In this document: piece after piece, positions 1 through 39,648 of the stretch | How positions within the stretch are numbered: the stretch's first letter is position 1 | Layout of the letters: each line of letters opens with the position of its first letter | IMG/VR virus record: IMGVR_UViG_3300045988_050273 | Coordinates: 1 to 39,648 of that record | DNA: 39,648 bases | Direction: 5' to 3' (one strand) | From: a virus | Notes under the pieces: model-generated | What the model was told of the DNA's origin: nothing | Databases searched by the model: none | What the model saw: the letters and a program-made list of their open reading frames with translations, nothing else | Made by a program: the position numbers and the translations under genes

Positions 1-119
1 AAGACGGCAATGTATAAAAAAGGACTTAAGAGTAATAGTTATTGACAGCCGGAACAGACGGCACTAAAGTTGCATTTGCGAGTGTGAACTAGGCGGAAAA
101 CTAGGGAACACAAAAAAAG
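1..119. repeat. Terminal direct repeat, left copy (identical to 39530..39648)
   Basis: Bases 1..119 (aagacggcaatgtataaaaaagg...gggaacacaaaaaaag) are repeated base for base at 39530..39648. This implies a closed or terminally redundant genome with a unit length of about 39,529 bp. Confidence 0.95.
42..70 (+). promoter_or_regulatory. Candidate sigma-A type early promoter inside the terminal repeat
   Basis: TTGACA (42..47), 17-nt spacer, TAAAGT (65..70), about 145 nt upstream of the first gene (215). The same sequence recurs at 39571..39599 because of the terminal repeat. Confidence 0.5.
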
Positions 120-214
120 AGCCACACGGTTAAACGTGTGACCCTAAAACAAAGGTAGGAAAATAATGGATCGCTGGTACCAAAATTATAACACAAACAA
201 AGGAGATTGACAAC

Positions 215-961
215 ATGACTTACAAATTAACCATTGAGGGAAACACTACTGCAGAATTGATCGAAAACATTAAGGCAGCCGCAGCGCTTTACGCTGGTAC
301 GACACCGGACCCAAAGGCCGAAGTGGTAGTACCAATCACAATCGACGGCAACACAATCGGCAAAAGCCCGGCGAAAGCGTCACAGACTACGCAAAAAGAA
401 CCGGTAGTTTCTACGGATACAGCTTCCGAGTTTGACGGCGTTAAGTACAGCCTAAACAGCACACCGCGTAACATTTGGATACTTTTAAACGACGGCCGCG
501 TTTTATTCGTACCAGCTGGCGGACGTTTGCCACTTGATTCCGAACGTGCTAAAAAGATCACGAAAGCAGAATACACACAGATCGCAGAAGAAGAACCAGA
601 GCGCGTCGTTAAATCGATCAGCGAAGTGATCGACGAGCAAGCAAAAACTGTATCTAAGAAAGACGAGCCGACCGAAGAAGTCGACGAGGGCGAAGAAGAC
701 GAAGCAGTAGCGGAAGACCTTGACGACGACGAAGACGACGACGAAGAAGAAGACGAAGACGACGAAGACGACCTGGAAAGCTTGATCGAAAAAGCTGCAG
801 AGTTGGTCAAAGTTGCCAAGAAGTTAGACGACGGTAAGAAAACCGTACGCGACTTGCTGGACGACTACGACGTGAAACGCGTTTCTAAGTTTGACGACGT
901 CGAAGAGATCGAGGACTTCATTTCTGACCTGGAAGAATTTATCGAAGAAAACGAGGACTAA
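215..961 (+). CDS. Hypothetical early protein with a hyper-acidic C-terminal half
   Basis: ATG 215 follows AAGGAG (200..205). It is the first ORF after the terminal-repeat promoter. The C-terminal half contains DLDDDEDDDEEEDEDDEDD followed by a helical segment ending EEFIEENED. I recognise no family. Confidence 0.85.
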   Translation: MTYKLTIEGNTTAELIENIKAAAALYAGTTPDPKAEVVVPITIDGNTIGKSPAKASQTTQKEPVVSTDTASEFDGVKYSLNSTPRNIWILLNDGRVLFVPAGGRLPLDSERAKKITKAEYTQIAEEEPERVVKSISEVIDEQAKTVSKKDEPTEEVDEGEEDEAVAEDLDDDEDDDEEEDEDDEDDLESLIEKAAELVKVAKKLDDGKKTVRDLLDDYDVKRVSKFDDVEEIEDFISDLEEFIEENED

Positions 962-965
962 AACC

Positions 966-2162
966 ATGCCAGACCAGCACGCCTTTTTAAGCCCGTCGGG
1001 GGCTAAACTATGGCTACACTCGCCGGGTTGCTGGTACGAGGAAGCGCCGGAACTAACGGAGGAAGAACAGGCCTTTATAGATCAGTTCCGACCACCAAGT
1101 ACGGCAGCCGACGAGGGCACACTAGGGCATGAGATCGTGGAACGCCTACTAAGACGTGAGTATGATATCGACCCTAAGAAAGCCCGGCCACTACGTAAAC
1201 TACGAAAATCTAAGTTCTACAGCTACGAGTTAGAACGCCGCGCCACCTGGTCCGCGAACCAGGCAATCGAGATCATAGATAACTATGAGGGCACGATCGA
1301 TAACCTAGCCTTTGAGTTACGCGTACACTGTAAAAAGATCCATAAGGAACTTTGGGGGACCAGTGACGTCGTGATCGTAGCCGGCAACGTTTTGCATATC
1401 GTAGACTTTAAATTCGGGCGCTTGCCGATCCATGCCGCGGATAACCCACAGCTGGCTATATACGCTTATGGCGCTATGGAAACTTTGGACCTTTGGGGAA
1501 AGGTCGACACGATCCGCGGTACGATCGTGCAGCCCAGAAACTACGACGTAGACGAAACCACGTTCACAGCAAAGGCACTAAGAAAGTGGGGGCGTAGAAC
1601 GGTCAAGCCAGCAGCTAAGGCTACAGCTAACCGGACAGGACCTATGAACCCAAGTGTCGAAACGTGCCGCTACTGTAAGCACAGGGTAACGGACGCAAAA
1701 CACCGGCAAGTATTTCTCGAAGCAATAGGGGGCATTGACGCAATGACGAAAGACCTTACAAAAATGGACCTGGAAGAAATCGAAGCGATCGCGGCCAACG
1801 CGCCAGCACTGATACAATGGCTTAACGACGTGACACGCTTTGCACAAGCTAAGGCCTACAGCGGCCATAAGTTTAAACGTGTTAAGCTGGTACGCGGAGT
1901 AGAGCGTCGAGCATTCACTGACCAGAAAAGGGTAGCCCGTCGTCTTAAACGGCTAGGGCTGCAGCAAGAGCAGTATATGAAAGAGCCGACGATCAAGCCA
2001 CTAACCGAGATCGAAGCCTTATTAGGTAAAACGAAATTCAATAACACGCTGGGGCCGTTGATTACGAAACACGAAAACCAGCCGCGCCTTGTATCTATCG
2101 ATAGTAAGGAAAAACCATACACACCAGACGTAAACAAAGCAGCCGACGAGTTCGGACTATAG
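966..2162 (+). CDS. PD-(D/E)XK exonuclease, DUF2800 / Cas4-RecB-like
   Basis: Track ORF 891..2162 trimmed to ATG 966 (GAGGA at 953..957; the upstream gene ends at 961). The N-terminus MPDQHAFLSPSGAKLWLHSPGCW, the nuclease core SDVVIV...HIVDFKFG (D...DxK) and the C-terminal CRYCKH are typical of the DUF2800 nuclease that precedes DUF2815 and PolA in this phage replication module. Confidence 0.85.
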   Translation: MPDQHAFLSPSGAKLWLHSPGCWYEEAPELTEEEQAFIDQFRPPSTAADEGTLGHEIVERLLRREYDIDPKKARPLRKLRKSKFYSYELERRATWSANQAIEIIDNYEGTIDNLAFELRVHCKKIHKELWGTSDVVIVAGNVLHIVDFKFGRLPIHAADNPQLAIYAYGAMETLDLWGKVDTIRGTIVQPRNYDVDETTFTAKALRKWGRRTVKPAAKATANRTGPMNPSVETCRYCKHRVTDAKHRQVFLEAIGGIDAMTKDLTKMDLEEIEAIAANAPALIQWLNDVTRFAQAKAYSGHKFKRVKLVRGVERRAFTDQKRVARRLKRLGLQQEQYMKEPTIKPLTEIEALLGKTKFNNTLGPLITKHENQPRLVSIDSKEKPYTPDVNKAADEFGL

Positions 2163-2176
2163 GAGGAAAACACACC

Positions 2177-2998
2177 ATGGCAAAAAAAGCAAACAAGAAA
2201 GCAACAGACGAAAAAGCAAGCACTAAAGTAGTATTAAAACCAGCAGAGGGCCTACTGGCAACATTCGTACACTTGACAAAACCGGACGACTTTGGCGACA
2301 CGCCTAAGTATACCGTGACCGTCGTAATTCCTAAGAAAAACAAGAAAGTCGTTAAGCAAGTTAAGGACGCGATCGCTGCAGCTATGGCACGCGGTGAGAG
2401 CGAGGGAACTTTTCAAGGTAAGAACATTAAGAAAGCCATTAACCCGTTGAAAGACGGCGACGACGAAGACACCGAAAAGTATCCATATTACAAAGATACC
2501 TATGTTCTTAAATTTTCTACGGATCGCAAGCCTGGCGTCTTAGACAAGAAAAAGCGCAATATCGGCGACGACGACGAAGAAGTTTACAGCGGTATGCTCA
2601 TTTGGGTATCGGGCGCAGCGTTCCCTTACTTTAATCGTGGTAACTTTGGTGTATCATTTATCTTAGGTAACGTAATCAAGATCGACGACGGAGAACGTAT
2701 TGGGGGGTCCGGCTTTAATATCGAAGACGAGTTCGGGGACGACTTAGAAGACGACGAGTTCGACGAGGACGACGAAGAAGACGAAGACCTGGACGACGAA
2801 GAAGACGAAGACGAAGACGAAGACGAAGACGACGAAGAACTTGACAAAGAGGAAGCGGAAGAGTTGATCGCAGACGTCAAAGAGATCGACAAAAAAGCCG
2901 CTAAGAAATTCCAGAAGAAACTCGATAAGATCGACGACGAGGACGACCTTGAGGAGTTAGTCGAAAAAATCGAGGAATGGATCGAAGAAAATGAGTAG
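2177..2998 (+). CDS. DUF2815-family ssDNA-binding-like protein with a long acidic C-terminal extension
   Basis: The N-terminal roughly 175 aa (VVLKPAEGLLATFVHLTKPDDFGDTPKYTVTVVIPKKNK...YSGMLIWVSGAAFPYFNRGNFGVSFILGNV) fit the DUF2815 pattern and its position between DUF2800 and PolA. Residues from about 180 to 273 are a D/E tract plus helix ending IEEWIEENE. Confidence 0.8.
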   Translation: MAKKANKKATDEKASTKVVLKPAEGLLATFVHLTKPDDFGDTPKYTVTVVIPKKNKKVVKQVKDAIAAAMARGESEGTFQGKNIKKAINPLKDGDDEDTEKYPYYKDTYVLKFSTDRKPGVLDKKKRNIGDDDEEVYSGMLIWVSGAAFPYFNRGNFGVSFILGNVIKIDDGERIGGSGFNIEDEFGDDLEDDEFDEDDEEDEDLDDEEDEDEDEDEDDEELDKEEAEELIADVKEIDKKAAKKFQKKLDKIDDEDDLEELVEKIEEWIEENE

Positions 2999-4958
2999 GC
3001 CAAAAGCCATTCATATTGATATCGAAACTTATAGCGAAACAGAACTTACCAGCACGGGGGTCTATCGGTACGCCGAAGACCCTTTTTTTAAAATTCAACT
3101 TTTCAGCTATGCCTTGGACGACGGACCGGTTAAACTACTGGACCTGGAACAAGGCGACAAAATACCGAAAAGGATCGTTCGCTATATTTTAGATAAGCGC
3201 GTCGAGAAGTGGGCACATAACGCGCAGTTTGAGCGTGTTTCTTTAAGCGTCCATATTTTCGGTGGTTTCGGTGTATTCCTGGACCCGACGAACTGGCGCG
3301 ACACTGCAGTCTATGGCCGGACCCTGGGGCTGCCTGGCAGCTTGGATCAGATGGCTAAGGCCTTAGAACTGGACGACAAAAAAGACGCAGTCGGTAAGCG
3401 TCTGATTAACTATTTCTCTAAGCCGTGCAAGCCGACCAAAGTGAACGGCGGTCGGACCCGGAACTTGCCGGAACACGCGCCGGAGGACTGGAAGCTTTAC
3501 GGTGAGTATAATATCCAGGACGTGGTCGTCGAGCGATCGATCCATGAACGGCTGCAAGCAATGTATCCTAAGTTCCCGGCTCACGAGTGGGAATTTTATG
3601 AAATGGACCAGCGGATCGCGGACACTGGCATACCAGTCGACCTGGACTTTGTTGAAAAAGCGATCAAGCTTAAGAACCGAATGCAGCGCAAAGCGTCGCG
3701 GCAACTTAAACGACTTACTGGCGTCGAAAGCATTAATGCCAAGCAACAACTAAAGGCCTGGGCAGCAGAACAAGGCTACCCAATCACAAGCCTGGACGAG
3801 GATCACAGAAACGCCTATTTAGAAGACCCGGAACTAGGTGAACAGTTCCCAGACGTCTATAAAATGGTAGAACTAATCGACCAAGCTGGCGGTACGGCCG
3901 TGGCCAAGTACGACAAAATTTGGGGATCAACGAACAACGACGGGCGACTACGCGGCCAGCTTATTTTCTACGGCGCTGGGGCCACTGGACGCTTTGCTGG
4001 AAAAGGCGTACAGGTCCAAAACTTGCCACGTATGGGCAAGGACGTACTTAAAAACCTGGACAAGTTACGGGGCCGAGTGAAAGCCGGTAAGCGTGTAACA
4101 TTTAAGGAACTAACGCAGCTATGCCGGACAAGCTTTGCAGCGATTGAGGGCACGACGTTCGGCGTGAGTGACTATAGCAGTATCGAAGCCCGTGTTACAC
4201 CATGGTACGCTGGCGAGAAGTGGGCGATAGACGCCTTTGAAGACGGCCAGGATATCTACGTAGCTACGGCGGTTAAAATGTACCACGTCGACTATGAAAC
4301 AGCCAAAAACGAGTATAGGCAAAAAGGGAAGCAAGCAACGCTGGCCCTAGGTTACGGCGGCGCAGTCGGGGCCCTAGTGGCCATGGGCGCCTTAAACGCT
4401 GGCATACCAGAAAACGAGCTGCCGGAATTGGTCAAGGCTTGGCGACAAGCAAACCCGTCGATCGTCCGCTTTTGGCGTGACACCGAGAAAGCCGTAAAGG
4501 CTATCATACACCACCAGGGCAAGAAAAAAGCGACCCTGGCAGACGGTAAGCTAACGATCACGTATCGAAACGAATATAAGCTACTGCAGATATGGCTACC
4601 TGGTGGTCGGGCGCTTAGTTACTACGGCGCTCACTTGGATCGCAAGAAAAATATCCGCTACCTGGGCGGCATTAAAGCCAACGGCGAAGCCTGGTACAAG
4701 GACACCTTTGGCGGTAAGTTAGTCGAGAACATTGTGCAAGCAACGGCACGCGACTTGCTTTGTGAAGCCTTGTTACGGATCGAAAAAGCTGGCTATCGTA
4801 CGTTATTCCACGTACACGACGAAGCGATCGTCGAGGTCCCTAAAGACTTTGAGATCGAGGAACTTAACGAACTTATGGCAAGCCCACTGCCGAAATGGGC
4901 CAAAGGTTTACCGCTAGGCAGCGAGGGTGACACGGTAAGCTATTACAGAAAAGTCTAG
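2991..4958 (+). CDS. DNA polymerase, family A (with 3'-5' exonuclease domain)
   Basis: Exonuclease motifs: IDIETYS (Exo I), HNAQFERVSL (Exo II), YNIQDVVV (Exo III). Polymerase motifs: SDYSSIEARV (A), RQKGKQATLALGYGGAVGAL (B), HVHDEAIVEV (C). Confidence 0.95.
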   Translation: MSRPKAIHIDIETYSETELTSTGVYRYAEDPFFKIQLFSYALDDGPVKLLDLEQGDKIPKRIVRYILDKRVEKWAHNAQFERVSLSVHIFGGFGVFLDPTNWRDTAVYGRTLGLPGSLDQMAKALELDDKKDAVGKRLINYFSKPCKPTKVNGGRTRNLPEHAPEDWKLYGEYNIQDVVVERSIHERLQAMYPKFPAHEWEFYEMDQRIADTGIPVDLDFVEKAIKLKNRMQRKASRQLKRLTGVESINAKQQLKAWAAEQGYPITSLDEDHRNAYLEDPELGEQFPDVYKMVELIDQAGGTAVAKYDKIWGSTNNDGRLRGQLIFYGAGATGRFAGKGVQVQNLPRMGKDVLKNLDKLRGRVKAGKRVTFKELTQLCRTSFAAIEGTTFGVSDYSSIEARVTPWYAGEKWAIDAFEDGQDIYVATAVKMYHVDYETAKNEYRQKGKQATLALGYGGAVGALVAMGALNAGIPENELPELVKAWRQANPSIVRFWRDTEKAVKAIIHHQGKKKATLADGKLTITYRNEYKLLQIWLPGGRALSYYGAHLDRKKNIRYLGGIKANGEAWYKDTFGGKLVENIVQATARDLLCEALLRIEKAGYRTLFHVHDEAIVEVPKDFEIEELNELMASPLPKWAKGLPLGSEGDTVSYYRKV

Positions 4959-4969
4959 TGTTCGGTGGC

Positions 4970-5026
4970 CTAGCTTACCACAACATATAGCGGCTTTACA
5001 TTTCACCGATATCGGTGGTAAGCTAG
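4970..5026. other. 12-bp inverted repeat enclosing a 14-bp palindrome in the polymerase-primase gap
   Basis: CTAGCTTACCAC (4970..4981) pairs with GTGGTAAGCTAG (5015..5026). The perfect palindrome CACCGATATCGGTG at 5004..5017 overlaps the right arm. TCGGTGG is repeated at 4962..4968 and 5012..5018. No T-run follows. Confidence 0.7.
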
Positions 5027-5058
5027 AAACCTAACCAAAATAATAGCGAGGTAATGAC

Positions 5059-7629
5059 ATGGCAAAGAGTAGAAAATATCCATTCGCGACCGCCAAAAAC
5101 GGGAACACGAAAAAATGGAAACACGAAAATTTAAAGTTTCGTGAAATTCAGAAATACCTTAACGTTGACCGACGTATCAACTTGACACTTGACGAATATA
5201 AAAACCTGGAAAAAGACGAGAAAGCGAAAGTTAAAAACAGCAACCCGGCATTTTTAGGCGGATACTTTGAGGGCCGCCGGACGTCGGTTTCTATGAAAAC
5301 CCGATCAATCGTAGCGCTGGACATTGACAAAAAATTCCCTAGCGATTTTAGCGAGTTCATGCAAGAACACAGCCCGTACCCGTACCATATTTACGAAACA
5401 CTAAGCAGCACGAAAAAGCATAGAAAATATCGCGTGCTTTTCTTTCTAAGCGAGGATATCGACGCAGAGGTCTACGAACCAGTAGCGCGACGGATCGCTG
5501 CCACGTTGAGAATTATCGACTTTGTCGATCACACTTGCTACAGAAAGACGCAGCTTATGTACGCGCCTATCTTTTGCAGCGACGTCGTAGAGCCACTTAA
5601 CGAGTTTATCGGCAACCCAAAAGAGCCAAACATTTCAGCAGCCGAGATCATAGCCAGCTTTGAAAATATTTACAACATTGCCGAATGGGACGCCGGAAAA
5701 GACGAGGGCGCGCTAAGAAAGCAAAACAATATGACCCTTATCGACCCACGGGATAAAAAAGGCGTGATCGGCGCTTTTTGTAACTACGTCGGCGATATCC
5801 ACAATGCTATCGCAATGTACGACCTACCTTACCGGCAAGAAAGCGACGACCGCTACAGCTTTACTGGCGGATCAAGTTCTAACGGGTTCGTGGTCTACGA
5901 CGACGCGCAGTGGGGGTATTCAAACCACGAGAGCGACCCGGCTGGTGAGGGCGGCCACGACCTTAATGCTTTTGACCTGGTACGCGTTCACAAGTTCGGC
6001 GACCGTGATCGCAAGGACGGCTACAAGGACCCAACCAGGGCGCCAAGTTATAAGGCAATGGTAGAAATGCTTATGAGTGATAGCGAGTTCGCTAAAATTT
6101 TAGACGAGCAACGCGCCAGCAACGTACTAGACCGAATCTTTGACGCTGAGAGCGACTTTGGCGACGTCTTTGAAGAAGAAGACCAGCCAGACGTAAAACT
6201 CGTTACAAGCGAAACTAAGGCCAGCAAACGACGTATCGTTATTAACGGCAAAAGCTACCGGAAAAACCCGGCCAAAGATAAACGCCTGGGCAAAAAGCTA
6301 CGGAAGTTTGAAACCCGACTAATCAAGTCCGGGGAAAGCGGCCTACCGGTTAACAATAAGACCAACGTGTACCGGGCAGTCAGAGAACACCCGTTACTTG
6401 AGGACCGTATCCTTTACGACAATTTTACGCGACGCTTGACGTTCGTAGGCGTGAAACCATGGCCGACCACCGAGGGCGACGCCTGGAACGAAAACGACGA
6501 CTTTATGCTTGCAACGTTCCTGGAAAGTCACGACCTTAAGGTACCCGTCGACACGGTACGCCTAGCAACGCAGCAAGTATCACAAGAGCCACAGCACCAA
6601 TTTAACAGCCTGGCAAACTTTTTCAAATACCACTTACCGGAATGGGACGGCGTAGAGCGTGTCGAAACAATGTTTACCGACGCTTTCAACGCAGAGGACA
6701 ACGAAACCAATCGAATGATAGCACGTAAGACATTGCTAGCCGGACTTGAAAGAGCACTAAACGACAAGCCCAGCGAGGTCAAGGCGGTCCCAGTCCTACA
6801 GGGCGCGCAGTCAGTCGGTAAATCGACTTTTTGGCGCTTGCTGGCAATTAATCGCGAATGGTTTACGGATAGTAAGATCGACATAGGTAACAAGGACGGC
6901 CTAAGTATCTTAGGCGGCACGTTTATCGTTGAGTTTGGCGAGTTTGCAAGTATCAAGCGCGCCGATCGTGACGAGGTTAAGCAGTTCCTATCAAGTTCAT
7001 ACGACAAGTACAGACCTAGCTACGCGAAAACAGAACGTACCTTTGTCCGTCATAATATCTTTGTTGGGTCCGTGAATGACGAGGAATTTTTGACCGATCC
7101 GACCGGTAACACACGTTTTAAAGTGGTCCACTGCCCAGGGGATAGCACAGGGGCAGCCCGTGTCGTCGAATTAATGACGCCGGACTACGTACTGCAGCTA
7201 TGGGCGGAAGCCATGGCCATGAGAAACGCTGGCGAAACATTCCTATACACGGCAAAAGACGACCTAGCTACAGAGCAGATCGCTAAACGCCACACGAAAG
7301 CCGGTACGTACGACGAACTTATACAAGCCTTTGTCACAGCTAAGAAACCGAATGACTGGCTTATGGCCGTCGACGACTACGAGAAAGTCGACATACTACG
7401 CAAGATCGTATCGGGTTTTTATAAAGACGACGAGCTAACGATTGACCCAGAACCATGGTTCAGCGCCAGGGACTTACGGACAAGCTTAAATATCCGGGAT
7501 AGTGATGAACCTAAGTACCGCCAGCAGATCGCTGCAGCACTACGGGACATACCTGGACTAAAACAACAGACGCGCAAGATCGGCGGCGTGTCAGTGAGGG
7601 GCTATAGCTATATGGCTTTTAACGATTGA
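5059..7629 (+). CDS. Primase-helicase (N-terminal primase-polymerase-like domain plus VirE/D5-type P-loop NTPase)
   Basis: 856 aa. The N-terminal region has IVALDIDKK and RVLFFLSE motifs typical of phage/plasmid primases. Walker A is VLQGAQSVGKSTFWRLL and Walker B-like is GTFIVEFGEF. It occupies the usual position after PolA in the DUF2800/DUF2815 module. Confidence 0.85.
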   Translation: MAKSRKYPFATAKNGNTKKWKHENLKFREIQKYLNVDRRINLTLDEYKNLEKDEKAKVKNSNPAFLGGYFEGRRTSVSMKTRSIVALDIDKKFPSDFSEFMQEHSPYPYHIYETLSSTKKHRKYRVLFFLSEDIDAEVYEPVARRIAATLRIIDFVDHTCYRKTQLMYAPIFCSDVVEPLNEFIGNPKEPNISAAEIIASFENIYNIAEWDAGKDEGALRKQNNMTLIDPRDKKGVIGAFCNYVGDIHNAIAMYDLPYRQESDDRYSFTGGSSSNGFVVYDDAQWGYSNHESDPAGEGGHDLNAFDLVRVHKFGDRDRKDGYKDPTRAPSYKAMVEMLMSDSEFAKILDEQRASNVLDRIFDAESDFGDVFEEEDQPDVKLVTSETKASKRRIVINGKSYRKNPAKDKRLGKKLRKFETRLIKSGESGLPVNNKTNVYRAVREHPLLEDRILYDNFTRRLTFVGVKPWPTTEGDAWNENDDFMLATFLESHDLKVPVDTVRLATQQVSQEPQHQFNSLANFFKYHLPEWDGVERVETMFTDAFNAEDNETNRMIARKTLLAGLERALNDKPSEVKAVPVLQGAQSVGKSTFWRLLAINREWFTDSKIDIGNKDGLSILGGTFIVEFGEFASIKRADRDEVKQFLSSSYDKYRPSYAKTERTFVRHNIFVGSVNDEEFLTDPTGNTRFKVVHCPGDSTGAARVVELMTPDYVLQLWAEAMAMRNAGETFLYTAKDDLATEQIAKRHTKAGTYDELIQAFVTAKKPNDWLMAVDDYEKVDILRKIVSGFYKDDELTIDPEPWFSARDLRTSLNIRDSDEPKYRQQIAAALRDIPGLKQQTRKIGGVSVRGYSYMAFND

Positions 7630-7667
7630 CCTGGTACGTAAAGTAAGGTACAATGATACCAGGTCAA
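7626..7667 (+). other. 11-bp stem-loop overlapping the primase stop codon
   Basis: TTGACCTGGTA (7626..7636) pairs with TACCAGGTCAA (7657..7667) across a 20-nt loop. There is no U-run, so this is a possible RNA processing or stability element rather than a classic terminator. Confidence 0.5.
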
Positions 7668-7701
7668 GTTGAGGTTGAGGGCATTCTCCTTTGCTACGAG
7701 G

Positions 7702-7735
7702 AAAACCAAGGACTTTAAAGTTTTTGGTTTTTCTT
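7702..7735 (+). terminator. Intrinsic terminator after the primase gene
   Basis: AAAACCAAGGAC (7702..7713) pairs with GTTTTTGGTTTT (7720..7731) using two G-U pairs and loop TTTAAA, running into a T-rich tract (TTTTTCTT). Confidence 0.6.
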
Positions 7736-7736
7736 A

Positions 7737-7766
7737 TTGACAAAATTATGCCCAATGGCATATAAT
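7737..7766 (+). promoter_or_regulatory. Consensus sigma-A promoter P1 with overlapping operator palindrome
   Basis: TTGACA (7737..7742), 18-nt spacer, TATAAT (7761..7766). The spacer and -10 contain TATGCC-CAAT-GGCATA (7747..7762). The same palindrome occurs at 37307..37322 and 39464..39479. Confidence 0.8.
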
Positions 7767-7815
7767 CTAATCAACGGCAACTGACCGAATACAAAACACA
7801 AAGGAGATTTTCAAC

Positions 7816-8493
7816 ATGGCCGAAACATTGGAAAGTATTAAGCAAGAGATCGCAAAGATCGCAGCAGAGAAAGCAGACTTAAAAGGCATTGTCAACCAGC
7901 AAAAGGAAACGATCAAACGACAAGAAACGACGATCGGCAACTTACAGGAAGCACTTAAAGCCGCAGACGCTAACATGATTGACCGGGTTAACAAACTGCA
8001 GAAAGAGATCGACGAGTTTAAAGAAGCGCTGGACCGCGAAGCTACCGAGAACGTAAGACTTATCAAAGAAGTCGGCACACTAACCGAACTCAAAGAAGAC
8101 CTTAAGGAAGACCTTGAAGCGTCCAAAGCAGCACACAACCGGACATGGCAAGAAAAGAGAAACTTAGAGATCGAGGTCCACGAACTACGCCAGGATATCT
8201 TAGAAATGACAGACAAAAACCAAGCTGCCGACGGAATGATTGCAGCACTGACAGCCAAGGACGAGGAACTACGCAAGCTGGGCGAAAAGGTACCAGCTAA
8301 GGATCGCGAGATCAACGACTTAAAAGAGCAAGTTAAGAGCCTGGAAAAAGCGCTGGATCGTAAAGGTGACGACTATTACAGGGTCGCAACTGAAAAAGAA
8401 CACCTAGCCAACGCGATCGAAAACGCGTACCGCTCGCTTATGATTACACGGGGCTACCAGCTGCCAGATGAAAGTGGTGTGAGCAATGGTTAG
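7816..8493 (+). CDS. Coiled-coil protein, unknown function
   Basis: ATG 7816 follows AAGGAG (7801..7806). It is 225 aa and heptad-rich with a K/E/L/Q composition throughout. It is the first gene behind promoter P1. Confidence 0.85.
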   Translation: MAETLESIKQEIAKIAAEKADLKGIVNQQKETIKRQETTIGNLQEALKAADANMIDRVNKLQKEIDEFKEALDREATENVRLIKEVGTLTELKEDLKEDLEASKAAHNRTWQEKRNLEIEVHELRQDILEMTDKNQAADGMIAALTAKDEELRKLGEKVPAKDREINDLKEQVKSLEKALDRKGDDYYRVATEKEHLANAIENAYRSLMITRGYQLPDESGVSNG

Positions 8494-8656
8494 GGGCTAC
8501 GAGATCATACAAGCGATACTTATGGCCATTATTTTTGGTCATGCTTTGACTATTGGTAACAAAATGATTATGCTTATAGCAGCGGCTAGTTTCATAATCT
8601 ACGCAGTACGTTTCAACTATTATGCAATGCAGCCAGCAAAGAAAGGGAGAGGGTAA
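8486..8656 (+). CDS. Small membrane protein (56 aa), not in the ORF track
   Basis: ATG 8486 overlaps the end of the upstream gene. The translation is MVRGYEIIQAILMAIIFGHALTIGNKMIMLIAAASFIIYAVRFNYYAMQPAKKGRG, with two hydrophobic segments. It fills the otherwise empty 8494..8659 gap. The SD is weak. Confidence 0.5.
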   Translation: MVRGYEIIQAILMAIIFGHALTIGNKMIMLIAAASFIIYAVRFNYYAMQPAKKGRG

Positions 8657-8659
8657 ACA

Positions 8660-8911
8660 ATGGCAAAGCCTACAGAAGCAGTACAAGCAATCATTGACGC
8701 AGAGGTAACGACACGTAAACGACGCAACGGGTACACGATCGAAAAAGGTAGCGGCGTCTTATTCTTTTTAGATGATCGCGAAATCTACCACGGGGTCTAT
8801 TTGAATATCGACGACGGTGAACTAATCGCGCCAGCAAAGTATGACGGTGAGTTACGGACCTTAGAGGACCTAGACGCGTACTACGAAGCTACGAGCAGCG
8901 AGGTAGAATAA
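8660..8911 (+). CDS. Hypothetical protein (83 aa)
   Basis: ATG 8660 follows GGGAGAGGG. The stop overlaps the next start (TAATG). Confidence 0.75.
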   Translation: MAKPTEAVQAIIDAEVTTRKRRNGYTIEKGSGVLFFLDDREIYHGVYLNIDDGELIAPAKYDGELRTLEDLDAYYEATSSEVE

Positions 8912-9156
8912 TGGGTAAGCCTTATTATCTTAGGACTGGCACAGGCGATTTTAACTACGTCAATCACAGACTAAACGACGATAGTTACGTTTGTGCCGGT
9001 CCAGGGTATGAGCGCAAGGGTATCAATACTTGTATCCATACCCGACGAGAGTGGAAGAAGTATTTTCCGGACCTGGTACGGTCGGGCAAACTTGAGCGAG
9101 TAACCGGAAAGGCGGCGGTCGCGTGGCGAAAAAGCCAACGATTAGAGAATCAGTAG
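8911..9156 (+). CDS. Hypothetical protein (81 aa)
   Basis: ATG 8911 is coupled to the upstream stop. I recognise no motif. Confidence 0.7.
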   Translation: MGKPYYLRTGTGDFNYVNHRLNDDSYVCAGPGYERKGINTCIHTRREWKKYFPDLVRSGKLERVTGKAAVAWRKSQRLENQ

Positions 9157-9437
9157 TCGAAAGCTACCTAAGAAAACAGGTCATGCTAGCCGGGGGCCTT
9201 TGCTGGAAGTTTACCAGCCCAGGGACCAACGGCGTACCGGATCGCGTTTGCATTATGAACGGCAATATCGTTTTCGTTGAATTAAAACGGCCAGGCGGTA
9301 AGCCTAGGGCCGATCAGATCGCTATTCATAAACTTATGGCCATTAGGGGCGTAGCGACGCTTGTGATCGACAGTAAGCAACAGGTCGACGAGTTGGTCGC
9401 TATGATGAAGAAGAACCAAGGGACCGGTGGCTGGTGA
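9123..9437 (+). CDS. VRR-NUC domain nuclease
   Basis: ESVVESYLRKQV...GVPDRVCIMNGNIVFVELKRPGGKPRADQIAIHKLM fits the PD...ExK...Q pattern of VRR-NUC. GTG start at 9123. Confidence 0.8.
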   Translation: MAKKPTIRESVVESYLRKQVMLAGGLCWKFTSPGTNGVPDRVCIMNGNIVFVELKRPGGKPRADQIAIHKLMAIRGVATLVIDSKQQVDELVAMMKKNQGTGGW

Positions 9438-9462
9438 TCCATTTTAAAAAGTAGAGAGGACG

Positions 9463-9478
9463 TGTTTCACGTGGAACA
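9463..9478. promoter_or_regulatory. parS site 1 (chromosomal ParB/Spo0J-binding centromere-like sequence)
   Basis: TGTTTCACGTGGAACA. Its reverse complement TGTTCCACGTGAAACA matches the TGTTNCACGTGAAACA consensus at 16 of 16 positions. Confidence 0.85.
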
Positions 9479-9758
9479 AGAGATCAAGAAGTTAACCAAG
9501 GCCGTCGACAAACTGGCCAGGGAATTGAAACGGTACAATGATACCAAGAACACAGGGCCAGCCGGTGAGCCTGGTAGTCTGCCAGACGTCAAGGTAAGTC
9601 TAGGCCAGCGTAATGAGGGACGGACATTCGCAAACATGCTAGCTAGGGCCATGAGCCAGGACGCAGATGAACAAGTACGCGAAAAAATGGAAGAGATCGC
9701 GGCGGCACTGAAAGCCGAGCAAGTTAAAAAATATCGCAGCAGAGGGGGACGAAGCTAA
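9471..9758 (+). CDS. Hypothetical protein (95 aa; 98 aa if started at GTG 9462)
   Basis: The track start GTG 9462 lies only 2 nt after the SD AGAGAGGA (9453..9460). GTG 9471, the centre of the parS palindrome, has more plausible spacing. I recognise no family. Confidence 0.7.
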   Translation: MEQEIKKLTKAVDKLARELKRYNDTKNTGPAGEPGSLPDVKVSLGQRNEGRTFANMLARAMSQDADEQVREKMEEIAAALKAEQVKKYRSRGGRS

Positions 9759-10090
9759 TGGAAAAAGGACTTAAAAGATACCCGAACCAGATACCGACAC
9801 GTATGGCAATGACCGAAAAACCCGTGCCGATCCAAAAGAACCCGGAAAGTTGGGACCGTGCCTATGCTGAAATTAAAGTACGGCCGGAGGTAAAAGAAAA
9901 ACTTTGGGAGGGCACGGACAGGGACCTACTTAAGCAGCAGCTGGCCGTTGGTCTAGGGCTGCAGTTGATCGAAGCTTACGGCATAGAGGAAACCGTCGAC
10001 GAAACCGACGGGCACTATATTTACACCGTGACCGCGCCGTTCGGGCCTTATGTTATGAAACACCACAACTACAAACAAGGAGGGTTTTAA
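9758..10090 (+). CDS. Hypothetical protein, paralogue of 37413..37736
   Basis: KPVPIQKNPESWDRAY...LKQQLAVGLGLQLIEAYGIEE aligns with KEIPIQKNLEDWKILA...KRQLATQIGMAIIDHYGMAK of the 37413 gene. Confidence 0.75.
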   Translation: MEKGLKRYPNQIPTRMAMTEKPVPIQKNPESWDRAYAEIKVRPEVKEKLWEGTDRDLLKQQLAVGLGLQLIEAYGIEETVDETDGHYIYTVTAPFGPYVMKHHNYKQGGF

Positions 10091-10091
10091 A

Positions 10092-10487
10092 ATGATAAAT
10101 TTCAAAGTAACCGGCGTCGATATTCAAGCCGACGTAAACCAGGACGACTTCACAAGCGTCATACTTCACACCTTAGTCACAAGCGACAAGAAACGGGGGT
10201 CCGCCGAGGAATTAGAGCAGATCGCTAGGGCAGTCGGTACGCTATGCCATACTGACCTGGAACCCGGGTACGAGGTAAACCGGGCGCCTTTGGGTCACAC
10301 GGTCGAAGAGGTCAACAGTACGATAAGCTACGCTGAAAGCGCAGTGTATGACAGTGTTATGTTAGAACTTAAAAATGCAGCCCTTAAAGGTGTAGCGCCT
10401 ATCCAAGCCATTAAGAACTTAGGCGGCATTGAGAGCGAGGGCGTTCTGCTGGCGGTACGTGACTGGCTTAACGAGGTGACGCAATGA
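10092..10487 (+). CDS. Hypothetical protein (131 aa)
   Basis: ATG 10092 follows AAGGAGGG. The stop overlaps the next start (ATGA). Confidence 0.75.
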   Translation: MINFKVTGVDIQADVNQDDFTSVILHTLVTSDKKRGSAEELEQIARAVGTLCHTDLEPGYEVNRAPLGHTVEEVNSTISYAESAVYDSVMLELKNAALKGVAPIQAIKNLGGIESEGVLLAVRDWLNEVTQ

Positions 10488-10801
10488 TAATCGCAACCTT
10501 TAAACCAGACGGCTTTTGGGTCAAGGGTCATGCAGAATACGCAGAGATCGGTAGCGATATCGTTTGCGCTGCCGTGTCGTCCCTGGTTACTCACACCGTT
10601 CGGCTCATGGCGCAACAAGGGTACCAATACGAACTCACAGAGGACGTCACAGGCCTTGCAGCCGTTAAGGTATTAGTTACACCGTTTGGGGCTTTAAACG
10701 TCATGAGCGCGCTCATGGATAGCCTAAACGACATTGCAGCTCAGTACCCGGAAAATATCGAGGTCCACGACTTTACGAGAAAAGAGGAAGACAATGAATA
10801 A
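10484..10801 (+). CDS. prp: Prp-like cysteine protease (ribosomal protein L27 N-terminal processing family, DUF464)
   Basis: MIIATFKPDGFWVKGHAEYAEIGSDIVCAAVSSLVTHTV carries the family signature GHA...G.DIVCAxVS (His/Cys dyad). The size (105 aa) is typical. Confidence 0.85.
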   Translation: MIIATFKPDGFWVKGHAEYAEIGSDIVCAAVSSLVTHTVRLMAQQGYQYELTEDVTGLAAVKVLVTPFGALNVMSALMDSLNDIAAQYPENIEVHDFTRKEEDNE

Positions 10802-11114
10802 GATCACGTATGCCACTTGCCAGAAGTGTGGCAAAGCTGCAGAATTTGAGGTAAGCCGCGGCCACGCCGTCGTCAAAGCGACGAACGAACCGGCAGACTA
10901 TCAAAGTACCGAGTGCCCAGAGTGTGGCTATATAACTGTATTCACTGCCACCACTGCCCGGCTTAAACATCAGCTGGCGAAGCAAGGCGCGGCGCGGAAA
11001 CAAAGCCGCGGTAAGCGTAGACTAGCTGATACGATACTCGCAGAGTTGACCGTCGTTTCGTCGTTATTAGAGGATCAACTAAACAAAGAAAAGAGGGAAA
11101 ACAATGATTTATAG
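10794..11114 (+). CDS. Zinc-ribbon protein (106 aa)
   Basis: Track ORF 10734 trimmed to ATG 10794 (AAAGAGGAAG SD; 8-nt overlap with prp). CQKCGK...CPECGY forms a CxxC...CxxC ribbon, followed by a basic C-terminal helix. Confidence 0.75.
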   Translation: MNKITYATCQKCGKAAEFEVSRGHAVVKATNEPADYQSTECPECGYITVFTATTARLKHQLAKQGAARKQSRGKRRLADTILAELTVVSSLLEDQLNKEKRENNDL

Positions 11115-11712
11115 ATTTATGTATCAAAACCCACCTAAAGCCACACGCCATGCTAGTATGGCCGTTGCGGTAACGCCTAAAGACCTATCGATCACCGCGA
11201 GAGCTGCTTATCGGGCGAAGTACGGTACGGACATGGTAGCCGACGGCTATAGTTTCTTTGCTCATAGCGCTGAATCGGGCGACGTATACGCTGGCGATCC
11301 GGGTACCGACGCAGACGGTGGGGTCAAAGGTCCGAAGCCGTCGATCCTAGACCTTATAGCGCCGGCATACAGCAAAAAAGTTGATTATGACCCAAAGAGT
11401 GATACAGTTACTTTTCACGGTGGCAGTGATGAAGAAAGTAGGGCTAAGGAAATCATAAGCGAAGTGTTTGAGGATATCGACAGACCGGATCGCTACCTAC
11501 AGGGTGAGATCGACTTGATCGACGCTGCTTACTTGCTTTTTCCCTGGGATCAGTTTAAAGGGTTTATGAAAATAACGATCATGAGATATACGCTACGGTA
11601 CGAGCACAAGGGCTGGCTTAAGGACCTGGACAAGATCACGGTCTACACGCGACGGCTCAAAGAACTGGAAGTTAAGAACAAAGAACGGGAGGATCGCAAT
11701 AATGAAAAGTAA
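11104..11712 (+). CDS. DUF3310-like protein
   Basis: The C-terminal FMKITIMRYTLRYEHKGWLKDLDKITVYTRRLKE resembles the DUF3310 signature (..KY..R...K....DL.K...Y...L). Confidence 0.55.
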   Translation: MIYRFMYQNPPKATRHASMAVAVTPKDLSITARAAYRAKYGTDMVADGYSFFAHSAESGDVYAGDPGTDADGGVKGPKPSILDLIAPAYSKKVDYDPKSDTVTFHGGSDEESRAKEIISEVFEDIDRPDRYLQGEIDLIDAAYLLFPWDQFKGFMKITIMRYTLRYEHKGWLKDLDKITVYTRRLKELEVKNKEREDRNNEK

Positions 11713-12043
11713 ACCAATGATTTTAGCAGCTGCAGCTTTGAAGACCGTCGTACTATTTACGATCGGCGCTGGGACGGTGGGCATGTATGAAATGGTACAG
11801 CACAGGGACGTCTTGGTTATCTTACTAACGATCGGCGTGGTGGCAACGGGCCTTATTTACCTGGTGGAAGTATCCGGGGCGATCGACAAGTCCAAGCCTA
11901 TCCGGCAGCTTTACGACGTCTACGATCGGGACGGCCGAAAATATACGTACCTGGCCAGCAGCAAAGAGGAAGCAGCCGACGAGTTCCTAAAAAAGAACCC
12001 TTGGGCTGGGATCACTAAGGTCGAGCGAGGTGTCGAAGTATGA
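11702..12043 (+). CDS. Membrane protein (113 aa, two predicted TM helices)
   Basis: Hydrophobic segments ILAAAALKTVVLFTIGAGTVG and VLVILLTIGVVATGLIYLV. Confidence 0.7.
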   Translation: MKSKPMILAAAALKTVVLFTIGAGTVGMYEMVQHRDVLVILLTIGVVATGLIYLVEVSGAIDKSKPIRQLYDVYDRDGRKYTYLASSKEEAADEFLKKNPWAGITKVERGVEV

Positions 12044-12186
12044 ACCAGTACAAAGTAAACTACGTAGACTGGAAAGGCCGCGTTACTTGCATGTACGTCT
12101 TTGCTGATACTGAAATGGAAGCACGGGCGCAAGGAATGGTAGGGCAAGGCGTGTTTAAAATAATCAATGTGGAGGTAGTGAAATGA
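12040..12186 (+). CDS. Small protein (48 aa), tandem paralogue 1; not in the ORF track
   Basis: ATG 12040 (ATGA overlap; GAGG 9 nt upstream). The translation is MNQYKVNYVDWKGRVTCMYVFADTEMEARAQGMVGQGVFKIINVEVVK. It ends in the repeated junction GGAGGTAGTGAAATGA. Confidence 0.6.
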   Translation: MNQYKVNYVDWKGRVTCMYVFADTEMEARAQGMVGQGVFKIINVEVVK

Positions 12187-12335
12187 GAACCTGGGACTAT
12201 TGTGTTACCTATATCGACATGCTAGGCGAACGGACCAAGGCGATCGTAGCGGCCAGCAGTGCCAGAGAAGCAGAACTAGAAATCATTACGGAATGTTACC
12301 CACAAGAAATCATACACACGGAGGTAGTGAAATGA
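12183..12335 (+). CDS. Small protein (50 aa), tandem paralogue 2; not in the ORF track
   Basis: ATG 12183 lies within GGAGGTAGTGAAATGA. The translation is MRTWDYCVTYIDMLGERTKAIVAASSAREAELEIITECYPQEIIHTEVVK. It shares the Y.V.Y.D..G...A....EA...I..EVVK pattern with 12040..12186. Confidence 0.6.
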   Translation: MRTWDYCVTYIDMLGERTKAIVAASSAREAELEIITECYPQEIIHTEVVK

Positions 12336-12508
12336 TTAAAGTAGTTTTCAACATGGCCAGCGGTCAGAAATTAACCGGAGATATGGACGAAGAACAGTAT
12401 CAAGCACTTATTCAGGCAGCCATAGAGGAACCCGTTATCGAGATCAGGGGCGACGGTAAGCGTGTCGTCATATTTACAAAATACATCGAAAGCATTACAA
12501 GGGGGTAG
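12332..12508 (+). CDS. Small protein (58 aa)
   Basis: Track ORF 12200 trimmed to ATG 12332, which follows the second GGAGGTAGTGAAATGA junction. The translation starts MIKVVFNMASGQKLTGDMDEEQYQAL... Confidence 0.65.
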   Translation: MIKVVFNMASGQKLTGDMDEEQYQALIQAAIEEPVIEIRGDGKRVVIFTKYIESITRG

Positions 12509-12512
12509 TGAA

Positions 12513-13013
12513 ATGAGCACACTGTTAAGTCACGCAAAAGAAGAATTGAAACGATACAACAATGGCCTATACGGCGACATGTTAAGCGAAGCAATTTACG
12601 AGATCGTCGAGGTATTCGCAAAGCAAGGTCATAGCGGTTTTAGCGCAGCAATGGCAGCCGAAGCAGCTGGGCGCTTGATGAACTTTAAACCTTTGACACC
12701 ATTGACCGGGGAAGACGACGAGTGGAAAGAGCTGGACTACCTAGGCGGCCATGCACGCTGGCAGAACAAGCGCCACACTTCACTATTCAAGGACGAAGAT
12801 GGTTTTTGCTACGACCTTGACGCCGTAACCTTTGAAGACGTAGACGAGCCTGGTAACTTCTTCACTAATGGCGACCTGGTACGTCGTTACCACCGAGGTA
12901 TTCCGCGGATCAAGTTCCCTTACATGCCAGCAGATAAGCCCGTAGTGTGCAAGATCAAAGAACTTAACGACGGTACGCGTGTGATCGTCGACTATGGGGC
13001 TGGGCGCAGATGA
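12513..13013 (+). CDS. Hypothetical protein (166 aa)
   Basis: Track ORF 12462 trimmed to ATG 12513, which follows the third junction copy GGGGGTAGTGAAATG. Confidence 0.75.
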   Translation: MSTLLSHAKEELKRYNNGLYGDMLSEAIYEIVEVFAKQGHSGFSAAMAAEAAGRLMNFKPLTPLTGEDDEWKELDYLGGHARWQNKRHTSLFKDEDGFCYDLDAVTFEDVDEPGNFFTNGDLVRRYHRGIPRIKFPYMPADKPVVCKIKELNDGTRVIVDYGAGRR

Positions 13014-14686
13014 AGTTCGTCCCACACGACTACCAACAGACCGCGCTTGACTTCATGATGAGCCACAACCGGGCGCTCATTATCCAAGACATGGGACTAG
13101 GTAAAACTGTGACCAGCCTTACCGCTATCAAGAAATCAATGTTTCCCACAGACGGCAGTGAGCCACGCTATCGTCGTCCGCTTATCATTGCGCCTAAGAT
13201 CGTATCGGAAAACACCTGGGCTAACGAGTTAGCGAAATGGGATCACTTGAAGACGCTCAAATATATTGAACTGGACGCCACACGGGTCGACCAGCGGATA
13301 GAACAATTTGACAGAATCGACGACGGCGTCCTAACGATCATGAGCGAAAGCAAAATACAGTGGCTTATTGACACGCTTAACGACGTGACCCAAGACCGTG
13401 AATGGCCTTGGGATTGCGTCTATATCGACGAGATCAGTATTTTCAAAAGCCCAAAGAGCCAGCGCTTTAAGAACCTTAAGAAGAAGCTGCAGAACCGTTG
13501 CGACTACGTCTATGGTTTAACTGGTACGCCAGCGCCGAATGACCTGGCCGACCTTTGGGCGATCATGCTACTAATTGACCGCGGCGCCAGACTAGGTGAT
13601 ACCCGTAAGTATTTCAACAAGACTTACTGCAAAGGGATCACGGTGAAAGTCAACGGTGGGGACCAGGAGATCACGAACTACAAAGTGGCCGACGAAGCCT
13701 ACGACCGGGTACTAGAAGATATCAGCGACATATGTATAGCCATGAGCGCCAAGGATCACCTGGACGATAACCCAGAGATCGAACTACACAAGCACGAAGT
13801 CAAGCTGCCTAAGAAGACGCTGGACTTGATCGACGAGCTGACGGTTAAGCGTGTCCTGGAACTCGCTGGACGAGAAAGCAGCCACAAGGTCGAACGTATT
13901 GAGCGACGGATCGAAAAGTACCAGGCAAGCGGATCGTTAGCAAAGCAGCGACGTATTCCTAAGCTTAGACAAAAGGCCCAACGGATCAAAGACGCCGAGG
14001 GCAGCGGTGATATTGTGTTACGTGCCAGCCATGTATTTAGTCTGATATCCATAGGCCGCCAGATTGCCGGGGGCGCCGTTTACGAGGGCGTACCGGAAAC
14101 CGACGACGAGGACCTTATCGCAGAGTTTTACAAGAACCGACGTGTCATAGAAGACAATGATACAAAGCTTGCTAAAGTCCAGGAGATCGTCGACGGGGTC
14201 AATGACAACGTACTTATCTTTTATCACTATAAACACGAAGCAGATCGGATCAAGTCGCTTTACCCAGACGCTAAGGTCCTTAACACAGCGAACGCTAGAC
14301 GAGTGATACCAGAGTGGAACCGAAAGAGGATACGCGTGTTACTGGCGAACCCGGCGAGTACAAAGTTTGGCTTGAATATGCAAGACGGCGGCCACACGAT
14401 CATATGGTACGGCTTAGACTATTCATTTGAGAAGTACGTCCAATCGAACGCCAGACTGGCACGTCAAGGACAGAAGAACAAGGTCGACGTCCACTTGCTA
14501 CTCGCAGCCGACACGATCGACAGAGATATCGAAGCGGCCATAGTTTCTAAGTCGTCGATAAACGATTTTGTATACGATAGCCTAAGCGCCAGCAAAGAAG
14601 CACGGGCAGAAGTCCAGCGCGCAGCTACGGATCGGATCGGCAAGGCAACCCAGCGTGCTACGGGTCGTCGTGTTATCGTGCAATAA
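13010..14686 (+). CDS. SNF2/DEAD-like superfamily 2 helicase
   Basis: Motif I is IIQDMGLGKTVTSL, motif II is VYIDEISIFK, motif III is GLTGTPAPN, and motif VI is QSNARLARQGQ. Confidence 0.9.
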   Translation: MKFVPHDYQQTALDFMMSHNRALIIQDMGLGKTVTSLTAIKKSMFPTDGSEPRYRRPLIIAPKIVSENTWANELAKWDHLKTLKYIELDATRVDQRIEQFDRIDDGVLTIMSESKIQWLIDTLNDVTQDREWPWDCVYIDEISIFKSPKSQRFKNLKKKLQNRCDYVYGLTGTPAPNDLADLWAIMLLIDRGARLGDTRKYFNKTYCKGITVKVNGGDQEITNYKVADEAYDRVLEDISDICIAMSAKDHLDDNPEIELHKHEVKLPKKTLDLIDELTVKRVLELAGRESSHKVERIERRIEKYQASGSLAKQRRIPKLRQKAQRIKDAEGSGDIVLRASHVFSLISIGRQIAGGAVYEGVPETDDEDLIAEFYKNRRVIEDNDTKLAKVQEIVDGVNDNVLIFYHYKHEADRIKSLYPDAKVLNTANARRVIPEWNRKRIRVLLANPASTKFGLNMQDGGHTIIWYGLDYSFEKYVQSNARLARQGQKNKVDVHLLLAADTIDRDIEAAIVSKSSINDFVYDSLSASKEARAEVQRAATDRIGKATQRATGRRVIVQ

Positions 14687-14711
14687 CCCAGAAAGTCAGT
14701 AATGGTCAAGA

Positions 14712-14972
14712 AAGCTAGTAACCTACCTAGTATACCACCTAGTACACCGCAAAACGTTATCGTACCAGTGCTTTTAACTAGGTACTACTAGGTCATACTA
14801 GCTTTATATAACTTTTAAATTAGGGGTATAGTATGCTATTAGGCATAACAGTATATTAGAATTACAGAATAGTTTAAAAAACCTCGTAATACCTAGTAAC
14901 CTCGTAACCAGCCCGGTATGACAACGTTTCGGCGGTATACGAGCCTGAAACGACCTCGTAACCTCGTATACC
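14712..14972 (+). repeat. Structured ~260-bp non-coding element, copy A (second copy at 24958..25216)
   Basis: It aligns block by block with 24958..25216: AAGCTAGTA, TACCACCTAGTACACCG, ACTAGGT..TACTAGGTCATACTAGCTTTATATAA, TATAGT, TATATTAG, AATAGTTTAAAA, TACCTAGTAACCTCGTAAC, GGTATACGAGCC, GACCTCGTA.CCTCGTA.ACC. It contains at least 8 copies of CCT(A/C)GTA or its complement. Confidence 0.9.
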
Positions 14973-14977
14973 TTTTT
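14934..14977 (+). terminator. Perfect 10-bp hairpin plus T5 at the 3' end of repeat copy A
   Basis: GGTATACGAG (14934..14943) pairs with CTCGTATACC (14963..14972), followed by TTTTT (14973..14977). The homologous hairpin in copy B (25178..25216) has no T-run. Confidence 0.55.
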
Positions 14978-15090
14978 AGCGTAATGTTCGTGTTTTGCCG
15001 TGTTTGCCGTGTTAAAAAAATTAATGTTCGTGTTACCCGGGTTACAACACGGCAAGTAACGCTAAAAACGCGCGTCGACCCGGGTTAAGA
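14978..15090. repeat. Repeat-dense non-coding segment upstream of the packaging genes (candidate pac/cos or origin-like region)
   Basis: Direct repeats: TAATGTTCGTGTT x2 (14982..14994, 15022..15034), tandem TTGCCGTGT x2 (14995..15012), and ACCCGGGTTA x2 (15035..15044, 15078..15087). Inverted partner ACACGGCAA lies at 15047..15055. Outer stem is TAGCGT/ACGCTA. Confidence 0.6.
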
Positions 15091-15108
15091 TCAAGGAGGA
15101 CAAAGTCA

Positions 15109-15375
15109 GTGGCATTCAGTGAACAATTTGTTTTATCAGACGAGTATATCAACGGGCTACGCGTCCGTGTTACCGTGCAAGACACGGACACCGACACGCT
15201 TAGTTTTGTGTTTGACGGCGGCGAGTTTAATATCAAGCGCGTCGTAATTACGGATCAGTGGGTCAAAATTGAAACAGTTGACCGCGGTACCTATCGGTAC
15301 GCGACCGACAGCGTCCGGGAACTATGGACCCACGACATTATAGAAGTAGAGGAGATCGAAAACAATGAGAATTAA
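15109..15375 (+). CDS. Hypothetical protein (88 aa)
   Basis: GTG 15109 lies 8 nt after AAGGAGGA (15093..15100). It is the first ORF after the long gap. Confidence 0.7.
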   Translation: MAFSEQFVLSDEYINGLRVRVTVQDTDTDTLSFVFDGGEFNIKRVVITDQWVKIETVDRGTYRYATDSVRELWTHDIIEVEEIENNEN

Positions 15376-15655
15376 TATCAACGCAGATCATGAACCGGCA
15401 GCGCCAGCAACCAGAGATCAGAAGATCGAAAAGATTTTCATGGTACGAAAAGGCATAATAGCGTATAATGTTAGACACCTAAGATATAGCTATCGTATGA
15501 GCCGTGACGACGTTGCGGCAAGGTGTGGGTTATCGGCCCACTCAATCGTCCAGGCAGAGCGTGAGGACGTCGACGTTAAGCTTACGACGCTGATTAGGAT
15601 AGCCGAGGGTTTTGGTATTACATTAGAGAAATTAATAGGGGGACGGATAAAATGA
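15365..15655 (+). CDS. XRE-family helix-turn-helix transcriptional regulator
   Basis: LRYSYRMSRDDVAARCGLSAHSIVQAEREDVDVKLTTLIRIAEGFGITLEKLI is a canonical HTH_3/XRE pattern. Confidence 0.8.
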   Translation: MRININADHEPAAPATRDQKIEKIFMVRKGIIAYNVRHLRYSYRMSRDDVAARCGLSAHSIVQAEREDVDVKLTTLIRIAEGFGITLEKLIGGRIK

Positions 15656-15852
15656 ACGACAACGATTTAAGACGCCTAGCTGCCTTGATTGCAAAGCCAG
15701 TCAAGGAACAAGGTGCAACGCCAGCGAACGCGGCCTATATTGTACGGCCAGCCATGACTAAGTTCGACGTAGCATTCCGAGCGATCGGAATTGCCATGAC
15801 ACCACAAGAGAAAGAACGGGTCGTCGAACTCGTAATTAATAAGCTGGGCTAG
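15652..15852 (+). CDS. Hypothetical protein (66 aa)
   Basis: ATG 15652 is coupled to the upstream gene by an ATGA overlap. Confidence 0.7.
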   Translation: MNDNDLRRLAALIAKPVKEQGATPANAAYIVRPAMTKFDVAFRAIGIAMTPQEKERVVELVINKLG

Positions 15853-15910
15853 CGCCTGGCTTTTTTTGTGGTATTATAGAGCCATACAGAAACGAAAGGA
15901 GAACAGGCTC

Positions 15911-16459
15911 ATGAGCAGCGAGAAATTAAACCACTTAGACCGCGACGCTTTCTATGCCGAGCGGATACAGCCAAAGCTTGCCAAGATCGAACGACTGGCA
16001 CGTCGCGGCAAAAGTAAACAAGAGATCGCAGCCCGGATCGGGGTAGGCTATGGGACACTAATGGCCCACGCCAGAGATCGGACCGAGTTAAACGAAGCAC
16101 TAATCAGTGGCTACCGGGCAGCCGGGGACAAGGTAGTCAAGTCACTACTGCAGACAGCCATAGGCTACACAGTCAAAGAGCAAACGACGATATACGACGA
16201 CGAGAATAACGTGGTAGAAACACGGGTCAAAGAAAGATACATACCGCCGCTACACGGGGCACAGGTCCGCTTCTTGAAAATGATCGGTGAGTTTGACACG
16301 GTCGACGAAAAGCTCAAAGCAGCACAGATCAGAAACACAACGGCCGAAGCACGGATCAAAGAAGACGTATTGAATGGCGGCGGCAAAGACCTACCACCTA
16401 TTATGCAATGGCTAGGAAAACGTACACTGGGGGTCGAAGACAATGACGGCGACGAGTGA
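15911..16459 (+). CDS. terS: Terminase small subunit (putative)
   Basis: Track ORF 15866 trimmed to ATG 15911 (AAAGGAGA SD). It has an N-terminal HTH-like segment, GKSKQEIAARIGVGYGTLMAHAR. It lies immediately upstream of, and overlaps, the large terminase gene. Confidence 0.65.
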   Translation: MSSEKLNHLDRDAFYAERIQPKLAKIERLARRGKSKQEIAARIGVGYGTLMAHARDRTELNEALISGYRAAGDKVVKSLLQTAIGYTVKEQTTIYDDENNVVETRVKERYIPPLHGAQVRFLKMIGEFDTVDEKLKAAQIRNTTAEARIKEDVLNGGGKDLPPIMQWLGKRTLGVEDNDGDE

Positions 16460-17822
16460 CGAAAAGGTCCTAAGCCCAAAGCAGCTGGAAAACATTTACC
16501 AACCCTTAGACAAGATACGCTTTGAGTTAAACGAGGGGACGCCGAGATCGGGCAAGACCAGCAGCGACACGATCAAAATGAGCCTTTTCTATTTGCAGAC
16601 CCAGGACCCTAGCCACCTGGTACTGGCATACTCACAAGAACAGGCCTACCGTATGTTTTTCGACGACGGTGAGGGTTTCGGCTTGGTCCATTTACTAGGT
16701 CCCGATATTTGTCAGATGAAACATGACGACCACGGGGATCATTTGCAGATCACGCAGCCAGACACCGGTCGTAAGATCAAGGTCTATTACAAAGGCGGCG
16801 GCAAGGTCAACGCAGTTGGCGCGATCACAGGTTTAACCCTGGGCAGCGTCGTATTCCTTGAATACAACCTATTGCACAAAGACGTCATTGCCGAATGTTT
16901 CCGACGGACGTCGATTGCAAAGAACCGCTACCACCTGGCCGAACAGAACCCACCAGCGCCGAACCACCCGAACCTTAAGCTATTCAAACAGTTTGAGGAC
17001 AACGGCAGCTTTTTATTTAGACACTGGCGGCCACACGATAACCCAGGGTTCACACAAGAACGCCTGGACGAACTTTACAACGAACGCAAAAACATACCGT
17101 ACTTGCTGAACCGTGACTGGTACGGCAACCGAGTGCTACCAGAGGGCGTAATCTATGGCCAGCTGGACGTAACCGGGGACGAACCAGCCCACCGTATCGA
17201 CAAGATACCAGCGACCCAGAAATACGTCGAAACGATCATCACAGCCGACGGTGGTACCAGTGACGCGACGACCGCGTCGATCAATCAGATATGGTTTGAG
17301 AGCGGCCAGTTTTACTACTATCGGATCGCAAACTACTATCACAGTAACGCCGACACGGGCGACAGTAAGGCCATGAGTGACTATGCCAAAGAGATACAGC
17401 AGTTCATTTATGACGTGGCCACCGTCGACCCGAGGGTATTGCATTACAACCATTTCTATATCGACCCGGCTTGTAAGGCGTTGCGCCTGGAACTGCAGAA
17501 GCTAGGTGTCGAACGTATTTCACGGGCCGACAATAACGGCAAGGACAAAGCCAAGGGTAGCACAGGACAAAATAGCAAGGTCAAGGTCGGGATCGAGTAC
17601 GGCCAGGTCATTCTTGCAAATAAACGCTTTGCCCTTGTAGACGAAATGCCCGACAAGCTGCTAAAATACGGGCATGGGCCATTCTTACAAGAAGCCGGCC
17701 TTTACGTGTACAATGACAAGACAGGCGACCCAGCAGACAAGAACAACCATGCCATGGACGAGTTTCGTTACATGAACAACTATTTCTACAAGCAGTACCT
17801 ACGCCTGGAACTAGGGCTATAA
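16443..17822 (+). CDS. terL: Terminase large subunit
   Basis: Walker A is NEGTPRSGKTSSD. 459 aa. The C-terminal nuclease-like region contains DPACKAL and HAMDEFRY. It lies directly upstream of the portal gene. Confidence 0.85.
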   Translation: MTATSDEKVLSPKQLENIYQPLDKIRFELNEGTPRSGKTSSDTIKMSLFYLQTQDPSHLVLAYSQEQAYRMFFDDGEGFGLVHLLGPDICQMKHDDHGDHLQITQPDTGRKIKVYYKGGGKVNAVGAITGLTLGSVVFLEYNLLHKDVIAECFRRTSIAKNRYHLAEQNPPAPNHPNLKLFKQFEDNGSFLFRHWRPHDNPGFTQERLDELYNERKNIPYLLNRDWYGNRVLPEGVIYGQLDVTGDEPAHRIDKIPATQKYVETIITADGGTSDATTASINQIWFESGQFYYYRIANYYHSNADTGDSKAMSDYAKEIQQFIYDVATVDPRVLHYNHFYIDPACKALRLELQKLGVERISRADNNGKDKAKGSTGQNSKVKVGIEYGQVILANKRFALVDEMPDKLLKYGHGPFLQEAGLYVYNDKTGDPADKNNHAMDEFRYMNNYFYKQYLRLELGL

Positions 17823-17834
17823 AGGGGGTTTATT

Positions 17835-19493
17835 ATGTTCGACAAGATCAAGGGCGCCATTGGACGCGCCAAAAACTATATAGGGGGTATTTTCGGAATG
17901 AAAGAGCCATTAAATTTAACAACGGTCACGGACCACCCAAAAATCAAGCTGGCGCCGAGTGAACTAATTCGGGTCAGTGAAAACAAAGAGTTTTTTAAAA
18001 ATATCCATGACGACGTCGTTTACTACGACAGCAATAACGACATGTGTACGCGGCCATACAACGCCGTTAACCTAAGTAAGACCGTGAGCCGTAAGCTGGC
18101 CAAGCTGGTATTTAACGAGGGTTTCAACGCCGAACTAAGTACTGAAGACGCGCAAGAGTTTATCGACAGTATCCTCGAAGCCAACCGGTTTAACCAGGTA
18201 TTCGGCGAGGAATTAGAGGGCGGCTATGCAATCAGTGGCCTGGCGATCGTGCCCGTCTTTGACGACATGGCCCGGACAATCAAGTTCGTATACTGCAGCG
18301 CGGACAACTTTATACCATTGGACGGCAATACGAACCTGGTACGATCAGCAGCGATCCTTAACCACTACAGGGACGTCAAAGACGGCGAGATCGTCTACTA
18401 TACCCTCTTTGCTTTCCATGAGCCGTATGGCGTCGTAGGGTCCTTAAACCAGCAAGGCGAACCGGAATATGGTTACGCGATCCACCATGAGCTATATGAA
18501 TCTAAGGACCCAAACACCGTCGGCAAACAAGTCAGTCTTAAGGCTTGTGAAGAAACAGCCCACCTACAGGACCAGGTTCTTATGCCAGGTCGTGGTAAGC
18601 CGCTATTCGTTTATATTAAGCTTGCCGGTAAGAACAACGTTAACTATGGCAGCCCGTTAGGCCTTGGGGTCATTGACAACGCCAAGCGCCAGCTTATTAA
18701 TTTTAACGACAAGTACGACTTGTATATGAACGAGATCGACACGGCAACCCGGCAGCTAGTGGCGTCCAGCGAATTTTTTGAAACTCGCTACGACCCGAAC
18801 GGCCAGCCGCGCCGAGTGTTTAACCCAAGAACGCAGATATGGCAAAGGCTACAAACAGAGGACCCAATTATCCAGGACTTCACGCCAGCGATCCGGGCAA
18901 CCGAGTATATCGAGAGCCTTAACTTTATCCTACGGATCATTGAGCAAAGCACAGGCTTTTCTAGTGGGACATTCAGCTTTGACGGCCAGAGCGTTAAGAC
19001 AGCGACCGAGGTTATCAGCGAGAACACGGACACGTATCAAACACGGGCGGACAACGTGCTTATCGTGGCGACAGCCTTGGGCGACCTATTGGAAAACTGC
19101 CTATACCTGGGCCAATACTACGACGTCTATAATGGACGGATCGACGTAGATATCGTGATCGACTTTGACGACGGTGTATTCACGTCCAAAGCAGAGCGCC
19201 AAAACTACGCCGTAGCTGGGAAGTCTGCTGGCCTACTATCGGTACGGACCGCCATGAAACGCGCATTCGGCTGGGACGACGACCAAGCACAAGCCGAGTA
19301 CGACAAGATACAAGAGGAGAAGACGGCCAGCACGCCGTCAGCATTCCAGCAGTACAGCGAGCAGCTACAGTACGGGCCTAGTGAAATACCAGGGGCCAGT
19401 GACGACGAAGACCTGGAAGACGAAGACGCTGGCAACGCGATCATAACCGAAGAAACTCGACGGGGCAACCGGGCAGCAGCGCGGAACCAATAG
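17835..19493 (+). CDS. Portal protein (SPP1 gp6-like)
   Basis: 552 aa, located after terL. The N-terminal region and acidic C-terminus are typical of Gp6-type portals. Confidence 0.85.
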   Translation: MFDKIKGAIGRAKNYIGGIFGMKEPLNLTTVTDHPKIKLAPSELIRVSENKEFFKNIHDDVVYYDSNNDMCTRPYNAVNLSKTVSRKLAKLVFNEGFNAELSTEDAQEFIDSILEANRFNQVFGEELEGGYAISGLAIVPVFDDMARTIKFVYCSADNFIPLDGNTNLVRSAAILNHYRDVKDGEIVYYTLFAFHEPYGVVGSLNQQGEPEYGYAIHHELYESKDPNTVGKQVSLKACEETAHLQDQVLMPGRGKPLFVYIKLAGKNNVNYGSPLGLGVIDNAKRQLINFNDKYDLYMNEIDTATRQLVASSEFFETRYDPNGQPRRVFNPRTQIWQRLQTEDPIIQDFTPAIRATEYIESLNFILRIIEQSTGFSSGTFSFDGQSVKTATEVISENTDTYQTRADNVLIVATALGDLLENCLYLGQYYDVYNGRIDVDIVIDFDDGVFTSKAERQNYAVAGKSAGLLSVRTAMKRAFGWDDDQAQAEYDKIQEEKTASTPSAFQQYSEQLQYGPSEIPGASDDEDLEDEDAGNAIITEETRRGNRAAARNQ

Positions 19494-19505
19494 CAAAGTA
19501 GGGAG

Positions 19506-19521
19506 TGTTTCACGTGGAACA
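19506..19521. promoter_or_regulatory. parS site 2 (identical to site 1, same orientation)
   Basis: TGTTTCACGTGGAACA lies 12 nt after the portal stop codon. The flanks AAAGTAGnGAG (5') and A (3') are shared with site 1. Confidence 0.85.
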
Positions 19522-20650
19522 ATTAGACTTTTATGGCGCCAAGGTACAAGAGTTATACCAGTACCTTGAAGCGTCACTGTTTGAAATAATCTGCCGCAAT
19601 CTACGACGGCAGCTGGAAAAGCTAGGACCCGATAGCGAGTTATCCATACCAGCGTGGCAGATCGACGCGCTGGCAGATATCGGTCAGTTAAACGAGGACG
19701 CAATCGCTAAGATTGCCGAGGTATCCGGACTAACGCCGGACGTCGTACGCCAGGCGGTCTACAGCGTCGGGTATGACACGATCAAAGAGGTCGACGACCG
19801 ACTAACCTACCGAGAGCGTCCACCAATACCAGCGGCCCTACAGCAGCGCCTAGACGCCTTAGTAAACCAGGCAGTCCTTAACCTTGATAACTTGATTAAT
19901 CAAACGCTGCTAACGTCTAACGGCGTCGTCGGGGTTTACCAGGATATCATAAGCCGCGCTGCTGCCGAAGCGTCAATAGGTTTAACCACGTTAGACCAGG
20001 CGGTCAGTCGGACCGTAAACGAATGGCTAGAAAAAGGCATTCAGTCGGGCTTTGTCGATAAGGGCGGCCGTACGTGGTCGATTGAGAACTACGCCAAGAC
20101 GGCCATTAATTCAACGATCAACAACGCGTACCGGCAAGGGACCCAGGACCGTATGGCCGACTATGGGCTTTATACCATATTAATCGGCTCACACCCACAA
20201 GCCCGGCCAGCGTGTTCGTTGATCCAGGGCCACGTTGTCGACCTAAGACCTATGGCAGCACTGCCACCTGGCTGGAAGTACAAGTCAATCTATGACCCGG
20301 TGTGGAACGCTCACTACAAGGAACCAGGGGGCCACGCTGGCGTTAACTGCCACCACCCACACCTTGTTTTCGATCCGGAATACATGACCAATAACATGAC
20401 CCAATACAACCCGGAAGAAGCCCGGAGAGCCGACGAGATCGAAGCCGGACGCAAGGCCATTGCTAACCGTATCCGGAAGTCCAAAAAGAAACTAATGGCC
20501 TACGAAGCGCTGGGCGATCCAGCAAAAACGGGCTATTATAAGAAATTGCTTAACAAACAGCGTAATGCTATGGTACAATACGTTAAGGACAACGATTTAA
20601 AACGTGAGTACTCACTAGAACGGGTAATCACGCCAGAATCAGACGTCTAA
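19514..20650 (+). CDS. Minor head / head morphogenesis protein (SPP1 gp7 / Mu F-like)
   Basis: It follows the portal gene, as in SPP1-like head modules. The track start GTG 19505 overlaps the SD AGGGAG (19500..19505). GTG 19514, the parS centre, is spaced 8 nt from the SD. Confidence 0.75.
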   Translation: MEQLDFYGAKVQELYQYLEASLFEIICRNLRRQLEKLGPDSELSIPAWQIDALADIGQLNEDAIAKIAEVSGLTPDVVRQAVYSVGYDTIKEVDDRLTYRERPPIPAALQQRLDALVNQAVLNLDNLINQTLLTSNGVVGVYQDIISRAAAEASIGLTTLDQAVSRTVNEWLEKGIQSGFVDKGGRTWSIENYAKTAINSTINNAYRQGTQDRMADYGLYTILIGSHPQARPACSLIQGHVVDLRPMAALPPGWKYKSIYDPVWNAHYKEPGGHAGVNCHHPHLVFDPEYMTNNMTQYNPEEARRADEIEAGRKAIANRIRKSKKKLMAYEALGDPAKTGYYKKLLNKQRNAMVQYVKDNDLKREYSLERVITPESDV

Positions 20651-20708
20651 CTCTAACGGCGGTCGTAACGTCGATAGGCTATAAGCCAATAACGACAGGA
20701 GGAAGAAA

Positions 20709-21281
20709 ATGAACAGAGAAGCACTGAAAGCACTTGGTTTGAATGATGAACAGGTCGACGCAGTCATGGCAGCACACGGACAGGCAACCGGTACTTTGAC
20801 CCAGCAAGTCGCAGAATTAACCACGGAACGCGACAACTTGCAGACCCAGGTTACTAACTACGGCACGCAGATCGAAGAACTGAAAACAACGTCCGGCGAA
20901 GAACTGACCAGCAAGATCGAAGAGATCAAACAAGCCCAAGCTGCAAAGTTGGCAGAAAACGAGCAAGCTATGGCAGAGTTGAAAAAAGGCTACGAGGTAC
21001 GCCTTGCTTTACAAGCGGCCGGCGCGCGTAACGCTAAGGCAGTCGAAGCTTTACTGGACCGCTCGATCATTAAGGTCGAAGACGGTAAAGTAGTCGGGAT
21101 CAACGAGCAGATCGAAAACTTGAAAAACGGTGAGGACACCAGTTTTCTATTTCAAGAAGCCCAAGCGACCCAACCAGCTAAGCCAGCTATTACGTTTTCT
21201 AGCAACTCTAGTGACCCGGCGGTAGTCACAGAAACTGACCCGTTCGAGGCCATGTTTAAAAGCATAGAAAATGGAGAGTGA
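20709..21281 (+). CDS. Scaffolding protein (Phage_GP20-like)
   Basis: MNREALKALGLNDEQVDAVMAAHGQ plus a long coiled coil. It lies immediately upstream of the capsid gene. Confidence 0.8.
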   Translation: MNREALKALGLNDEQVDAVMAAHGQATGTLTQQVAELTTERDNLQTQVTNYGTQIEELKTTSGEELTSKIEEIKQAQAAKLAENEQAMAELKKGYEVRLALQAAGARNAKAVEALLDRSIIKVEDGKVVGINEQIENLKNGEDTSFLFQEAQATQPAKPAITFSSNSSDPAVVTETDPFEAMFKSIENGE

Positions 21282-21286
21282 AAAAG

Positions 21287-22288
21287 ATGAAAAATGTTTC
21301 TAAAGCCAACATGCAGCGCGGTATGGCAATGCAGTTGCAACGATTTGCGACGTACACAACGCCTACCACGCCAGGTAGTAACAAAGCTAGCAACACTACA
21401 GGGGTCGTAGGATCGATCGGCGTTTATCGTCCGCAATTTGTCCGCGCCTTGTCGTTATTATTCCAAAAACGTTCTTACTTTGCTAACTTCTTTGACGGAG
21501 GGATCGCAACCCAGGACGATATCGCGGAAAACGACACAGTCTTTACGTTGAAGATTAACCAGCAGCCAGTGGTAGCTAAACGCTACGACGTGGACCCTAA
21601 CGTAGCCTTTGGCACAGGGACCGCTAATTCTACTCGTTTTGGCGAACGTATGGAAATTGTCTACAAAAATGTAGCCGTACCGTACACTTGGGACTATGGC
21701 TGGCATGAGGGTATCGACCGTGCTACTGTTAACATGGACGAAGCTACAGCGATCGCAGATCGTATCAAGGCACAAGCAGAATTTAAAATGAGCGAATTTA
21801 ACAAAGCTCACGGAAAATTCATTTCTGACAATGCTACAGCGTTGACTAACTCGACCGTGGCTGGGGCTAACCCAACGCAAGCCGAAGTTGTCGCAGCGTT
21901 TAACGAAGCCTTTGAGTTATTCACTAACTTAGAAGCGATCGGAACTAAACGCGCTTATGTAACGCCGGAAGTTTGGAACTTGATTGTAGACAGTGGCCTA
22001 GCAGTTAACGACGCGAAAGCAGCTGGCGTGAACGTGGCAACTAACTATATTTACTCTTTCAAAGAGTTCATTTTAGAGTTGACACCTAAGTCTGCAATGG
22101 GCGGCGCTAACGACTTAGTTTACTTCACGATTGACCGCGCGGCTTTGGCCTTTACAGGCGTCGCTACAGCGCGTACGATCGAATCGGAAGACTTTGACGG
22201 TAAAGCATTCCAAGGCCGTGGCCGTGCCGGTGAGTACATTCTTGACGATAACAAACAAGTCGTTAAGAAATTAGTGGCTACACCCTAA
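21287..22288 (+). CDS. Major capsid protein with an L27-like N-terminal leader
   Basis: Position and size fit the major capsid protein. ATG 21287 lies 8 nt after GGAGAG (GTG 21278 is an alternative). The leader is MKNVSKANMQRGMAMQLQRF/ATYTT. Confidence 0.8.
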   Translation: MKNVSKANMQRGMAMQLQRFATYTTPTTPGSNKASNTTGVVGSIGVYRPQFVRALSLLFQKRSYFANFFDGGIATQDDIAENDTVFTLKINQQPVVAKRYDVDPNVAFGTGTANSTRFGERMEIVYKNVAVPYTWDYGWHEGIDRATVNMDEATAIADRIKAQAEFKMSEFNKAHGKFISDNATALTNSTVAGANPTQAEVVAAFNEAFELFTNLEAIGTKRAYVTPEVWNLIVDSGLAVNDAKAAGVNVATNYIYSFKEFILELTPKSAMGGANDLVYFTIDRAALAFTGVATARTIESEDFDGKAFQGRGRAGEYILDDNKQVVKKLVATP

Positions 22289-22289
22289 T
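22283..22289 (+). other. Candidate +1 programmed frameshift site (CCC_UAA_U shifty stop)
   Basis: The capsid frame ends ACA CCC TAA. The +1 frame reads CCT AAT GTG CCC... and is open from 22275 into the Big_2 ORF. The Big_2 ORF has no SD. Confidence 0.45.
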
Positions 22290-22556
22290 GTGCCCGTACA
22301 AAGCGTTACACCTAGCCAGCAAACGTTGACCATGAAAGTAGGCGACGCTGCCAAAGCCGTGAGCTTCACGGTAGCGCCGTCGACGGCAACGAACAAAGGG
22401 CTAGACTATACTATCGACACCGCGATCGCAACGTACGTCGACGGTAAGGTAACGCCAGTCGCAGAGGGTACTACGGACTTAGTAGCAACCGCTAAAGACG
22501 GATCGGGCAAAACTGGAAAAATTGCGATTACAATTAACCCGGCGGACGCTGGATAA
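22290..22556 (+). CDS. Bacterial Ig-like (Big_2) domain, either a free protein or a frameshift extension of the capsid protein
   Basis: VTPSQQTLTMKVGDAAKAVSFTVAPSTATNKGLDYTIDTAIATYVDGKVTPVAEGTTDLVATAKDGSGKTGKIAITI fits the Big_2 pattern. GTG 22290 lies 1 nt after the capsid stop, with no recognisable SD. Confidence 0.7.
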   Translation: MPVQSVTPSQQTLTMKVGDAAKAVSFTVAPSTATNKGLDYTIDTAIATYVDGKVTPVAEGTTDLVATAKDGSGKTGKIAITINPADAG

Positions 22557-22565
22557 TTAACAACC

Positions 22566-22603
22566 TTAAGGGCTGGGGCTTAGGTCCTAGCCCTTAATTT
22601 TTT
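22566..22603 (+). terminator. Intrinsic terminator after the capsid/Big_2 genes
   Basis: TTAAGGGCTGGGG (22566..22578) pairs with CCTAGCCCTTAA (22586..22597), followed by TTTTTT. Confidence 0.8.
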
Positions 22604-22620
22604 AGAAAGGCGGCGAGTAT

Positions 22621-23040
22621 ATGGCTTACTTAACGTTTCAAGAGTACCAGAGTTACGGCGGATCACTTGAAGAAGCCGAGTTTCAAAAATTGCTACCAAA
22701 GGCTGCCGACGCGATCAATAACCTAACACTGGACTTTTATGAGGACCCGTTAGTATTGGAAGCCGACATTTTGACGCCACAGTATGGCCGCAGAGCCGTT
22801 CGGTTTAAAAAGGCGATAACTTACCAGATCGAGTACTACAGCTTCTTAGGCACGACGTCAGTGGCCCAGATGAACGCTACGCCGTCGTCGCAGAGTATCG
22901 GCGGCACAAGCGTAAGCTATGGCGATCAAGTACGCGACGCGTCCGGGAACGTTTCACGGTACGCGGCCGAGGTTATCGAAGTCTTAGAGCCGACCGGTTT
23001 ACTGTATCGGGGGGTAGGCCTATGCAGACGCTACAGGTAG
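22621..23040 (+). CDS. Head-tail connector / adaptor protein (gp6-like, putative)
   Basis: The N-terminus MAYLTFQEYQSYGG...LLPKAADAINNLT and its position as the first gene after the capsid genes are typical of head-tail connector proteins. Confidence 0.6.
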   Translation: MAYLTFQEYQSYGGSLEEAEFQKLLPKAADAINNLTLDFYEDPLVLEADILTPQYGRRAVRFKKAITYQIEYYSFLGTTSVAQMNATPSSQSIGGTSVSYGDQVRDASGNVSRYAAEVIEVLEPTGLLYRGVGLCRRYR

Positions 23041-23369
23041 ACCCACGCTGGCTTGTCGATAGTTTTATCTTTGAGAAATACGCTGGGGCCGACGGATATG
23101 GTGGCGTCAAGTTTGAGAACCCTATTACAGTTGATAATTGTCGTATCGACTACAAGAAAAGTTATGAACGAAACTCGAACGAAGTTGTAAAGATCGGCGA
23201 CGGTACTATCTTCTGTTATGGCAAGTACACGACAGGCGCAGCCTTGACGGACCTGGTAGAAAAATCAAAGGTCACAATCGACGGAAAACCTTACACCATT
23301 AAACAGGTGGCCATTTTCAAGGAAGTCATGAGCAGCGATATTTTCAGCGTTGAGTTGGTGATCCTATGA
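23022..23369 (+). CDS. Head closure / head-tail joining protein (putative)
   Basis: Called from its position and size (115 aa) in the connector gene set. It overlaps the upstream gene. Confidence 0.5.
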   Translation: MQTLQVDPRWLVDSFIFEKYAGADGYGGVKFENPITVDNCRIDYKKSYERNSNEVVKIGDGTIFCYGKYTTGAALTDLVEKSKVTIDGKPYTIKQVAIFKEVMSSDIFSVELVIL

Positions 23370-23701
23370 AAAGCTATATCACTATTAAGTCAGACCTTAG
23401 TGGCATTAAGAAGAAATATTCAGCGGCTAACCTTAAGCGAGTTCAAGACGCTTTTGGCGAACAGGTCGCGAACGATATGTTCCCTTTTGTCCCAAAGGCA
23501 CAGACGAAAAACCTAAGCAAGGGGCGTTACAACCCAGGTACCGGATCAGTCGACTATAATGTACCGTATGCCCGTAGACAGTTCCGCGGCGGCAATGGCT
23601 GGCACTACACGACGCCAGGCACAGGACCACGCTGGGACCTTAAGGCAAAAGCACGGCACGGTAAGTCGTGGCGAAAATTTGTAGCTGGGAAACTAACCTA
23701 G
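23366..23701 (+). CDS. Tail completion / neck protein (putative)
   Basis: Called from its position and size (111 aa). It is coupled to the upstream gene by an ATGA overlap. Confidence 0.5.
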   Translation: MKSYITIKSDLSGIKKKYSAANLKRVQDAFGEQVANDMFPFVPKAQTKNLSKGRYNPGTGSVDYNVPYARRQFRGGNGWHYTTPGTGPRWDLKAKARHGKSWRKFVAGKLT

Positions 23702-23716
23702 CTAGGGGGTAAGAAA

Positions 23717-24097
23717 ATGCTAGACTTATTGGAACGATTGAAAGATAATATAAGAGGGTTAGGCCTTGAAATCGTGCAAAACATAAACACAGAGGACGAC
23801 AGTATAGCCATTGCGGCATTGCCAGGTGGCCGAGTTATCCAAGAATACTATGGCGGCATGAAAGACAAGGAACTAAACTACGAAATCAGGGGCAAGACCA
23901 AAGACCCTAAGAAGACAGAGGAAGAACTAACGCAGATCAGCGATCACCTAACGGACTTACAAGCCTTACCGTCATTGAACGGCAGCTACGAGTTTATCGG
24001 TGTAACGGTCAGCGACGAGCCTTACTTTATCGAAGCAGACGACCAGGCATTTTTCCACTTTGCGCTTGGGTTTTCGGTCCGTGTCACTGTATTTTAA
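23717..24097 (+). CDS. Tail terminator / neck protein (putative)
   Basis: 126 aa, directly upstream of the major tail gene. Confidence 0.5.
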   Translation: MLDLLERLKDNIRGLGLEIVQNINTEDDSIAIAALPGGRVIQEYYGGMKDKELNYEIRGKTKDPKKTEEELTQISDHLTDLQALPSLNGSYEFIGVTVSDEPYFIEADDQAFFHFALGFSVRVTVF

Positions 24098-24115
24098 TTT
24101 AGGAGAGTGAAAAAC

Positions 24116-24910
24116 GTGAAAGACATCAAACTTTTTTCTATGAACTTGCAGCGCTTTGCACGTGCTAAGAACGCTTTGCGTGGTCACTTTATCGCAGAGT
24201 ATACGCCGGGCGAAGACATGCCAGACGTAGCAGACGGTACGAAGTGGCTAGAGCTTGCAAAATGGATCAGCAACATTGACGACGATACAGACGAAGAAAC
24301 TGACGACACCGGTTTCTATGACGGCGACGGTACACCAGAAACGACAGTCGTATCCGTAGCGATCGGCTATTCAGTCGAGGGGTTCTATGATAGCCAAGAC
24401 CCAGCGCAGCAACTCATTAAGAGCAAAAAGCGCAAAGTCGGCGACGGCCGTAAAGTCTGGCATATGGTAGTGGACGCAGATCAAGTCAATATGTGGATCG
24501 GTCGCGCTACAGTAACCGATATCGTAGCCGGTGGCGGCGACGCTACAGAATTTGAAGCATTTAGCTGCAGTATTCGCTTTGATAGCATTCCAAGCGAACT
24601 AGCGGCCGCTGGGGTAGGCGTACCGGCTAACATTAACGGCAGCACGGACGTAGTACCTACAGCCGTTACCATTTCTGGGGCAGCACCTACAATCAAAGTA
24701 GGGGCTACAGTAGAGTTAGGCACACGCTTAGGCTTTACACCGACTACAGCTACGGTACGTACCGGGTCATGGGCTACCACTGATAAAACAGTGGCTACTG
24801 TGAACCAGGCCGGACTTGTAACTGGCTTGAAAGTCGGAACAGCGACGATCGTATTCGTAACAACGAACGGCCTAGTGGCCCAAGTTGTCGTAACCGTCGA
24901 AGCAGCATAA
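24116..24910 (+). CDS. Major tail protein with L27-like N-terminal leader and C-terminal Big_2 domain
   Basis: It lies upstream of the chaperone and tape-measure genes. The start region GGAGAGTGAAAAACGTGAAA matches the capsid start region at 18 of 20 positions, which places the start at GTG 24116 (track start 24107). The leader is MKDIKLFSMNLQRF/ARAK. The C-terminal roughly 90 aa fit the Big_2 pattern. Confidence 0.8.
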   Translation: MKDIKLFSMNLQRFARAKNALRGHFIAEYTPGEDMPDVADGTKWLELAKWISNIDDDTDEETDDTGFYDGDGTPETTVVSVAIGYSVEGFYDSQDPAQQLIKSKKRKVGDGRKVWHMVVDADQVNMWIGRATVTDIVAGGGDATEFEAFSCSIRFDSIPSELAAAGVGVPANINGSTDVVPTAVTISGAAPTIKVGATVELGTRLGFTPTTATVRTGSWATTDKTVATVNQAGLVTGLKVGTATIVFVTTNGLVAQVVVTVEAA

Positions 24911-24920
24911 AAAACGAATT

Positions 24921-24955
24921 AACGGGCTGGGGCTTTGGCCCTGGTCCGTTTTTTG
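24921..24955 (+). terminator. Intrinsic terminator after the major tail gene
   Basis: AACGGGCTGGGGC (24921..24933) pairs with GCCCTGGTCCGTT (24938..24950) using G-U pairs, followed by a T-run (24949..24954). Confidence 0.75.
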
Positions 24956-24957
24956 TA

Positions 24958-25216
24958 AAGCTAGTATGCCGGCTCGTCTACCACCTAGTACACCGTGAAA
25001 CGTTGACAGACCGGGCTTGTTACTAGGTGTTACTAGGTCATACTAGCTTTATATAAGATTTAATTTAGGTATAGTGGTCCTAGGGGTACCCTACACTATA
25101 TTAGTATTGTATAATAGTTTAAAAGCGCTCGTAGTACCTAGTAACCTCGTAACTAGACCGGTACGACAGCCTTTTGAGGTATACGAGCCAAAAATGGACC
25201 TCGTACCTCGTACACC
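24958..25216 (+). repeat. Structured ~260-bp non-coding element, copy B
   Basis: It is homologous to 14712..14972. It contains TACTAGG x2 plus TACTAGCTT (25021..25049), TTTATA/TATAGT (25048..25075), an extended -10 TGTATAAT (25108..25115), a CCT(A/C)GTA array (25127..25212) and a hairpin (25178..25216) that abuts the SD of the next gene. Confidence 0.9.
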
Positions 25217-25233
25217 ATAAGGAGGAATTTAAC

Positions 25234-25746
25234 ATGAGTAACCGTAAAAACCGTAGAAAATTTAACACAGTACAAGGCAACCAAAAACCAAGAACGACTG
25301 ACCTAGGGCTTGAAGATATCAAGATCGAACGATCCGGCTTTGATATCAGTATCGGCGGAGTTATGTTTTTCTTTGACACCAGCGAGGGCCATATCCGCGA
25401 ATACATGGAACTACAAGAAGACCCAGACGCGTTCGTACAAAAGGTACTAGACAAGTCACAAAGCACGCAGTTCGACCCGGAAAACCTAGACCTTGAAACG
25501 TTCGATACTGTTATCGACGATCAAAAAGAAGCGCTAAAAATTGCGATCGACACGATCCTAGGCGCTGGATCATTCGATCGACTATACAGCAAGTGGCCAG
25601 ACGTTTTGGCAATTTCTAAGATCATGACGACCGTAACTGAAACAGCGAACCGAGGGCTAGAAGCATGGTCTGCTAAACAACAGAAAGAAGCAGACAAAAT
25701 GGCAGCCGAAGCCTTGATAGCTAAGAAGAAAAACCGGGGCGAGTAG
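25234..25746 (+). CDS. Tail assembly chaperone (putative)
   Basis: Track ORF 25174 trimmed to ATG 25234 (AAGGAGG 25219..25225). It lies between the major tail and tape-measure genes. Confidence 0.6.
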   Translation: MSNRKNRRKFNTVQGNQKPRTTDLGLEDIKIERSGFDISIGGVMFFFDTSEGHIREYMELQEDPDAFVQKVLDKSQSTQFDPENLDLETFDTVIDDQKEALKIAIDTILGAGSFDRLYSKWPDVLAISKIMTTVTETANRGLEAWSAKQQKEADKMAAEALIAKKKNRGE

Positions 25747-25749
25747 GCC

Positions 25750-26370
25750 ATGGCATTTTCTATCTATAAGAAATGCAGCAGCTACGTTCACTACCAAGGC
25801 GAAGAAATACGGATCGATATGGCGTTCGATAACGTCCTATCGGTCCGGGACATTTTGGCCGACACTTCCTGGACTGAGCGGCAGCAGATAACTATGGCAT
25901 TCGCGTACCTGGTGGCCGACGAAAAACTGGCAACGGCCGAACTATCATACGAGTACAAGCAAGGGCTTGTCGACGTAGTGGTTAAGGACTTGATCGGTGA
26001 GGAGGTCAACGAGAAAGTCATAGAGTACGACCGAGCCGGTAACCCAATGCCTGGCCAGTTGTCGGACCTGGAAGACGATAGCGACGCGATCCAGCAAGGG
26101 TCGTATAGTATTGACCTGGACGCGACCTATATTTATACGGGTTTCAGACAGGCCTACGGGATCGACCTACACCAAGAACTGGGCAAGCTACACTGGCAAG
26201 AGTTTCAAGCGCTGCTAAGGGACCTACCAGAAAATACTATGTTCGGCGAGATCGTTAAAATACGCGGTACGGACCTAAGCAAGATCAAGGACCCGGATGA
26301 GCGGAAACGACTAACGTCGCTTAAGAACAAGTACCGGCTGCCTAACACTCAAAATAAACCGAAAGAATAG
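25750..26370 (+). CDS. Gp15-like tail assembly protein
   Basis: EEIRIDMAFDNVLSVRDILAD... and the C-terminal IVKIRGTDLSKIKDPDERKRLTSLKNKYRL resemble the Phage_Gp15 family found just upstream of tape-measure genes. Confidence 0.6.
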   Translation: MAFSIYKKCSSYVHYQGEEIRIDMAFDNVLSVRDILADTSWTERQQITMAFAYLVADEKLATAELSYEYKQGLVDVVVKDLIGEEVNEKVIEYDRAGNPMPGQLSDLEDDSDAIQQGSYSIDLDATYIYTGFRQAYGIDLHQELGKLHWQEFQALLRDLPENTMFGEIVKIRGTDLSKIKDPDERKRLTSLKNKYRLPNTQNKPKE

Positions 26371-26381
26371 GGCGTGATTAA

Positions 26382-28688
26382 ATGGCCGCGGACGGAAAAG
26401 TAAGTATCGAGGTAGTACTCGAAGACGGTTCCGTGGCAAAGGGTATCGCCGATTTAACTGACCAATTTGACCGGTTAGGACAAGCGCCACAGAAAGCGAA
26501 CGTCGGCATAGGTTCGCTTATAAAATCTTTTGGGCTTATGAAAATCGCTGGCGCAGCGATCGACGCGATCAAGGGGTCCCTTGACAGCGCGATAAGCCGA
26601 TTTGACACTATGCAGAAGTTCCCTAAAGTTATGAACGCTTTGGGTTTCAGCGCCGAAGATAGTAAGAAGTCGATCGGCAAGTTATCCGACGGGATCGACG
26701 GGTTGCCTACGAAGCTAGACGACGTCGTAGCCAGCACGCAACAAATGACCGCGATCACGGGGGACTTAGATCGATCGACCGATACTGTTATCGGTTTGAA
26801 TAACGCCTTTCTAGCGTCCGGGGCCAGCGCAGACGACGCAGCCCGGGGGACGCAACAGTTTAACCAAATGCTATCGACTGGTACCGTCGACCTAGAAAGC
26901 TGGAAGACGTTACAAGAAACCATGCCGCTAGCTTTGCAAAAGACCGCCGAAGCTATGGGGTATACCGGTAAGTCGGCGCAGCGTGACCTATATGCAGCGC
27001 TACAGTCCGGAGAAGTAACGTTCGAGGAATTTAACGACCAGATTATCAAACTAGGTACCGGTACAGGAATGCTTGCCGGGTTAGCAAAAGAGAATTCTAT
27101 GGGGATCGCGACGTCATTCGGCAACCTACGCAACGCCGTAGCGAAAAACGTCGCTAACATGATAACCAAGCTTGACGAGATCACGCAGAAGCTCACCGGT
27201 AAGACGATCGCGCAAAATATCGACAGCCTTAAGGTATTGATTAATACTGCCATGGGGGCTATTGTTGACAGTATGGACTTGATCGTACCAGCTATCCAGC
27301 GCGTGTCGGCCTGGCTGCAGCCTTTGATTGCGTTTGTCCAGCAGAACGCCGAAGCATTTAGGCTTTTTGGTATCGTACTGGCTGGCGTGGCCGCTGCCTT
27401 TGCGACTTTCTTCACAGTAGTCGCGATCATTAACCAGGTAAAAGCAGCGATCGACGGACTTAAAGCTGGCTTTGATTTACTTAAGGTAACAATGGCCGCC
27501 AACCCGTTCGCTTTGATCGTGACCGCGATTATTGCGTTCGCAGCAGCGATCGTTTACCTATGGAACACGAACGAGGGCTTTAGAAACGCAGTGATAGCCG
27601 CGTGGACCGCGATACAAGCATTCATGCAGCCGATCATATCCGCCATAAGTTCGTTCGTTCAGAGCGTCTTTGGTAGCCTATTGTCATGGTGGCAAGAGAA
27701 CCAGCAGCTTATCTTATCGACGGCTCAAATGGTTTGGGCTACGATCCAGGTAGTATTTTCTACAGCTATGGCCGTGATCCAGGGCGTCGTATCCGTGGCA
27801 CTGACCGCGATACAGGCATGGTGGAACACTTTTGGTAGTGCTATAATGGCACTGACTAAGGTAGCCTGGGCAGCCATTAAGGCAACATTCCAGTCTACGC
27901 TTTCTACGATCCAGGCAGTCGTTAAGCTAGTCATGAACCAGATTCAGACTGTTATCAAGACAGTCATGGGCGTGATCCAGGGCGTGATTAAAGTTATCAC
28001 TGGCGCCATTAAGGGCGATTGGTCCCAGGTATGGAACGGGATCAAACAGATCACAAGCTCAATTTTAAACGGGATCAAAGATACATTTTCAAATGTTCTA
28101 AGCGCGGCAGCGTCAATCGTATCCGGAAAAATCGACGCGATTAAAGGGTTCTTTAAGTCGATCGGCGACATTAACCTAGTTGATATCGGTAAGAATATCA
28201 TTCAAGGGTTGATTAACGGGGTTTCCAGTATGATAGGTGCAGTTGGTAAAGCAATCGGCAACGTAGTTAACACGATCAAAGACAAAGTTACCGGGCTTTT
28301 GGGTATTCACTCGCCGTCTAGGTGGTTCCGTGACGAAATCGGGAAAATGATTCCGCCAGGCCTAGCAATCGGTATCGACCGAGCAAGCGACGTCGCAGTC
28401 GAAGCCGGTAAGGACTTAGGCAATACAGTCAAGCGATCAATTAACGCCGAGGGCATTATCGGAACGCCGACAACTCAAAACACGAGCCAAGCGTCCCGAA
28501 TTATCAACAGAGCCAGCGACGCGCCAGTCGTACAAGGTGAAACGCTAGCCGGGTCCACGTTTGAGATTCCGGTCGTGATCCAAGGTGACGCTGGTGTATG
28601 GGCTAGGGGTACAGCTAAGTACACCTGGGCCGAGATCCAAAAAATGCAAAAACGCGACAGTCGTAAACGGGGGGTACTAATGACATGA
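26382..28688 (+). CDS. Tape measure protein
   Basis: 768 aa with a long helical, Ala/Ile/Val-rich repetitive core and membrane-like segments, in the canonical position. Confidence 0.9.
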   Translation: MAADGKVSIEVVLEDGSVAKGIADLTDQFDRLGQAPQKANVGIGSLIKSFGLMKIAGAAIDAIKGSLDSAISRFDTMQKFPKVMNALGFSAEDSKKSIGKLSDGIDGLPTKLDDVVASTQQMTAITGDLDRSTDTVIGLNNAFLASGASADDAARGTQQFNQMLSTGTVDLESWKTLQETMPLALQKTAEAMGYTGKSAQRDLYAALQSGEVTFEEFNDQIIKLGTGTGMLAGLAKENSMGIATSFGNLRNAVAKNVANMITKLDEITQKLTGKTIAQNIDSLKVLINTAMGAIVDSMDLIVPAIQRVSAWLQPLIAFVQQNAEAFRLFGIVLAGVAAAFATFFTVVAIINQVKAAIDGLKAGFDLLKVTMAANPFALIVTAIIAFAAAIVYLWNTNEGFRNAVIAAWTAIQAFMQPIISAISSFVQSVFGSLLSWWQENQQLILSTAQMVWATIQVVFSTAMAVIQGVVSVALTAIQAWWNTFGSAIMALTKVAWAAIKATFQSTLSTIQAVVKLVMNQIQTVIKTVMGVIQGVIKVITGAIKGDWSQVWNGIKQITSSILNGIKDTFSNVLSAAASIVSGKIDAIKGFFKSIGDINLVDIGKNIIQGLINGVSSMIGAVGKAIGNVVNTIKDKVTGLLGIHSPSRWFRDEIGKMIPPGLAIGIDRASDVAVEAGKDLGNTVKRSINAEGIIGTPTTQNTSQASRIINRASDAPVVQGETLAGSTFEIPVVIQGDAGVWARGTAKYTWAEIQKMQKRDSRKRGVLMT

Positions 28689-30757
28689 TGACAATAACCT
28701 ATGGGGGCGTAGAGATTACGAAATACCTACGACCTTTACGAGAACTGGACCGAAAGATTTTACCAGAAATCGAATACCAGTTAGACAAAGTCGGCAAGTC
28801 GGACGGGTACCTGGTACGCGGCGGAAGTTTTGGCCAGCGTATTATACCAATGCCTTTTAAGATCACAGACAATTTACTGCAGAATCGACGAGAGTTGGCC
28901 CGGGTACTTAGTACCCGGGAACCACTGCAACTAATTTTTAGCGACGAGCCAGACAAATATTGGCTTGCTTTGCCTACGGGCGATATAAGCGTCGCTGAAA
29001 TGGTTTTCCAGGGTAAGGGCCAGATCGATTGGATCGTACCTGACGGGGTAGCCCACGCTGTAACGCCGCGTATTTTTACGAACGTTACGACACCAACGGG
29101 GACCGCTAACCAGGTACTTGATCCAGAATTTCAAAACCGAATGAAATACTACAAGCCTTGGGCTTCATTGCTGCAAGAGGTATACAATACCCACAACGTC
29201 GTCAAAGGTGATTTTACCGACACTAACACGATCGCGGACAAAGGCGAGCCTAGGGTCCTAGGTATGCACGTCGTCCAGCAGCCGCTAAGTTCGGCCAGGA
29301 ATATATCGTCGCTAGCCATTGGGTCCAAAGTTTCGGCCCAGGTCATGGCCAGGATCGATACAGCGGCCACAGGGGACACCACAGGCGCCAAAAGCGTCGC
29401 TTTGGTAGTCCAGGAACTAGAATACGCTGGCGGCCCGGTACTGGCTTACAAGGCCGTATATCCGACGTCGCTAAAAGTCGGCACGTTTCAAGCTTTGACA
29501 ATCACAGGCTACACGATCACACAAGCAAAGACCAAAGCGCTAAACATGCTCATGCTTATCGGTGATACTGCAGCAGTTAGTTTCTCTATGCCGCAGTACA
29601 ATCTAGGGGCAACGCTAGCGCCATTCAGTGTTACAAATAACACGTTGACCGACATGATAGCCGTAACTAACCCAGGGTCGTACCGTTCCTGGCCAATTAT
29701 CCGGGCACTTATGAACGGTGAGAACGGACTAGTGGCAATCGCCAACGAAGACGAGGGGCTTTTGCAGTTCGGGAACCCAGACGATATCGACACCGCGCCA
29801 GGGGTCCGTACCGATAAAGTTATCAGCATACCTATGAGAAACAACGGCAGCAAGTTTGAGTTAAACAGCCCGAAAGCTAAGCCAGACTACCCTAACTTTT
29901 TACTAGACCCGTCAACGCCTAACAAGCCGGGTATCGGGGGCATTGACTGGAAAGCTAACCCGGAAGCGGCAACGCCTATATGGCCCGAAAATAAAGACGC
30001 CGTTTGGGCTGGTCCAACGCTATACACAGATATACCTAGAAATACGGCCAACCGTGCAGACGGGACTTTCTTATGGCGTAACCGGTTCGACTTCCAACCA
30101 ACTAAAGCAACGTCGGGGCGCTTAACCTTTACGCTGCAAAACGAAACAGATGGTTCTGTATTGTCTGCAGTTATCCGGGATAGTACACGAAGTAAAGAAG
30201 AATTGATCGTCGAGTTTTCTTGCTTTGACCGAGTACAGCACAGAGTAAGCCTTGACCGGAAAAAATGGACTGGCCGCTTTTGGGAGGTTTCGATTGAACG
30301 TACCGGAGATATGCAAGTTACTTGGAAGTTTTCACAATTCAAGGCATTTAGCGGCGAGGGTATCGAAGCAGCACGATCCGAAGTTTTCCAGGCTACACTA
30401 CCAGAAATAAGCGGCAAGGAGATCGACGGGCTTTGTTGCTGGTTTCAAAAGTGGGGCGACGACCCAACCAATAAATGGACGACGTTTATGGACTGGACTG
30501 ATACCAAGTTCTACTGGACCAACGAAGAAGTAGCAACAAATATACCCAATCTATTCGACGACGGCGACCTTGTTGAAATTGACACGGCAGCCCGAAAAGT
30601 ATACATTAATGGCATAGAGAATTTTCAAATCCAAGCTATCGGTAATAGGTGGGAACGGTTCGCAGTTGAGCCAGGAACGACTACCATGCTACCAATAGCG
30701 TCGACTTGGGCCAATATGTATGAGTGCCAAGTCGAATTGAGAGGGGCATATCTGTAA
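28685..30757 (+). CDS. Distal tail protein (Dit), enlarged form
   Basis: The N-terminus MMTITYGGVEITKYLRPLRELDRKILPEIE...RIIPMPFKI is typical of siphovirus Dit. At 690 aa it is about twice the size of a minimal Dit. Confidence 0.75.
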   Translation: MMTITYGGVEITKYLRPLRELDRKILPEIEYQLDKVGKSDGYLVRGGSFGQRIIPMPFKITDNLLQNRRELARVLSTREPLQLIFSDEPDKYWLALPTGDISVAEMVFQGKGQIDWIVPDGVAHAVTPRIFTNVTTPTGTANQVLDPEFQNRMKYYKPWASLLQEVYNTHNVVKGDFTDTNTIADKGEPRVLGMHVVQQPLSSARNISSLAIGSKVSAQVMARIDTAATGDTTGAKSVALVVQELEYAGGPVLAYKAVYPTSLKVGTFQALTITGYTITQAKTKALNMLMLIGDTAAVSFSMPQYNLGATLAPFSVTNNTLTDMIAVTNPGSYRSWPIIRALMNGENGLVAIANEDEGLLQFGNPDDIDTAPGVRTDKVISIPMRNNGSKFELNSPKAKPDYPNFLLDPSTPNKPGIGGIDWKANPEAATPIWPENKDAVWAGPTLYTDIPRNTANRADGTFLWRNRFDFQPTKATSGRLTFTLQNETDGSVLSAVIRDSTRSKEELIVEFSCFDRVQHRVSLDRKKWTGRFWEVSIERTGDMQVTWKFSQFKAFSGEGIEAARSEVFQATLPEISGKEIDGLCCWFQKWGDDPTNKWTTFMDWTDTKFYWTNEEVATNIPNLFDDGDLVEIDTAARKVYINGIENFQIQAIGNRWERFAVEPGTTTMLPIASTWANMYECQVELRGAYL

Positions 30758-33700
30758 TGGACTTTTATTTAACAGACCGAAGATTTAACCTTTTAGGCGT
30801 AGTTTCGACGAGTTCCGAAGCTACGCTGCAAATGGTTAACGAAACCGACACGCAAAGCATAGAGAACGCAGCCCGTGAGTTTGAGGGAACTATCTTATTC
30901 CCTACGCGACTATCAACTAAGATTAAGACGCTGGCAGCTTATGGCAATTATCTGCTATACAAGGACGAGCAAGGGAAATCAGTTTTCATGACGATCATGG
31001 AGATCGAACATGACCCGTTAAACGGCACACACTTTATACGTGCCGAAGACGCTGGCATGGACTTATTAAATGGCTACGTCGGACCTTACAAAGCAACCAA
31101 GGCAATGACATTCAAACAATACTTTGACGTTTTCGCCAAAGGTACCGGGTTTACGATCGGGATCAACGAAATCACGGACCTATCGCGTACCCTCGAATGG
31201 GAAAGCGAAGAGCAGACGATCCTTGCCAGAATGTTATCCGTGGCAACGCAGTTCGACAATGCAGAAATAGCATTCAGTTTCACGATAACCGGTACGCAAG
31301 TGGTCCAGCGGCGCCTTGACGTTATGAGAAAACGCGGCGCAGACAATCGGATCATTTTATATGCTAACCGTGACATTAACAACATAGTAACCAAAGGGAA
31401 CATATACGACCTAGCTACAGCGCTAGAAGTGTCGGGCGGTGAGATCGACGGCGTACCAGTTACGCTTAAGGGCTACAGCTACACGGACCCCACGGGTCGT
31501 TTTGAATTGGACCCAGCAACGGGTATCCTTTACGACACGGAAAGCGTGAAAGTTTGGTCGCGTCTTTTGAGCAACGACAACCCGAACCCAGAGAACGGTT
31601 ACATCAAGCGCCTTAAGTCGTATGAAACAACGAACAAAAAGACTTTACTTGATAACGCGATCCGCGAACTAACGAAAGTAAGCCAGCCGATTGTCAACTA
31701 TGAAACCGACATAAGCAAGCTGCCGGATAACGTACTTATCGGCGACACGGTTTACCTATCCGACGAAAATCAAGAGTTATATTTATCGGCCCGAGTTTTA
31801 ACCCTGGACCGTTGCTACAGCGAAGAAACCTACACGGCAACCCTGGGGGACTATTTGATCGTAGAGGACGGCCTGGCCTTGTCACTCAAAGAGATCGCAG
31901 CGCAGCTTAAAGCCGAAACGACGTACTTATGGATACGGTACGCCGACGACGATCAAGGTAGCGGCATGAGCCCAAGCCCTAGCGGCAAAGAGTATATAGC
32001 AATCAAAAGCGTCGTAGGCGTACCAACTGCCAGCGACGACCCGGACGACTATATCGGCCTTTGGCAGAAGTTTGTAGGGGATCAAGGTATACCAGGGCCG
32101 CAAGGTCCGAACGGGGCTACGACGTACACCTGGTTAAAATACGCCGACGACGATCAAGGTAGCGGCATGAGCGACGACCCAGCTGGCAAAATGTATATAG
32201 GGCTAGCAACCAACAAAACGACGCCGACCGAAAGCACGAACCCGGCAGACTATAAGTGGCAGCTAGTCAAAGGTGAGGACGGCCAAGATGCACACGTTTA
32301 CCAGGCCTACGCCTTTGACGAAACCGGTACGGATCGCTTTACGATACCTTACCCGAACGAAAATATAATCTTAAATTCTCAATTTAAGAATGGTACGACG
32401 GGTTGGCTAACTGGTAATGCAAGTGTGGAAGTTGACACCACTAATAAGCTTGATGGGCTTAACTCTATGAAAGTAGGCCTTAACGCTGATAGTACCGCCG
32501 GCACAGCGTCAAGGGCATTTTACAGATATAATGGCGAGACCGGTCTAGTACCGTCCAGCGGATCGTTATGGCTAAAAGCCGATAAGGACGTAAAAATAGG
32601 TATAAGAACCGATGGCGGTACTAAAACAGGTAGCTACAATGTAACTACAGAGTGGCAGCGGTTCGAGATACCTAAAGACGGCTACATGGTATTGATATGG
32701 GCATTTAGCTCATGTGTATTATGGGTAGCAAAGCCCAAAGTAGAGAATAGTTCGGTAACAACCATTTACACACCAGCGCCAAGCGAAGACTTTGCCAACG
32801 CTTACCCTACTTTCATGGGGACCTATGCAACGTTCGACGACACGCAAAGCACAGACCCAGCAGACTACACTTGGGCCAGAATGCTAGGTAATTCCGGGGT
32901 CGGTATCAAGACGACGGTCGTAGAATATGCCGTCGGTACCAGCGCCACTACAGCGCCGACTAGCGGCTGGCAAGCGACACCGCCAGCAGTTGGGACTAAC
33001 CAGTACCTATGGACCCGGATCACTTTGACCTATGACGACGAGAGCGTCGTTACAAGCTATAGCGTGGGCGCCAGAGGGGCGCAAGGTCCACAAGGTCCGA
33101 CAGGTCCAAGCGGTAACGGGATCGACACCAGCGTCGTAACATACGCAGCTGGGACCACAGGGACAACAGCGCCAGCTACAGGGTGGCAAGCAACGCCGCC
33201 AACCGTGGCAGCGAACCAATTCCTTTGGACAAAGATCGTACTTACCTATACCGACGGATCAAGTACCACGTCGTACGCCGTTGGTAAAATGGGGGCACAA
33301 GGTCCACAAGGGGCCAAAGGTGACACCGGACCCCAGGGGCCTACAGGTCCGACGGGTAACGGGATCAGCAGCAGTACGATCAGCTACGCGGCTAGCACGT
33401 CGGGGACAACGGCGCCAAGTACAGGCTGGCAAGGAACACCACCGACAGTTGCGGCTAACTCTTATCTTTGGACCCGTGTGATTATAAATTACACGGACGG
33501 AAGCAGCAGCACGTCGTACAGCGTCGGTAAAATGGGGGCACAAGGCCCACAAGGTAATGCTGGGGCACAAGGTCCACAAGGGCCAACTGGTAACGGGATC
33601 GACACCAGCGTCGTAACATACGCGGCAAGTGCTAGCGGTACGACGGCGCCAAGTACAGGTTGGGCTACCACGCCACCAACCGTGGCTGCAAACCAATTTC

Positions 33701-35253
33701 TTTGGACCAAGGTAGTAATAACTTACACCAACGGGACAAGTACAACCGCGTACAGCGTCGGTAAAATGGGGGCACAAGGTCCACAGGGGGCCAAAGGTGA
33801 CACGGGACCCCAAGGGCCAACAGGTCCGACGGGTAACGGGATAGCAAACAGTACGATCCACTATGCAGCCAGCACGTCGGGGACCACGGCGCCAAGTACA
33901 GGCTGGCAAACTACGCCGCCGACCGTTGCTGCCAATTCGTTCCTATGGACCCGAGTAGTTATTAACTACACCGACGGCACAAGTTCGACGTCGTACAGCG
34001 TCGGTAAAATGGGGGCACAAGGCCCACAAGGTAATGCCGGGGCACAAGGTCCACAAGGGCCAACAGGTAACGGTATCAGCAGCAGCGCCGTCAATTATGC
34101 AGCAAGTGCTAGCGGTACGACGGCACCAACTAGCGGCTGGGCTACAACGCCACCGACCGTGGCAGCTAACCAATTCTTATGGACCCGAGTAATAATCACT
34201 TACACCAATGGGAACACGACAACCGCGTACAGCGTCGGTAAAATGGGGGCACAGGGTCCAAAAGGCGACACCGGGGCACAGGGTCCGAAAGGGCCACAAG
34301 GTCCACAGGGGCCGCAAGGTATCCAGGGCGTAGCCTACTTAAGCCCAACGCAGCCAAGCACGACGCAAAACGGGTCACAGTGGTTTAAAACGGTATCGAC
34401 GACTAACCGGACAGTAACGGACATATATACGTATGTTACCGGGTCTGGTTGGGTCAAGACACCACTGGCAGCTGGTACTTTGGCCGTGACGTCGATCAGT
34501 GCAATAAGCGCCAACCTGGGTGACATAACAGCCGGTACGATTAACGGGGTGTCGATCACAGGGGCCGGGCTTTATTCAGACTTTGACCGGGCCAATGTAA
34601 GCGGTGGGACAGTGTGGACTAAGGGAAAACTGACCATGGCAAACGGTAGGTTTAGAAATGACTTTCAAGAGTATACAAAATCTAGTGGAACAGTAACCCG
34701 GAACGGTTTTTCGGAACTTACCCACGAAGCGCTAACCATGGCCAGTTTTAATGGTACCCAGACGACCACAGTGGACCGATATCTGCAGATTAACCCGTTC
34801 AGGATTAACATGATAGACAGCCAAGGGCGCGGCGGTAACTTGACTTTCCAGGACTTGTACAGCCTAGGCAAGATAGGCATTCCGGCCGGAAGTGGCTGGC
34901 GGCAATATAATACAAGTTCTAGTTCGGGTAACTTCCCAAGTGCTACCAGGGTCGGCCGTGTGGTACAGCTTGCCGGGGCCTTTGCGCCTAACGCAGCGAA
35001 GCCGTCCGGTACCGAGAACGAGGTCATGGGAACACTGCCCGTGGGCTACCGACCAGATTCGGACTGTAACTTTATCTGCCAGGGAACCAGGGCGAACATA
35101 TATTTATTAGTCGTAAAGGCAAATGGGCAACTAATGTTTAACCGTTACCGCGGCGATACTGGATCAAGCAACAACTATAAATTTGACTACAAGGACTGTA
35201 CAGAGGGCGCTTGGATCAACATAGCTTGTACCTTTGCTGCCGCAGACGTATAG
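30757..35253 (+). CDS. Tail-associated / receptor-binding fibre protein (Tal N-terminal domain, collagen-like repeats, repeated beta-rich modules)
   Basis: Track ORF 30724 trimmed to ATG 30757 (TAATG overlap; GAGAGGGG SD). The N-terminus [16 protein letters not shown] is typical of phage minor structural / Tal proteins. G-X-Y runs and six repeated modules span 32887..34329. Confidence 0.85.
32887..34329 (+). repeat. In-frame repeat array inside the fibre gene (six ~62-81 aa modules separated by collagen-like G-X-Y runs)
   Basis: Module starts are at 32887, 33076, 33292, 33535, 33769 and 34012, with a final G-X-Y run at 34246..34329. The block 33292..33768 is near-duplicated at 33769..34245 (477-bp period). 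Confidence 0.9.
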
Positions 35254-35264
35254 GAGGGGATAGC

Positions 35265-35495
35265 ATGACAGAACTACAGAAGCAATTTATCGAAGCATAC
35301 GAAGCAGCTGGCCGGACCATAACCGGTCAGGCTGCCGAGCTTTTTCAAGAGTTACTAGAAAAAGAGTTCGACGACGACCCGGAGAAAATGACCGCGTTTA
35401 TCGATTCACTACAGGAACCAGAGCCAGCCGCGATTTCACTTGAAGACCTACAGGCTGCCATGGTAGAATTAACTAACATGATTCTAGGGGGGTGA
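35265..35495 (+). CDS. Hypothetical protein (76 aa)
   Basis: Track ORF 35211 trimmed to ATG 35265 (AGGAGGGG 35253..35260). Confidence 0.7.
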   Translation: MTELQKQFIEAYEAAGRTITGQAAELFQELLEKEFDDDPEKMTAFIDSLQEPEPAAISLEDLQAAMVELTNMILGG

Positions 35496-35500
35496 AAAAC

Positions 35501-35623
35501 ATGAAACAGTATCCAGCATTATCGAAAATCTTTGCTGCCGAAGTCTTAGAGGGTAGAATGACGATTGACGAAGTACCAGAATTGCTACGCCAACAGGTCC
35601 GCGAAATTTTAGGACTTGCTTAA
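35501..35623 (+). CDS. Small protein (40 aa), XkdX-like position; not in the ORF track
   Basis: ATG 35501 follows GGGGGGTG. The translation is MKQYPALSKIFAAEVLEGRMTIDEVPELLRQQVREILGLA. Small proteins of this type commonly sit between fibre and lysis genes. Confidence 0.5.
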   Translation: MKQYPALSKIFAAEVLEGRMTIDEVPELLRQQVREILGLA

Positions 35624-35647
35624 ACAAACTACGTTAGGGGTTAGATT

Positions 35648-36049
35648 ATGAACCAGCCAGTACAGATCACTAACGGGGAATGGGCCGACACCACCAAAAA
35701 GATCGATATGCACGAGCAAGATATCGACTATCTTAAAAAGCGGACCGAACGGCACGGCGATCGACTTGACCGGATCGAAGACCAGTATATCGCGCTACCG
35801 CAAGCTATCCAGGAAGCAGTTACGACCGGTATGGCACCAGTCATGGAAAAGCTACTTAAGCATGACGAACGACTGGCGCAAATGGACCTTGAAAAGGTCA
35901 AAGAGGAAAAAGAACGTTTTGAGCGACAGGTCGAGGAAGACAAAGAACGACGGCGCTGGCTTATCCGATCCATTGTAGGCGCAGTGATCGGGGCCACAGT
36001 AGGCCCAGCAATCACTTTGATTATATTTATTTTAGTAAACAACGCCTAG
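35648..36049 (+). CDS. XhlA-like membrane-anchored coiled-coil protein (lysis-associated, putative)
   Basis: N-terminal coiled coil plus a single C-terminal TM helix (WLIRSIVGAVIGATVGPAITLIIFILV). It lies upstream of the holin and endolysin genes. Confidence 0.5.
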   Translation: MNQPVQITNGEWADTTKKIDMHEQDIDYLKKRTERHGDRLDRIEDQYIALPQAIQEAVTTGMAPVMEKLLKHDERLAQMDLEKVKEEKERFERQVEEDKERRRWLIRSIVGAVIGATVGPAITLIIFILVNNA

Positions 36050-36065
36050 AAAGGGGCTGGAACAA

Positions 36066-36173
36066 ATGGCAACTAAGACAACGAAAAGCGGCGCTGGTAA
36101 CTTACTTTGTGCTATCGGCGTCCATAAGTGGGTTAACGGCAAGTGTAGCCGTTGCGGCAAAAAGAAACCATAG
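36066..36173 (+). CDS. Small Cys-rich protein (35 aa); not in the ORF track
   Basis: ATG 36066 follows AAAGGGG. The translation is MATKTTKSGAGNLLCAIGVHKWVNGKCSRCGKKKP, with a C..H...C..C pattern. Confidence 0.4.
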   Translation: MATKTTKSGAGNLLCAIGVHKWVNGKCSRCGKKKP

Positions 36174-36185
36174 GAGGTAAACGAC

Positions 36186-36392
36186 ATGCAGTTAAGCGAC
36201 AAGACTTATAACATTGTAAAATGGTTCGTTTCTATTTTCTTACCAGCACTGGCCACCTTAATCGGTACGATCGGCAAGGCCGTCAACTGGCCACACACGG
36301 ACCTAACGCTGACGATCCTAGGGGCAGTTACCGTATTTCTAGGGGCAATCATGTTACACAGTACAGCACAGTACAACAAGGGGGACGAATAA
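36186..36392 (+). CDS. Holin (Dp-1-like family)
   Basis: DKTYNIVKWFVSIFLPALATLIGTIGKAVNWPHTDLTLTILGAVTVFLGAI matches the Dp-1 holin pattern (Y..LKW.a.i.LPA..T.y..l..iW.lP). Two TM helices; directly upstream of the endolysin gene. Confidence 0.8.
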   Translation: MQLSDKTYNIVKWFVSIFLPALATLIGTIGKAVNWPHTDLTLTILGAVTVFLGAIMLHSTAQYNKGDE

Positions 36393-36393
36393 C

Positions 36394-37254
36394 ATGAGCA
36401 TTCCGACACCAGTAGTTATCGATATCAGCGAATGGCAAGCACCGTCGTCGATCAATTACGACAAACTAGCCAAGGCGATCGACGCGGTTATCATTCGGGT
36501 CCAGTACGGGTCCAATTACGTCGACAAGCATTACAAGACCCACATTGCCGAATTTAAAAAACGTGGCATTCCGATCGCAGTATACGCTTGGGTCCGAGGG
36601 TCTAGCCTATCCGACATGGAAACCGAAGCCAAAGACTTCTATGCACGTGCCAAAGCATATGATCCAGCCTTTTGGTGGTTAGACGTCGAAGAGAAAAGCA
36701 TGGGCGATATGAGAAACGGCGTCGAGAAATACCGCGCTAAACTCAAAGCCTTGGGCGCTAAGAAAGTCGGCGTATATGTAGCTAACCATTTATTTAGATC
36801 GTTTAATTTAAACCTGGCGCCATTCGACGGAGTTTGGATACCAACCTACGGCAGCAATAATGGTCAGTACAATGGATCGAACCCGACGGCAACGTCTAAC
36901 TATGATATCCACCAGTACACGTCTAAAGGTAAACGCAACGGCTATAGCGGAGATTTGGACCTTAACCGGATCGTACGCAAAGACCTAGCCTACTTCTTTG
37001 GCGGCGCTAGCAAGTCGCAGTATTACGACAAGCCAGGCTGGTACACGTTTATCAAAGACGACACGCTTTACACTAGCCCAAGCTTTGGCAAAGACAAAGT
37101 AAGCGGTATTAAAGTCGGCAAGGGTACGCGGTTCTACGCGGACGAAGTTACTACCAACCCGTCGGGAACTGCCAAGCGCGGCGTAATCTTGAAGTTCGGC
37201 AAGTCTGGGAAACGCTACTTTACACTGAATAAAGACTACGTAAAACCTAGCTAG
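36394..37254 (+). CDS. Endolysin: GH25 muramidase with a C-terminal SH3-like cell-wall-binding domain
   Basis: VIDISEWQ...DAVIIRVQYGSNYVDKHY...GIPIAVYAW...WWLDVEE fits the GH25 catalytic pattern. The C-terminal roughly 80 aa (YYDKPGWYTFIKDDTLYTSPSF...) look SH3b-like. Confidence 0.85.
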   Translation: MSIPTPVVIDISEWQAPSSINYDKLAKAIDAVIIRVQYGSNYVDKHYKTHIAEFKKRGIPIAVYAWVRGSSLSDMETEAKDFYARAKAYDPAFWWLDVEEKSMGDMRNGVEKYRAKLKALGAKKVGVYVANHLFRSFNLNLAPFDGVWIPTYGSNNGQYNGSNPTATSNYDIHQYTSKGKRNGYSGDLDLNRIVRKDLAYFFGGASKSQYYDKPGWYTFIKDDTLYTSPSFGKDKVSGIKVGKGTRFYADEVTTNPSGTAKRGVILKFGKSGKRYFTLNKDYVKPS

Positions 37255-37266
37255 AACAGCGTTAAG

Positions 37267-37293
37267 CGAGGAATTTAAAAATTTCTCGTTTTT
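37267..37293 (+). terminator. Intrinsic terminator after the endolysin gene
   Basis: CGAGGAAT (37267..37274) pairs with ATTTCTCG (37281..37288), followed by TTTTT. Confidence 0.6.
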
Positions 37294-37297
37294 CTTG

Positions 37298-37326
37298 TTG
37301 ACAAATTATGCCTTTGGGCATATACT
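37298..37326 (+). promoter_or_regulatory. Near-consensus sigma-A promoter P3 with operator palindrome
   Basis: TTGACA (37298..37303), 17-nt spacer, TATACT (37321..37326). TATGCC-TTTG-GGCATA lies at 37307..37322. The upstream context TTTTTCTTGTTGACAAA parallels P1. Confidence 0.8.
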
Positions 37327-37412
37327 ATGGTCATGGAGAACGACGTAGGGTTAAACCGCTGGGGCAAACGAGTACGCGCCGTTCACAAAAAAACTTAAAA
37401 GGGTGGGTCACA

Positions 37413-37736
37413 ATGACAACAAAAACTTTTAAAGAAATACCAATACAGAAGAACCTTGAGGACTGGAAAATACTTGCCGAAAATGTACGACTTACCTTAC
37501 CGGCCACGATCGACCAGGAAGCACTAGACGCAGCGCTGGACGGAACAAAGCGCCAGCTAGCTACGCAGATCGGTATGGCAATAATCGACCACTATGGAAT
37601 GGCCAAAGCTGGAACACAGTACGAAAATTTATCTGGTATGACTTTGATAACCCAGGTCTATGGCGTAAGGGTTCCCGTCGGTGAGTTTGACGTAGTTTTC
37701 CAAGAGGCCCTAAGCAGCAAGGAGGTCGAGGACTAA
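37413..37736 (+). CDS. Hypothetical protein, paralogue of 9758..10090
   Basis: Track ORF 37308 would start inside the promoter, so it is trimmed to ATG 37413 (GGGTGG SD). Confidence 0.75.
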   Translation: MTTKTFKEIPIQKNLEDWKILAENVRLTLPATIDQEALDAALDGTKRQLATQIGMAIIDHYGMAKAGTQYENLSGMTLITQVYGVRVPVGEFDVVFQEALSSKEVED

Positions 37737-37737
37737 C

Positions 37738-38298
37738 GTGAAACTTTACAAAATTAAAAAGCTTGCCGAAGCCAACAAGGCCAGCTTGATCGTTAGGAAA
37801 AACGGCAAGGCAGTTTTATACACGAACTACTTTGCCATGCTTATCGACGTCGACGTCCCTGGTGACTTTGACAAGACGCTAAAGATCGACTACCCTGGCG
37901 TGGACCCGTATACATTCAAAGCAGCGCGCCATAAGATCATGGGCAGCCAGCGCGGCGTTACGTTTATCAAGGTATCGGTTAACGCGCTACTGGCCCAGGT
38001 TTATTCACTGGCTAACACGTTTGAGCACGTGACACTTTCAACTCACGGGATACGTACCGCTATATCGGCCAGCAACGTACGCAGCGGCTACAGTGGTCAG
38101 TTGTCAGTGTTATCCAGCGGCGAAAATAATAAGGTCATGCTCAACGTACGACGCTTGCTGGCAGCCGGAGAACTCGCTGCAGCGATCGGGGCCGATATTT
38201 TGACACTGACGGTAAGGGACGGACAAAGCAGCGTAGGCGTCAAGCTAGACGGTTTCAACGTCTATATGGCGCTGGCAATTACAAGGGAGGTAAAATAG
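37738..38298 (+). CDS. Hypothetical protein (186 aa), weak sliding-clamp-like C-terminal pattern
   Basis: GTG 37738. VMLNVRRLLAAGELAAAIGADILTLTVRDGQSSVGVKLDGFNVYMALAI is reminiscent of the beta-clamp domain pattern (fN.ryL.dal.....d.v.l......p........y.lmP). This rests on resemblance by eye only. Confidence 0.7.
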   Translation: MKLYKIKKLAEANKASLIVRKNGKAVLYTNYFAMLIDVDVPGDFDKTLKIDYPGVDPYTFKAARHKIMGSQRGVTFIKVSVNALLAQVYSLANTFEHVTLSTHGIRTAISASNVRSGYSGQLSVLSSGENNKVMLNVRRLLAAGELAAAIGADILTLTVRDGQSSVGVKLDGFNVYMALAITREVK

Positions 38299-38498
38299 TG
38301 AGTTACTACTTAAAGGTAAAGCCATTTTTCCGGCCATGGGTTAAGTGGCAGTATGTTACGTTTTGGGACTTTTATACCGGCAGCTGGTACGGCCTAACGA
38401 CCGACCGGGACGAAGCGCTAACTTTTTCCGGTAATGGGCTATACAAAGCCCAGGACCATTTTCTAGGTTGGCGCCAGAGGATCGAGGTGGCAGAATGA
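38298..38498 (+). CDS. Hypothetical protein (66 aa)
   Basis: GTG 38298 follows AGGGAGG. Confidence 0.65.
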   Translation: MSYYLKVKPFFRPWVKWQYVTFWDFYTGSWYGLTTDRDEALTFSGNGLYKAQDHFLGWRQRIEVAE

Positions 38499-38671
38499 TT
38501 TATTTCACGGCGTTAGTCGGCGCGTTTATTATGGCAGTCGGCGCTATATTTTTGGCAAGTATCACAGTTAACGCGATCAAGAAACCCAAGGAAAACCTAT
38601 ACGGCGCGGTAATTATTTGGGCCGTGGTTATATTGACCGCGATCATTTATAAACAGATCATAGGAGGATAA
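38495..38671 (+). CDS. Small membrane protein (58 aa, two TM helices)
   Basis: Track ORF 38468 trimmed to ATG 38495 (ATGA overlap; GAGGTGG SD). The translation starts MIYFTALVGAFIMAVGAIFLASI and continues ...AVIIWAVVILTAIIY. Confidence 0.65.
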   Translation: MIYFTALVGAFIMAVGAIFLASITVNAIKKPKENLYGAVIIWAVVILTAIIYKQIIGG

Positions 38672-38673
38672 CA

Positions 38674-39213
38674 ATGAATAAAACACAAGTAAAGGGGATC
38701 ATTACAGCCCACGAAACCAAAGCACTACGGAACAACGCCAAAGCCAGCGTAACTGCAGTTAACAAGGCAAAACGCGAATACTTTGAGCAGAACTACGGTA
38801 TGCAGCACCTAGAAGCCTTAAGAAGCAAAGTTGCCGAAACCGTCGACTTGATCCAAAGCATGGGCTTAGACGACGAGCATATCTACAGTAACAAAGTGAT
38901 CAGGCTAGCACACCTAGGGCACTCGCGATTGCAAAACGTGGAAGCTTTCACCGAGTACCTTATGGAACATATGGCAACTTACAAATACGACGATATCAAA
39001 GCGATCGAATACCGGTACGCGGCACGTCGTAAAGAGATAATTGAAGAGTACGAAAAACTTTACGAGATTCTAAAAACGAACACGGCAGCAGATACCTACG
39101 ACTATATCGTAAACACGGTCGGCATGGACCCAAGCCTTACCGATTACAAAGCGCCGGAAAAATTCGAGATCGCGCCGACTGCCGTACGGTCCGACTTGCT
39201 GGGGGTCGATTGA
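38674..39213 (+). CDS. Hypothetical protein (179 aa)
   Basis: ATG 38674 follows TAGGAGGA. Confidence 0.8.
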   Translation: MNKTQVKGIITAHETKALRNNAKASVTAVNKAKREYFEQNYGMQHLEALRSKVAETVDLIQSMGLDDEHIYSNKVIRLAHLGHSRLQNVEAFTEYLMEHMATYKYDDIKAIEYRYAARRKEIIEEYEKLYEILKTNTAADTYDYIVNTVGMDPSLTDYKAPEKFEIAPTAVRSDLLGVD

Positions 39214-39214
39214 T

Positions 39215-39451
39215 TTGTATGAATATATTGACTTAGAGCAGTTACGGATCGACGCCGCGGCCAGCGGTTACACGCAGCAGATCATTGCAGAGCGCGCCGG
39301 TATCCACCAGAGCAACGTGTCACGCTTCCTAAACGGTGAGCGCAGTTTATCATTTTTTTCGTACGTGAACCTGGTTAAGGCGATCGACGAAGACCCTAAA
39401 AAATATTTGACAGAAAAAGGCAAAAAAGTCTTTACTTTAGAATTAGAGTAG
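39215..39451 (+). CDS. Small helix-turn-helix DNA-binding protein (78 aa)
   Basis: TQQIIAERAGIHQSNVSRFLNGERS is an XRE/Cro-like HTH. TTG start at 39215 follows GGGGG. It is the last gene of the P3 operon and lies 13 nt upstream of an operator palindrome. Confidence 0.7.
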   Translation: MYEYIDLEQLRIDAAASGYTQQIIAERAGIHQSNVSRFLNGERSLSFFSYVNLVKAIDEDPKKYLTEKGKKVFTLELE

Positions 39452-39452
39452 G

Positions 39453-39481
39453 TTATGATTATTTATGCCAAAGGGCATAAT
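39453..39481 (+). promoter_or_regulatory. Third copy of the operator palindrome with a weaker promoter-like context
   Basis: TATGCC-AAAG-GGCATA lies at 39464..39479. A possible -35 TTATGA (39453..39458), 17-nt spacer and -10 CATAAT (39476..39481) surround it. Confidence 0.45.
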
Positions 39482-39529
39482 GTTCGGACACTTGGCGCTA
39501 TGGGAACGAAATGATAGCGGACCGCCGGA

Positions 39530-39648
39530 AAGACGGCAATGTATAAAAAAGGACTTAAGAGTAATAGTTATTGACAGCCGGAACAGACGGCACTAAAGTT
39601 GCATTTGCGAGTGTGAACTAGGCGGAAAACTAGGGAACACAAAAAAAG
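39530..39648. repeat. Terminal direct repeat, right copy (identical to 1..119)
   Basis: See the left copy at 1..119. Confidence 0.95.

Follow-up and report, generated by a model that had tools for sequence, protein, structure and literature searches.

A siphovirus genome in which we recognised neither ParA nor ParB carries two identical 16-bp sequences that match the chromosomal parS consensus at every specified position. Both copies overlap the start of a gene, and both are retained across the phage lineage. We think it rather likely that they are genuine parS sites of the chromosomal type, which selection has maintained in a ParB-less phage lineage, and that they nucleate the ParB protein of the host.

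Two exact copies of the parS consensus

The window, that is, the whole stretch of 39,648 nt analysed here, ends as it begins, with an exact 119-bp terminal repeat (1-119 = 39530-39648), which indicates a closed circular assembly with a true genome length of 39,529 bp. The two sites and the genes around them are as follows:

9463..9478, reading TGTTTCACGTGGAACA, on the minus strand TGTTCCACGTGAAACA: parS site 1, 16/16 to the ParB/Spo0J consensus
19506..19521, identical 16-mer in the same orientation: parS site 2, 10,043 bp downstream of site 1
9123..9437, + strand: VRR-NUC endonuclease gene, ending 25 nt upstream of parS 1
9471..9758, + strand: hypothetical 95-aa ORF, its GTG start at the centre of parS 1, RBS GAGAGG at 9454-9459
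17835..19493, + strand: portal protein gene (SPP1-type), ending 12 nt upstream of parS 2
19514..20650, + strand: minor head protein (PF06152 / phrog_581), its GTG start at the centre of parS 2, RBS GGGAG at 19501-19505

Read on the minus strand, both sites agree with TGTTNCACGTGAAACA in 16 of 16 positions, including every specified one. The original prediction had reported such a complete match at 9463-9478, a total of two copies in the genome and a chance expectation of about 1e-4 sites. The same minus-strand match was found again, the second copy proved to be the identical 16-mer at 19506-19521, and our recalculated expectation of exact matches per genome (2 x 39,529 / 4^15 = ~7e-5) agrees with the earlier figure. 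A single exact copy is already far beyond chance. In 100 dinucleotide-preserving shuffles of the genome we obtained a mean of 0.09 matches at up to 2 mismatches, and none of the 100 reached the 4 strand-matches observed. Elsewhere in the phage genome there was no further parS with up to 3 mismatches, and parS half-sites (7-8-mers) showed no convincing enrichment across it. The two copies have 18 nt in common (GTGTTTCACGTGGAACAA), so they perhaps do not represent independent events.

Experiments on B. subtilis ParB have employed TGTTCCACGTGAAACA as the consensus parS (PMC7614844). The host of this phage is by inference Enterococcus-like. The sites are located on a phage genome and not in an origin-proximal position on a bacterial chromosome. 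By sequence we class them as chromosome-type parS, which the host ParB would bind, with CTP-dependent loading and spreading.

A virulent-type genome without partition genes

All credible ORFs lie on the + strand of a siphovirus genome with a GC content of 49.5%. A replication module (DUF2800/PD-(D/E)XK nuclease, Enc34-type ssDNA-binding protein, family A DNA polymerase, VapE-type primase-helicase, VRR-NUC nuclease and SNF2 helicase) is followed by the small and large terminase, an SPP1-type portal, the minor head protein, scaffold, capsid and tail genes, and then by a 1509-aa collagen-repeat fibre, a holin and a GH25 endolysin. With its one-strand gene order and no integrase or recognisable repressor, the phage looks virulent by gene content.

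Searches of the phage ORFs against Pfam and PHROGs identified no ParA, ParB, Noc, integrase or recognisable repressor, and no ORF matched a ParBc or HTH-ParB domain. B. subtilis Spo0J, queried by tblastn against all six frames, found no match at E<=10; the query sequence was validated against PDB 6SDK and 5NOC. These searches bear out the earlier claim that the phage encodes no ParA, ParB or Noc. Three unannotated ORFs were also compared by sequence with the PDB, with negative results. The components of a self-encoded ParABS cassette, namely a ParA-type ATPase, a ParB-type protein and centromere repeats beside a par operon, were all absent. About half of the ORFs have no family match, so an unrecognised phage-encoded binder is possible.

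The sites overlap translation starts

Both sites start within a short intergenic spacer and extend over the first 8 nt of the gene that follows. In both cases the 8 bases of the left half, TGTTTCAC, constitute the spacer between RBS and start, the central GTG is the start codon picked by the gene callers, and the five bases GAACA fall in codons 2-3. A change in the spacer half from TGTTTCAC to TCTTAGAC would leave the coding sequence unaltered. The ORF that starts within site 1 has no family match in Pfam or PHROGs and measures 92 to 107 aa in relatives. The minor head protein that starts within site 2 has the N-terminus MEQLDFY in this phage, as compared with MKQLDFY or MKQLTFY in relatives without parS. 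These homologues support the central GTG as the start of the minor head gene and indicate that parS 2 was built in place over a pre-existing start region. The placement of the sites on gene starts may reflect economy, because a start region would be the cheapest spot to accommodate 16 constrained bases when a genome has hardly any non-coding DNA.

Invariance within the lineage and absence from more distant relatives

We assembled a variant set of ten different genomes from different runs (L253-L262), 90-95% identical pairwise. The phage is common: the assembly collection has its 66-aa protein (15652-15852) in 101 of its indexed blocks. In IMG/VR, a search seeded with proteins found no close relatives. 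Invariance across the ten variants extends to 68% of alignment columns and to 11% of 16-nt windows. Each variant contains exactly two sites, without a change in any of the 16 bases and always on the same pair of gene starts, at an inter-site spacing that ranges from 9.36 to 10.27 kb. When gene-start windows (-8 to +8) were compared, 4 of 33 were invariant, two of them being the parS sites, which leaves 2 of 31 others. The flanks do change: the RBS at site 1 reads GAGAGG, GAAAGG or GAGAGAGG, with a 2-nt insertion in one variant, the RBS at site 2 reads GGGAG or AGGAG, and the synonymous base directly 3' of site 1 is A or G. The invariant run at site 1 ends exactly at the last parS base.

Four partial relatives keep whichever site their sequence covers, site 1 in L108 and site 2 in L102-L104. 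L108, a more diverged relative, is 85-92% identical overall (84.6% in the downstream gene), and its parS 1 still overlaps the start of the homologous ORF. Between VRR-NUC and parS 1 it carries a ~250-bp insertion (8692-8936 in L108) that contains an extra ORF, small and hydrophobic; this insertion shifts the site and leaves parS and RBS unchanged. In total, ~25 site instances, from every lineage member covering a locus, have an invariant 16-mer with variable flanks. On this comparison the 16-mers are kept by purifying selection, and constraint on translation initiation could account for part of the invariance.

The gap between VRR-NUC and parS 1 can be read in two ways, as a deletion between short TTTTA..AGA repeats in the window or as an insertion in L108. 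We had also considered whether the motif AAAGTAG, which precedes both sites, belongs to the repeat, and rejected this, as the L108 insertion parts AAAGTAG from the kept site 1.

One step further out, the site is gone. Eight relatives contained no site in their available sequence at up to 3 mismatches (up to 2 for 6 of the 8). The parS-less relatives were three collected by minor-head identity of 54-58% (L105-L107), three collected by VRR-NUC identity of 70-73% (L110, L112 and L113), for which the VRR-NUC endonuclease gene served as the anchor for finding relatives, and the complete genomes of EC99P2 and Enterococcus phage 4995_2; overall they show 46-73% protein identity. The sites are therefore confined to one species-level lineage (>=85% nucleotide identity). 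The expectation that close relatives would keep the site was borne out at the same loci within this lineage, and the more distant relatives lack it. That relatives at 46-73% protein identity thrive without parS makes the sites dispensable for this type of phage, and points to parS as a recent, lineage-specific acquisition that has since been kept.

The motif recurs in other viral contigs

The parS 18-mer occurs in 98 IMG/VR contigs with ~70 different flanking contexts, whereas no contig contains a matched control 18-mer in which GC replaces the core CG. The occurrence of the motif in other phages is thus non-random, and the possibility raised with the original prediction, that the motif is found at background frequency in phages, does not hold for the 18-mer. 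With the 16-mer, a scan of IMG/VR returned at least 120 matches for parS and 20, 39 and at least 120 for three controls, the last having a CAGCTG core, so that the raw 16-mer count does not set parS apart from its controls. Among the matches listed, two or more exact sites within 15 kb were found at 25 of 119 parS-bearing loci (21%) and at 0 of 179 control loci. ORFs adjoining the 18-mer are phage genes, including terminase, portal, coat, exonuclease and SNF2 helicase, and many of the ~70 contexts appear to lie outside long ORFs. ParB was not among the 25 most frequent of the 51 families matched within up to 15 kb per contig. We make no claim of an association between parS and terminase or portal genes in IMG/VR, as it is by such hallmark genes that short viral contigs are selected.

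Several contexts may be described individually. In the L014/L016 family the 18-mer is located ~570-810 bp upstream of large-terminase genes; in L024 it adjoins a 5'-3' exonuclease; in L034, a contig of low GC, it sits inside an SNF2 helicase gene; and L050 and L053 have tandem triple parS arrays with 29-nt spacing.

It is conceivable, and we put it forward only tentatively, that orphan host-consensus parS sites constitute a widespread and hitherto undescribed phage strategy, in which phages lacking ParB use one to several perfect sites to load host ParB-CTP clamps, and thence ParA and SMC, onto viral DNA. If so, the strategy would offer control over the location, compaction and inheritance of phage genomes, or a means of disabling the host chromosome; the Enterococcus-type phage described here would be a clean two-site example, and the ~70 IMG/VR contexts would supply others.

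Enterococcus as the probable host

The host is probably an Enterococcus, judging from sequence relationships. Among cultured phages the nearest is EC99P2, an Enterococcus phage isolated on Enterococcus_D; its portal identity is 62%, and its GC content is 48% against 49.5% in this phage. The catalytic domain of the endolysin is 84-85% identical to proteins of Enterococcus genomes. No GenBank phage was matched in a megablast with 25 kb of the sequence, and the invariant 35-mer was absent from 185,579 species-representative genomes.

Lactobacillales use this parS consensus. The OMM12 consortium includes E. faecalis. Each of the 12 OMM12 genomes was found to have ParABS homologues and consensus parS sites (PMC10197239), and the S. 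pneumoniae parS consensus is tGTTTCACGtGAAACa, with four ParB-bound sites (PMC4488948).

Proposed recruitment of host ParB and competing explanations

We propose that, after injection and circularisation of the phage DNA, host ParB (Spo0J) dimers would recognise both sites, load there as CTP-bound clamps and slide outwards. ParB would then coat the central phage chromosome, an area that corresponds approximately to the replication, packaging and head modules, and the phage DNA would thereby be plugged into the host ParB-ParA/SMC machinery. The consequence that we favour is that unintegrated phage genomes would be held, organised and distributed with host origins, by hitch-hiking in a delayed or carrier-type infection and/or by SMC-mediated individualisation of replicating DNA. 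Once its copy number is high, the phage would necessarily also act as a sink that draws ParB off the host origin. The gain for the phage may lie in partition or positioning, in SMC loading or in the ParB sink, and its virulent appearance speaks against a role in partition. Plasmids that are otherwise unstable are stabilised by chromosomal par operons in combination with one parS (reviewed in PMC7022226), and in S. pneumoniae ParB spreading from parS can damp nearby transcription without being a general regulator (PMC4488948).

The sink might itself be the primary function, in which case the selected benefit would be the depletion of ParB, and hence of SMC loading, from the host origin at high phage copy number, disturbing host chromosome segregation or division to the advantage of the phage. 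This explanation shares the ParB-binding step with the one we prefer and differs only in what is selected. In B. subtilis, one consensus parS 16-mer on a high-copy plasmid suffices to redistribute ParB-GFP, disturb its foci and cause a ParB-dependent defect in origin separation (PMC7614844), and a replicating phage offers two sites per copy. We nevertheless consider it unlikely: parB is non-essential in the tabulated Firmicutes and its mutants are only mildly affected (PMC7022226 Table 1), which makes the benefit to a lytic phage hard to see, and two sites are few for a dedicated sink.

An operator for a phage protein, or a translational operator or mRNA hairpin co-regulating the two genes, would make the identity with parS a coincidence. 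Candidate binders are two small XRE-type HTH proteins (15365-15655 and 39215-39451) or an unannotated ORF, and it suits such a reading that both copies overlap RBS, spacer and start codon in the same register, that both genes begin M-E-Q, that the phage encodes two HTH_3 proteins and that many of its ORFs are unannotated. Against this, a chance match at all 15 specified parS positions is of the order of 1e-5 to 1e-9, no + strand promoter-like site adjoins either copy, and the RNA hairpin, at -3.4 kcal/mol, is weak and does not stand out from those of shuffled sequences (z = -1.5, 0.2, -1.1). Relatives without the site still have related HTH genes, and the same 18-mer recurs in the ~70 unrelated viral contexts described above. 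Taken together, we regard such an operator or RNA element as quite improbable.

A neutral origin, in which one copy arose by chance or pick-up, was copied to a second gene start and persisted through conserved initiation regions and the youth of the lineage, is consistent with the 18 nt in common, the shared register and the restriction of the sites to a single species-level lineage, but is very improbable given that a single exact site is expected only ~7e-5 times, that just 2 of 31 other gene-start windows are invariant in the same 10 genomes, that changes flank the 16-mer on both sides and never fall within it in the ~25 site instances, and that the control 18-mer is absent from IMG/VR. Nucleation of host ParB therefore remains our preferred reading, and both the operator or RNA explanation and the neutral one are less likely than it.

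Relation to known centromere systems

The 16-bp sequence is identical to the consensus of the chromosomal parS sites at which ParB (Spo0J)-CTP and SMC are loaded in Bacillota such as B. subtilis and S. pneumoniae, and the arrangement resembles small chromosomal parS clusters in having few dispersed single sites and no repeat array. Unlike the parS of Bacillota chromosomes, the phage sites are found on a 39.5-kb genome away from the chromosomal oriC, lack parAB in cis and are embedded in translation starts. The Noc-binding site (NBS) of Bacillota, with the consensus ATTTCCCGGGAAAT, is likewise a palindromic 14-16-bp site for a ParB-family protein; the phage site is of the parS type and does not match the NBS consensus.

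Among viruses, P1 parABS, N15 sopABC and mycobacteriophage parABS encode their own ParA and ParB, with element-specific centromeres that lie beside the operon and are insulated from the host. To our knowledge, every viral centromere described so far (P1, N15, mycobacteriophages) is accompanied by a ParAB encoded on the element and has a private parS. The phage described here is like these cassettes in being a viral genome with what are, by sequence, centromere-like ParB-binding sites, and unlike them in having no ParA or ParB and in carrying the consensus of the host. A closer parallel in design is provided by engineered plasmids with a chromosomal parS, which are also extrachromosomal replicons with a host parS and no ParB gene; these recruit host ParB in trans and perturb origin segregation (PMC7614844), and can be stabilised by chromosomal Par proteins (PMC7022226). 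Unlike such laboratory constructs, the phage arrangement is natural and conserved, with two sites ~10 kb apart.

In the literature searched we found no prior description of a host-type parS on a ParB-less phage. Papers that contain the 16-mer are, going by their titles, studies of ParB, Seg or chromosomes, and none is titled as a study of phage parS; a broad review of chromosomal ParB makes no mention of phage (PMC7022226). What appears to be new here is the presence of a known ParB nucleation site, recognised by its sequence, in a natural, ParB-less viral setting.

In most bacteria, chromosome organisation centres on the ParB-parS-SMC system, which is regarded as insulated from mobile elements; these normally have their own orthogonal ParB/parS pairs. 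A natural phage with host parS and no ParB would show that viruses can tap the host machinery directly, and would offer a simple, mutable two-site system for studying the effect of ParB/SMC loading on a foreign replicon. Such a system could address whether non-integrating phages use the machinery to persist in dividing cells, as in pseudolysogeny in the gut, and whether ParB titration is a tactic of host takeover. That the motif is enriched in other viral contigs as well suggests that the question is a general one.

Other features of the phage genome

Several further elements were observed in the window. The two largest non-coding gaps, 14710-14990 and 24935-25216, contain a common ~290-nt element with ~80% identity between copies, rich in ACCTCGTA and CTAGGT/ACTAG repeats and with promoter-like hexamers. 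One copy is located ahead of the packaging/head module and the other ahead of the tail module, and they may be middle/late regulatory regions. The copies are 10,245 bp apart, near the parS spacing, so that element and parS alternate approximately every 5 kb.

A 166-aa ORF at 12513-13013 matches Pfam PF25185 (Tad3), is kept across variants and is a candidate anti-Thoeris protein. A homologue of Prp-type cysteine peptidases (PF04327 / phrog_4478) is encoded at 10484-10801, in the early/middle block and not beside the capsid genes. Long GAAGACGAC-type repeats at 658-790 and 2710-2880 encode Asp/Glu-rich C-terminal tails, of the 248-aa first ORF and of the Enc34-type ssDNA-binding protein, respectively. 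Finally, five tandem units of ~240 nt at 33058-34342, within the ORF at 30724-35253, encode collagen-like Gly-X-Y repeats of the 1509-aa tail fibre protein.

Follow-up and report, generated by a model that had tools for sequence, protein, structure and literature searches.

Two copies of an iteron and AT-rich element as candidate replication origins in a phage with a SaPI Rep1-like primase-helicase

The window (the whole stretch of DNA analysed, 39,648 nucleotides) is a complete phage genome of ~39.5 kb, in which positions 14712-14977 and 24958-25216 are two direct copies, A and B, of one non-coding element that align over ~260 bp. The two copies are best explained as two replication origins of the SaPI Rep type, in which iterons lie on both sides of an AT-rich region, that would be read by the primase-helicase of the phage. 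The probability of this reading, which draws on sequence comparison and a structural model, is put at about 0.7. The type of origin is known; its duplication and its distance from the putative initiator gene are what is unusual here.

All genes of the window phage are carried on the + strand, and positions 1-119 recur at 39530-39648 as an assembly overlap. The replication module encodes a PD-(D/E)XK exonuclease, a Gp2.5-like SSB/annealing protein, a family-A DNA polymerase, a VapE-type primase-helicase, accessory proteins and an SNF2 helicase; PHROG and Pfam annotation of the module found no DnaB-type helicase or loader. The SNF2 helicase gene is followed by three small genes, terS, terL and then the portal, head, major tail protein, tail and lysis genes. 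Copy A fills most of the 422-bp gap 3' of the SNF2 helicase gene and is bordered on its other side by the small genes upstream of terS. Copy B is flanked by an intrinsic terminator and by the ribosome-binding site of a tail gene whose ATG, at 25234, is 17 nt from the end of the copy. The cumulative GC skew of the whole genome rises monotonically without an origin signal and is uninformative, because all genes are on one strand. A tRNA scan gave no match. The genes and signals that the argument needs are these:

891-14686, + strand: replication module (PHROG/Pfam annotation)
5059-7629, + strand: primase-helicase gene, 856 aa with a VapE-like domain, proposed initiator
~7366-7611, + strand: C-terminal winged-helix domain of the primase-helicase (residues ~770-851), proposed iteron reader
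13010-14686, + strand: SNF2 helicase gene
14978-15108, + strand: repeat-dense tail with AATGTTCGTGTT twice, TGCCGTGTT twice plus one inverted, and CCCGGGTTA twice
24107-24910: major tail protein gene
24921-24955, + strand: intrinsic terminator (13-bp stem and T-run) that follows the major tail protein gene and immediately precedes copy B

Anatomy of the duplicated element

Each copy contains 12 sites with the consensus A-S-CTMGTA-W, and the order, orientation and spacing of the sites are alike in A and B. From left to right the plan is three direct sites, three inverted sites, an AT-rich core, three direct sites, and finally one inverted and two direct sites. The distances from site to site (A/B) are 12, 12, 37/38, 10, 10, 86, 10, 8, ~38, 16/17 and 8/7 bp, where the value of ~38 is 37 in copy B, summed across an additional overlapping motif match in that copy that looks incidental. 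Six sites lie on each side of a core of ~77 bp in both copies, and the inner sites are 86 bp apart. The parts of the two copies are as follows:

14713-14745, + strand: copy A left-distal iterons AGCTAGTAA, ACCTAGTAT and ACCTAGTAC, direct, 12-bp spacing
14775-14803, - strand: copy A left-proximal iterons, three inverted sites with 10-bp spacing, adjoining the AT-rich core
14804-14880, strand not applicable: copy A AT-rich core, putative DNA-unwinding element
14881-14907, + strand: copy A right-proximal iterons, three direct sites with 10- and 8-bp spacing, opposite in orientation to the left-proximal set
14934-14977, + strand: copy A right-distal iterons, one inverted and two direct, forming the 10-bp hairpin GGTATACGAG/CTCGTATACC
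14973-14977: TTTTT after the hairpin, a T-run present in copy A only
24958-25216, + strand: copy B, built on the plan of copy A
24959-24991: copy B left-distal iterons, three direct
25020-25048: copy B left-proximal iterons, three inverted
25049-25125: copy B AT-rich core
25126-25152: copy B right-proximal iterons, three direct
25178-25216: copy B right-distal iterons, one inverted and two direct

The sites are concentrated in the two elements. The word CCTMGTA occurs 21 times in the window against 9.3 expected, with 17 of the 21 inside the elements, and ASCTMGTA occurs 22 times against 4.9 expected, with 19 of the 22 inside them; a count of 22 was reached in none of 100 shuffles. No non-coding part of the window other than A and B has a cluster of a repeated 7-mer. 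No DnaA box was found in either copy with up to one mismatch allowed. The repeat-dense tail follows copy A only and lies outside the duplicated element.

The earlier note on this DNA had described a block-by-block alignment of the two regions with unrelated flanks, and its coordinates were all correct. The best blocks found by a repeat search are 83% identical over 82 nt and 87% identical over 55 nt, at a start-to-start offset of 10245, and the sequences flanking A are unrelated to those flanking B. Also recovered were the outer stem AAGCTAGTA/TACTAGCTT with its inner CCTAGTA and TACTAGG sites, the promoter-like hexamers TTTATA (14803-14808) and TATAGT (14827-14832) with an 18-nt spacer, and the 10-bp hairpin followed in copy A alone by TTTTT. 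The note had allowed that the similarity might be a recent neutral duplication. The duplication is instead under selection, as identity between A and B is higher at motif positions (83%) than in the remainder of the element (64-69%). The same was seen against orthologous copies in other phages, where motif positions are 66-70% identical and the rest 40-55%.

The cores stand out in base composition. The core of copy A is the most AT-rich 80-bp window genome-wide (77.5% AT), and that of copy B is the third most AT-rich. A TATA(T/A)A box at 14805-14811 starts the copy A core and is invariant in 10 of 10 copies compared. The outer stem, the inner stem and the 10-bp hairpin of copy A are each pairs of oppositely oriented sites. 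The last of these had been called terminator-like. It has a predicted energy of -17.6 kcal/mol (z = -2.2), but its loop is 19 nt, a terminator scanner made no call, and copy B and the relatives lack the U-run; what the relatives keep is the arrangement of the sites, not a hairpin with a U-run. It is better regarded as the outermost inverted iterons.

Occurrence in related phages

By identity of the SNF2 helicase, the nearest deposited phages are Enterococcus phage EC99P2 (70%), of which a literature search found no mention, and Lactococcus phage 1358 (49%). EC99P2 carries the element twice, syntenic with A and B and on the same plan, with the word SCTAGTRTAC. Its cores are the first and second most AT-rich windows of that genome (88.7% and 85% AT). 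Metagenome contigs of relatives were recovered through neighbouring proteins. Near-identical copies of B are present in L057-L063, and copies lie after the SNF2 helicase gene in L064/L065 (CCTAGTGTGA/CCTAGTTAC), L066, L067 (CCTTGTACAC), and L074 and L075 (CGTTCACAC). Absence of the repeats from related phages had been named as evidence that would speak against a function; the same plan is present in EC99P2 and in all six of the latter contigs. Phage 1358 has two analogous elements with the repeat word GGTACAC, which are not syntenic with A and B: one is in the gap between the portal gene and orf4 (minor head), and the other is 3' of the endolysin gene, before the early genes. The 1358-like contig L069 has one element within the contig sequence, 3' of the endolysin gene, with the word GTCCGCG.

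The words are specific to lineages (CTAGTRTAC, CCTTGTACAC, CGTTCACAC, GGTACAC and GTCCGCG), and the architecture is shared. Cores in the relatives are AT-rich and 75-115 bp long, with oppositely oriented sites at both sides and a TATA(T/A)A box at the left edge. The core ranks first in AT content in L064, as does that of element 1 in the genome of 1358. The inner triplets are inverted on the left and direct on the right in A, B, EC99P2, L064 and L067, and the 1358 clade has pairs of direct (++) and inverted (--) sites. A terminator before or inside the element is also found in EC99P2, L067, 1358 and L069. The two direct repeats are 10.2 kb apart in the window and 11.2 kb apart in EC99P2, and the two copies of 1358 are separated by 17.3 kb; the comparison of copy B covers the lineage of the window, EC99P2 and 1358.

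Copies within one genome resemble each other more than they resemble their orthologues. In addition, the left arm of copy B in the L058 lineage bears the sequence of copy A of the window. Both observations point to co-evolution of A and B with a single initiator and to gene conversion between the copies.

Searches beyond these relatives returned little. In GenBank phage nucleotide sequences, the sole match of the copy A region was to coding sequence of EC99P2, and the copy B region matched nothing. Searches of IMG/VR with the helicase found only relatives of 25-36% identity and one short fragment of 51% identity, and neither the tail chaperone nor the left-arm DNA pattern found relatives there. 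The right-arm DNA pattern had no match in GTDB genomes. Its sole match in JGI metagenomes, L073, was rejected as an unrelated chance match in DNA that is not phage-like.

The primase-helicase as candidate initiator

The candidate initiator is the primase-helicase, which profile and model comparisons identify as a homologue of SaPI1 Rep1 in sequence and in predicted fold. Its profile matches PDB 7PDS (SaPI1 Rep1 with DNA) with an E-value of 6.5e-44 over Rep1 residues 14-446 of 477, and the match extends into the C-terminal domain of Rep1. In an AlphaFold model built from 62 sequences (pLDDT 88.6), residues 773-851 at the end of the protein form a helix, a strand, two helices and a beta-hairpin, a winged-helix-like order. 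The top Foldseek matches of the model are the chains of 7PDS (E-value 2.6e-28, target-normalised TM 0.73-0.76, ~450 of ~450 residues aligned).

SaPI Reps are self-loading helicases that are also initiators (PMC9371898). Their C-terminal winged helices bind 6-12 iterons that flank a central AT-rich region, two or more to a side and in opposite orientation, and two hexamers probably load, one at either flank (PMC9371898). The earlier note had recognised no known family for the element, yet the iteron/AT-rich/iteron origins of SaPI-type self-loading Rep helicases fit it. The window phage resembles the SaPIs in having a homologous candidate initiator with a C-terminal winged-helix domain, and 12 short iterons, within the SaPI range of 6-12, that are split around an AT-rich centre and opposed across it. 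Primase and helicase are fused, as in SaPI PriRep5. Unlike in SaPIs, the element is duplicated in the genome, its iterons measure 8-9 bp instead of 5-6 bp, and it is not directly 3' of the rep gene, which ends at 7629, whereas A and B start at 14712 and 24958. The intergenic region 3' of the primase-helicase gene contains only early promoters and one stray motif. The window phage is also a virulent siphophage with its own family-A polymerase and not a satellite.

One informative pair of phages connects the C-terminal domain with the repeat word, as expected from the SaPI system. Compared in 60-column windows, the primase-helicases of 1358 and L069 share 71-97% identity throughout up to column 780, but the identity falls to 38% and 33% in the final two windows, where the C-terminal domain lies. 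Their iterons (GGTACAC and GTCCGCG) differ at the same positions of the element, and the terminator and core boxes are kept. Thus, in this pair, the C-terminal domain co-varies with the repeat word. Ten of 11 other proteins compared between the two are 73-95% identical; the exception is 1358 orf30, which is 55-62% identical to its L069 counterpart and has no homologue in the window phage. Within the clade of the window, where divergence of the C-terminal domain follows overall divergence, the comparison is not decisive.

Two more distant phages with a homologous primase-helicase have a single repeat cluster directly 3' of the gene, the site seen in SaPIs. Enterococcus phage EFP1 has 11 copies of TGGATAC and Staphylococcus phage StauST398-2 has seven copies of TGCAACA, and both clusters combine 7-mers in either orientation with an AT-rich stretch. 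The helix-turn-helix (HTH) proteins of the window phage, which the earlier note had listed as candidate binders of the array, were set aside. A different palindrome, ATGCC-N4-GGCAT, sits in early promoters and is more probably their operator.

It is reasonable to propose the following mechanism. The C-terminal winged helix of the primase-helicase would recognise the 8-9 bp iterons A-S-CTMGTA-W. Since each side of the core has six iterons and the inner triplets are opposed, two hexamers could assemble, one per side, on six iterons each. The hexamers would then melt the AT-rich core and load themselves, and the loaded primase-helicase would prime synthesis by the family-A polymerase of the phage. 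Both copies may fire, or one may serve as a partner site of the other. The partner could be an initiator-bound barrier that stalls forks and switches replication to concatemer synthesis via the exonuclease and the annealing protein, an option modelled on the proposal for SPP1 oriR; alternatively, it might be an enhancer similar to P4 crr. A promoter is possible inside the AT-rich core and may aid origin opening or drive the downstream late genes.

Alternative explanations, known origins and significance

The earlier note had offered an origin-like iteron region, an activator-dependent promoter and a discrete ncRNA as alternatives, of which the origin is supported by the iteron anatomy and the Rep1-like candidate initiator. 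The origin reading has to accommodate two observations: A and B are 7.1 and 17.3 kb downstream of the putative initiator gene, not adjacent to it as in SaPIs, and both are placed where a late promoter would be useful. The element might then be a regulated late or middle promoter, with the iterons as activator or repressor sites around a non-canonical promoter in the core and the two copies heading two late units. Copy A is ahead of the packaging module and copy B follows a terminator and adjoins a ribosome-binding site; the window yielded no further convincing late promoter, and terS is preceded by a terminator 4 nt away. The TATA(T/A)A box is invariant and directly follows the inverted sites, and copy B contains TGTATAAT at 25108-25115. 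Both copies match the sigma-70 hexamers at 9 of 12 positions, but chance matches are expected in so AT-rich a region, and the spacing differs (TTTATA-N18-TATAGT in A, TTTATA-N16-TATAGT in B). Equal numbers of sites on both sides of a core are typical of origins and not of activator-dependent promoters. The copies of 1358 are at different boundaries (portal/minor head and endolysin/early genes), and separate good sigma-A promoters are located downstream of the element in EC99P2, L067 and 1358. Co-variation of the repeat word with the C-terminal domain of the primase-helicase also speaks against a promoter, as does the other likely operator of the HTH candidates. A weak PHROG match of 7816-8493 to a phage sigma factor was rejected as a coiled-coil artefact, and this gene has no homologue in EC99P2 or 1358. 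A promoter as the primary function of the element is considered improbable. Promoter and origin functions could nevertheless coexist, with transcription aiding opening.

A binding array of another kind is less probable still, whether a pac site for terS, a partition or nucleoid-organising site, or a recombination site at which the pair of direct repeats mediates deletion or excision. Copy A is near terS, but a genome with two pac sites would be aberrant, copy B is remote from the terminase genes, and L067 has the same element after the helicase gene together with a different terminase type (Terminase_2/Terminase_3). Recombination might seem to be indicated by contig L061, which joins the left flank of copy A to the right flank of copy B through a single element, and by several metagenome contigs that terminate inside the element. 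Contig breaks and chimeras are, however, the usual outcome of de Bruijn assemblers at a 260-bp repeat, and the simplest account of L061 is a chimera assembled across the repeat. Annotation found no recombinase or ParB-like gene among the genes of the window, and a deletion between A and B would remove head genes. Least probable, to the point of being barely tenable, is a discrete structured ncRNA of ~100-150 nt that starts in the core and ends at the hairpin and U-run. The left half of the element does fold (z = -5.0 in A and -3.4 in B), and the 3' hairpin (z ~-2.2) precedes a U5 run in A. Yet there is no Rfam family at gathering score, with miRNA-like matches below threshold only, and copy B and the relatives have no U-run. 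An internal hairpin of copy B, TATAGTG/CACTATA, is lost in L057, and the outer 10-bp stem of copy A is not kept in EC99P2. Moreover, the direct repeats change in step with the inverted ones between 1358 and L069, which is explained by DNA-binding specificity and not by an RNA fold.

A more specific form of the twin-origin reading is that A and B are an obligatory, coordinated pair and not redundant, in which one copy fires and the other, loaded with hexamers, acts as a fork barrier or recombination hotspot, a late promoter, or both. This is put forward tentatively and is considered unlikely. The second copy would be a programmed barrier or hotspot that switches replication from theta to concatemer synthesis, or a replication-coupled late promoter through which origin occupancy or firing would license late expression, of packaging and head genes after A and of tail genes after B.

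The precedent for two origins that the earlier note had correctly named is Bacillus phage SPP1. It has two origins ~13 kb apart, of which one belongs to the late region, and both combine similar repeats with an AT-rich unwinding element (PMC6316719). Initiator bound at the second origin is proposed to stall forks there and so to trigger concatemer synthesis (PMC6316719, PMC3485210). Like SPP1 oriL and oriR, A and B are two dispersed copies of repeats with an AT-rich stretch (10.2 kb apart here, ~13 kb in SPP1), one of which is located between genes of the late structural region, in an island with transcription signals on both sides. Both phages encode an exonuclease and an annealing/SSB protein that could process a stalled fork. 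The SPP1 repeats are unrelated to those of A and B, and oriL is inside the initiator gene, unlike either copy here. Where SPP1 uses gp38, the gp39 loader and the DnaB-type gp40, the window phage has a single SF3-type primase-helicase.

The alpha protein of satellite phage P4 unites primase, SF3-type helicase and C-terminal DNA-binding domain in one polypeptide, the arrangement proposed here. Its octamer iterons, direct and inverted, lie at two cis regions, ori and crr, a few kb apart. The crr of P4, which is required along with ori, does not duplicate it; A and B, by contrast, are full copies of each other. A further parallel is predicted, as is the present one: a 2026 paper proposes a SaPI5-like origin in Enterococcus phage Abitsa (Efquatrovirus) (PMC13517437). 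Both predictions combine a homologue of a self-loading Rep helicase with iterons around an AT-rich region; in Abitsa, an enterococcal siphophage, the helicase is homologous to PriRep5 and the iterons are 10 bp long. The predicted Abitsa origin is single and lies where its authors expected it, unlike the duplicated and displaced element described here.

For most phages of lactic-acid bacteria and enterococci, no origin has been annotated. The analysis provides a concrete, testable assignment of origin and initiator for the 1358/EC99P2-like group, some phages of which are relevant to dairy or to the gut. The assignment also indicates that virulent siphophages make use of the SaPI Rep/iteron system. 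In three diverged lineages the putative origin cassette is uncoupled from the initiator gene and present in two copies, unlike in SaPIs. The only well-studied parallel to the two-copy state is SPP1, and since the SPP1 initiator is unrelated, convergent selection for a second initiator-bound site is suggested. If A and B are indeed a coordinated pair, their fixed geometry of 6+6 sites would be a natural template for the study of double-hexamer assembly by a self-loading SF3-type helicase. The element also has practical consequences, as it breaks metagenome assemblies and can yield chimeric contigs. Finally, cloned origin fragments could confer origin-based phage resistance, and such fragments would define the satellites or plasmids that the phage could replicate.

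Promoters, operators and terminators of the window

A palindromic operator, ATGCC-N4-GGCAT, is common to the spacers of both early sigma-A promoters of the window, and a third copy lies directly past an HTH gene. The same type of early promoter is also found in the related Enterococcus phage EC99P2 (19982-20010). One of the Cro/CI-like HTH_3 proteins is probably the binder of this palindrome.

7737-7766, early sigma-A promoter, TTGACA-18-TATAAT, palindrome in the spacer
37298-37326, early sigma-A promoter, TTGACA-17-TATACT, palindrome in the spacer
39460-39480, third palindrome, directly past the HTH gene 39215-39451
15841-15866, strong intrinsic terminator, 9-bp stem followed by T7
22566-22597, terminator within the late region
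24921-24955, terminator within the late region

The terminator at 15841-15866 stops 4 nt upstream of the terS start codon, and no promoter lies between the two. The packaging and head genes therefore depend on read-through or antitermination to be expressed.

Several other genes were recognized. The window encodes a homolog of the anti-Thoeris protein Tad3 (12462-13013; PF25185, E 9e-33), and a Tad2-like gene lies beside the packaging genes of a related metagenome contig, L064 (13322-13663). A small ORF (10484-10801), kept in the relatives L064, L066 and L074, has a match to PF04327, the Prp cysteine protease family (E 1e-15). The 1509-aa tail protein (30724-35253) contains long collagen-like G-X-Y repeats with a periodicity of 234/243 bp. 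Both a 248-aa protein (215-961) and the SSB finish in a long acidic stretch of D/E residues, for which GAA/GAC repeats (658-790 and 2710-2880) code.

Repeats downstream of copy A

The 130 bp that separate copy A from the next gene (14978-15108) are dense in repeats of their own kind: AATGTTCGTGTT twice, TGCCGTGTT twice plus once inverted, and CCCGGGTTA twice. A genome-wide search found none of these outside the region, except for one additional GCCGTGTT match on the minus strand at 39079. The equivalent region of EC99P2 contains AACGCG-type repeats. The region could be a pac or small-terminase site, or a control region of the late operon.

The element and origin-like clusters in relatives

The metagenome contig L061 runs from the DNA 3' of the helicase gene (copy-A side) through a single element into the tail-chaperone gene (copy-B side), and many further contigs begin or end within the element (ends of L058-L063, L068 and L074). 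Such joins and ends are most likely assembly artefacts of the 260-bp repeat; alternatively, L061 may be a genuine A x B recombinant. In EC99P2, an additional incomplete set of right-distal iterons (- - +) with a terminator behind it (19403-19500) precedes the full copy A by approximately 200 bp and may be a relic of another copy of the element.

In the contig L075, from a relative with a 62%-identical SNF2 helicase, the intergenic region at the equivalent position measures 826 bp (3906-4731). Besides CGTTCACAC iterons it holds two DnaA boxes that are perfect (TTATCCACA), whereas the window element lacks DnaA boxes. In each of two distant phages, 7-mers in both orientations form a single cluster.

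Enterococcus phage EFP1, 14656-14968, 11 copies of TGGATAC
Staphylococcus phage StauST398-2, 16643-16900, 7 copies of TGCAACA

Both clusters include AT-rich stretches and lie directly 3' of a VapE-type primase-helicase gene. They are probable SaPI-type origins, so far unannotated in deposited phage genomes.

Follow-up and report, generated by a model that had tools for sequence, protein, structure and literature searches.

Why should a phage that appears to encode no ParB of its own carry two perfect copies of a bacterial centromere site, and why should each of these lie across the start of a gene? The question is raised by a complete circular 39.5-kb genome (94% coding) of a gut siphovirus, recovered from metagenomes and analyzed here as a single stretch of 39,648 nt, referred to as the window. 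The 16-mer TGTTTCACGTGGAACA, whose reverse complement is the Firmicutes consensus parS, is present on the + strand at positions 9463–9478 (site 1) and again, identically and in the same orientation, at 19506–19521 (site 2). An initial annotation of the sequence recognized both copies, and proposed that they belong to a duplicated cassette that places ParB over two translation/transcription entry points.

Here, we examine the sites, their flanking genes, and their conservation among related phages, and weigh several accounts of their presence. A perfect and conserved pair of host-type parS sites on a ParB-less phage suggests that the DNA-segregation protein ParB of the host is borrowed.

Results

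The phage and its probable host

The closest cultured relative is Enterococcus phage EC99P2, whose host is assigned to Enterococcus_D, and the named homologues of the lysin are nearly all from Enterococcus, with one from Tetragenococcus. From the synteny with EC99P2 and these lysin homologues, the host is most likely Enterococcus, a non-sporulating genus. Enterococci are said (Livny et al. 2007) to carry parAB together with consensus parS. A literature search within a limited collection found nothing on EC99P2 or on parS in Enterococcus.

Pfam and PHROGs scans of most of the called open reading frames (ORFs) identified no ParA and no ParB/ParBc domain; the remaining ORFs – a few structural ORFs at approximately 22.6–26.4 kb and the tape-measure gene – have homologues in close relatives with precomputed structural Pfam labels. 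There is no integrase among the ORFs scanned, and nothing identified in the phage corresponds to a repressor, lysogeny or plasmid-maintenance module from which persistence would be predicted. The protein-cluster members listed (36–52 sequences per cluster) are all located on contigs of 39,648 bp or less, and the phage is thus not seen integrated. Two Xre-type helix-turn-helix (HTH) proteins are encoded, at 15365–15655 and 39215–39451.

Two exact chromosomal-type parS sites

The minus strand of both sites reads TGTTCCACGTGAAACA, which matches the B. subtilis consensus parS at 16 of 16 positions and is the same sequence as the B. subtilis site located inside parB; both sites also conform to TGTTNCACGTGAAACA, the consensus used here for membership of the chromosomal-type parS group. 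The identification as parS is therefore upheld, and an exact-match scan confirms that the second copy lies on the same strand 10,043 bp downstream of the first. A scan of the window allowing up to three mismatches recovers just these two copies and no degenerate ones; 0.28 sites are expected by chance, and the observed count was reached in none of 100 shuffles. For any one given 16-mer the expectation is approximately 2 x 10^-5 per genome. Exact parS sites are also enriched at least 20-fold in viral contigs generally, being found in at least 120 IMG/VR contigs versus six for a scrambled 16-mer of matched composition. The idea that the CACGTG restriction site is avoided or overrepresented was considered separately and dropped, as the frequency of this site in the window is unremarkable (five sites versus about nine expected).

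Flanking genes, shared flanks, and start codons

All of the genes adjoining the sites are on the + strand, and the two that start at the sites are within long same-strand runs. Upstream of site 1 is an endonuclease/Holliday-junction-resolvase-like gene (9123–9437), separated by a 33-nt gap from a 95-aa gene of unassigned function (9471–9758), whose product has an invariant N-terminal segment of 24 residues and then collagen-like Gly-X-Y repeats; EC99P2 lacks this gene. Site 2 follows an SPP1-type portal gene (17835–19493), with the portal stop codon at 19491–19493 ending 12 nt before parS, and overlaps the start of a 378-aa minor head/minor capsid protein gene (Phage_min_cap2; 19514–20650), such that the intergenic gap is 20 nt, as annotated. 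The two downstream proteins are unrelated (BLASTP E = 0.19), which agrees with the annotation.

The similarity of the two sites extends beyond parS, as had been noted. The upstream flank of site 1, with its Shine-Dalgarno (SD) sequence, is AAAGTAGAGAG followed by GACG (9448–9462), and that of site 2 is AAAGTAGGGAG, directly abutting parS (19495–19505); in both, parS is followed by an A, so that the layouts differ in the GACG. The 11-mer AAAGTAGRGAG occurs upstream of both sites and nowhere else in the window, and the shared flank exceeds a general ribosome-binding-site consensus.

The central GTGs at 9471 and 19514 form the palindrome center of each site and are predicted to be the start codons of both genes, as the annotation had thought likely. 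They are spaced 8–11 nt from the SD; the first in-frame GTGs, at 9462 and 19505, are only 0–2 nt from it. Public gene calls begin at the central GTGs, giving proteins of 95 and 378 aa, and homologue N-termini agree: all 33 homologues of the site-1 protein begin MEQEIK, and the minor-head proteins of a sister clade begin MKQL(D/T)FY or MQLDFH, aligning with MEQLDFY from 19514.

A sister clade without parS, and the origin of the cassette

The closest relatives – EC99P2, phage 4995_2, and three contigs (L124–L126) – have no parS, nor does the sister clade that includes EC99P2, and the sites are thus dispensable for this phage type. In the sister clade the portal and minor-head genes overlap or abut. 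The simplest origin, and the most likely one judging from these comparisons, is that a single SD-plus-parS ribosome-binding-site cassette was copied onto a second gene, in keeping with the duplication first proposed. The pattern AGTAGRGAG-N0-4-parS-A has no matches in IMG/VR or in the JGI metagenomes, and a single match among 185,579 species genomes, which is intergenic in a Treponema metagenome-assembled genome (L132) and compatible with chance by our estimate, given the number of parS sites. No cassette donor was found in these three collections.

Conservation among relatives

All of the relatives compared are from Logan and ENA assemblies, with the fetched clade members having 80–95% nucleotide identity to the window. 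Relatives sought by protein or by alignment in IMG/VR and the JGI metagenomes were not found, and GenBank phages gave no match to either site region by megablast or to the site-1 protein by tblastn. In every fetched clade member the 16-mers are exact, with the exception of one contig with a single mismatch. Site 1 is exact in L127, L128, L133–L138, and L140, with the one mismatch in L139, whose variant begins TGTTTAAC; site 2 is exact in L121–L123, L127, L133, L136, and L138. Both junctions were compared across relatives, as the annotation had recommended, and the 16-mers are kept rather than freely mutated.

This conservation is at the nucleotide level, as had been claimed. At third-codon positions of codons 4–30, 16 of 27 and 15 of 27 are variable in the two genes (55–59%, or about 57%), and at the free (spacer) positions of the 16-mers there is one change in 18, corresponding to a rough binomial P of approximately 6 x 10^-6 by our own arithmetic. 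The site-1 SD varies among relatives and the 16-mer does not. Site 1 is also conserved despite differing upstream gene contexts in L138, L139, and L140; in the latter two a gene is inserted upstream, and all that is kept is TAGAG(A/G)GGACG plus the 16-mer (with the L139 mismatch).

At site 2, a 60-nt block roughly centered on parS (19483–19542, + strand) shows no difference between the window and L138, the most divergent relative, and ranks fourth in length among the 890 identical runs of their 7.7-kb alignment (83% identity). The site-2 gene start has no variable columns among 41, matched among 29 scored starts only by that at 5059, which belongs to a well-conserved replication module; of the 19 starts that were scored from 9758 onward, the site-2 translation-initiation region is alone in having 0/41 variable columns and is the best conserved. 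The conserved blocks reach beyond the 16-mer at the sites, so ordinary translation-initiation constraint contributes. The parS sequence appears to be under purifying selection in these relatives, with translation-initiation constraint overlapping the site.

These patterns bear on the idea that a ribosome-binding-site segment containing parS was captured and copied during module shuffling, bringing no benefit from ParB and persisting because it supplies an SD with a start codon and acts as a patch of homology. Homology does break at or near the cassette – the region upstream of site 1 differs in L138 and is interrupted by the inserted gene in L139 and L140, and the 3' end of the portal gene is different in L136 and L138 – and the sister clade does without parS. 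However, a neutral passenger does not readily account for spacer positions that scarcely change beside synonymous sites that do, for the variability of other translation-initiation regions in the same alignments, or for the excess of exact parS in viral contigs, and we consider it unlikely.

Why the sites coincide with start codons

The placement of parS on start codons is most likely a by-product of tight space in a 94%-coding genome together with copying of the cassette, rather than a means of controlling transcription or translation. The left half-site occupies the spacer between SD and start codon, the CAC|GTG center provides the GTG, and GAA-CA(A) codes for Glu-Gln. A general rule that parS lies on start codons was also considered and rejected: in other viral contigs, 300 strand-tests of 150 exact parS sites gave eight with a central-GTG start preceded by an SD, which is no commoner than our rough chance estimate.

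A different account of the 27–31 nt that the two cassettes share is that they form a translational operator or hairpin in the mRNA, co-regulating two genes, with the identity to parS being incidental. The shared sequence does cover the SD, spacer, start codon, and first codons, its conservation reaches beyond the 16-mer, and both mRNAs are predicted to form a 6-bp hairpin whose loop contains the start codon. However, the hairpin is weak (-4.3 to -5.7 kcal/mol for short segments) and no better than that of shuffled sequences (z from +0.2 to -1.1), there is no match in Rfam, and the 16-mer is invariant and hence offers no covariation signal; as a candidate RNA hairpin the element was rejected. 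A 16/16 parS match found twice is not incidental at the expected frequency noted above, and it is the site-1 SD that varies while the 16-mer is constant. A purely RNA-level role thus seems improbable.

The annotation further saw ParB at these positions as controlling entry of the translation or transcription machinery, and this part of its proposal was not supported. In the form of host ParB acting mainly as a roadblock or silencer that tunes the 95-aa gene, the minor-head gene, and genes downstream, we give it little credence. Plasmid ParBs and some chromosomal ones can silence neighboring promoters, and the centromere sites of the phage-plasmid N15 lie in promoter regions; both of the present sites coincide with gene starts, in one orientation. 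Two papers (PMC5521831, PMC4010829) report transcriptional effects of ParB. However, predictions for the coding strand place neither a promoter nor a terminator at the sites, and the genes are internal to same-strand runs. ParB binds to double-stranded DNA and does not act on mRNA, where translation begins. A parS within a transcribed gene is normal, as the B. subtilis site lies within the expressed parB, start codons are not preferred by parS in other viral contigs beyond our rough chance estimate, and in the sister clade the same minor-head gene is expressed with no parS present.

Finally, that the sites are operators for a phage DNA-binding protein, such as either of the Xre-type HTH proteins, with only a fortuitous resemblance to parS, is very improbable: two small HTH proteins are encoded and a 16-bp near-palindrome is typical of operators, but neither HTH gene has a copy or half-site nearby, none is present in the large intergenic regions, and exact identity to the host consensus would be left unexplained.

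Discussion

On balance, it is slightly more probable than not that the two 16-mers are working centromere-like parS sites acting in cis and read by the presumed host chromosomal ParB (Spo0J), the host protein being the candidate reader since the phage ORFs scanned include no ParB. Host ParB would nucleate at both sites, close as a CTP clamp, and spread, as ParB biochemistry leads one to expect; with sites 10 kb apart, spreading could cover much of the 39.5-kb genome. ParB-coated phage DNA might then be linked to the segregation machinery of the host (ParA and SMC), so that the non-integrated genome would be positioned and inherited by daughter cells during a delay in lysis, in a carrier state or pseudolysogeny. 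As a secondary effect, replicating phage DNA may draw ParB off the host origin; when a multicopy plasmid carries one additional parS, ParB is redistributed and the segregation of origins is disturbed. Carrier states now appear to be common in isolate genomes (PMC12768965).

Some features count against such hijacking. The closest relatives are parS-less and no persistence module was identified; the probable host is non-sporulating, so that the benefit seen with phage phi29 does not carry over.

A bolder form of the borrowed-ParB reading, which we offer tentatively, is that the phage is a 'centromere-only' parasite, its genome loaded with host ParB and either actively partitioned or held at the origin region or SMC loading zone, persisting as an episome across divisions in a carrier state. 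If true, the strategy would parallel that of phi29 without depending on spores, and in view of the excess of exact parS among viral contigs it may be common.

Pirating the centromere reader of the host would provide a simple and testable mechanism by which a 'lytic' phage persists in dividing bacteria without integration, and the parS-less sister clade, including the cultured EC99P2, constitutes a natural control. The sites also illustrate that a ribosome-binding site and start codon can accommodate a protein-binding site of 16 bp, which bears on start-codon annotation and the engineering of compact genomes.

Comparison with known systems

In phage phi29, which has five parS sites, movement of the genome into the prespore has been linked to host Spo0J (Meijer et al. 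2005, as summarized in PMC2731898). Like phi29, the phage described here is non-integrating and ParB-less, with host-type parS scattered in its genome and host ParB/Spo0J as the reader, presumed in this case. However, there are two sites rather than five, and both are exact consensus matches built into translation-initiation regions. The host of phi29 forms spores and the phage benefits by being transported into the prespore, with Spo0A boxes at its early and late promoters, whereas the host here is probably Enterococcus and Spo0A boxes (TGTCGAA) are at chance level (six versus 5.1 expected), with all six inside genes. Thus a ParB-less phage with host-type parS is shared with phi29-type spore entrapment, but a spore-forming host (as inferred) and Spo0A boxes at such promoters are not.

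The 16-bp sequence is identical to that of the B. subtilis parS/Spo0J/Soj centromeres, which act in SMC loading. Unlike Firmicutes chromosomal ParABS systems, the sites are on a 39.5-kb phage and not near oriC, and no parA or parB was found on the replicon. Centromere sites are likewise carried on the phage genome in P1 (ParABS) and N15 (SopABC), and those of N15 are dispersed among phage genes and influence their expression. P1 and N15, however, are proven plasmid prophages that encode their own ParA and ParB with their own site specificity, whereas here the ORFs scanned include no partition protein, and so no self-contained ParABS cassette, and no repressor module was identified.

Some elements of other kinds use partition proteins that they do not encode. 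Lin and Grossman reportedly found in 1998 that a single parS stabilizes a plasmid in B. subtilis. The genomic island SGI1 uses the parABS of IncC plasmids (PMC10954446). Those are plasmids or genomic islands, shown experimentally, whereas this is a tailed phage; what it would have in common with them, as a mobile element, is a reliance on partition proteins encoded elsewhere in the cell.

Two copies of a consensus parS site

The 16-mer TGTTTCACGTGGAACA lies on the + strand at 9463-9478 (site 1) and again, 10,043 bp away and in the same orientation, as the initial annotation had described, at 19506-19521 (site 2). A search of both strands of the window found only these two sites within three mismatches of it; 0.28 matches are expected by chance, and none of 100 shuffles equalled the observed count. 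The reverse complement, TGTTCCACGTGAAACA, is identical to the published parS inside the Bacillus subtilis parB gene, which the same literature calls "the consensus parS". The identity reported to extend beyond parS is also present: reading the + strand of the window, site 1 is preceded by AAAGTAGAGAG-GACG and site 2 by AAAGTAGGGAG, an extra A directly follows the 16-mer at both, and the 11-mer AAAGTAGRGAG is found nowhere in the window but in these two flanks. Because the 11-mer is unique in the window and the ribosome-binding sites of the remaining ~48 genes differ from it, the shared flank is not merely a phage-wide Shine-Dalgarno (SD) consensus.

Mechanically called ORFs open at GTG 9462 and GTG 19505, only 0-2 nt from the SD, and the central GTGs of the two sites (9471 and 19514) are spaced 8-11 nt from it. 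Genes called independently in public assemblies, with products of 95 aa and 378 aa, match the central GTGs, although one NCBI third-party-annotation (TPA) record uses a longer 98-aa form of the site-1 protein. All 33 homologues of the site-1 protein begin MEQEIK/R, and the minor-head N-termini of a sister clade (MKQLTFY, MQLDFH and (V/M)KQLDFY) align with MEQLDFY from 19514, so that spacing, gene calls and homologues agree on the central GTGs as the true starts. The two proteins are unrelated, as had been proposed, and the site sequences part directly after codon 3 (CAA). The 95-aa protein (9471-9758) matches no known family and has no counterpart in Enterococcus phage EC99P2; its first 24 residues are invariant and are followed by a collagen-like Gly-X-Y stretch that differs in length among relatives (GPAGEPG, GPAGVDGSAGI, GPAGDPGRPGEPGK).

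Genome organization and host

The ends of the window (1-119 and 39530-39648) are identical over 119 bp, indicating a circular assembly with a true genome length of 39,529 bp. All genes lie on a single strand, with ~94% coding, and include a replication module (DUF2800 nuclease, Enc34-type single-stranded-DNA-binding protein, family-A DNA polymerase, VapE-type primase/helicase and SNF2 helicase), packaging and head genes (small and large terminase subunits, SPP1-type portal, minor head protein, scaffold and major capsid protein), siphovirus-type tail genes, and a lysis region (XhlA-like protein, Dp-1-type holin and GH25 lysin). No ParA, ParB or integrase was found among the ORFs scanned, and each ORF of at least 300 aa is explained by some other function. 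Many metagenome assemblies contain this phage, as do NCBI TPA "Caudoviricetes sp." records; all listed members of five protein clusters (36-52 sequences each) are on contigs of at most 39,648 bp, and no integrated form was seen among them.

The nearest GenBank phage is EC99P2 (host Enterococcus_D sp002850555, human faeces), which shows gene-by-gene synteny with the window; most of its core replication and head proteins are 50-75% identical in amino-acid sequence (29-88% overall). Among named proteins homologous to the lysin catalytic domain, nearly all come from Enterococcus species and one comes from Tetragenococcus. Because of this synteny and these homologues, the most likely host is an Enterococcus, a non-sporulating genus.

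Several other features were observed. The ORF at 12513-13013 matches Pfam Tad3, a type I Thoeris inhibitor (E = 9e-33), is kept in EC99P2 and relatives, and is probably an anti-defence gene. About five tandem repeats of 234-243 nt (33058-34342) in the 1,499-aa tail fibre gene encode collagen triple-helix motifs. Two intergenic elements of ~260 nt (14711-14972 and 24957-25216; 78-87% identical, 10,245 bp apart) occupy the large non-coding gaps, one ahead of the packaging operon, with its gene start at 15109, and the other ahead of the tail operon, at 25234. Short repeats (CTAGTA..., CCTCGTAACCTCGTA) occur within them, as does an inverted GGTATACGAG...CTCGTATACC; the elements are also kept by relatives, have no Rfam match, and are probably paired regulatory or promoter regions.

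Conservation of the sites

Across the related phages (nucleotide identity to the window of 95% for contig L133, 93% for L136, 91% for L137, 85% for L140 and 80% for L138), both 16-mers match exactly in all sequences that include the region, with the single exception of contig L139, in which site 1 is TGTTTAACGTGGAACA. The sites are 9,720 to 10,147 bp apart. Aligned around both junctions, the 16-mers are near-invariant and not freely mutated, while of the 27 third-codon positions in codons 4-30, 16 vary at site 1 and 15 at site 2; the site-1 SD itself differs (AGAGAGG, AGAAAGG, AGAGGGG). Counting as free the eight spacer bases and the GAA wobble base (nine per site, 18 in total), one has changed where ~10 changes were expected (rough binomial P ~6 x 10^-6), a measure that, like the others here, rests on few independent lineages. 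Between the window and L138, site 2 is roughly mid-way in a 60-nt stretch without differences (19483-19542), which ranks fourth in length among 890 identical runs (7.7 kb, 83% identity). Comparison with the two most divergent lineages is possible from 9758 onward; of the 19 gene starts scored in that part, site 2 alone has no variable column out of 41; site 1 has 1/41, and its downstream neighbours 21-28. Because the conserved blocks exceed 16 bp, ordinary constraint on translation-initiation regions is a contributor.

L138 has a different gene upstream of site 1, yet keeps the site. L140 (8822-9025) and L139 (1-210) have an extra ORF, of 67 aa and a truncated 69 aa respectively, between the endonuclease gene and the parS-bearing gene; the inserted ORF takes over the AAAAAGTAGAAAGG ribosome-binding site, and the conserved unit is reduced to TAGAG(A/G)GGACG plus the 16-mer. 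These insertions show the junction immediately ahead of site 1 to be a hot spot for gene insertion.

Origin of the pair

EC99P2 and contigs L124-L126, with minor head proteins 54-58% identical to that of the window, belong to a sister clade in which the portal and minor-head genes either overlap or are separated by 6 nt. No parS was found in EC99P2 at up to three mismatches, in L124-L126 by consensus pattern, or in Enterococcus phage 4995_2, and because these phages are without it, the ancestor of one clade must have acquired both sites. Starts in the sister clade, such as GTG-AAG-CAG in L126, already resemble the right half of parS (GTGAAACA), and the parS clade has a 20-nt portal/minor-head spacer with the same AAAGTAGRGAG flank as site 1. 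The duplicated cassette envisaged initially fares well: with the shared flank and the parS-free sister clade, the simplest history would be that an SD-parS-start cassette was copied between the two gene starts, or onto both from an outside source, although cassette-pattern searches found no donor. The sole genome match to the full pattern (AGTAGGGAG + parS + A) is intergenic in a spirochaete MAG (Treponema sp., JAIRRJ010000011.1, 7392-7417 of contig L132), and by our estimate most likely represents a chromosomal parS whose flank matches by chance.

The initial annotation further proposed ParB binding placed over two translation/transcription entry points; read as a control device, this is a weak alternative. 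No coding-strand promoter or terminator is predicted at either site, both genes are inside long same-strand runs, and ParB does not bind mRNA; the hairpin predicted in the transcript is weak, with folding energy inside the shuffle range, and the cassette has no Rfam match. A parS within an expressed gene is normal, as in B. subtilis parB, and at 150 exact parS sites on other viral contigs, starts at the central GTG preceded by an SD are about as common as a rough chance estimate predicts. The placement is better explained by scarce non-coding space together with cassette copying.

parS on other viral contigs

Exact parS is present in at least 120 IMG/VR contigs, a set that includes plasmid-like and possibly chromosomal pieces, compared with six for TTGTTCACGTGGACAA, a composition-matched scramble with the same central eight bases; because of this difference, host-type parS is carried on viral or virus-like contigs far more often than chance would give. 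Eight contigs from IMG/VR sample 3300045988 (L036, L057, L007, L044, L068, L076, L081 and L088, most ~11 kb) form one family sharing a terminal segment with one or two exact parS (pairs 42 bp apart); L036 and L057 have a pair at both ends in inverted orientation, and the family looks like small linear plasmid-like or phage-like elements with putative centromeres in terminal inverted repeats. A 116,662-bp viral-labelled contig (L054) has 11 exact 16-mers and one further parS-consensus site within ~5 kb (8906-13878), most with GA...T flanks, a predicted dense centromere array.

Discussion

These comparisons show a phage, with no ParB found in the ORFs scanned and not seen integrated, that carries two perfect and conserved matches to consensus ParB sites. 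We lean slightly towards the two 16-mers being functional host-ParB sites; any specific benefit to the phage is much less certain. Host ParB would nucleate at the two sites and spread from them as CTP clamps, and the loaded phage DNA could then be coupled to ParA and SMC. The most likely pay-off would be positioning and inheritance of non-integrated genomes during delayed lysis, and carrier-like persistence of non-integrating phages appears common (PMC12768965). As a second possible effect, the phage sites may titrate ParB off the host origin; in B. subtilis, ParB foci and the separation of origins are already disturbed by one parS on a multicopy plasmid.

Host-type parS on a phage is already known from phi29, a precedent for the proposed pay-off, in which five parS sites and host Spo0J are implicated in genome transport into the prespore, as summarised in PMC2731898. 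Unlike in the phi29-type system, Spo0A boxes are present in the window at chance level only. Prespore transport would be inapplicable to the window phage, whose probable host does not sporulate. What is new is a host-type parS on a phage of a probably non-sporulating host, the fusion of exact consensus parS to translation-initiation regions, and clear clade-level conservation of parS, for which the sister clade, lacking parS, provides a natural control.

Follow-up and report, generated by a model that had tools for sequence, protein, structure and literature searches.

A conserved, probably cleaved Prp/L27-type leader on the tail tube protein of a phage that encodes a divergent Prp paralogue

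The tail tube protein encoded in a 39,648-nucleotide stretch of viral DNA (IMG/VR record IMGVR_UViG_3300045988_050273, positions 1 to 39,648; hereafter the window) begins with a genuine and conserved leader of the Prp/L27 type, and is probably processed there. We consider it likely that a Prp-family protease, most likely the phage's own, cuts the precursor between F14 and A15, and that the major capsid protein is cut likewise. The preliminary description of this DNA had proposed a Prp-type leader, a reading that stands, and had missed the phage Prp gene at 10484..10801; with that gene, the likely mechanism moves from one dependent on a host protease to one that is at least partly self-contained. 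From end to end the window is collinear with Enterococcus phage EC99P2, with 40–88% amino-acid identity (72.5% for TerL), and thus amounts to an essentially complete phage genome of that lineage; we infer the host only from this kinship. A nucleotide search of positions 21000–25000 against the phage collection gave no match, and the relatives were found at the protein level only. Feature coordinates are collected in Table 1.

The tail tube gene and its N-terminal leader

The tail tube gene (24116..24910, transcribed rightwards) has the profile match, the beta-sandwich fold and the gene position of a siphophage major tail protein. Residues 15–165 match the PHROG profile phrog_820, 'major tail protein', with E=1e-54, and in the ORF map, annotated with PHROG and Pfam, four connector genes precede the gene and the chaperone and tape-measure genes follow it. 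A search of the PDB with a sequence profile of the tube family returned nothing significant, and the fold is therefore established by AlphaFold (AF2) and Foldseek: the model, built from 30 homologues, has a mean pLDDT of 81 and retrieves the tubes of Sf11, YDC107, lambda (gpV), monocin (MttP), 80alpha and SPP1 at TM 0.5–0.7 and probability 1.0. Residues 1–20 have a pLDDT of about 50 in this model and are predicted to be disordered.

Translation from the GTG codon at 24116 gives the N-terminus MKDIKLFSMNLQRFARAKNALRGHF; the precursor reads MKDIKLFSMNLQRFARAK, that is, MKDIKLFSMNLQRF followed by ARAKNALRGHF. The stretch MNLQRFA, described previously as a Prp-type leader, lies at 24140..24160 with the translation as given, F14 being encoded by 24155–57 and A15 by 24158–60, so that the predicted cleavage site has M-N-L-Q-R-F at P6–P1 and A15 at P1'. 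The GTG start is backed by three homologues (P0001, P0004 and P0009) in which the residues before Met9 are conserved. There are no start codons 3' of the motif, and the sole internal ATG (24140) keeps MNLQRF. The EC99P2 tube gene has an ATG start with an AGGAGG site, and its product reads MKNIRLFSTDLQRF'ARSK (here and below, the apostrophe marks the known or predicted scissile bond), for a predicted mature N-terminus of ARSKNALRTHW.

The published Prp motif is (D/N)LQ(F/L)F'A, and substrates need Phe at P1, Gln at P3, Leu at P4, a hydrophobic residue at P6 and a small residue at P1'; in the S. aureus enzyme the P1 Phe stacks on His22 (PMC9405229). The tube sequence N-L-Q-R-F'A at P5–P1' fits both the motif and these structural requirements. 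The near-match to the L27 leader of Lactobacillales that had been pointed out is borne out by the L27 N-terminus of E. faecium, MLLSMNLQLF'AHKK (Table 2 in PMC9405229), which closely resembles the tube's ..FSMNLQRF'ARAK. The motif lies at the extreme N-terminus, with 14 residues before the scissile bond, in the range of about 8–20 taken for such leaders. At P2' the tube has an arginine (R16, nearly invariant), which is bigger than the Ser, His or Asp found there in known substrates.

Within the window, LQRFA occurs in only two real genes, those of the capsid and the tube. A six-frame scan for LQ.FA found three copies where shuffled sequences predict 0.34, the expectation for the strict motif being 0.1–0.34; the capsid and tube proteins each have one copy in their first 25 residues, and the remaining copy lies on the antisense strand of a gene. 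The relaxed pattern [LI]Q.[FL][AS] was observed six times in the window against 6.1 expected. One candidate of the relaxed type, the IQLF'S near the N-terminus of the DNA polymerase (3093..3107), was put down to chance, since the relaxed pattern occurs at its expected rate and a cut there would remove the ExoI motif.

The capsid gene, read from the ATG at 21287, begins MKNVSKANMQRGMAMQLQRFATYT, and its predicted leader ends in ...MAMQLQRF'ATYT, with LQRFA at 21335..21349; phrog_840 matches the protein only from residue 48 on. Between the MxLQRFA stretches of capsid and tube the synonymous codons differ (caa/cag, cga/cgc and gcg/gca), so that the two are not a recent DNA duplication, in agreement with the earlier view that the peptide rather than the DNA is conserved. 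The shared start region fared differently: the 18/20 identity between the two genes is there, but a capsid- and tail-specific role was rejected, because a third similar box, at 35487..35506 (pattern search, 0.01 chance matches expected), precedes an unrelated 40-codon ORF. The box is a generic strong ribosome-binding context common to at least three genes. Taken with the similar GC-rich hairpins 3' of the tube gene (24921..24950) and of the capsid/Ig module (22566..22597), the shared boxes resemble signals for strong expression and not a specific coupling of capsid and tail.

Table 1. Features of the window that bear on the leaders and the candidate protease
Feature	Position	Strand	Basis or remark
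Prp-family cysteine protease, 105 aa, candidate leader-removing enzyme	10484..10801	+	PF04327
Capsid translation-initiation box (GGAGAGTGAAAAAGATGAAA)	21273..21292	+	18/20 identical to tube box
Major capsid leader, residues 1–20 (MKNVSKANMQRGMAMQLQRF)	21287..21346	+	predicted cut before A21 (MKNVSKANMQRGMAMQLQRF'ATYT)
Mature major capsid protein	21347..22288	+	phrog_840
Terminator-like hairpin 3' of capsid/Ig module	22566..22597	+	resembles post-tube hairpin; core GGGCTGGGGCTT common to both
Tube translation-initiation box: GGAGAG Shine-Dalgarno (24102–24107), 8-nt A-rich spacer, GTG (24116), AAA second codon	24102..24121	+	
Tail tube leader, residues 1–14 (MKDIKLFSMNLQRF)	24116..24157	+	predicted Prp-type cleavage after F14
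Mature tail tube domain, residues 15–165, begins ARAKNALRGHF	24158..24610	+	phrog_820, alignment, AF2/Foldseek
Ig-like (Big_2) decoration domain at the C-terminus, residues 182–251	24659..24868	+	PF02368, E=2.3e-9; ORF end 24910
Terminator-like GC-rich hairpin and T-run directly 3' of tube gene	24921..24960	+	core GGGCTGGGGCTT

The leader among related tail proteins

Homologues of the tube protein were compared as the best 120 homologues, as 151 genomic loci, and as 224 unique mature tube domains. Most members of the first two sets start with M-[ASTG]-R-x-KNA, typically M-A-R-x-K-N-A-L-R-G-H-F. In the leader-bearing subset of the best 120, A-R-x-K-N-A is preceded by 5–16 extra residues ending in (N/D)(L/I)Q-x-F. 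An alignment of the homologues, together with the 151 loci, places the Phe-Ala junction exactly at the Met-Ala of the leaderless MAR.KNA proteins, so that a cut after Phe would give the N-terminus of the leaderless relatives. Conservation within the N-terminal region peaks directly after the F14–A15 junction, and K18, N19, A20, R22 and H24 are invariant across the family.

The leader is present in 40 of the 224 unique domains (about 18%); at the genomic loci (n=151), 33 tubes have it and 111 lack it. Among the named hosts of tubes with the leader are Enterococcus malodoratus, E. viikkiensis, Virgibacillus salarius, Oceanobacillus spp. and a Bacillus sp. In a neighbour-joining tree of the 224 mature domains, the 40 leader-bearing tips form 11 separate maximal leader-only clades, and the history of the leader requires at least 11 parsimony changes from a leaderless root. 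A survey of related major tail proteins, which the preliminary description had called for, is thus positive in at least 11 clades, and the recurrence of the motif at the exact junction rules out the chance match that its absence from all homologues would have implied. Among 29 unique junctions, collected with P1 and P1' left unconstrained, P5 is Asn or Asp in 27, P4 is Leu or Ile in all 29, P1 is Phe in 28 and P1' is Ala, Gly or Ser in 28; the Gln at P3 is also strongly conserved.

Within this same group of phages the leader may be found on the capsid protein only, on scaffold and capsid, on the tube only (Enterococcus prophages, in which the capsid protein is leaderless), or on capsid and tube, as in the window. 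Judged from these alignments and the tree, it is a movable module that has been gained or lost many times, always at the exact junction. Variants with His at P1 occur in the EC99P2 capsid protein (MQLQRH'A) and in a tube homologue, P0018 (LQRH'D), which suggests that leaders can decay without loss of the phage.

Phages of lactic acid bacteria provide a further set of examples. Like the window, the Enterococcus phages phiFL3A/B, the Oenococcus phages phiS11, phi9805 and phiS13, the Lactococcus phages TP712 and PLgT-1, and Lactobacillus phage Lj965 encode a PF04327 protease, and they carry leaders on the scaffold and capsid proteins, with phiFL3A and phiS11 carrying one on the major tail protein too. 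The phiS11 leaders read NLQRF'A on scaffold, capsid and tail alike (the last in MKKINLQRF'AGTVD), with the same P2 Arg as the window tube; phiFL3A has NLQFF'A on the scaffold, NLQIF'A on the capsid and MKKLDLQLL'AGEPAFEGLLSKG on the tail; and TP712 has NLQRF'A on the scaffold, NLQRF'S on the capsid and a leaderless tail protein (MATVAGLLSKG). The tubes of these phages belong to another family than that of the window, unrelated to phrog_820. Across 80 Prp-encoding loci, 28 of the 35 unique capsid proteins have a leader, as do 25 of the 37 scaffolds; in this second tube family it is present on 10 of the 28 unique tail proteins, and the others start M(A/T)T(V/F)AGLLSK. Many uncultured Prp-encoding phages also have tail-protein leaders.

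To our knowledge, cleavage of non-ribosomal proteins by Prp is proven only in one staphylococcal phage, for its capsid and scaffold proteins. Wall et al., in 2015, reportedly showed that the leaders of 80alpha gp47 and gp46 are cut by host Prp. The same is described by Kizziah et al. (2017, PMC5744158), who found cleavage of the capsid protein to be dispensable, and the N-terminal sequence of the scaffold to be essential and its cleavage dispensable. The likeness to the window is considerable: the 80alpha capsid (gp47) and scaffold (gp46) proteins have N-terminal ..NLQxF'A leaders of 13–14 residues that mimic the L27 extension, the bearers are abundant, self-assembling virion proteins, and the head modules are similar (SPP1-type portal, minor capsid, scaffold, capsid). 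The window differs in that the bearers are tube and capsid and not scaffold, in its P2 Arg, and in having its own Prp gene, where 80alpha uses the host enzyme.

The preliminary description had held that a tail tube substrate would be new. Kizziah et al. had already noted a Prp motif on the major tail protein of phi13 (PMC5744158), for which we confirmed the sequence MIEKLKQAPRFLKLNLQHF'ADTG, and the phiFL3A and phiS11 tail proteins are further cases. The phi13 protein combines a Prp-type leader with a C-terminal Ig-like domain, as does the window tube; unlike these shared elements, the tube domains have no BLAST-detectable similarity to each other, and the phi13 capsid module is of the HK97 type with a prohead protease, unlike that of the window. 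In the searchable literature there is no report of tail-protein cleavage by Prp. Two candidate precedents were set aside: the phi12 tail protein, seen by cryo-EM, loses Met only, and an F-pyocin preprint concerns PA0640 and an unknown protease. A 2025 preprint from the group of Kizziah et al. still names only "some staphylococcal bacteriophages" as bearers of the leader and raises the question of further Prp substrates (10.1101/2025.08.01.668195).

The phage-encoded Prp and its pairing with the leaders

A scan of the window for the Prp active-site signature matched the ORF at 10484..10801, which scores 58.2 bits against Pfam PF04327 (Peptidase_Prp; gathering cutoff 27). Over its length, the product can be aligned with solved Prp structures from S. 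aureus and S. pneumoniae (4PEO, 7KLD and 2IDL), and His16, Gly23, Asp25 and Cys28 correspond, at the same spacing, to H22, G29, D31 and C34 of SaPrp; this catalytic core is invariant among the phage Prps compared. Recognition motif, protease fold and catalytic dyad are those of the bL27 extension and cellular Prp (MEROPS C108), from which the window system differs in that its substrate is a virion protein. The product scores 20–40 bits against the NCBIfam cellular equivalogs, the cutoffs of which are 133–225, and does not qualify as a cellular ribosomal-processing Prp; the gene sits among phage early genes, with no rplU-prp-rpmA operon. By these sequence measures, the ORF is a divergent phage paralogue of Prp and not the host enzyme.

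All six relatives of the phage Prp that we compared (P0121–P0126; five close, 78–99% identical, and one distant) have the catalytic core, and the gene position is kept in the three relatives' contigs inspected (P0122, P0124; 39.5-kb, 16.7-kb). EC99P2, the closest isolate, also has a Prp among its early genes (45 bits), and Prp homologues were confirmed in at least 484 stretches of viral contigs. Prp is encoded by all Firmicutes (10.1101/2025.08.01.668195), and in a cell infected by this phage it is available through the phage's PF04327 gene. In the isolates phiFL3A, TP712, phiS11 and Lj965 the Prp gene directly follows the portal gene, whereas the window and EC99P2 have it in the early/replication region, some 13 kb 5' of the tube gene. 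In the 151 loci of the window's tube family, the 7 kb flanking the tube gene on each side contain no Prp. From its place among replication genes, the protease would be made before the late proteins.

The residue at P2 is associated with the presence of a phage enzyme. Of the 74 unique leaders in Prp-encoding loci, 30 have Arg, Lys or Gln there; of the 39 in the window's tube family, where no locus has Prp in the morphogenesis module, 0 do (Fisher p=2.5e-7, with kinship ignored); P2 is Arg in the tube leaders of both the window and EC99P2, and both phages carry Prp. On this association, the cognate protease of these leaders would be the phage enzyme. As a strict mark of a phage-encoded Prp, LQRF is weakened by phiFL3A, which encodes Prp yet has F, I or L at P2. 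At the position eight residues after the catalytic Cys (the equivalent of SaPrp Phe42), Glu goes with Arg/Lys at P2 and Tyr/Asn with Leu, and Ile occurs with everything.

Maturation of the tube subunit and its meaning

In the reading that we favour, the tube precursor would carry a disordered 14-residue N-terminal leader that mimics the Firmicute ribosomal L27 extension, and a Prp-family cysteine protease would cut between Phe14 and Ala15. The released subunit would begin ARAKNALRGHF, the N-terminus that leaderless homologues have after Met removal, and the capsid protein would be cut in the same way after Phe20. The enzyme would most likely be the phage Prp, the gene of which stands among the replication genes, 5' of the structural ones, and host Prp may contribute to leader removal. 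We infer, and do not observe, both that cleavage happens and which protease acts.

The main rival is that host ribosomal Prp alone cuts the leader, as in 80alpha, and that the phage Prp has another job, such as sustaining the maturation of host L27 in the infected cell or processing other targets. The likeness of the tube's SMNLQRF'A to the SMNLQLF'A of E. faecium L27 is in keeping with this, as are the tubes of Enterococcus prophages, which have the host-like MLLKMNIQLF'AR and no Prp in the morphogenesis module, and the fact that host Prp suffices for the 80alpha substrates (PMC5744158). We nevertheless think it unlikely: both LQRF-leader phages of the lineage, the window and EC99P2, carry a Prp gene, polar or basic P2 residues occur only in Prp-encoding loci among those sampled, pairs of Prp and L27 leader are species-specific (PMC9405229), and the divergence of the phage Prp from the cellular equivalogs fits a specificity of its own. 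That the leader is translated and kept, as a docking or chaperone peptide, a regulatory tag or a decaying relic, is quite improbable. The 80alpha scaffold, in which the N-terminal sequence is essential and its cleavage is not (PMC5744158), and the variants with His at P1 in the EC99P2 capsid and P0018 tube would suit an uncut leader, but the residues that Prp reads are strongly conserved at the exact junction, homologues without a leader work with the very N-terminus that a cut would leave, and a permanent 14-residue extension is less plausible on an N-terminus involved in ring stacking (PMC8718954). Short motifs do arise randomly, and the relaxed pattern is present at its chance rate; yet a chance resemblance or a wrong start codon is the least credible reading by far and is effectively refuted, given the position of the strict motif at the N-termini of both capsid and tube, the retention of MNLQRF from the internal ATG, the conserved residues upstream of Met9 and the recurrence in at least 11 clades.

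What removal of the leader would do, if cleavage by a Prp-family protease takes place as we favour, is less clear-cut. The N-terminus of siphophage tube proteins contributes to inter-ring contacts, and its deletion from T5 pb6 abolishes tube formation (PMC8718954). With this role in ring stacking, and with invariant residues after the junction, a 14-residue extension could hold subunits back until it is cut. The proposal, made in the preliminary description, that proteolysis licenses tail polymerisation in this way is speculation; we find it doubtful that the leader delays or controls the N-terminal arm in ring stacking, since the dispensable cleavage of the 80alpha capsid protein (PMC5744158) indicates that cleavage may license nothing, and the decayed leaders, LQRH'A on the EC99P2 capsid and LQRH'D on the P0018 tube, also speak against it.

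A further extension, which we offer tentatively as a possibility, is a self-contained, orthogonal maturation system, in which an early Prp paralogue with a specificity for basic or polar P2 residues (LQRF'A) processes both the major head and the major tail tube subunit independently of the host's ribosomal Prp. If this were true, one small protease would time or quality-control the assembly of both large polymers. In the wider form of the idea, Prp leaders would serve as a mobile 'processing tag', grafted time and again by Firmicute phages onto whichever abundant self-assembling protein requires one, tail tubes among them.

Prp is a target under pursuit for antibiotics. The leader is common on tail tubes of Enterococcus, Oenococcus, Bacillaceae and uncultured phages in the two tube families surveyed, with the phi13 tail protein as a third tube case from the literature, and many phages, that of the window included, bring their own Prp. 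The motif on tail proteins was already known, and phrog_820, to which the tube of the window belongs, is a case apart from phi13. These proteins supply concrete, testable substrates. EC99P2, a relative in culture whose host is Enterococcus_D DO99, makes it possible to ask why phages put a ribosomal processing signal on self-assembling proteins, and whether proteolysis controls tail assembly. Should cleavage prove dispensable, as for the 80alpha capsid, the leader would still provide an annotation rule for the true mature N-terminus.

Phage-encoded Prp and neighboring genes

The gene for the Prp-family cysteine protease lies among the early and replication genes, and its position is unchanged in related 39.5-kb genomes; in the closest isolate, the collinear Enterococcus phage EC99P2, it corresponds to EC99P2_00036, which is annotated as hypothetical. 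Coding regions elsewhere in the genome include a Tad3 (Thoeris inhibitor) homologue, kept in the related contigs L238–L240 and directly followed by an SNF2 helicase gene, and a tail-tip/fibre protein with about seven tandem modules of ~90 residues, each consisting of a collagen-like G-x-y run and a recurring 21-letter sequence unit.

Coordinates of features in the window and other genomes (slash, putative scissile bond)
Feature	Position	Strand	Remarks
KIQLF/S	3093..3107	+	DNA polymerase
Prp	10484..10801	+	
Tad3 homologue	12462..13013	+	PF25185, E=8.9e-33
Capsid/Ig junction	22277..22310		capsid stop 22286-22288
Ig-like (Big_2) ORF	22290..22556		
Terminator-like hairpin	22566..22597	+	strong; 3' of capsid/Ig module
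Terminator-like hairpin	24921..24950	+	strong; 3' of tail tube gene
Tail-tip/fibre protein	30724..35253	+	1509 aa
Third start box	35487..35506	+	GGGGGGTGAAAAACATGAAA
40-codon ORF	35501..35623	+	product MKQYPALSKIFAAEVLEGRMTIDEVPELLRQQVREILGLA
EC99P2 capsid	L152 2168..3160		MQLQRH/AAQN
Large proteins	L176 16200..; L220 7943..; L230 6029..		N-termini include MNLQLL/ARKDE, ..MDLQLF/ARKQR

Signals of the capsid and tail tube genes

The capsid and tail tube genes, both coding for abundant proteins, are matched in their predicted expression signals, with a 20-nt translation-initiation (start) box at the 5' end and a hairpin at the 3' end; the two hairpins have the core GGGCTGGGGCTT..GG.CC in common. 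A third start box precedes a 40-codon ORF, and the XhlA-like, holin and GH25 lysin genes lie downstream of this ORF.

The end of the capsid gene reads ACA CCC TAA T GTG; after the stop codon comes the Big_2 ORF, which is in the +1 frame and lacks a Shine-Dalgarno sequence. The sequence ACACCCTAATGT is identical at the end of the EC99P2 capsid gene, where the +1 frame 5' of the annotated ATG reads PNVPV..TPSQ. From its sequence, this arrangement looks like a capsid-Ig fusion via a programmed +1 frameshift at CCC_UAA, comparable to that in the Listeria phage PSA cps gene.

Leader variants and the putative substrates of Prp

Phe at P1 is replaced by His in the EC99P2 capsid leader, and the tail tube homologue P0018 likewise has His (VLQRH/DRTKNA); these leaders are either decayed or carry a P1 variant tolerated by the Prp of this lineage. 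The leader-like KIQLF/S, ~35 residues into the family A DNA polymerase (PolA) and right behind its ExoI DxE motif, is judged a chance match, because the relaxed pattern is no commoner than expected. Large proteins (518–671 aa) in three Prp-encoding viral contigs (L176, L220 and L230) also carry an N-terminal leader, so the substrates of Prp may include proteins other than those of capsid, scaffold and tube.

Follow-up and report, generated by a model that had tools for sequence, protein, structure and literature searches.

Two copies of a conserved iteron-flanked AT-rich element, one of them inside the tail gene cluster, are candidate SaPI-type replication origins of a lytic siphophage

The DNA analysed here, referred to as the window, is a stretch of 39,648 nucleotides corresponding to positions 1 to 39,648 of the IMG/VR virus record IMGVR_UViG_3300045988_050273. 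Between its major tail gene and its tail chaperone genes lies a non-coding block of 260 bases (24957–25216), which represents one copy, designated copy B, of a duplicated element. On its left side the block is bordered by an intrinsic terminator located 3' of the major tail gene (24921..24956, plus strand). In agreement with a first-pass annotation of this DNA, which had noted a strong terminator at this place, a 13-bp stem (24921–24950) with 8 GC pairs is followed by a T-run. This terminator is predicted to shield copy B against incoming late transcription. The right boundary is formed by the SD sequence AAGGAGG (25219–25225) and the ATG (25234) of the first tail-chaperone-like gene (25219..25236, plus strand). 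This gene (25234–25746; phrog_1061) is followed by a Phage_Gp15-like gene (25750–26370) and by the tape measure gene (26382–28688).

Each copy of the element contains twelve occurrences of a motif of 8–10 bp, (A/C)C-CT(A/C)GTA-(A/T)AC with the core CT[AC]GT[AGT], which are spaced by 8–12 bp and arranged as three direct motifs, three inverted motifs, an AT-rich core of ~80 bp, three direct motifs and then further ones, such that the sets adjoining the core face opposite directions. The outer left arm of copy B (24958..24996, plus strand) carries motif cores at 24961 (AAGCTAGTATG) and 24985 (CACCTAGTACACC). Its middle motif is degenerate (GGCTCGTC), whereas copy A and the B copy of the related phage L038 have three intact motifs here. 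Next to the AT-rich core, three minus-strand iterons (25019..25050; cores 25021, 25031 and 25041) follow each other in exact 10-bp phasing, an arrangement that recurs in copy A and in Enterococcus phage EC99P2. They include the two TACTAGG sites (25021–25027 and 25031–25037) and the TACTAGCTT site (25041–25049) that had been pointed out before. The AT-rich core itself (25048..25126), a candidate DNA-unwinding element, stands out by its low duplex stability and by promoter-like matches. It holds a GC palindrome, GGTCCTAGGGGTACC, and the two previously described promoter-like sequences were found as well, namely TTTATA-N16-TATAGT (25048–25075) and the extended −10 TGTATAAT (25108–25115). On the far side of the core, three plus-strand iterons (25127..25153; cores 25128, 25138 and 25146) are opposed to the left-hand set, and the sequence TACCTAGTAACCTCGTAAC within them is invariant in 11 of 11 copies. 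The distal iterons (25154..25216) have their cores at 25151 (minus), 25182 (minus, inside GGTATACGAGCC), 25200 (plus) and 25207 (plus). An array of CCT(A/C)GTA motifs had been assigned to this half of the element and is indeed represented by matches at 25137, 25145, 25199 and 25206; likewise, the proposed hairpin is present as the pair GGTATACGAG (25178–25187) and CTCGTACACC (25207–25216), which differs by one mismatch.

Copy A of the same element is located at 14710..14975 on the plus strand, in direct orientation to copy B and 10,245 bp apart from it. The view that both represent one module is confirmed by sequence alignment: positions 24957–25216 and 14711–14972 are 82% identical over 255 aligned bases, with a local score of 137 as compared to a maximum of 14 in 100 shuffles, and homology starts at 24957/24958. 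The iterons of copy A comprise three on the plus strand (14715, 14727, 14739), three on the minus strand (14776, 14786, 14796) and three further ones on the plus strand (14883, 14893, 14901), followed by the distal iterons at 14938 (minus), 14955 (plus) and 14963 (plus) and by a T5 run at the end of the copy. The AT-rich core (14803–14881) contains the operator palindrome ATGCTATTAGGCAT (14833–14846), which is placed directly 3' of the TATAGT −10 and occurs otherwise only at three canonical early promoters. A second motif family, missing in copy B, occupies the adjoining region 14976..15108 (plus strand) and consists of AATGTTCGTGTT and TTGCCGTGTT, each present twice, the inverted AACACGGCAA, and two copies of ACCCGGGTTA. 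The AACACGAACATT and AACGCG motifs of this accessory region also flank the A-site of EC99P2. A gene encoding an HTH_3 protein (15365–15655) lies just 3' of copy A. This protein was considered as the binder of the motif, which was neither supported nor excluded; the gene is intact in the relative L086, where it is merely uncalled. A systematic difference between the copies, as suggested earlier, does exist: copy A has TACAGAAT in place of the extended −10 and ends in the hairpin plus T5, whereas copy B has TGTATAAT and runs into the SD sequence. Related phages show the same differences throughout their A-type and B-type copies.

The motif is concentrated in the two copies. CCTMGTA occurs 21 times in the window, while 9.3 ± 2.7 occurrences are expected and 21 or more were reached in none of 100 shuffles. 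Fifteen of the 21 sites fall within copies A and B. The earlier notion that the arrays of copy B resemble protein-binding sites was upheld. An unbiased scan for 7-mer clusters revealed no further non-coding repeat cluster in the genomes of the window phage, EC99P2 or Lactococcus phage 1358. The cores are also the least stable parts of these genomes: among all 60-mers of the window, the core of copy A ranks first in instability and positions 25016–25075 of copy B rank second; the two cores of EC99P2 are likewise its two least stable 60-mers, and those of phage 1358 rank first and third. Cumulative GC and AT skew was uninformative, since in none of the three genomes do its extremes fall on the copies; lack of a skew signal for an origin is expected when all genes sit on one strand.

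EC99P2, the primase-helicase of which is 75% identical to that of the window, carries the homologous element twice and at the same two sites. In phage 1358 (primase-helicase 46% identical), a related element of 290 nt is present twice, once in the gap that separates the portal from the minor-head genes and once behind the endolysin gene. It is built on the motif GTACAC, and 15 of the 21 GTACAC motifs of this phage fall in the two element sites. Exactly two copies, separated by 10–17 kb, are found in all three lineages. As read from the sequence, a terminator-like hairpin is located upstream of the element or at its start at the B-site and the A-site of EC99P2 and at both copies of 1358. Close relatives of the window phage retain both copies, with nucleotide identities equal to or exceeding those of the flanking genes. 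In the distant relatives L089 and L090, the helicase and C-terminal domain of which are 41% identical, GTACACATAG / GGACACATAG iterons surround an AT-rich stretch located directly 3' of the helicase gene. In their public records, EC99P2 and 1358 have only protein-coding genes annotated at the gaps that hold the element. Searches with copy B and with the surrounding 10-kb region as nucleotide queries gave no matches in GenBank phage DNA, and exact-pattern scans of IMG/VR returned nothing or scattered matches to a loose 15-base pattern, which were taken as chance. When IMG/VR was searched with the primase-helicase, phage 1358 itself was the only match. The 17-mer CCTAGTAACCTCGTAAC matched 21 JGI metagenome contigs as well as 17 genomes, of which 12 are from Paenibacillus, and a second element motif was found at none of these loci. 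Two Paenibacillus loci that were inspected each show one isolated match, where a conserved gene ends, and no other parts of the element. Therefore, these matches were treated as chance at one orthologous locus and rejected as relatives of the element.

The replication genes of the window encode an exonuclease, a gp2.5-like SSB, PolA, a VapE-type primase-helicase and an SNF2 helicase; neither a DnaB-type helicase nor a loader was detected. The primase-helicase (5059..7629, plus strand; 856 aa; match to PF05272, E 2.7e-55) is the candidate initiator. It comprises an N-terminal primase, a VapE-like SF3 helicase (aa 442–772) and a C-terminal winged-helix-like domain (aa 773–856; nt 7375–7626). In a sequence search, aa 442–772 matched SaPI1 Rep1 (PDB 7PDS) with an E-value of 4.6e-29. 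An AlphaFold (AF2) model of aa 430–856 reached a pLDDT of 93.9 and terminates in a strand-helix-helix-beta-hairpin arrangement. Foldseek aligned this model to Rep1 (7PDS) over essentially its full length (E 2e-29, TM 0.75, ~434–454 columns). Primase-helicases with a Rep1-like helicase and a C-terminal winged-helix part are encoded by all three phages, i.e. the window phage, EC99P2 and 1358. Between the window and EC99P2, which have the motif in common, residues 800–856 of the C-terminal domain show 75% identity. The value drops to 19% between the window and 1358, which uses the other motif, although the helicase core is 46% identical in the latter pair. Among the three lineages compared, iteron specificity thus appears to track the divergence of the C-terminal domain. 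The helicase gene ends at position 7629, and copies A and B start at 14710 and 24958, i.e. ~7 kb and 17 kb downstream, respectively. The region that follows the helicase gene (7630–7815) contains a terminator and also a canonical promoter; an iteron array is lacking there. The product of 7816–8493 was considered as a phage sigma factor and dropped, as it produced a weak PHROG match (E 2.5e-4) and only coiled-coil noise in Pfam.

We propose that copies A and B represent dual SaPI-type iteron replication origins, analogous to oriL and oriR of phage SPP1, and assign a probability of roughly 0.6 to this interpretation. The motif/AT-core architecture together with a Rep1-like initiator-helicase argues for an origin of replication rather than mainly for a transcription switch. 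Several features of SaPI-type origins are present: a cognate self-loading SF3/VapE-type helicase with a predicted C-terminal winged-helix domain, short iterons in a number of 12 per copy where six to twelve or more are typical, and a central AT-rich region with at least two iterons per side in opposed orientation, which applies to copy A, copy B and EC99P2. A location immediately downstream of the rep gene is absent in the window and present in L089 and L090. As for the dual origins of SPP1 type, two separated segments composed of repeats and AT-rich DNA are found, one of which is inside the late structural region, while the SPP1 set of a gp38-type origin-binding protein, gp39 loader and gp40 DnaB-type helicase has no counterpart among the replication genes detected. 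Whereas the sequence architecture, its conservation, the low duplex stability and the homology of the helicase to Rep1 are shown, it is inferred that this helicase binds to the repeats and that replication starts at the copies. In detail, the winged-helix domain at the C-terminus of the primase-helicase would recognize the 8–10 bp motif, and the arrays, which are phased by ~10 bp and oppositely oriented on either side of the AT-rich core, would provide a loading platform for helicase hexamers. Once loaded, the hexamers would melt the core and prime synthesis through their own primase domain, before the phage PolA, the gp2.5-like SSB and the exonuclease take over. The phage would thereby possess two origins ~10 kb apart, one at the end of the replication/middle gene block and the other behind the terminator of the major tail gene. 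In addition, the extended −10 TGTATAAT of copy B may fire a promoter into the tail genes as a secondary, lineage-specific function.

The first-pass annotation had regarded copy B as a regulated re-initiation point for transcription. According to this explanation, which we consider unlikely, a phage DNA-binding regulator would act on motif arrays flanking an AT-rich promoter, with copy A starting the packaging/head unit and copy B re-initiating transcription of the chaperone, tape-measure and distal tail genes. Several observations run counter to an origin and fit such a module: repeat-flanked AT-rich cores behind terminators are also typical of regulated promoters, the core of copy A shares its operator palindrome with the three canonical early promoters, and copy B, located behind a strong terminator, has its near-consensus extended −10 119 nt upstream of the ATG. 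Moreover, apart from weak or extended −10 candidates, no canonical sigma-A promoter is present on the plus strand between 7766 and 37298, TTTATA-N16/18-TATAGT is found in both copies, and the HTH_3 gene follows just downstream of copy A. Other observations count against the promoter reading. TGTATAAT is present in 6 of 6 B copies of the window lineage, which are at least 88% identical overall, but the B-site of EC99P2 lacks any sigma-70-like site and has a TACAGAA-like sequence, the better match (TATAAG) being located in copy A of that phage, and the promoter of the EC99P2 A-site (TTGACT-N17-TATAAT) lies ~150 nt outside the element. In 1358, the late operon does not start with the element: no copy precedes terS, one copy resides in the portal/minor-head gap, and the other lies behind the endolysin gene, where the late operon ends. 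In the window, the other strong late terminator (22566–22597) has no such module behind it, which implies that read-through must happen anyway, and the hairpin plus T5 of copy A would stop the transcripts of this copy itself. A function at the RNA level by SD sequestration had also been put forward as speculation. In a broader form of this idea, the transcript of the right half with its CCUCGUA repeats and the hairpin would serve in copy B as leader, attenuator, SD-sequestering structure or protein-binding RNA, and copy A would give rise to a terminated sRNA of ~100 nt, which appears highly improbable to us. The whole region folds somewhat better than shuffled sequences (z −3.1 for B, −2.6 for A), a GGUAUACGAG/CUCGUAUACC stem followed by U5 is present in all A copies, and a CCUC is positioned 10 nt upstream of the GGAGG in copy B. 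Nevertheless, the putative 5' leader (25122–25260) is no more stable than its shuffles (z = −0.67), and the SD sequence is held in this fold by a 4-bp CCUC/GAGG helix alone, contrary to the idea of sequestration. No compensatory change was detected in the left inverted repeat or in the right hairpin among 11 copies: double-sided changes affect 0 of 41 pairs (helices 1–5 and 7), and pairs are broken in 6 of 10 copies at three positions of helix 2 and in 6 of 11 copies at one position of helix 7. The hairpin with T-run seen in A copies is missing in EC99P2, and the occurrence of the motif in both orientations fits recognition of duplex DNA. A search of the whole window against Rfam yielded no match at gathering thresholds, and hits with E ≤ 1 on both copies were confined to sub-threshold miRNA-hairpin noise. 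No tRNA or tmRNA was found.

Two further explanations operate at the level of DNA. The copies might be sites for a different phage or host protein, such as a partition-like or genome-organising array, an accessory site for packaging, or a fork barrier or recombination hotspot, with the true origin located elsewhere. The constancy of exactly two copies at a distance of 10–17 kb in three lineages would suit such a role, and so would signs of exchange between copies: the left arm of the A copy is B-type in L086, the left arm of the B copy is A-type in L038, and in contig L041 the left flank of A is fused to the right flank of B. Furthermore, the second 'origin' of SPP1, oriR, has been proposed as a fork-stalling site (PMC6316719). 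Against this, none of the scanned proteins was found to resemble ParB, an integrase or Xis, the genome contains no iteron cluster that could serve as another candidate origin, and related motifs occupy the canonical origin position beside the helicase gene in L089 and L090; we judge this possibility decidedly unlikely. That the element is a selfish mobile insertion, i.e. a MITE-like sequence or the remnant of a homing element without function for the phage, is hardly credible. More distantly related tail modules lack it, the gap between major tail and chaperone genes measuring only 84 nt (L001) or 19 nt (L003), and metagenomic contigs frequently break within it. Yet, terminal inverted repeats and target duplications are lacking at 14710/14975 and 24958/25216, where the ends are formed by copies of the direct motif, and the same two syntenic sites are filled in two genera, with strict synteny in EC99P2. 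There are always two copies, they are conserved at least as well as the neighboring genes, and no copy was encountered elsewhere in the viral, metagenome and genome collections scanned. The idea of a MITE was rejected on the grounds of the missing terminal inverted repeats and the strict synteny.

Quite unlikely, too, is that the copies are not redundant origins but a functionally differentiated pair through which replication is coupled to gene expression. Copy A would then be distinguished by an operator for the early-promoter regulator within the core that melts and by the additional array of the second motif, and copy B by its strong extended −10, from which the tail-assembly genes would be read directly. 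Whenever the initiator-helicase is loaded or a fork passes at copy B, transcription of the tail genes would be switched on or boosted, resulting in replication-coupled late expression; alternatively, initiator bound at the second site might stall forks and trigger the switch from theta replication to concatemers, comparable to what has been proposed for oriR of SPP1. If this were true, conservation of the two-copy number in three genera would indicate that the pairing itself is under selection.

Should the copies be dual origins of SaPI type, a function would be assigned to the two largest non-coding gaps in little-studied lytic siphophages of lactic-acid cocci (window lineage, EC99P2, 1358), and initiation by SaPI Rep and iterons would extend from satellites to autonomous phages with a T7-like polymerase set. 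They would constitute the second independent case, after SPP1, of two origin-like sites of which one is wedged into structural genes. The long-standing question of why a second origin exists would become testable in a new system, with redundancy, fork stalling with a concatemer switch, and coupling to late transcription as candidate answers. A cloned origin would be a candidate tool for phage resistance by origin titration in dairy and enterococcal strains. It would also be understandable that metagenomic assemblies of these phages break or mis-join exactly at the copies, because of the repeat.

Copy B resembles terminator-promoter modules of late operons and extended −10 sigma-A promoters in that it is placed directly behind an intrinsic terminator and contains TGTATAAT. 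It differs from ordinary promoters by its 12-fold motif array and the duplicated layout of the element, and no conserved counterparts of its promoter-like hexamers are apparent in EC99P2 or 1358. In satellite phage P4, the alpha primase-helicase uses a C-terminal DNA-binding domain to recognize octamer iterons of ori and crr, two separate iteron clusters several kb apart; crr is a cis enhancer, the internal layout of which is different from that of ori. The window phage shares with P4 the fused primase-helicase, with a putative C-terminal DNA-binding domain, and the distribution of iterons over two separate clusters several kb apart, but its copies, both of which have an AT-rich core, are near-equal paralogues.

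In SaPI origins, 6–12 short iterons with an AT-rich centre and at least two opposed iterons per side are bound by the C-terminal winged helix of Rep (PMC9371898). The phage element corresponds to these Rep/PriRep origins in having short iterons to the left and right of an AT-rich centre, the two flanking sets being oppositely oriented. Primase and helicase are fused as in SaPI5, and the helicase together with the C-terminal part is, as modeled, a full-length structural homologue of SaPI1 Rep1. However, the phage iterons measure 8–10 bp as compared to 5–6 bp in SaPIs, the element is not located immediately 3' of the helicase gene, and it is present in two copies ~10 kb apart, one inside the tail gene cluster. 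Moreover, the element belongs to a lytic siphophage that encodes PolA, SSB and an exonuclease of its own, and not to a satellite island. For Enterococcus phage Abitsa (genus Efquatrovirus), a SaPI5-like origin with seven 10-bp iterons around an AT-rich region has been inferred (PMC13517437). Abitsa has a single origin near a genome end, backed by GC skew and divergent transcription, whereas the window phage has two copies, all genes on one strand and no skew signal. [quoted passage not shown] Initiation in SPP1 relies on initiator gp38, a separate loader gp39 and the DnaB-type helicase gp40 instead of a Rep1-like SF3 helicase, oriL is located inside gene 38, and oriR interrupts head genes rather than the tail genes interrupted by copy B. 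Nonetheless, both phages have one segment at the replication genes and the other interrupting a conserved order of late structural genes, bracketed by transcription signals.

The duplicated non-coding element described in the first-pass annotation was recovered, with every listed feature in place. Copy B (24957-25216), said there to be a second copy of copy A (14711-14972), indeed aligned to it with 82% identity over 255 bases, scoring 137 as compared to at most 14 in shuffles; the two copies lie 10,245 bp apart. The window contains 21 occurrences of the motif CCTMGTA (9.3 expected), 15 of them inside the two copies, and an unbiased scan for clustered 7-mers returned no further cluster in non-coding DNA of the genome. 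With the core taken as CT[AC]GT[AGT], 12 instances of the motif were counted per copy (extended consensus (A/C)C-CT(A/C)GTA-(A/T)AC). Three motifs in + orientation with 12-bp spacing, of which the middle one is degenerate in copy B, are followed 36-37 bp further by three in - orientation with exact 10-bp phasing, by an AT-rich core of ~80 bp and by three + motifs with 10- and 8-bp spacing; the sets adjoining the core are directed away from each other. The last group (-, +, +) contains the previously noted hairpin, GGTATACGAG / CTCGTA(T/C)ACC. Ranked by nearest-neighbour free energy, no 60-mers in the entire genome are less stable than the cores of copy A (14805-14864) and copy B (25016-25075). 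Beside copy A only, a second repeat family is present at 14976-15108 (AATGTTCGTGTT twice, TTGCCGTGTT twice with inverted AACACGGCAA, and ACCCGGGTTA twice), which may be the site for another protein, e.g. the small terminase (pac) or a regulator. The A-site element of Enterococcus phage EC99P2 (L087) is flanked by the same AACACGAACATT and AACGCG motifs (20351-20850 and about 19960-20000).

The element resides in a siphophage genome of ~39.5 kb, which was assembled as a circle and carries all genes on the + strand. Bases 1-119 are duplicated exactly at 39530-39648, which is most simply explained as a k-mer sized overlap of the circular assembly and is probably not a physical terminal repeat; therefore, the true genome length is taken as 39,529 bp. 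The replication set is T7-like and comprises a PD-(D/E)XK exonuclease (891-2162), a gp2.5/Enc34-like SSB (2177-2998), PolA (2991-4958) and a VapE-type primase-helicase (5059-7629). Long acidic tails encoded by GAAGAC-type repeats terminate the SSB and the 248-aa product of 215-961, which has no family match and could be a polymerase- or helicase-recruiting factor; EC99P2 and Lactococcus phage 1358 possess the same pair. A block of small genes precedes the SNF2 helicase gene (13010-14686). The 183-aa product of 12462-13013, directly upstream of this gene, matches the Tad3 type I Thoeris inhibitor (PF25185, E 8.9e-33) and is likely an anti-defence protein; the gene is kept in relatives L082, L085 and L086. 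For the product of 10484-10801, a match was obtained to the Prp family of cysteine proteases (PF04327, E 1e-15), which process ribosomal protein L27 in Firmicutes, and this fits a Firmicute (Enterococcus-like) host. Copy A is located between the SNF2 helicase gene and three small genes, one encoding an HTH_3 protein, with terS, terL, portal and head genes downstream. Copy B follows the major tail gene (24107-24910) and its terminator, and precedes two chaperone-like genes, the tape measure, distal tail, collagen-repeat fibre and lysis genes. The fibre gene (30724-35253; 1509 aa) contains five tandem copies of ~240 nt at 33089-34342 encoding collagen-like GXY stretches, and a similar gene runs across the record ends of EC99P2.

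In close relatives (Logan/ENA assemblies, 78-99% protein identity), the element was found in all cases, and at the nucleotide level it is conserved at least as well as the genes flanking it. The copies fall into an A-type and a B-type orthologous set, distinguished by fixed differences: TACAGAAT, the central palindrome ATGCTATTAGGCAT and a hairpin followed by T5 mark the former, while TGTATAAT, a central GGTCCTAGGGGTACC and continuity into the SD mark the latter. Left arms are swapped between the sets, with a B-type arm in L086_A and an A-type arm in L038_B. Contigs of related phages (L038-L040, L041, L042, L043, L084) often start or end within the element, and in L041 (ERR2241729 contig, 1-2570) the 3' end of the SNF2 helicase gene, i.e. 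the left flank of copy A, is joined to the chaperone gene flanking copy B on the right. Most simply, this junction reflects an assembly path through the repeat; a genuine 10-kb deletion recombinant is the alternative. EC99P2, the nearest GenBank phage (primase-helicase identity 75%), shows large gaps at the two corresponding sites, one of 730 nt following the SNF2 helicase gene and one of 604 nt separating the major tail gene from the chaperone genes. Each gap holds a homologous element, 86.5% identical between copies and 69% identical to the window, with the same layout (+ + + / - - / AT core / + + +). Its cores of ~95 bp are almost pure AT and rank, by a wide margin, as the two least stable 60-mers in EC99P2. 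Phage 1358, the second nearest (46%), carries a duplicated element of ~290 nt (copies 79% identical); one copy separates the portal from the minor-head genes and the other follows the endolysin gene. In this element, GTACAC motifs of either orientation surround an AT-rich core; 15 of the 21 GTACAC sites of its genome fall in these copies. The insertion is absent from more distant tail-module relatives.

The primase-helicase matches the complex of the SaPI1 initiator-helicase Rep1 with DNA (PDB 7PDS, E 4.6e-29). An AlphaFold model of residues 430-856 (55 homologues; mean pLDDT 93.9) ends in a winged-helix-like unit (strand-helix-helix-beta-hairpin), and its top Foldseek match is Rep1, with both proteins aligned along roughly their entire length (E 2e-29, TM 0.75), followed by SF3 primase-helicases including NrS-1, poxvirus D5/E5 and PriRep5 of SaPI5. 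The C-terminal core (aa 800-856) is 75% identical to that of EC99P2, which shares the motif, and only 19% identical to that of 1358, which has another motif (helicase core 46%, primase 56%). In two more distant metagenomic phages (helicase plus C-terminal domain 41% identical), GTACACATAG / GGACACATAG arrays lie directly 3' of the helicase gene, which is the canonical SaPI position, with inverted copies on the far side of an AT-rich stretch; this motif is visibly related to CTAGTACAC. We thus favor, with a probability of roughly 0.6, that copies A and B are paired iteron origins of the SaPI type, used by the Rep1-like primase-helicase of the phage, which would bind the motifs, melt the core and initiate replication there.

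Copy B had been interpreted as a regulated re-initiation point within the tail operon. A special late promoter in copy A and a re-start in copy B were a fair hypothesis, because the late genes have no canonical promoter at their head: canonical sigma-A promoters are located at 42-70, 7737-7766 and 37298-37326, and a weaker promoter-like site (39431-39459) lies just upstream of the first. In addition, the core of copy A holds the fourth copy (14833-14846) of a palindrome, ATGCY-N4-GGCAT, which has exactly four genome sites (0.03 expected). Two of them (7748-7761 and 37308-37321; ATGCC-N4-GGCAT at promoters) fall in the spacer or -10 of the strong promoters 7737-7766 and 37298-37326, and one (39465-39478) just after the weaker site. 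An HTH regulator of the phage probably uses the palindrome as its operator, and both the 78-aa HTH protein (39215-39451) and the product of the HTH_3 gene (15365-15655) are candidates for this role. In EC99P2, three canonical promoters contain an equivalent sequence, ATGCCTTTAGTCAT. Plus-strand terminators are found at 15841, 22566, 24921 and 37264. The first (15841-15862) is followed at once by an extended -10-like TGgTATTAT (15868-15876) ahead of terS (SD at about 15896, ATG at 15911), a candidate start of a packaging/head transcription unit independent of copy A. The two strongest of the late operon, 22566-22597 after the Ig-like head decoration gene and 24921-24950 after the major tail gene, have nearly the same stem, GGGCTGGGGCTT(A/T)GG(T/C)CCT(A/G)G(C/T)CC. 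Four points speak against the promoter hypothesis. No such module follows the equally strong terminator at 22566, and neither copy of 1358 is at the head of the late operon. In EC99P2 the B-site lacks a sigma-70-like site and the A-site promoter is found outside the element, and the better -10 belongs to copy B in one genus and to copy A in the other. A regulated promoter is therefore an unlikely function of the element, and a promoter in copy B is treated as a possible add-on rather than as the conserved function.

The element could alternatively act as RNA, and sequestration of the SD had been proposed speculatively, yet the SD is held by a 4-bp CCUC/GAGG helix only, and the putative leader, which would run from the TGTATAAT start to the gene, has a fold no better than that of shuffled sequences (z -0.67). 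Pair counting across 11 copies detected, in neither the left inverted repeat nor the right hairpin, a pair with both partners changed; sequence variation breaks pairs and consists of variants of the motif (CTAGTA / CTCGTA). An Rfam search returned no match. These data render an RNA element very improbable. That the element serves as a DNA-level site of another kind appears improbable to a lesser degree, while its being a selfish insertion is scarcely credible.

The preferred reading, paired origins, can be compared with known systems. The Rep proteins of SaPIs, which are self-loading helicases, double as initiators by means of their C-terminal winged helix. The iterons recognised are short, and 6-12 of them make up an origin; at least two lie to each side of an AT-rich centre, with the two sides pointing in opposite directions, and two hexamers are thought to load, one per side (PMC9371898). 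The element agrees point by point with this description, save for its position. Primase and Rep are fused in SaPI5 (PMC9371898), as likewise in the window phage. New are the retention of two copies in all three genera, the location downstream of the major tail gene, and the copy-specific additions, i.e. the operator and second repeat family for copy A, and the extended -10 together with the SD for copy B. The oriL/oriR pair of Bacillus phage SPP1 (PMC6316719) provides a parallel both for the duplicated state and for one copy lying within structural genes, and for enterococcal phage Abitsa a Rep-like helicase was recently used to locate an iteron/AT-rich origin (PMC13517437).
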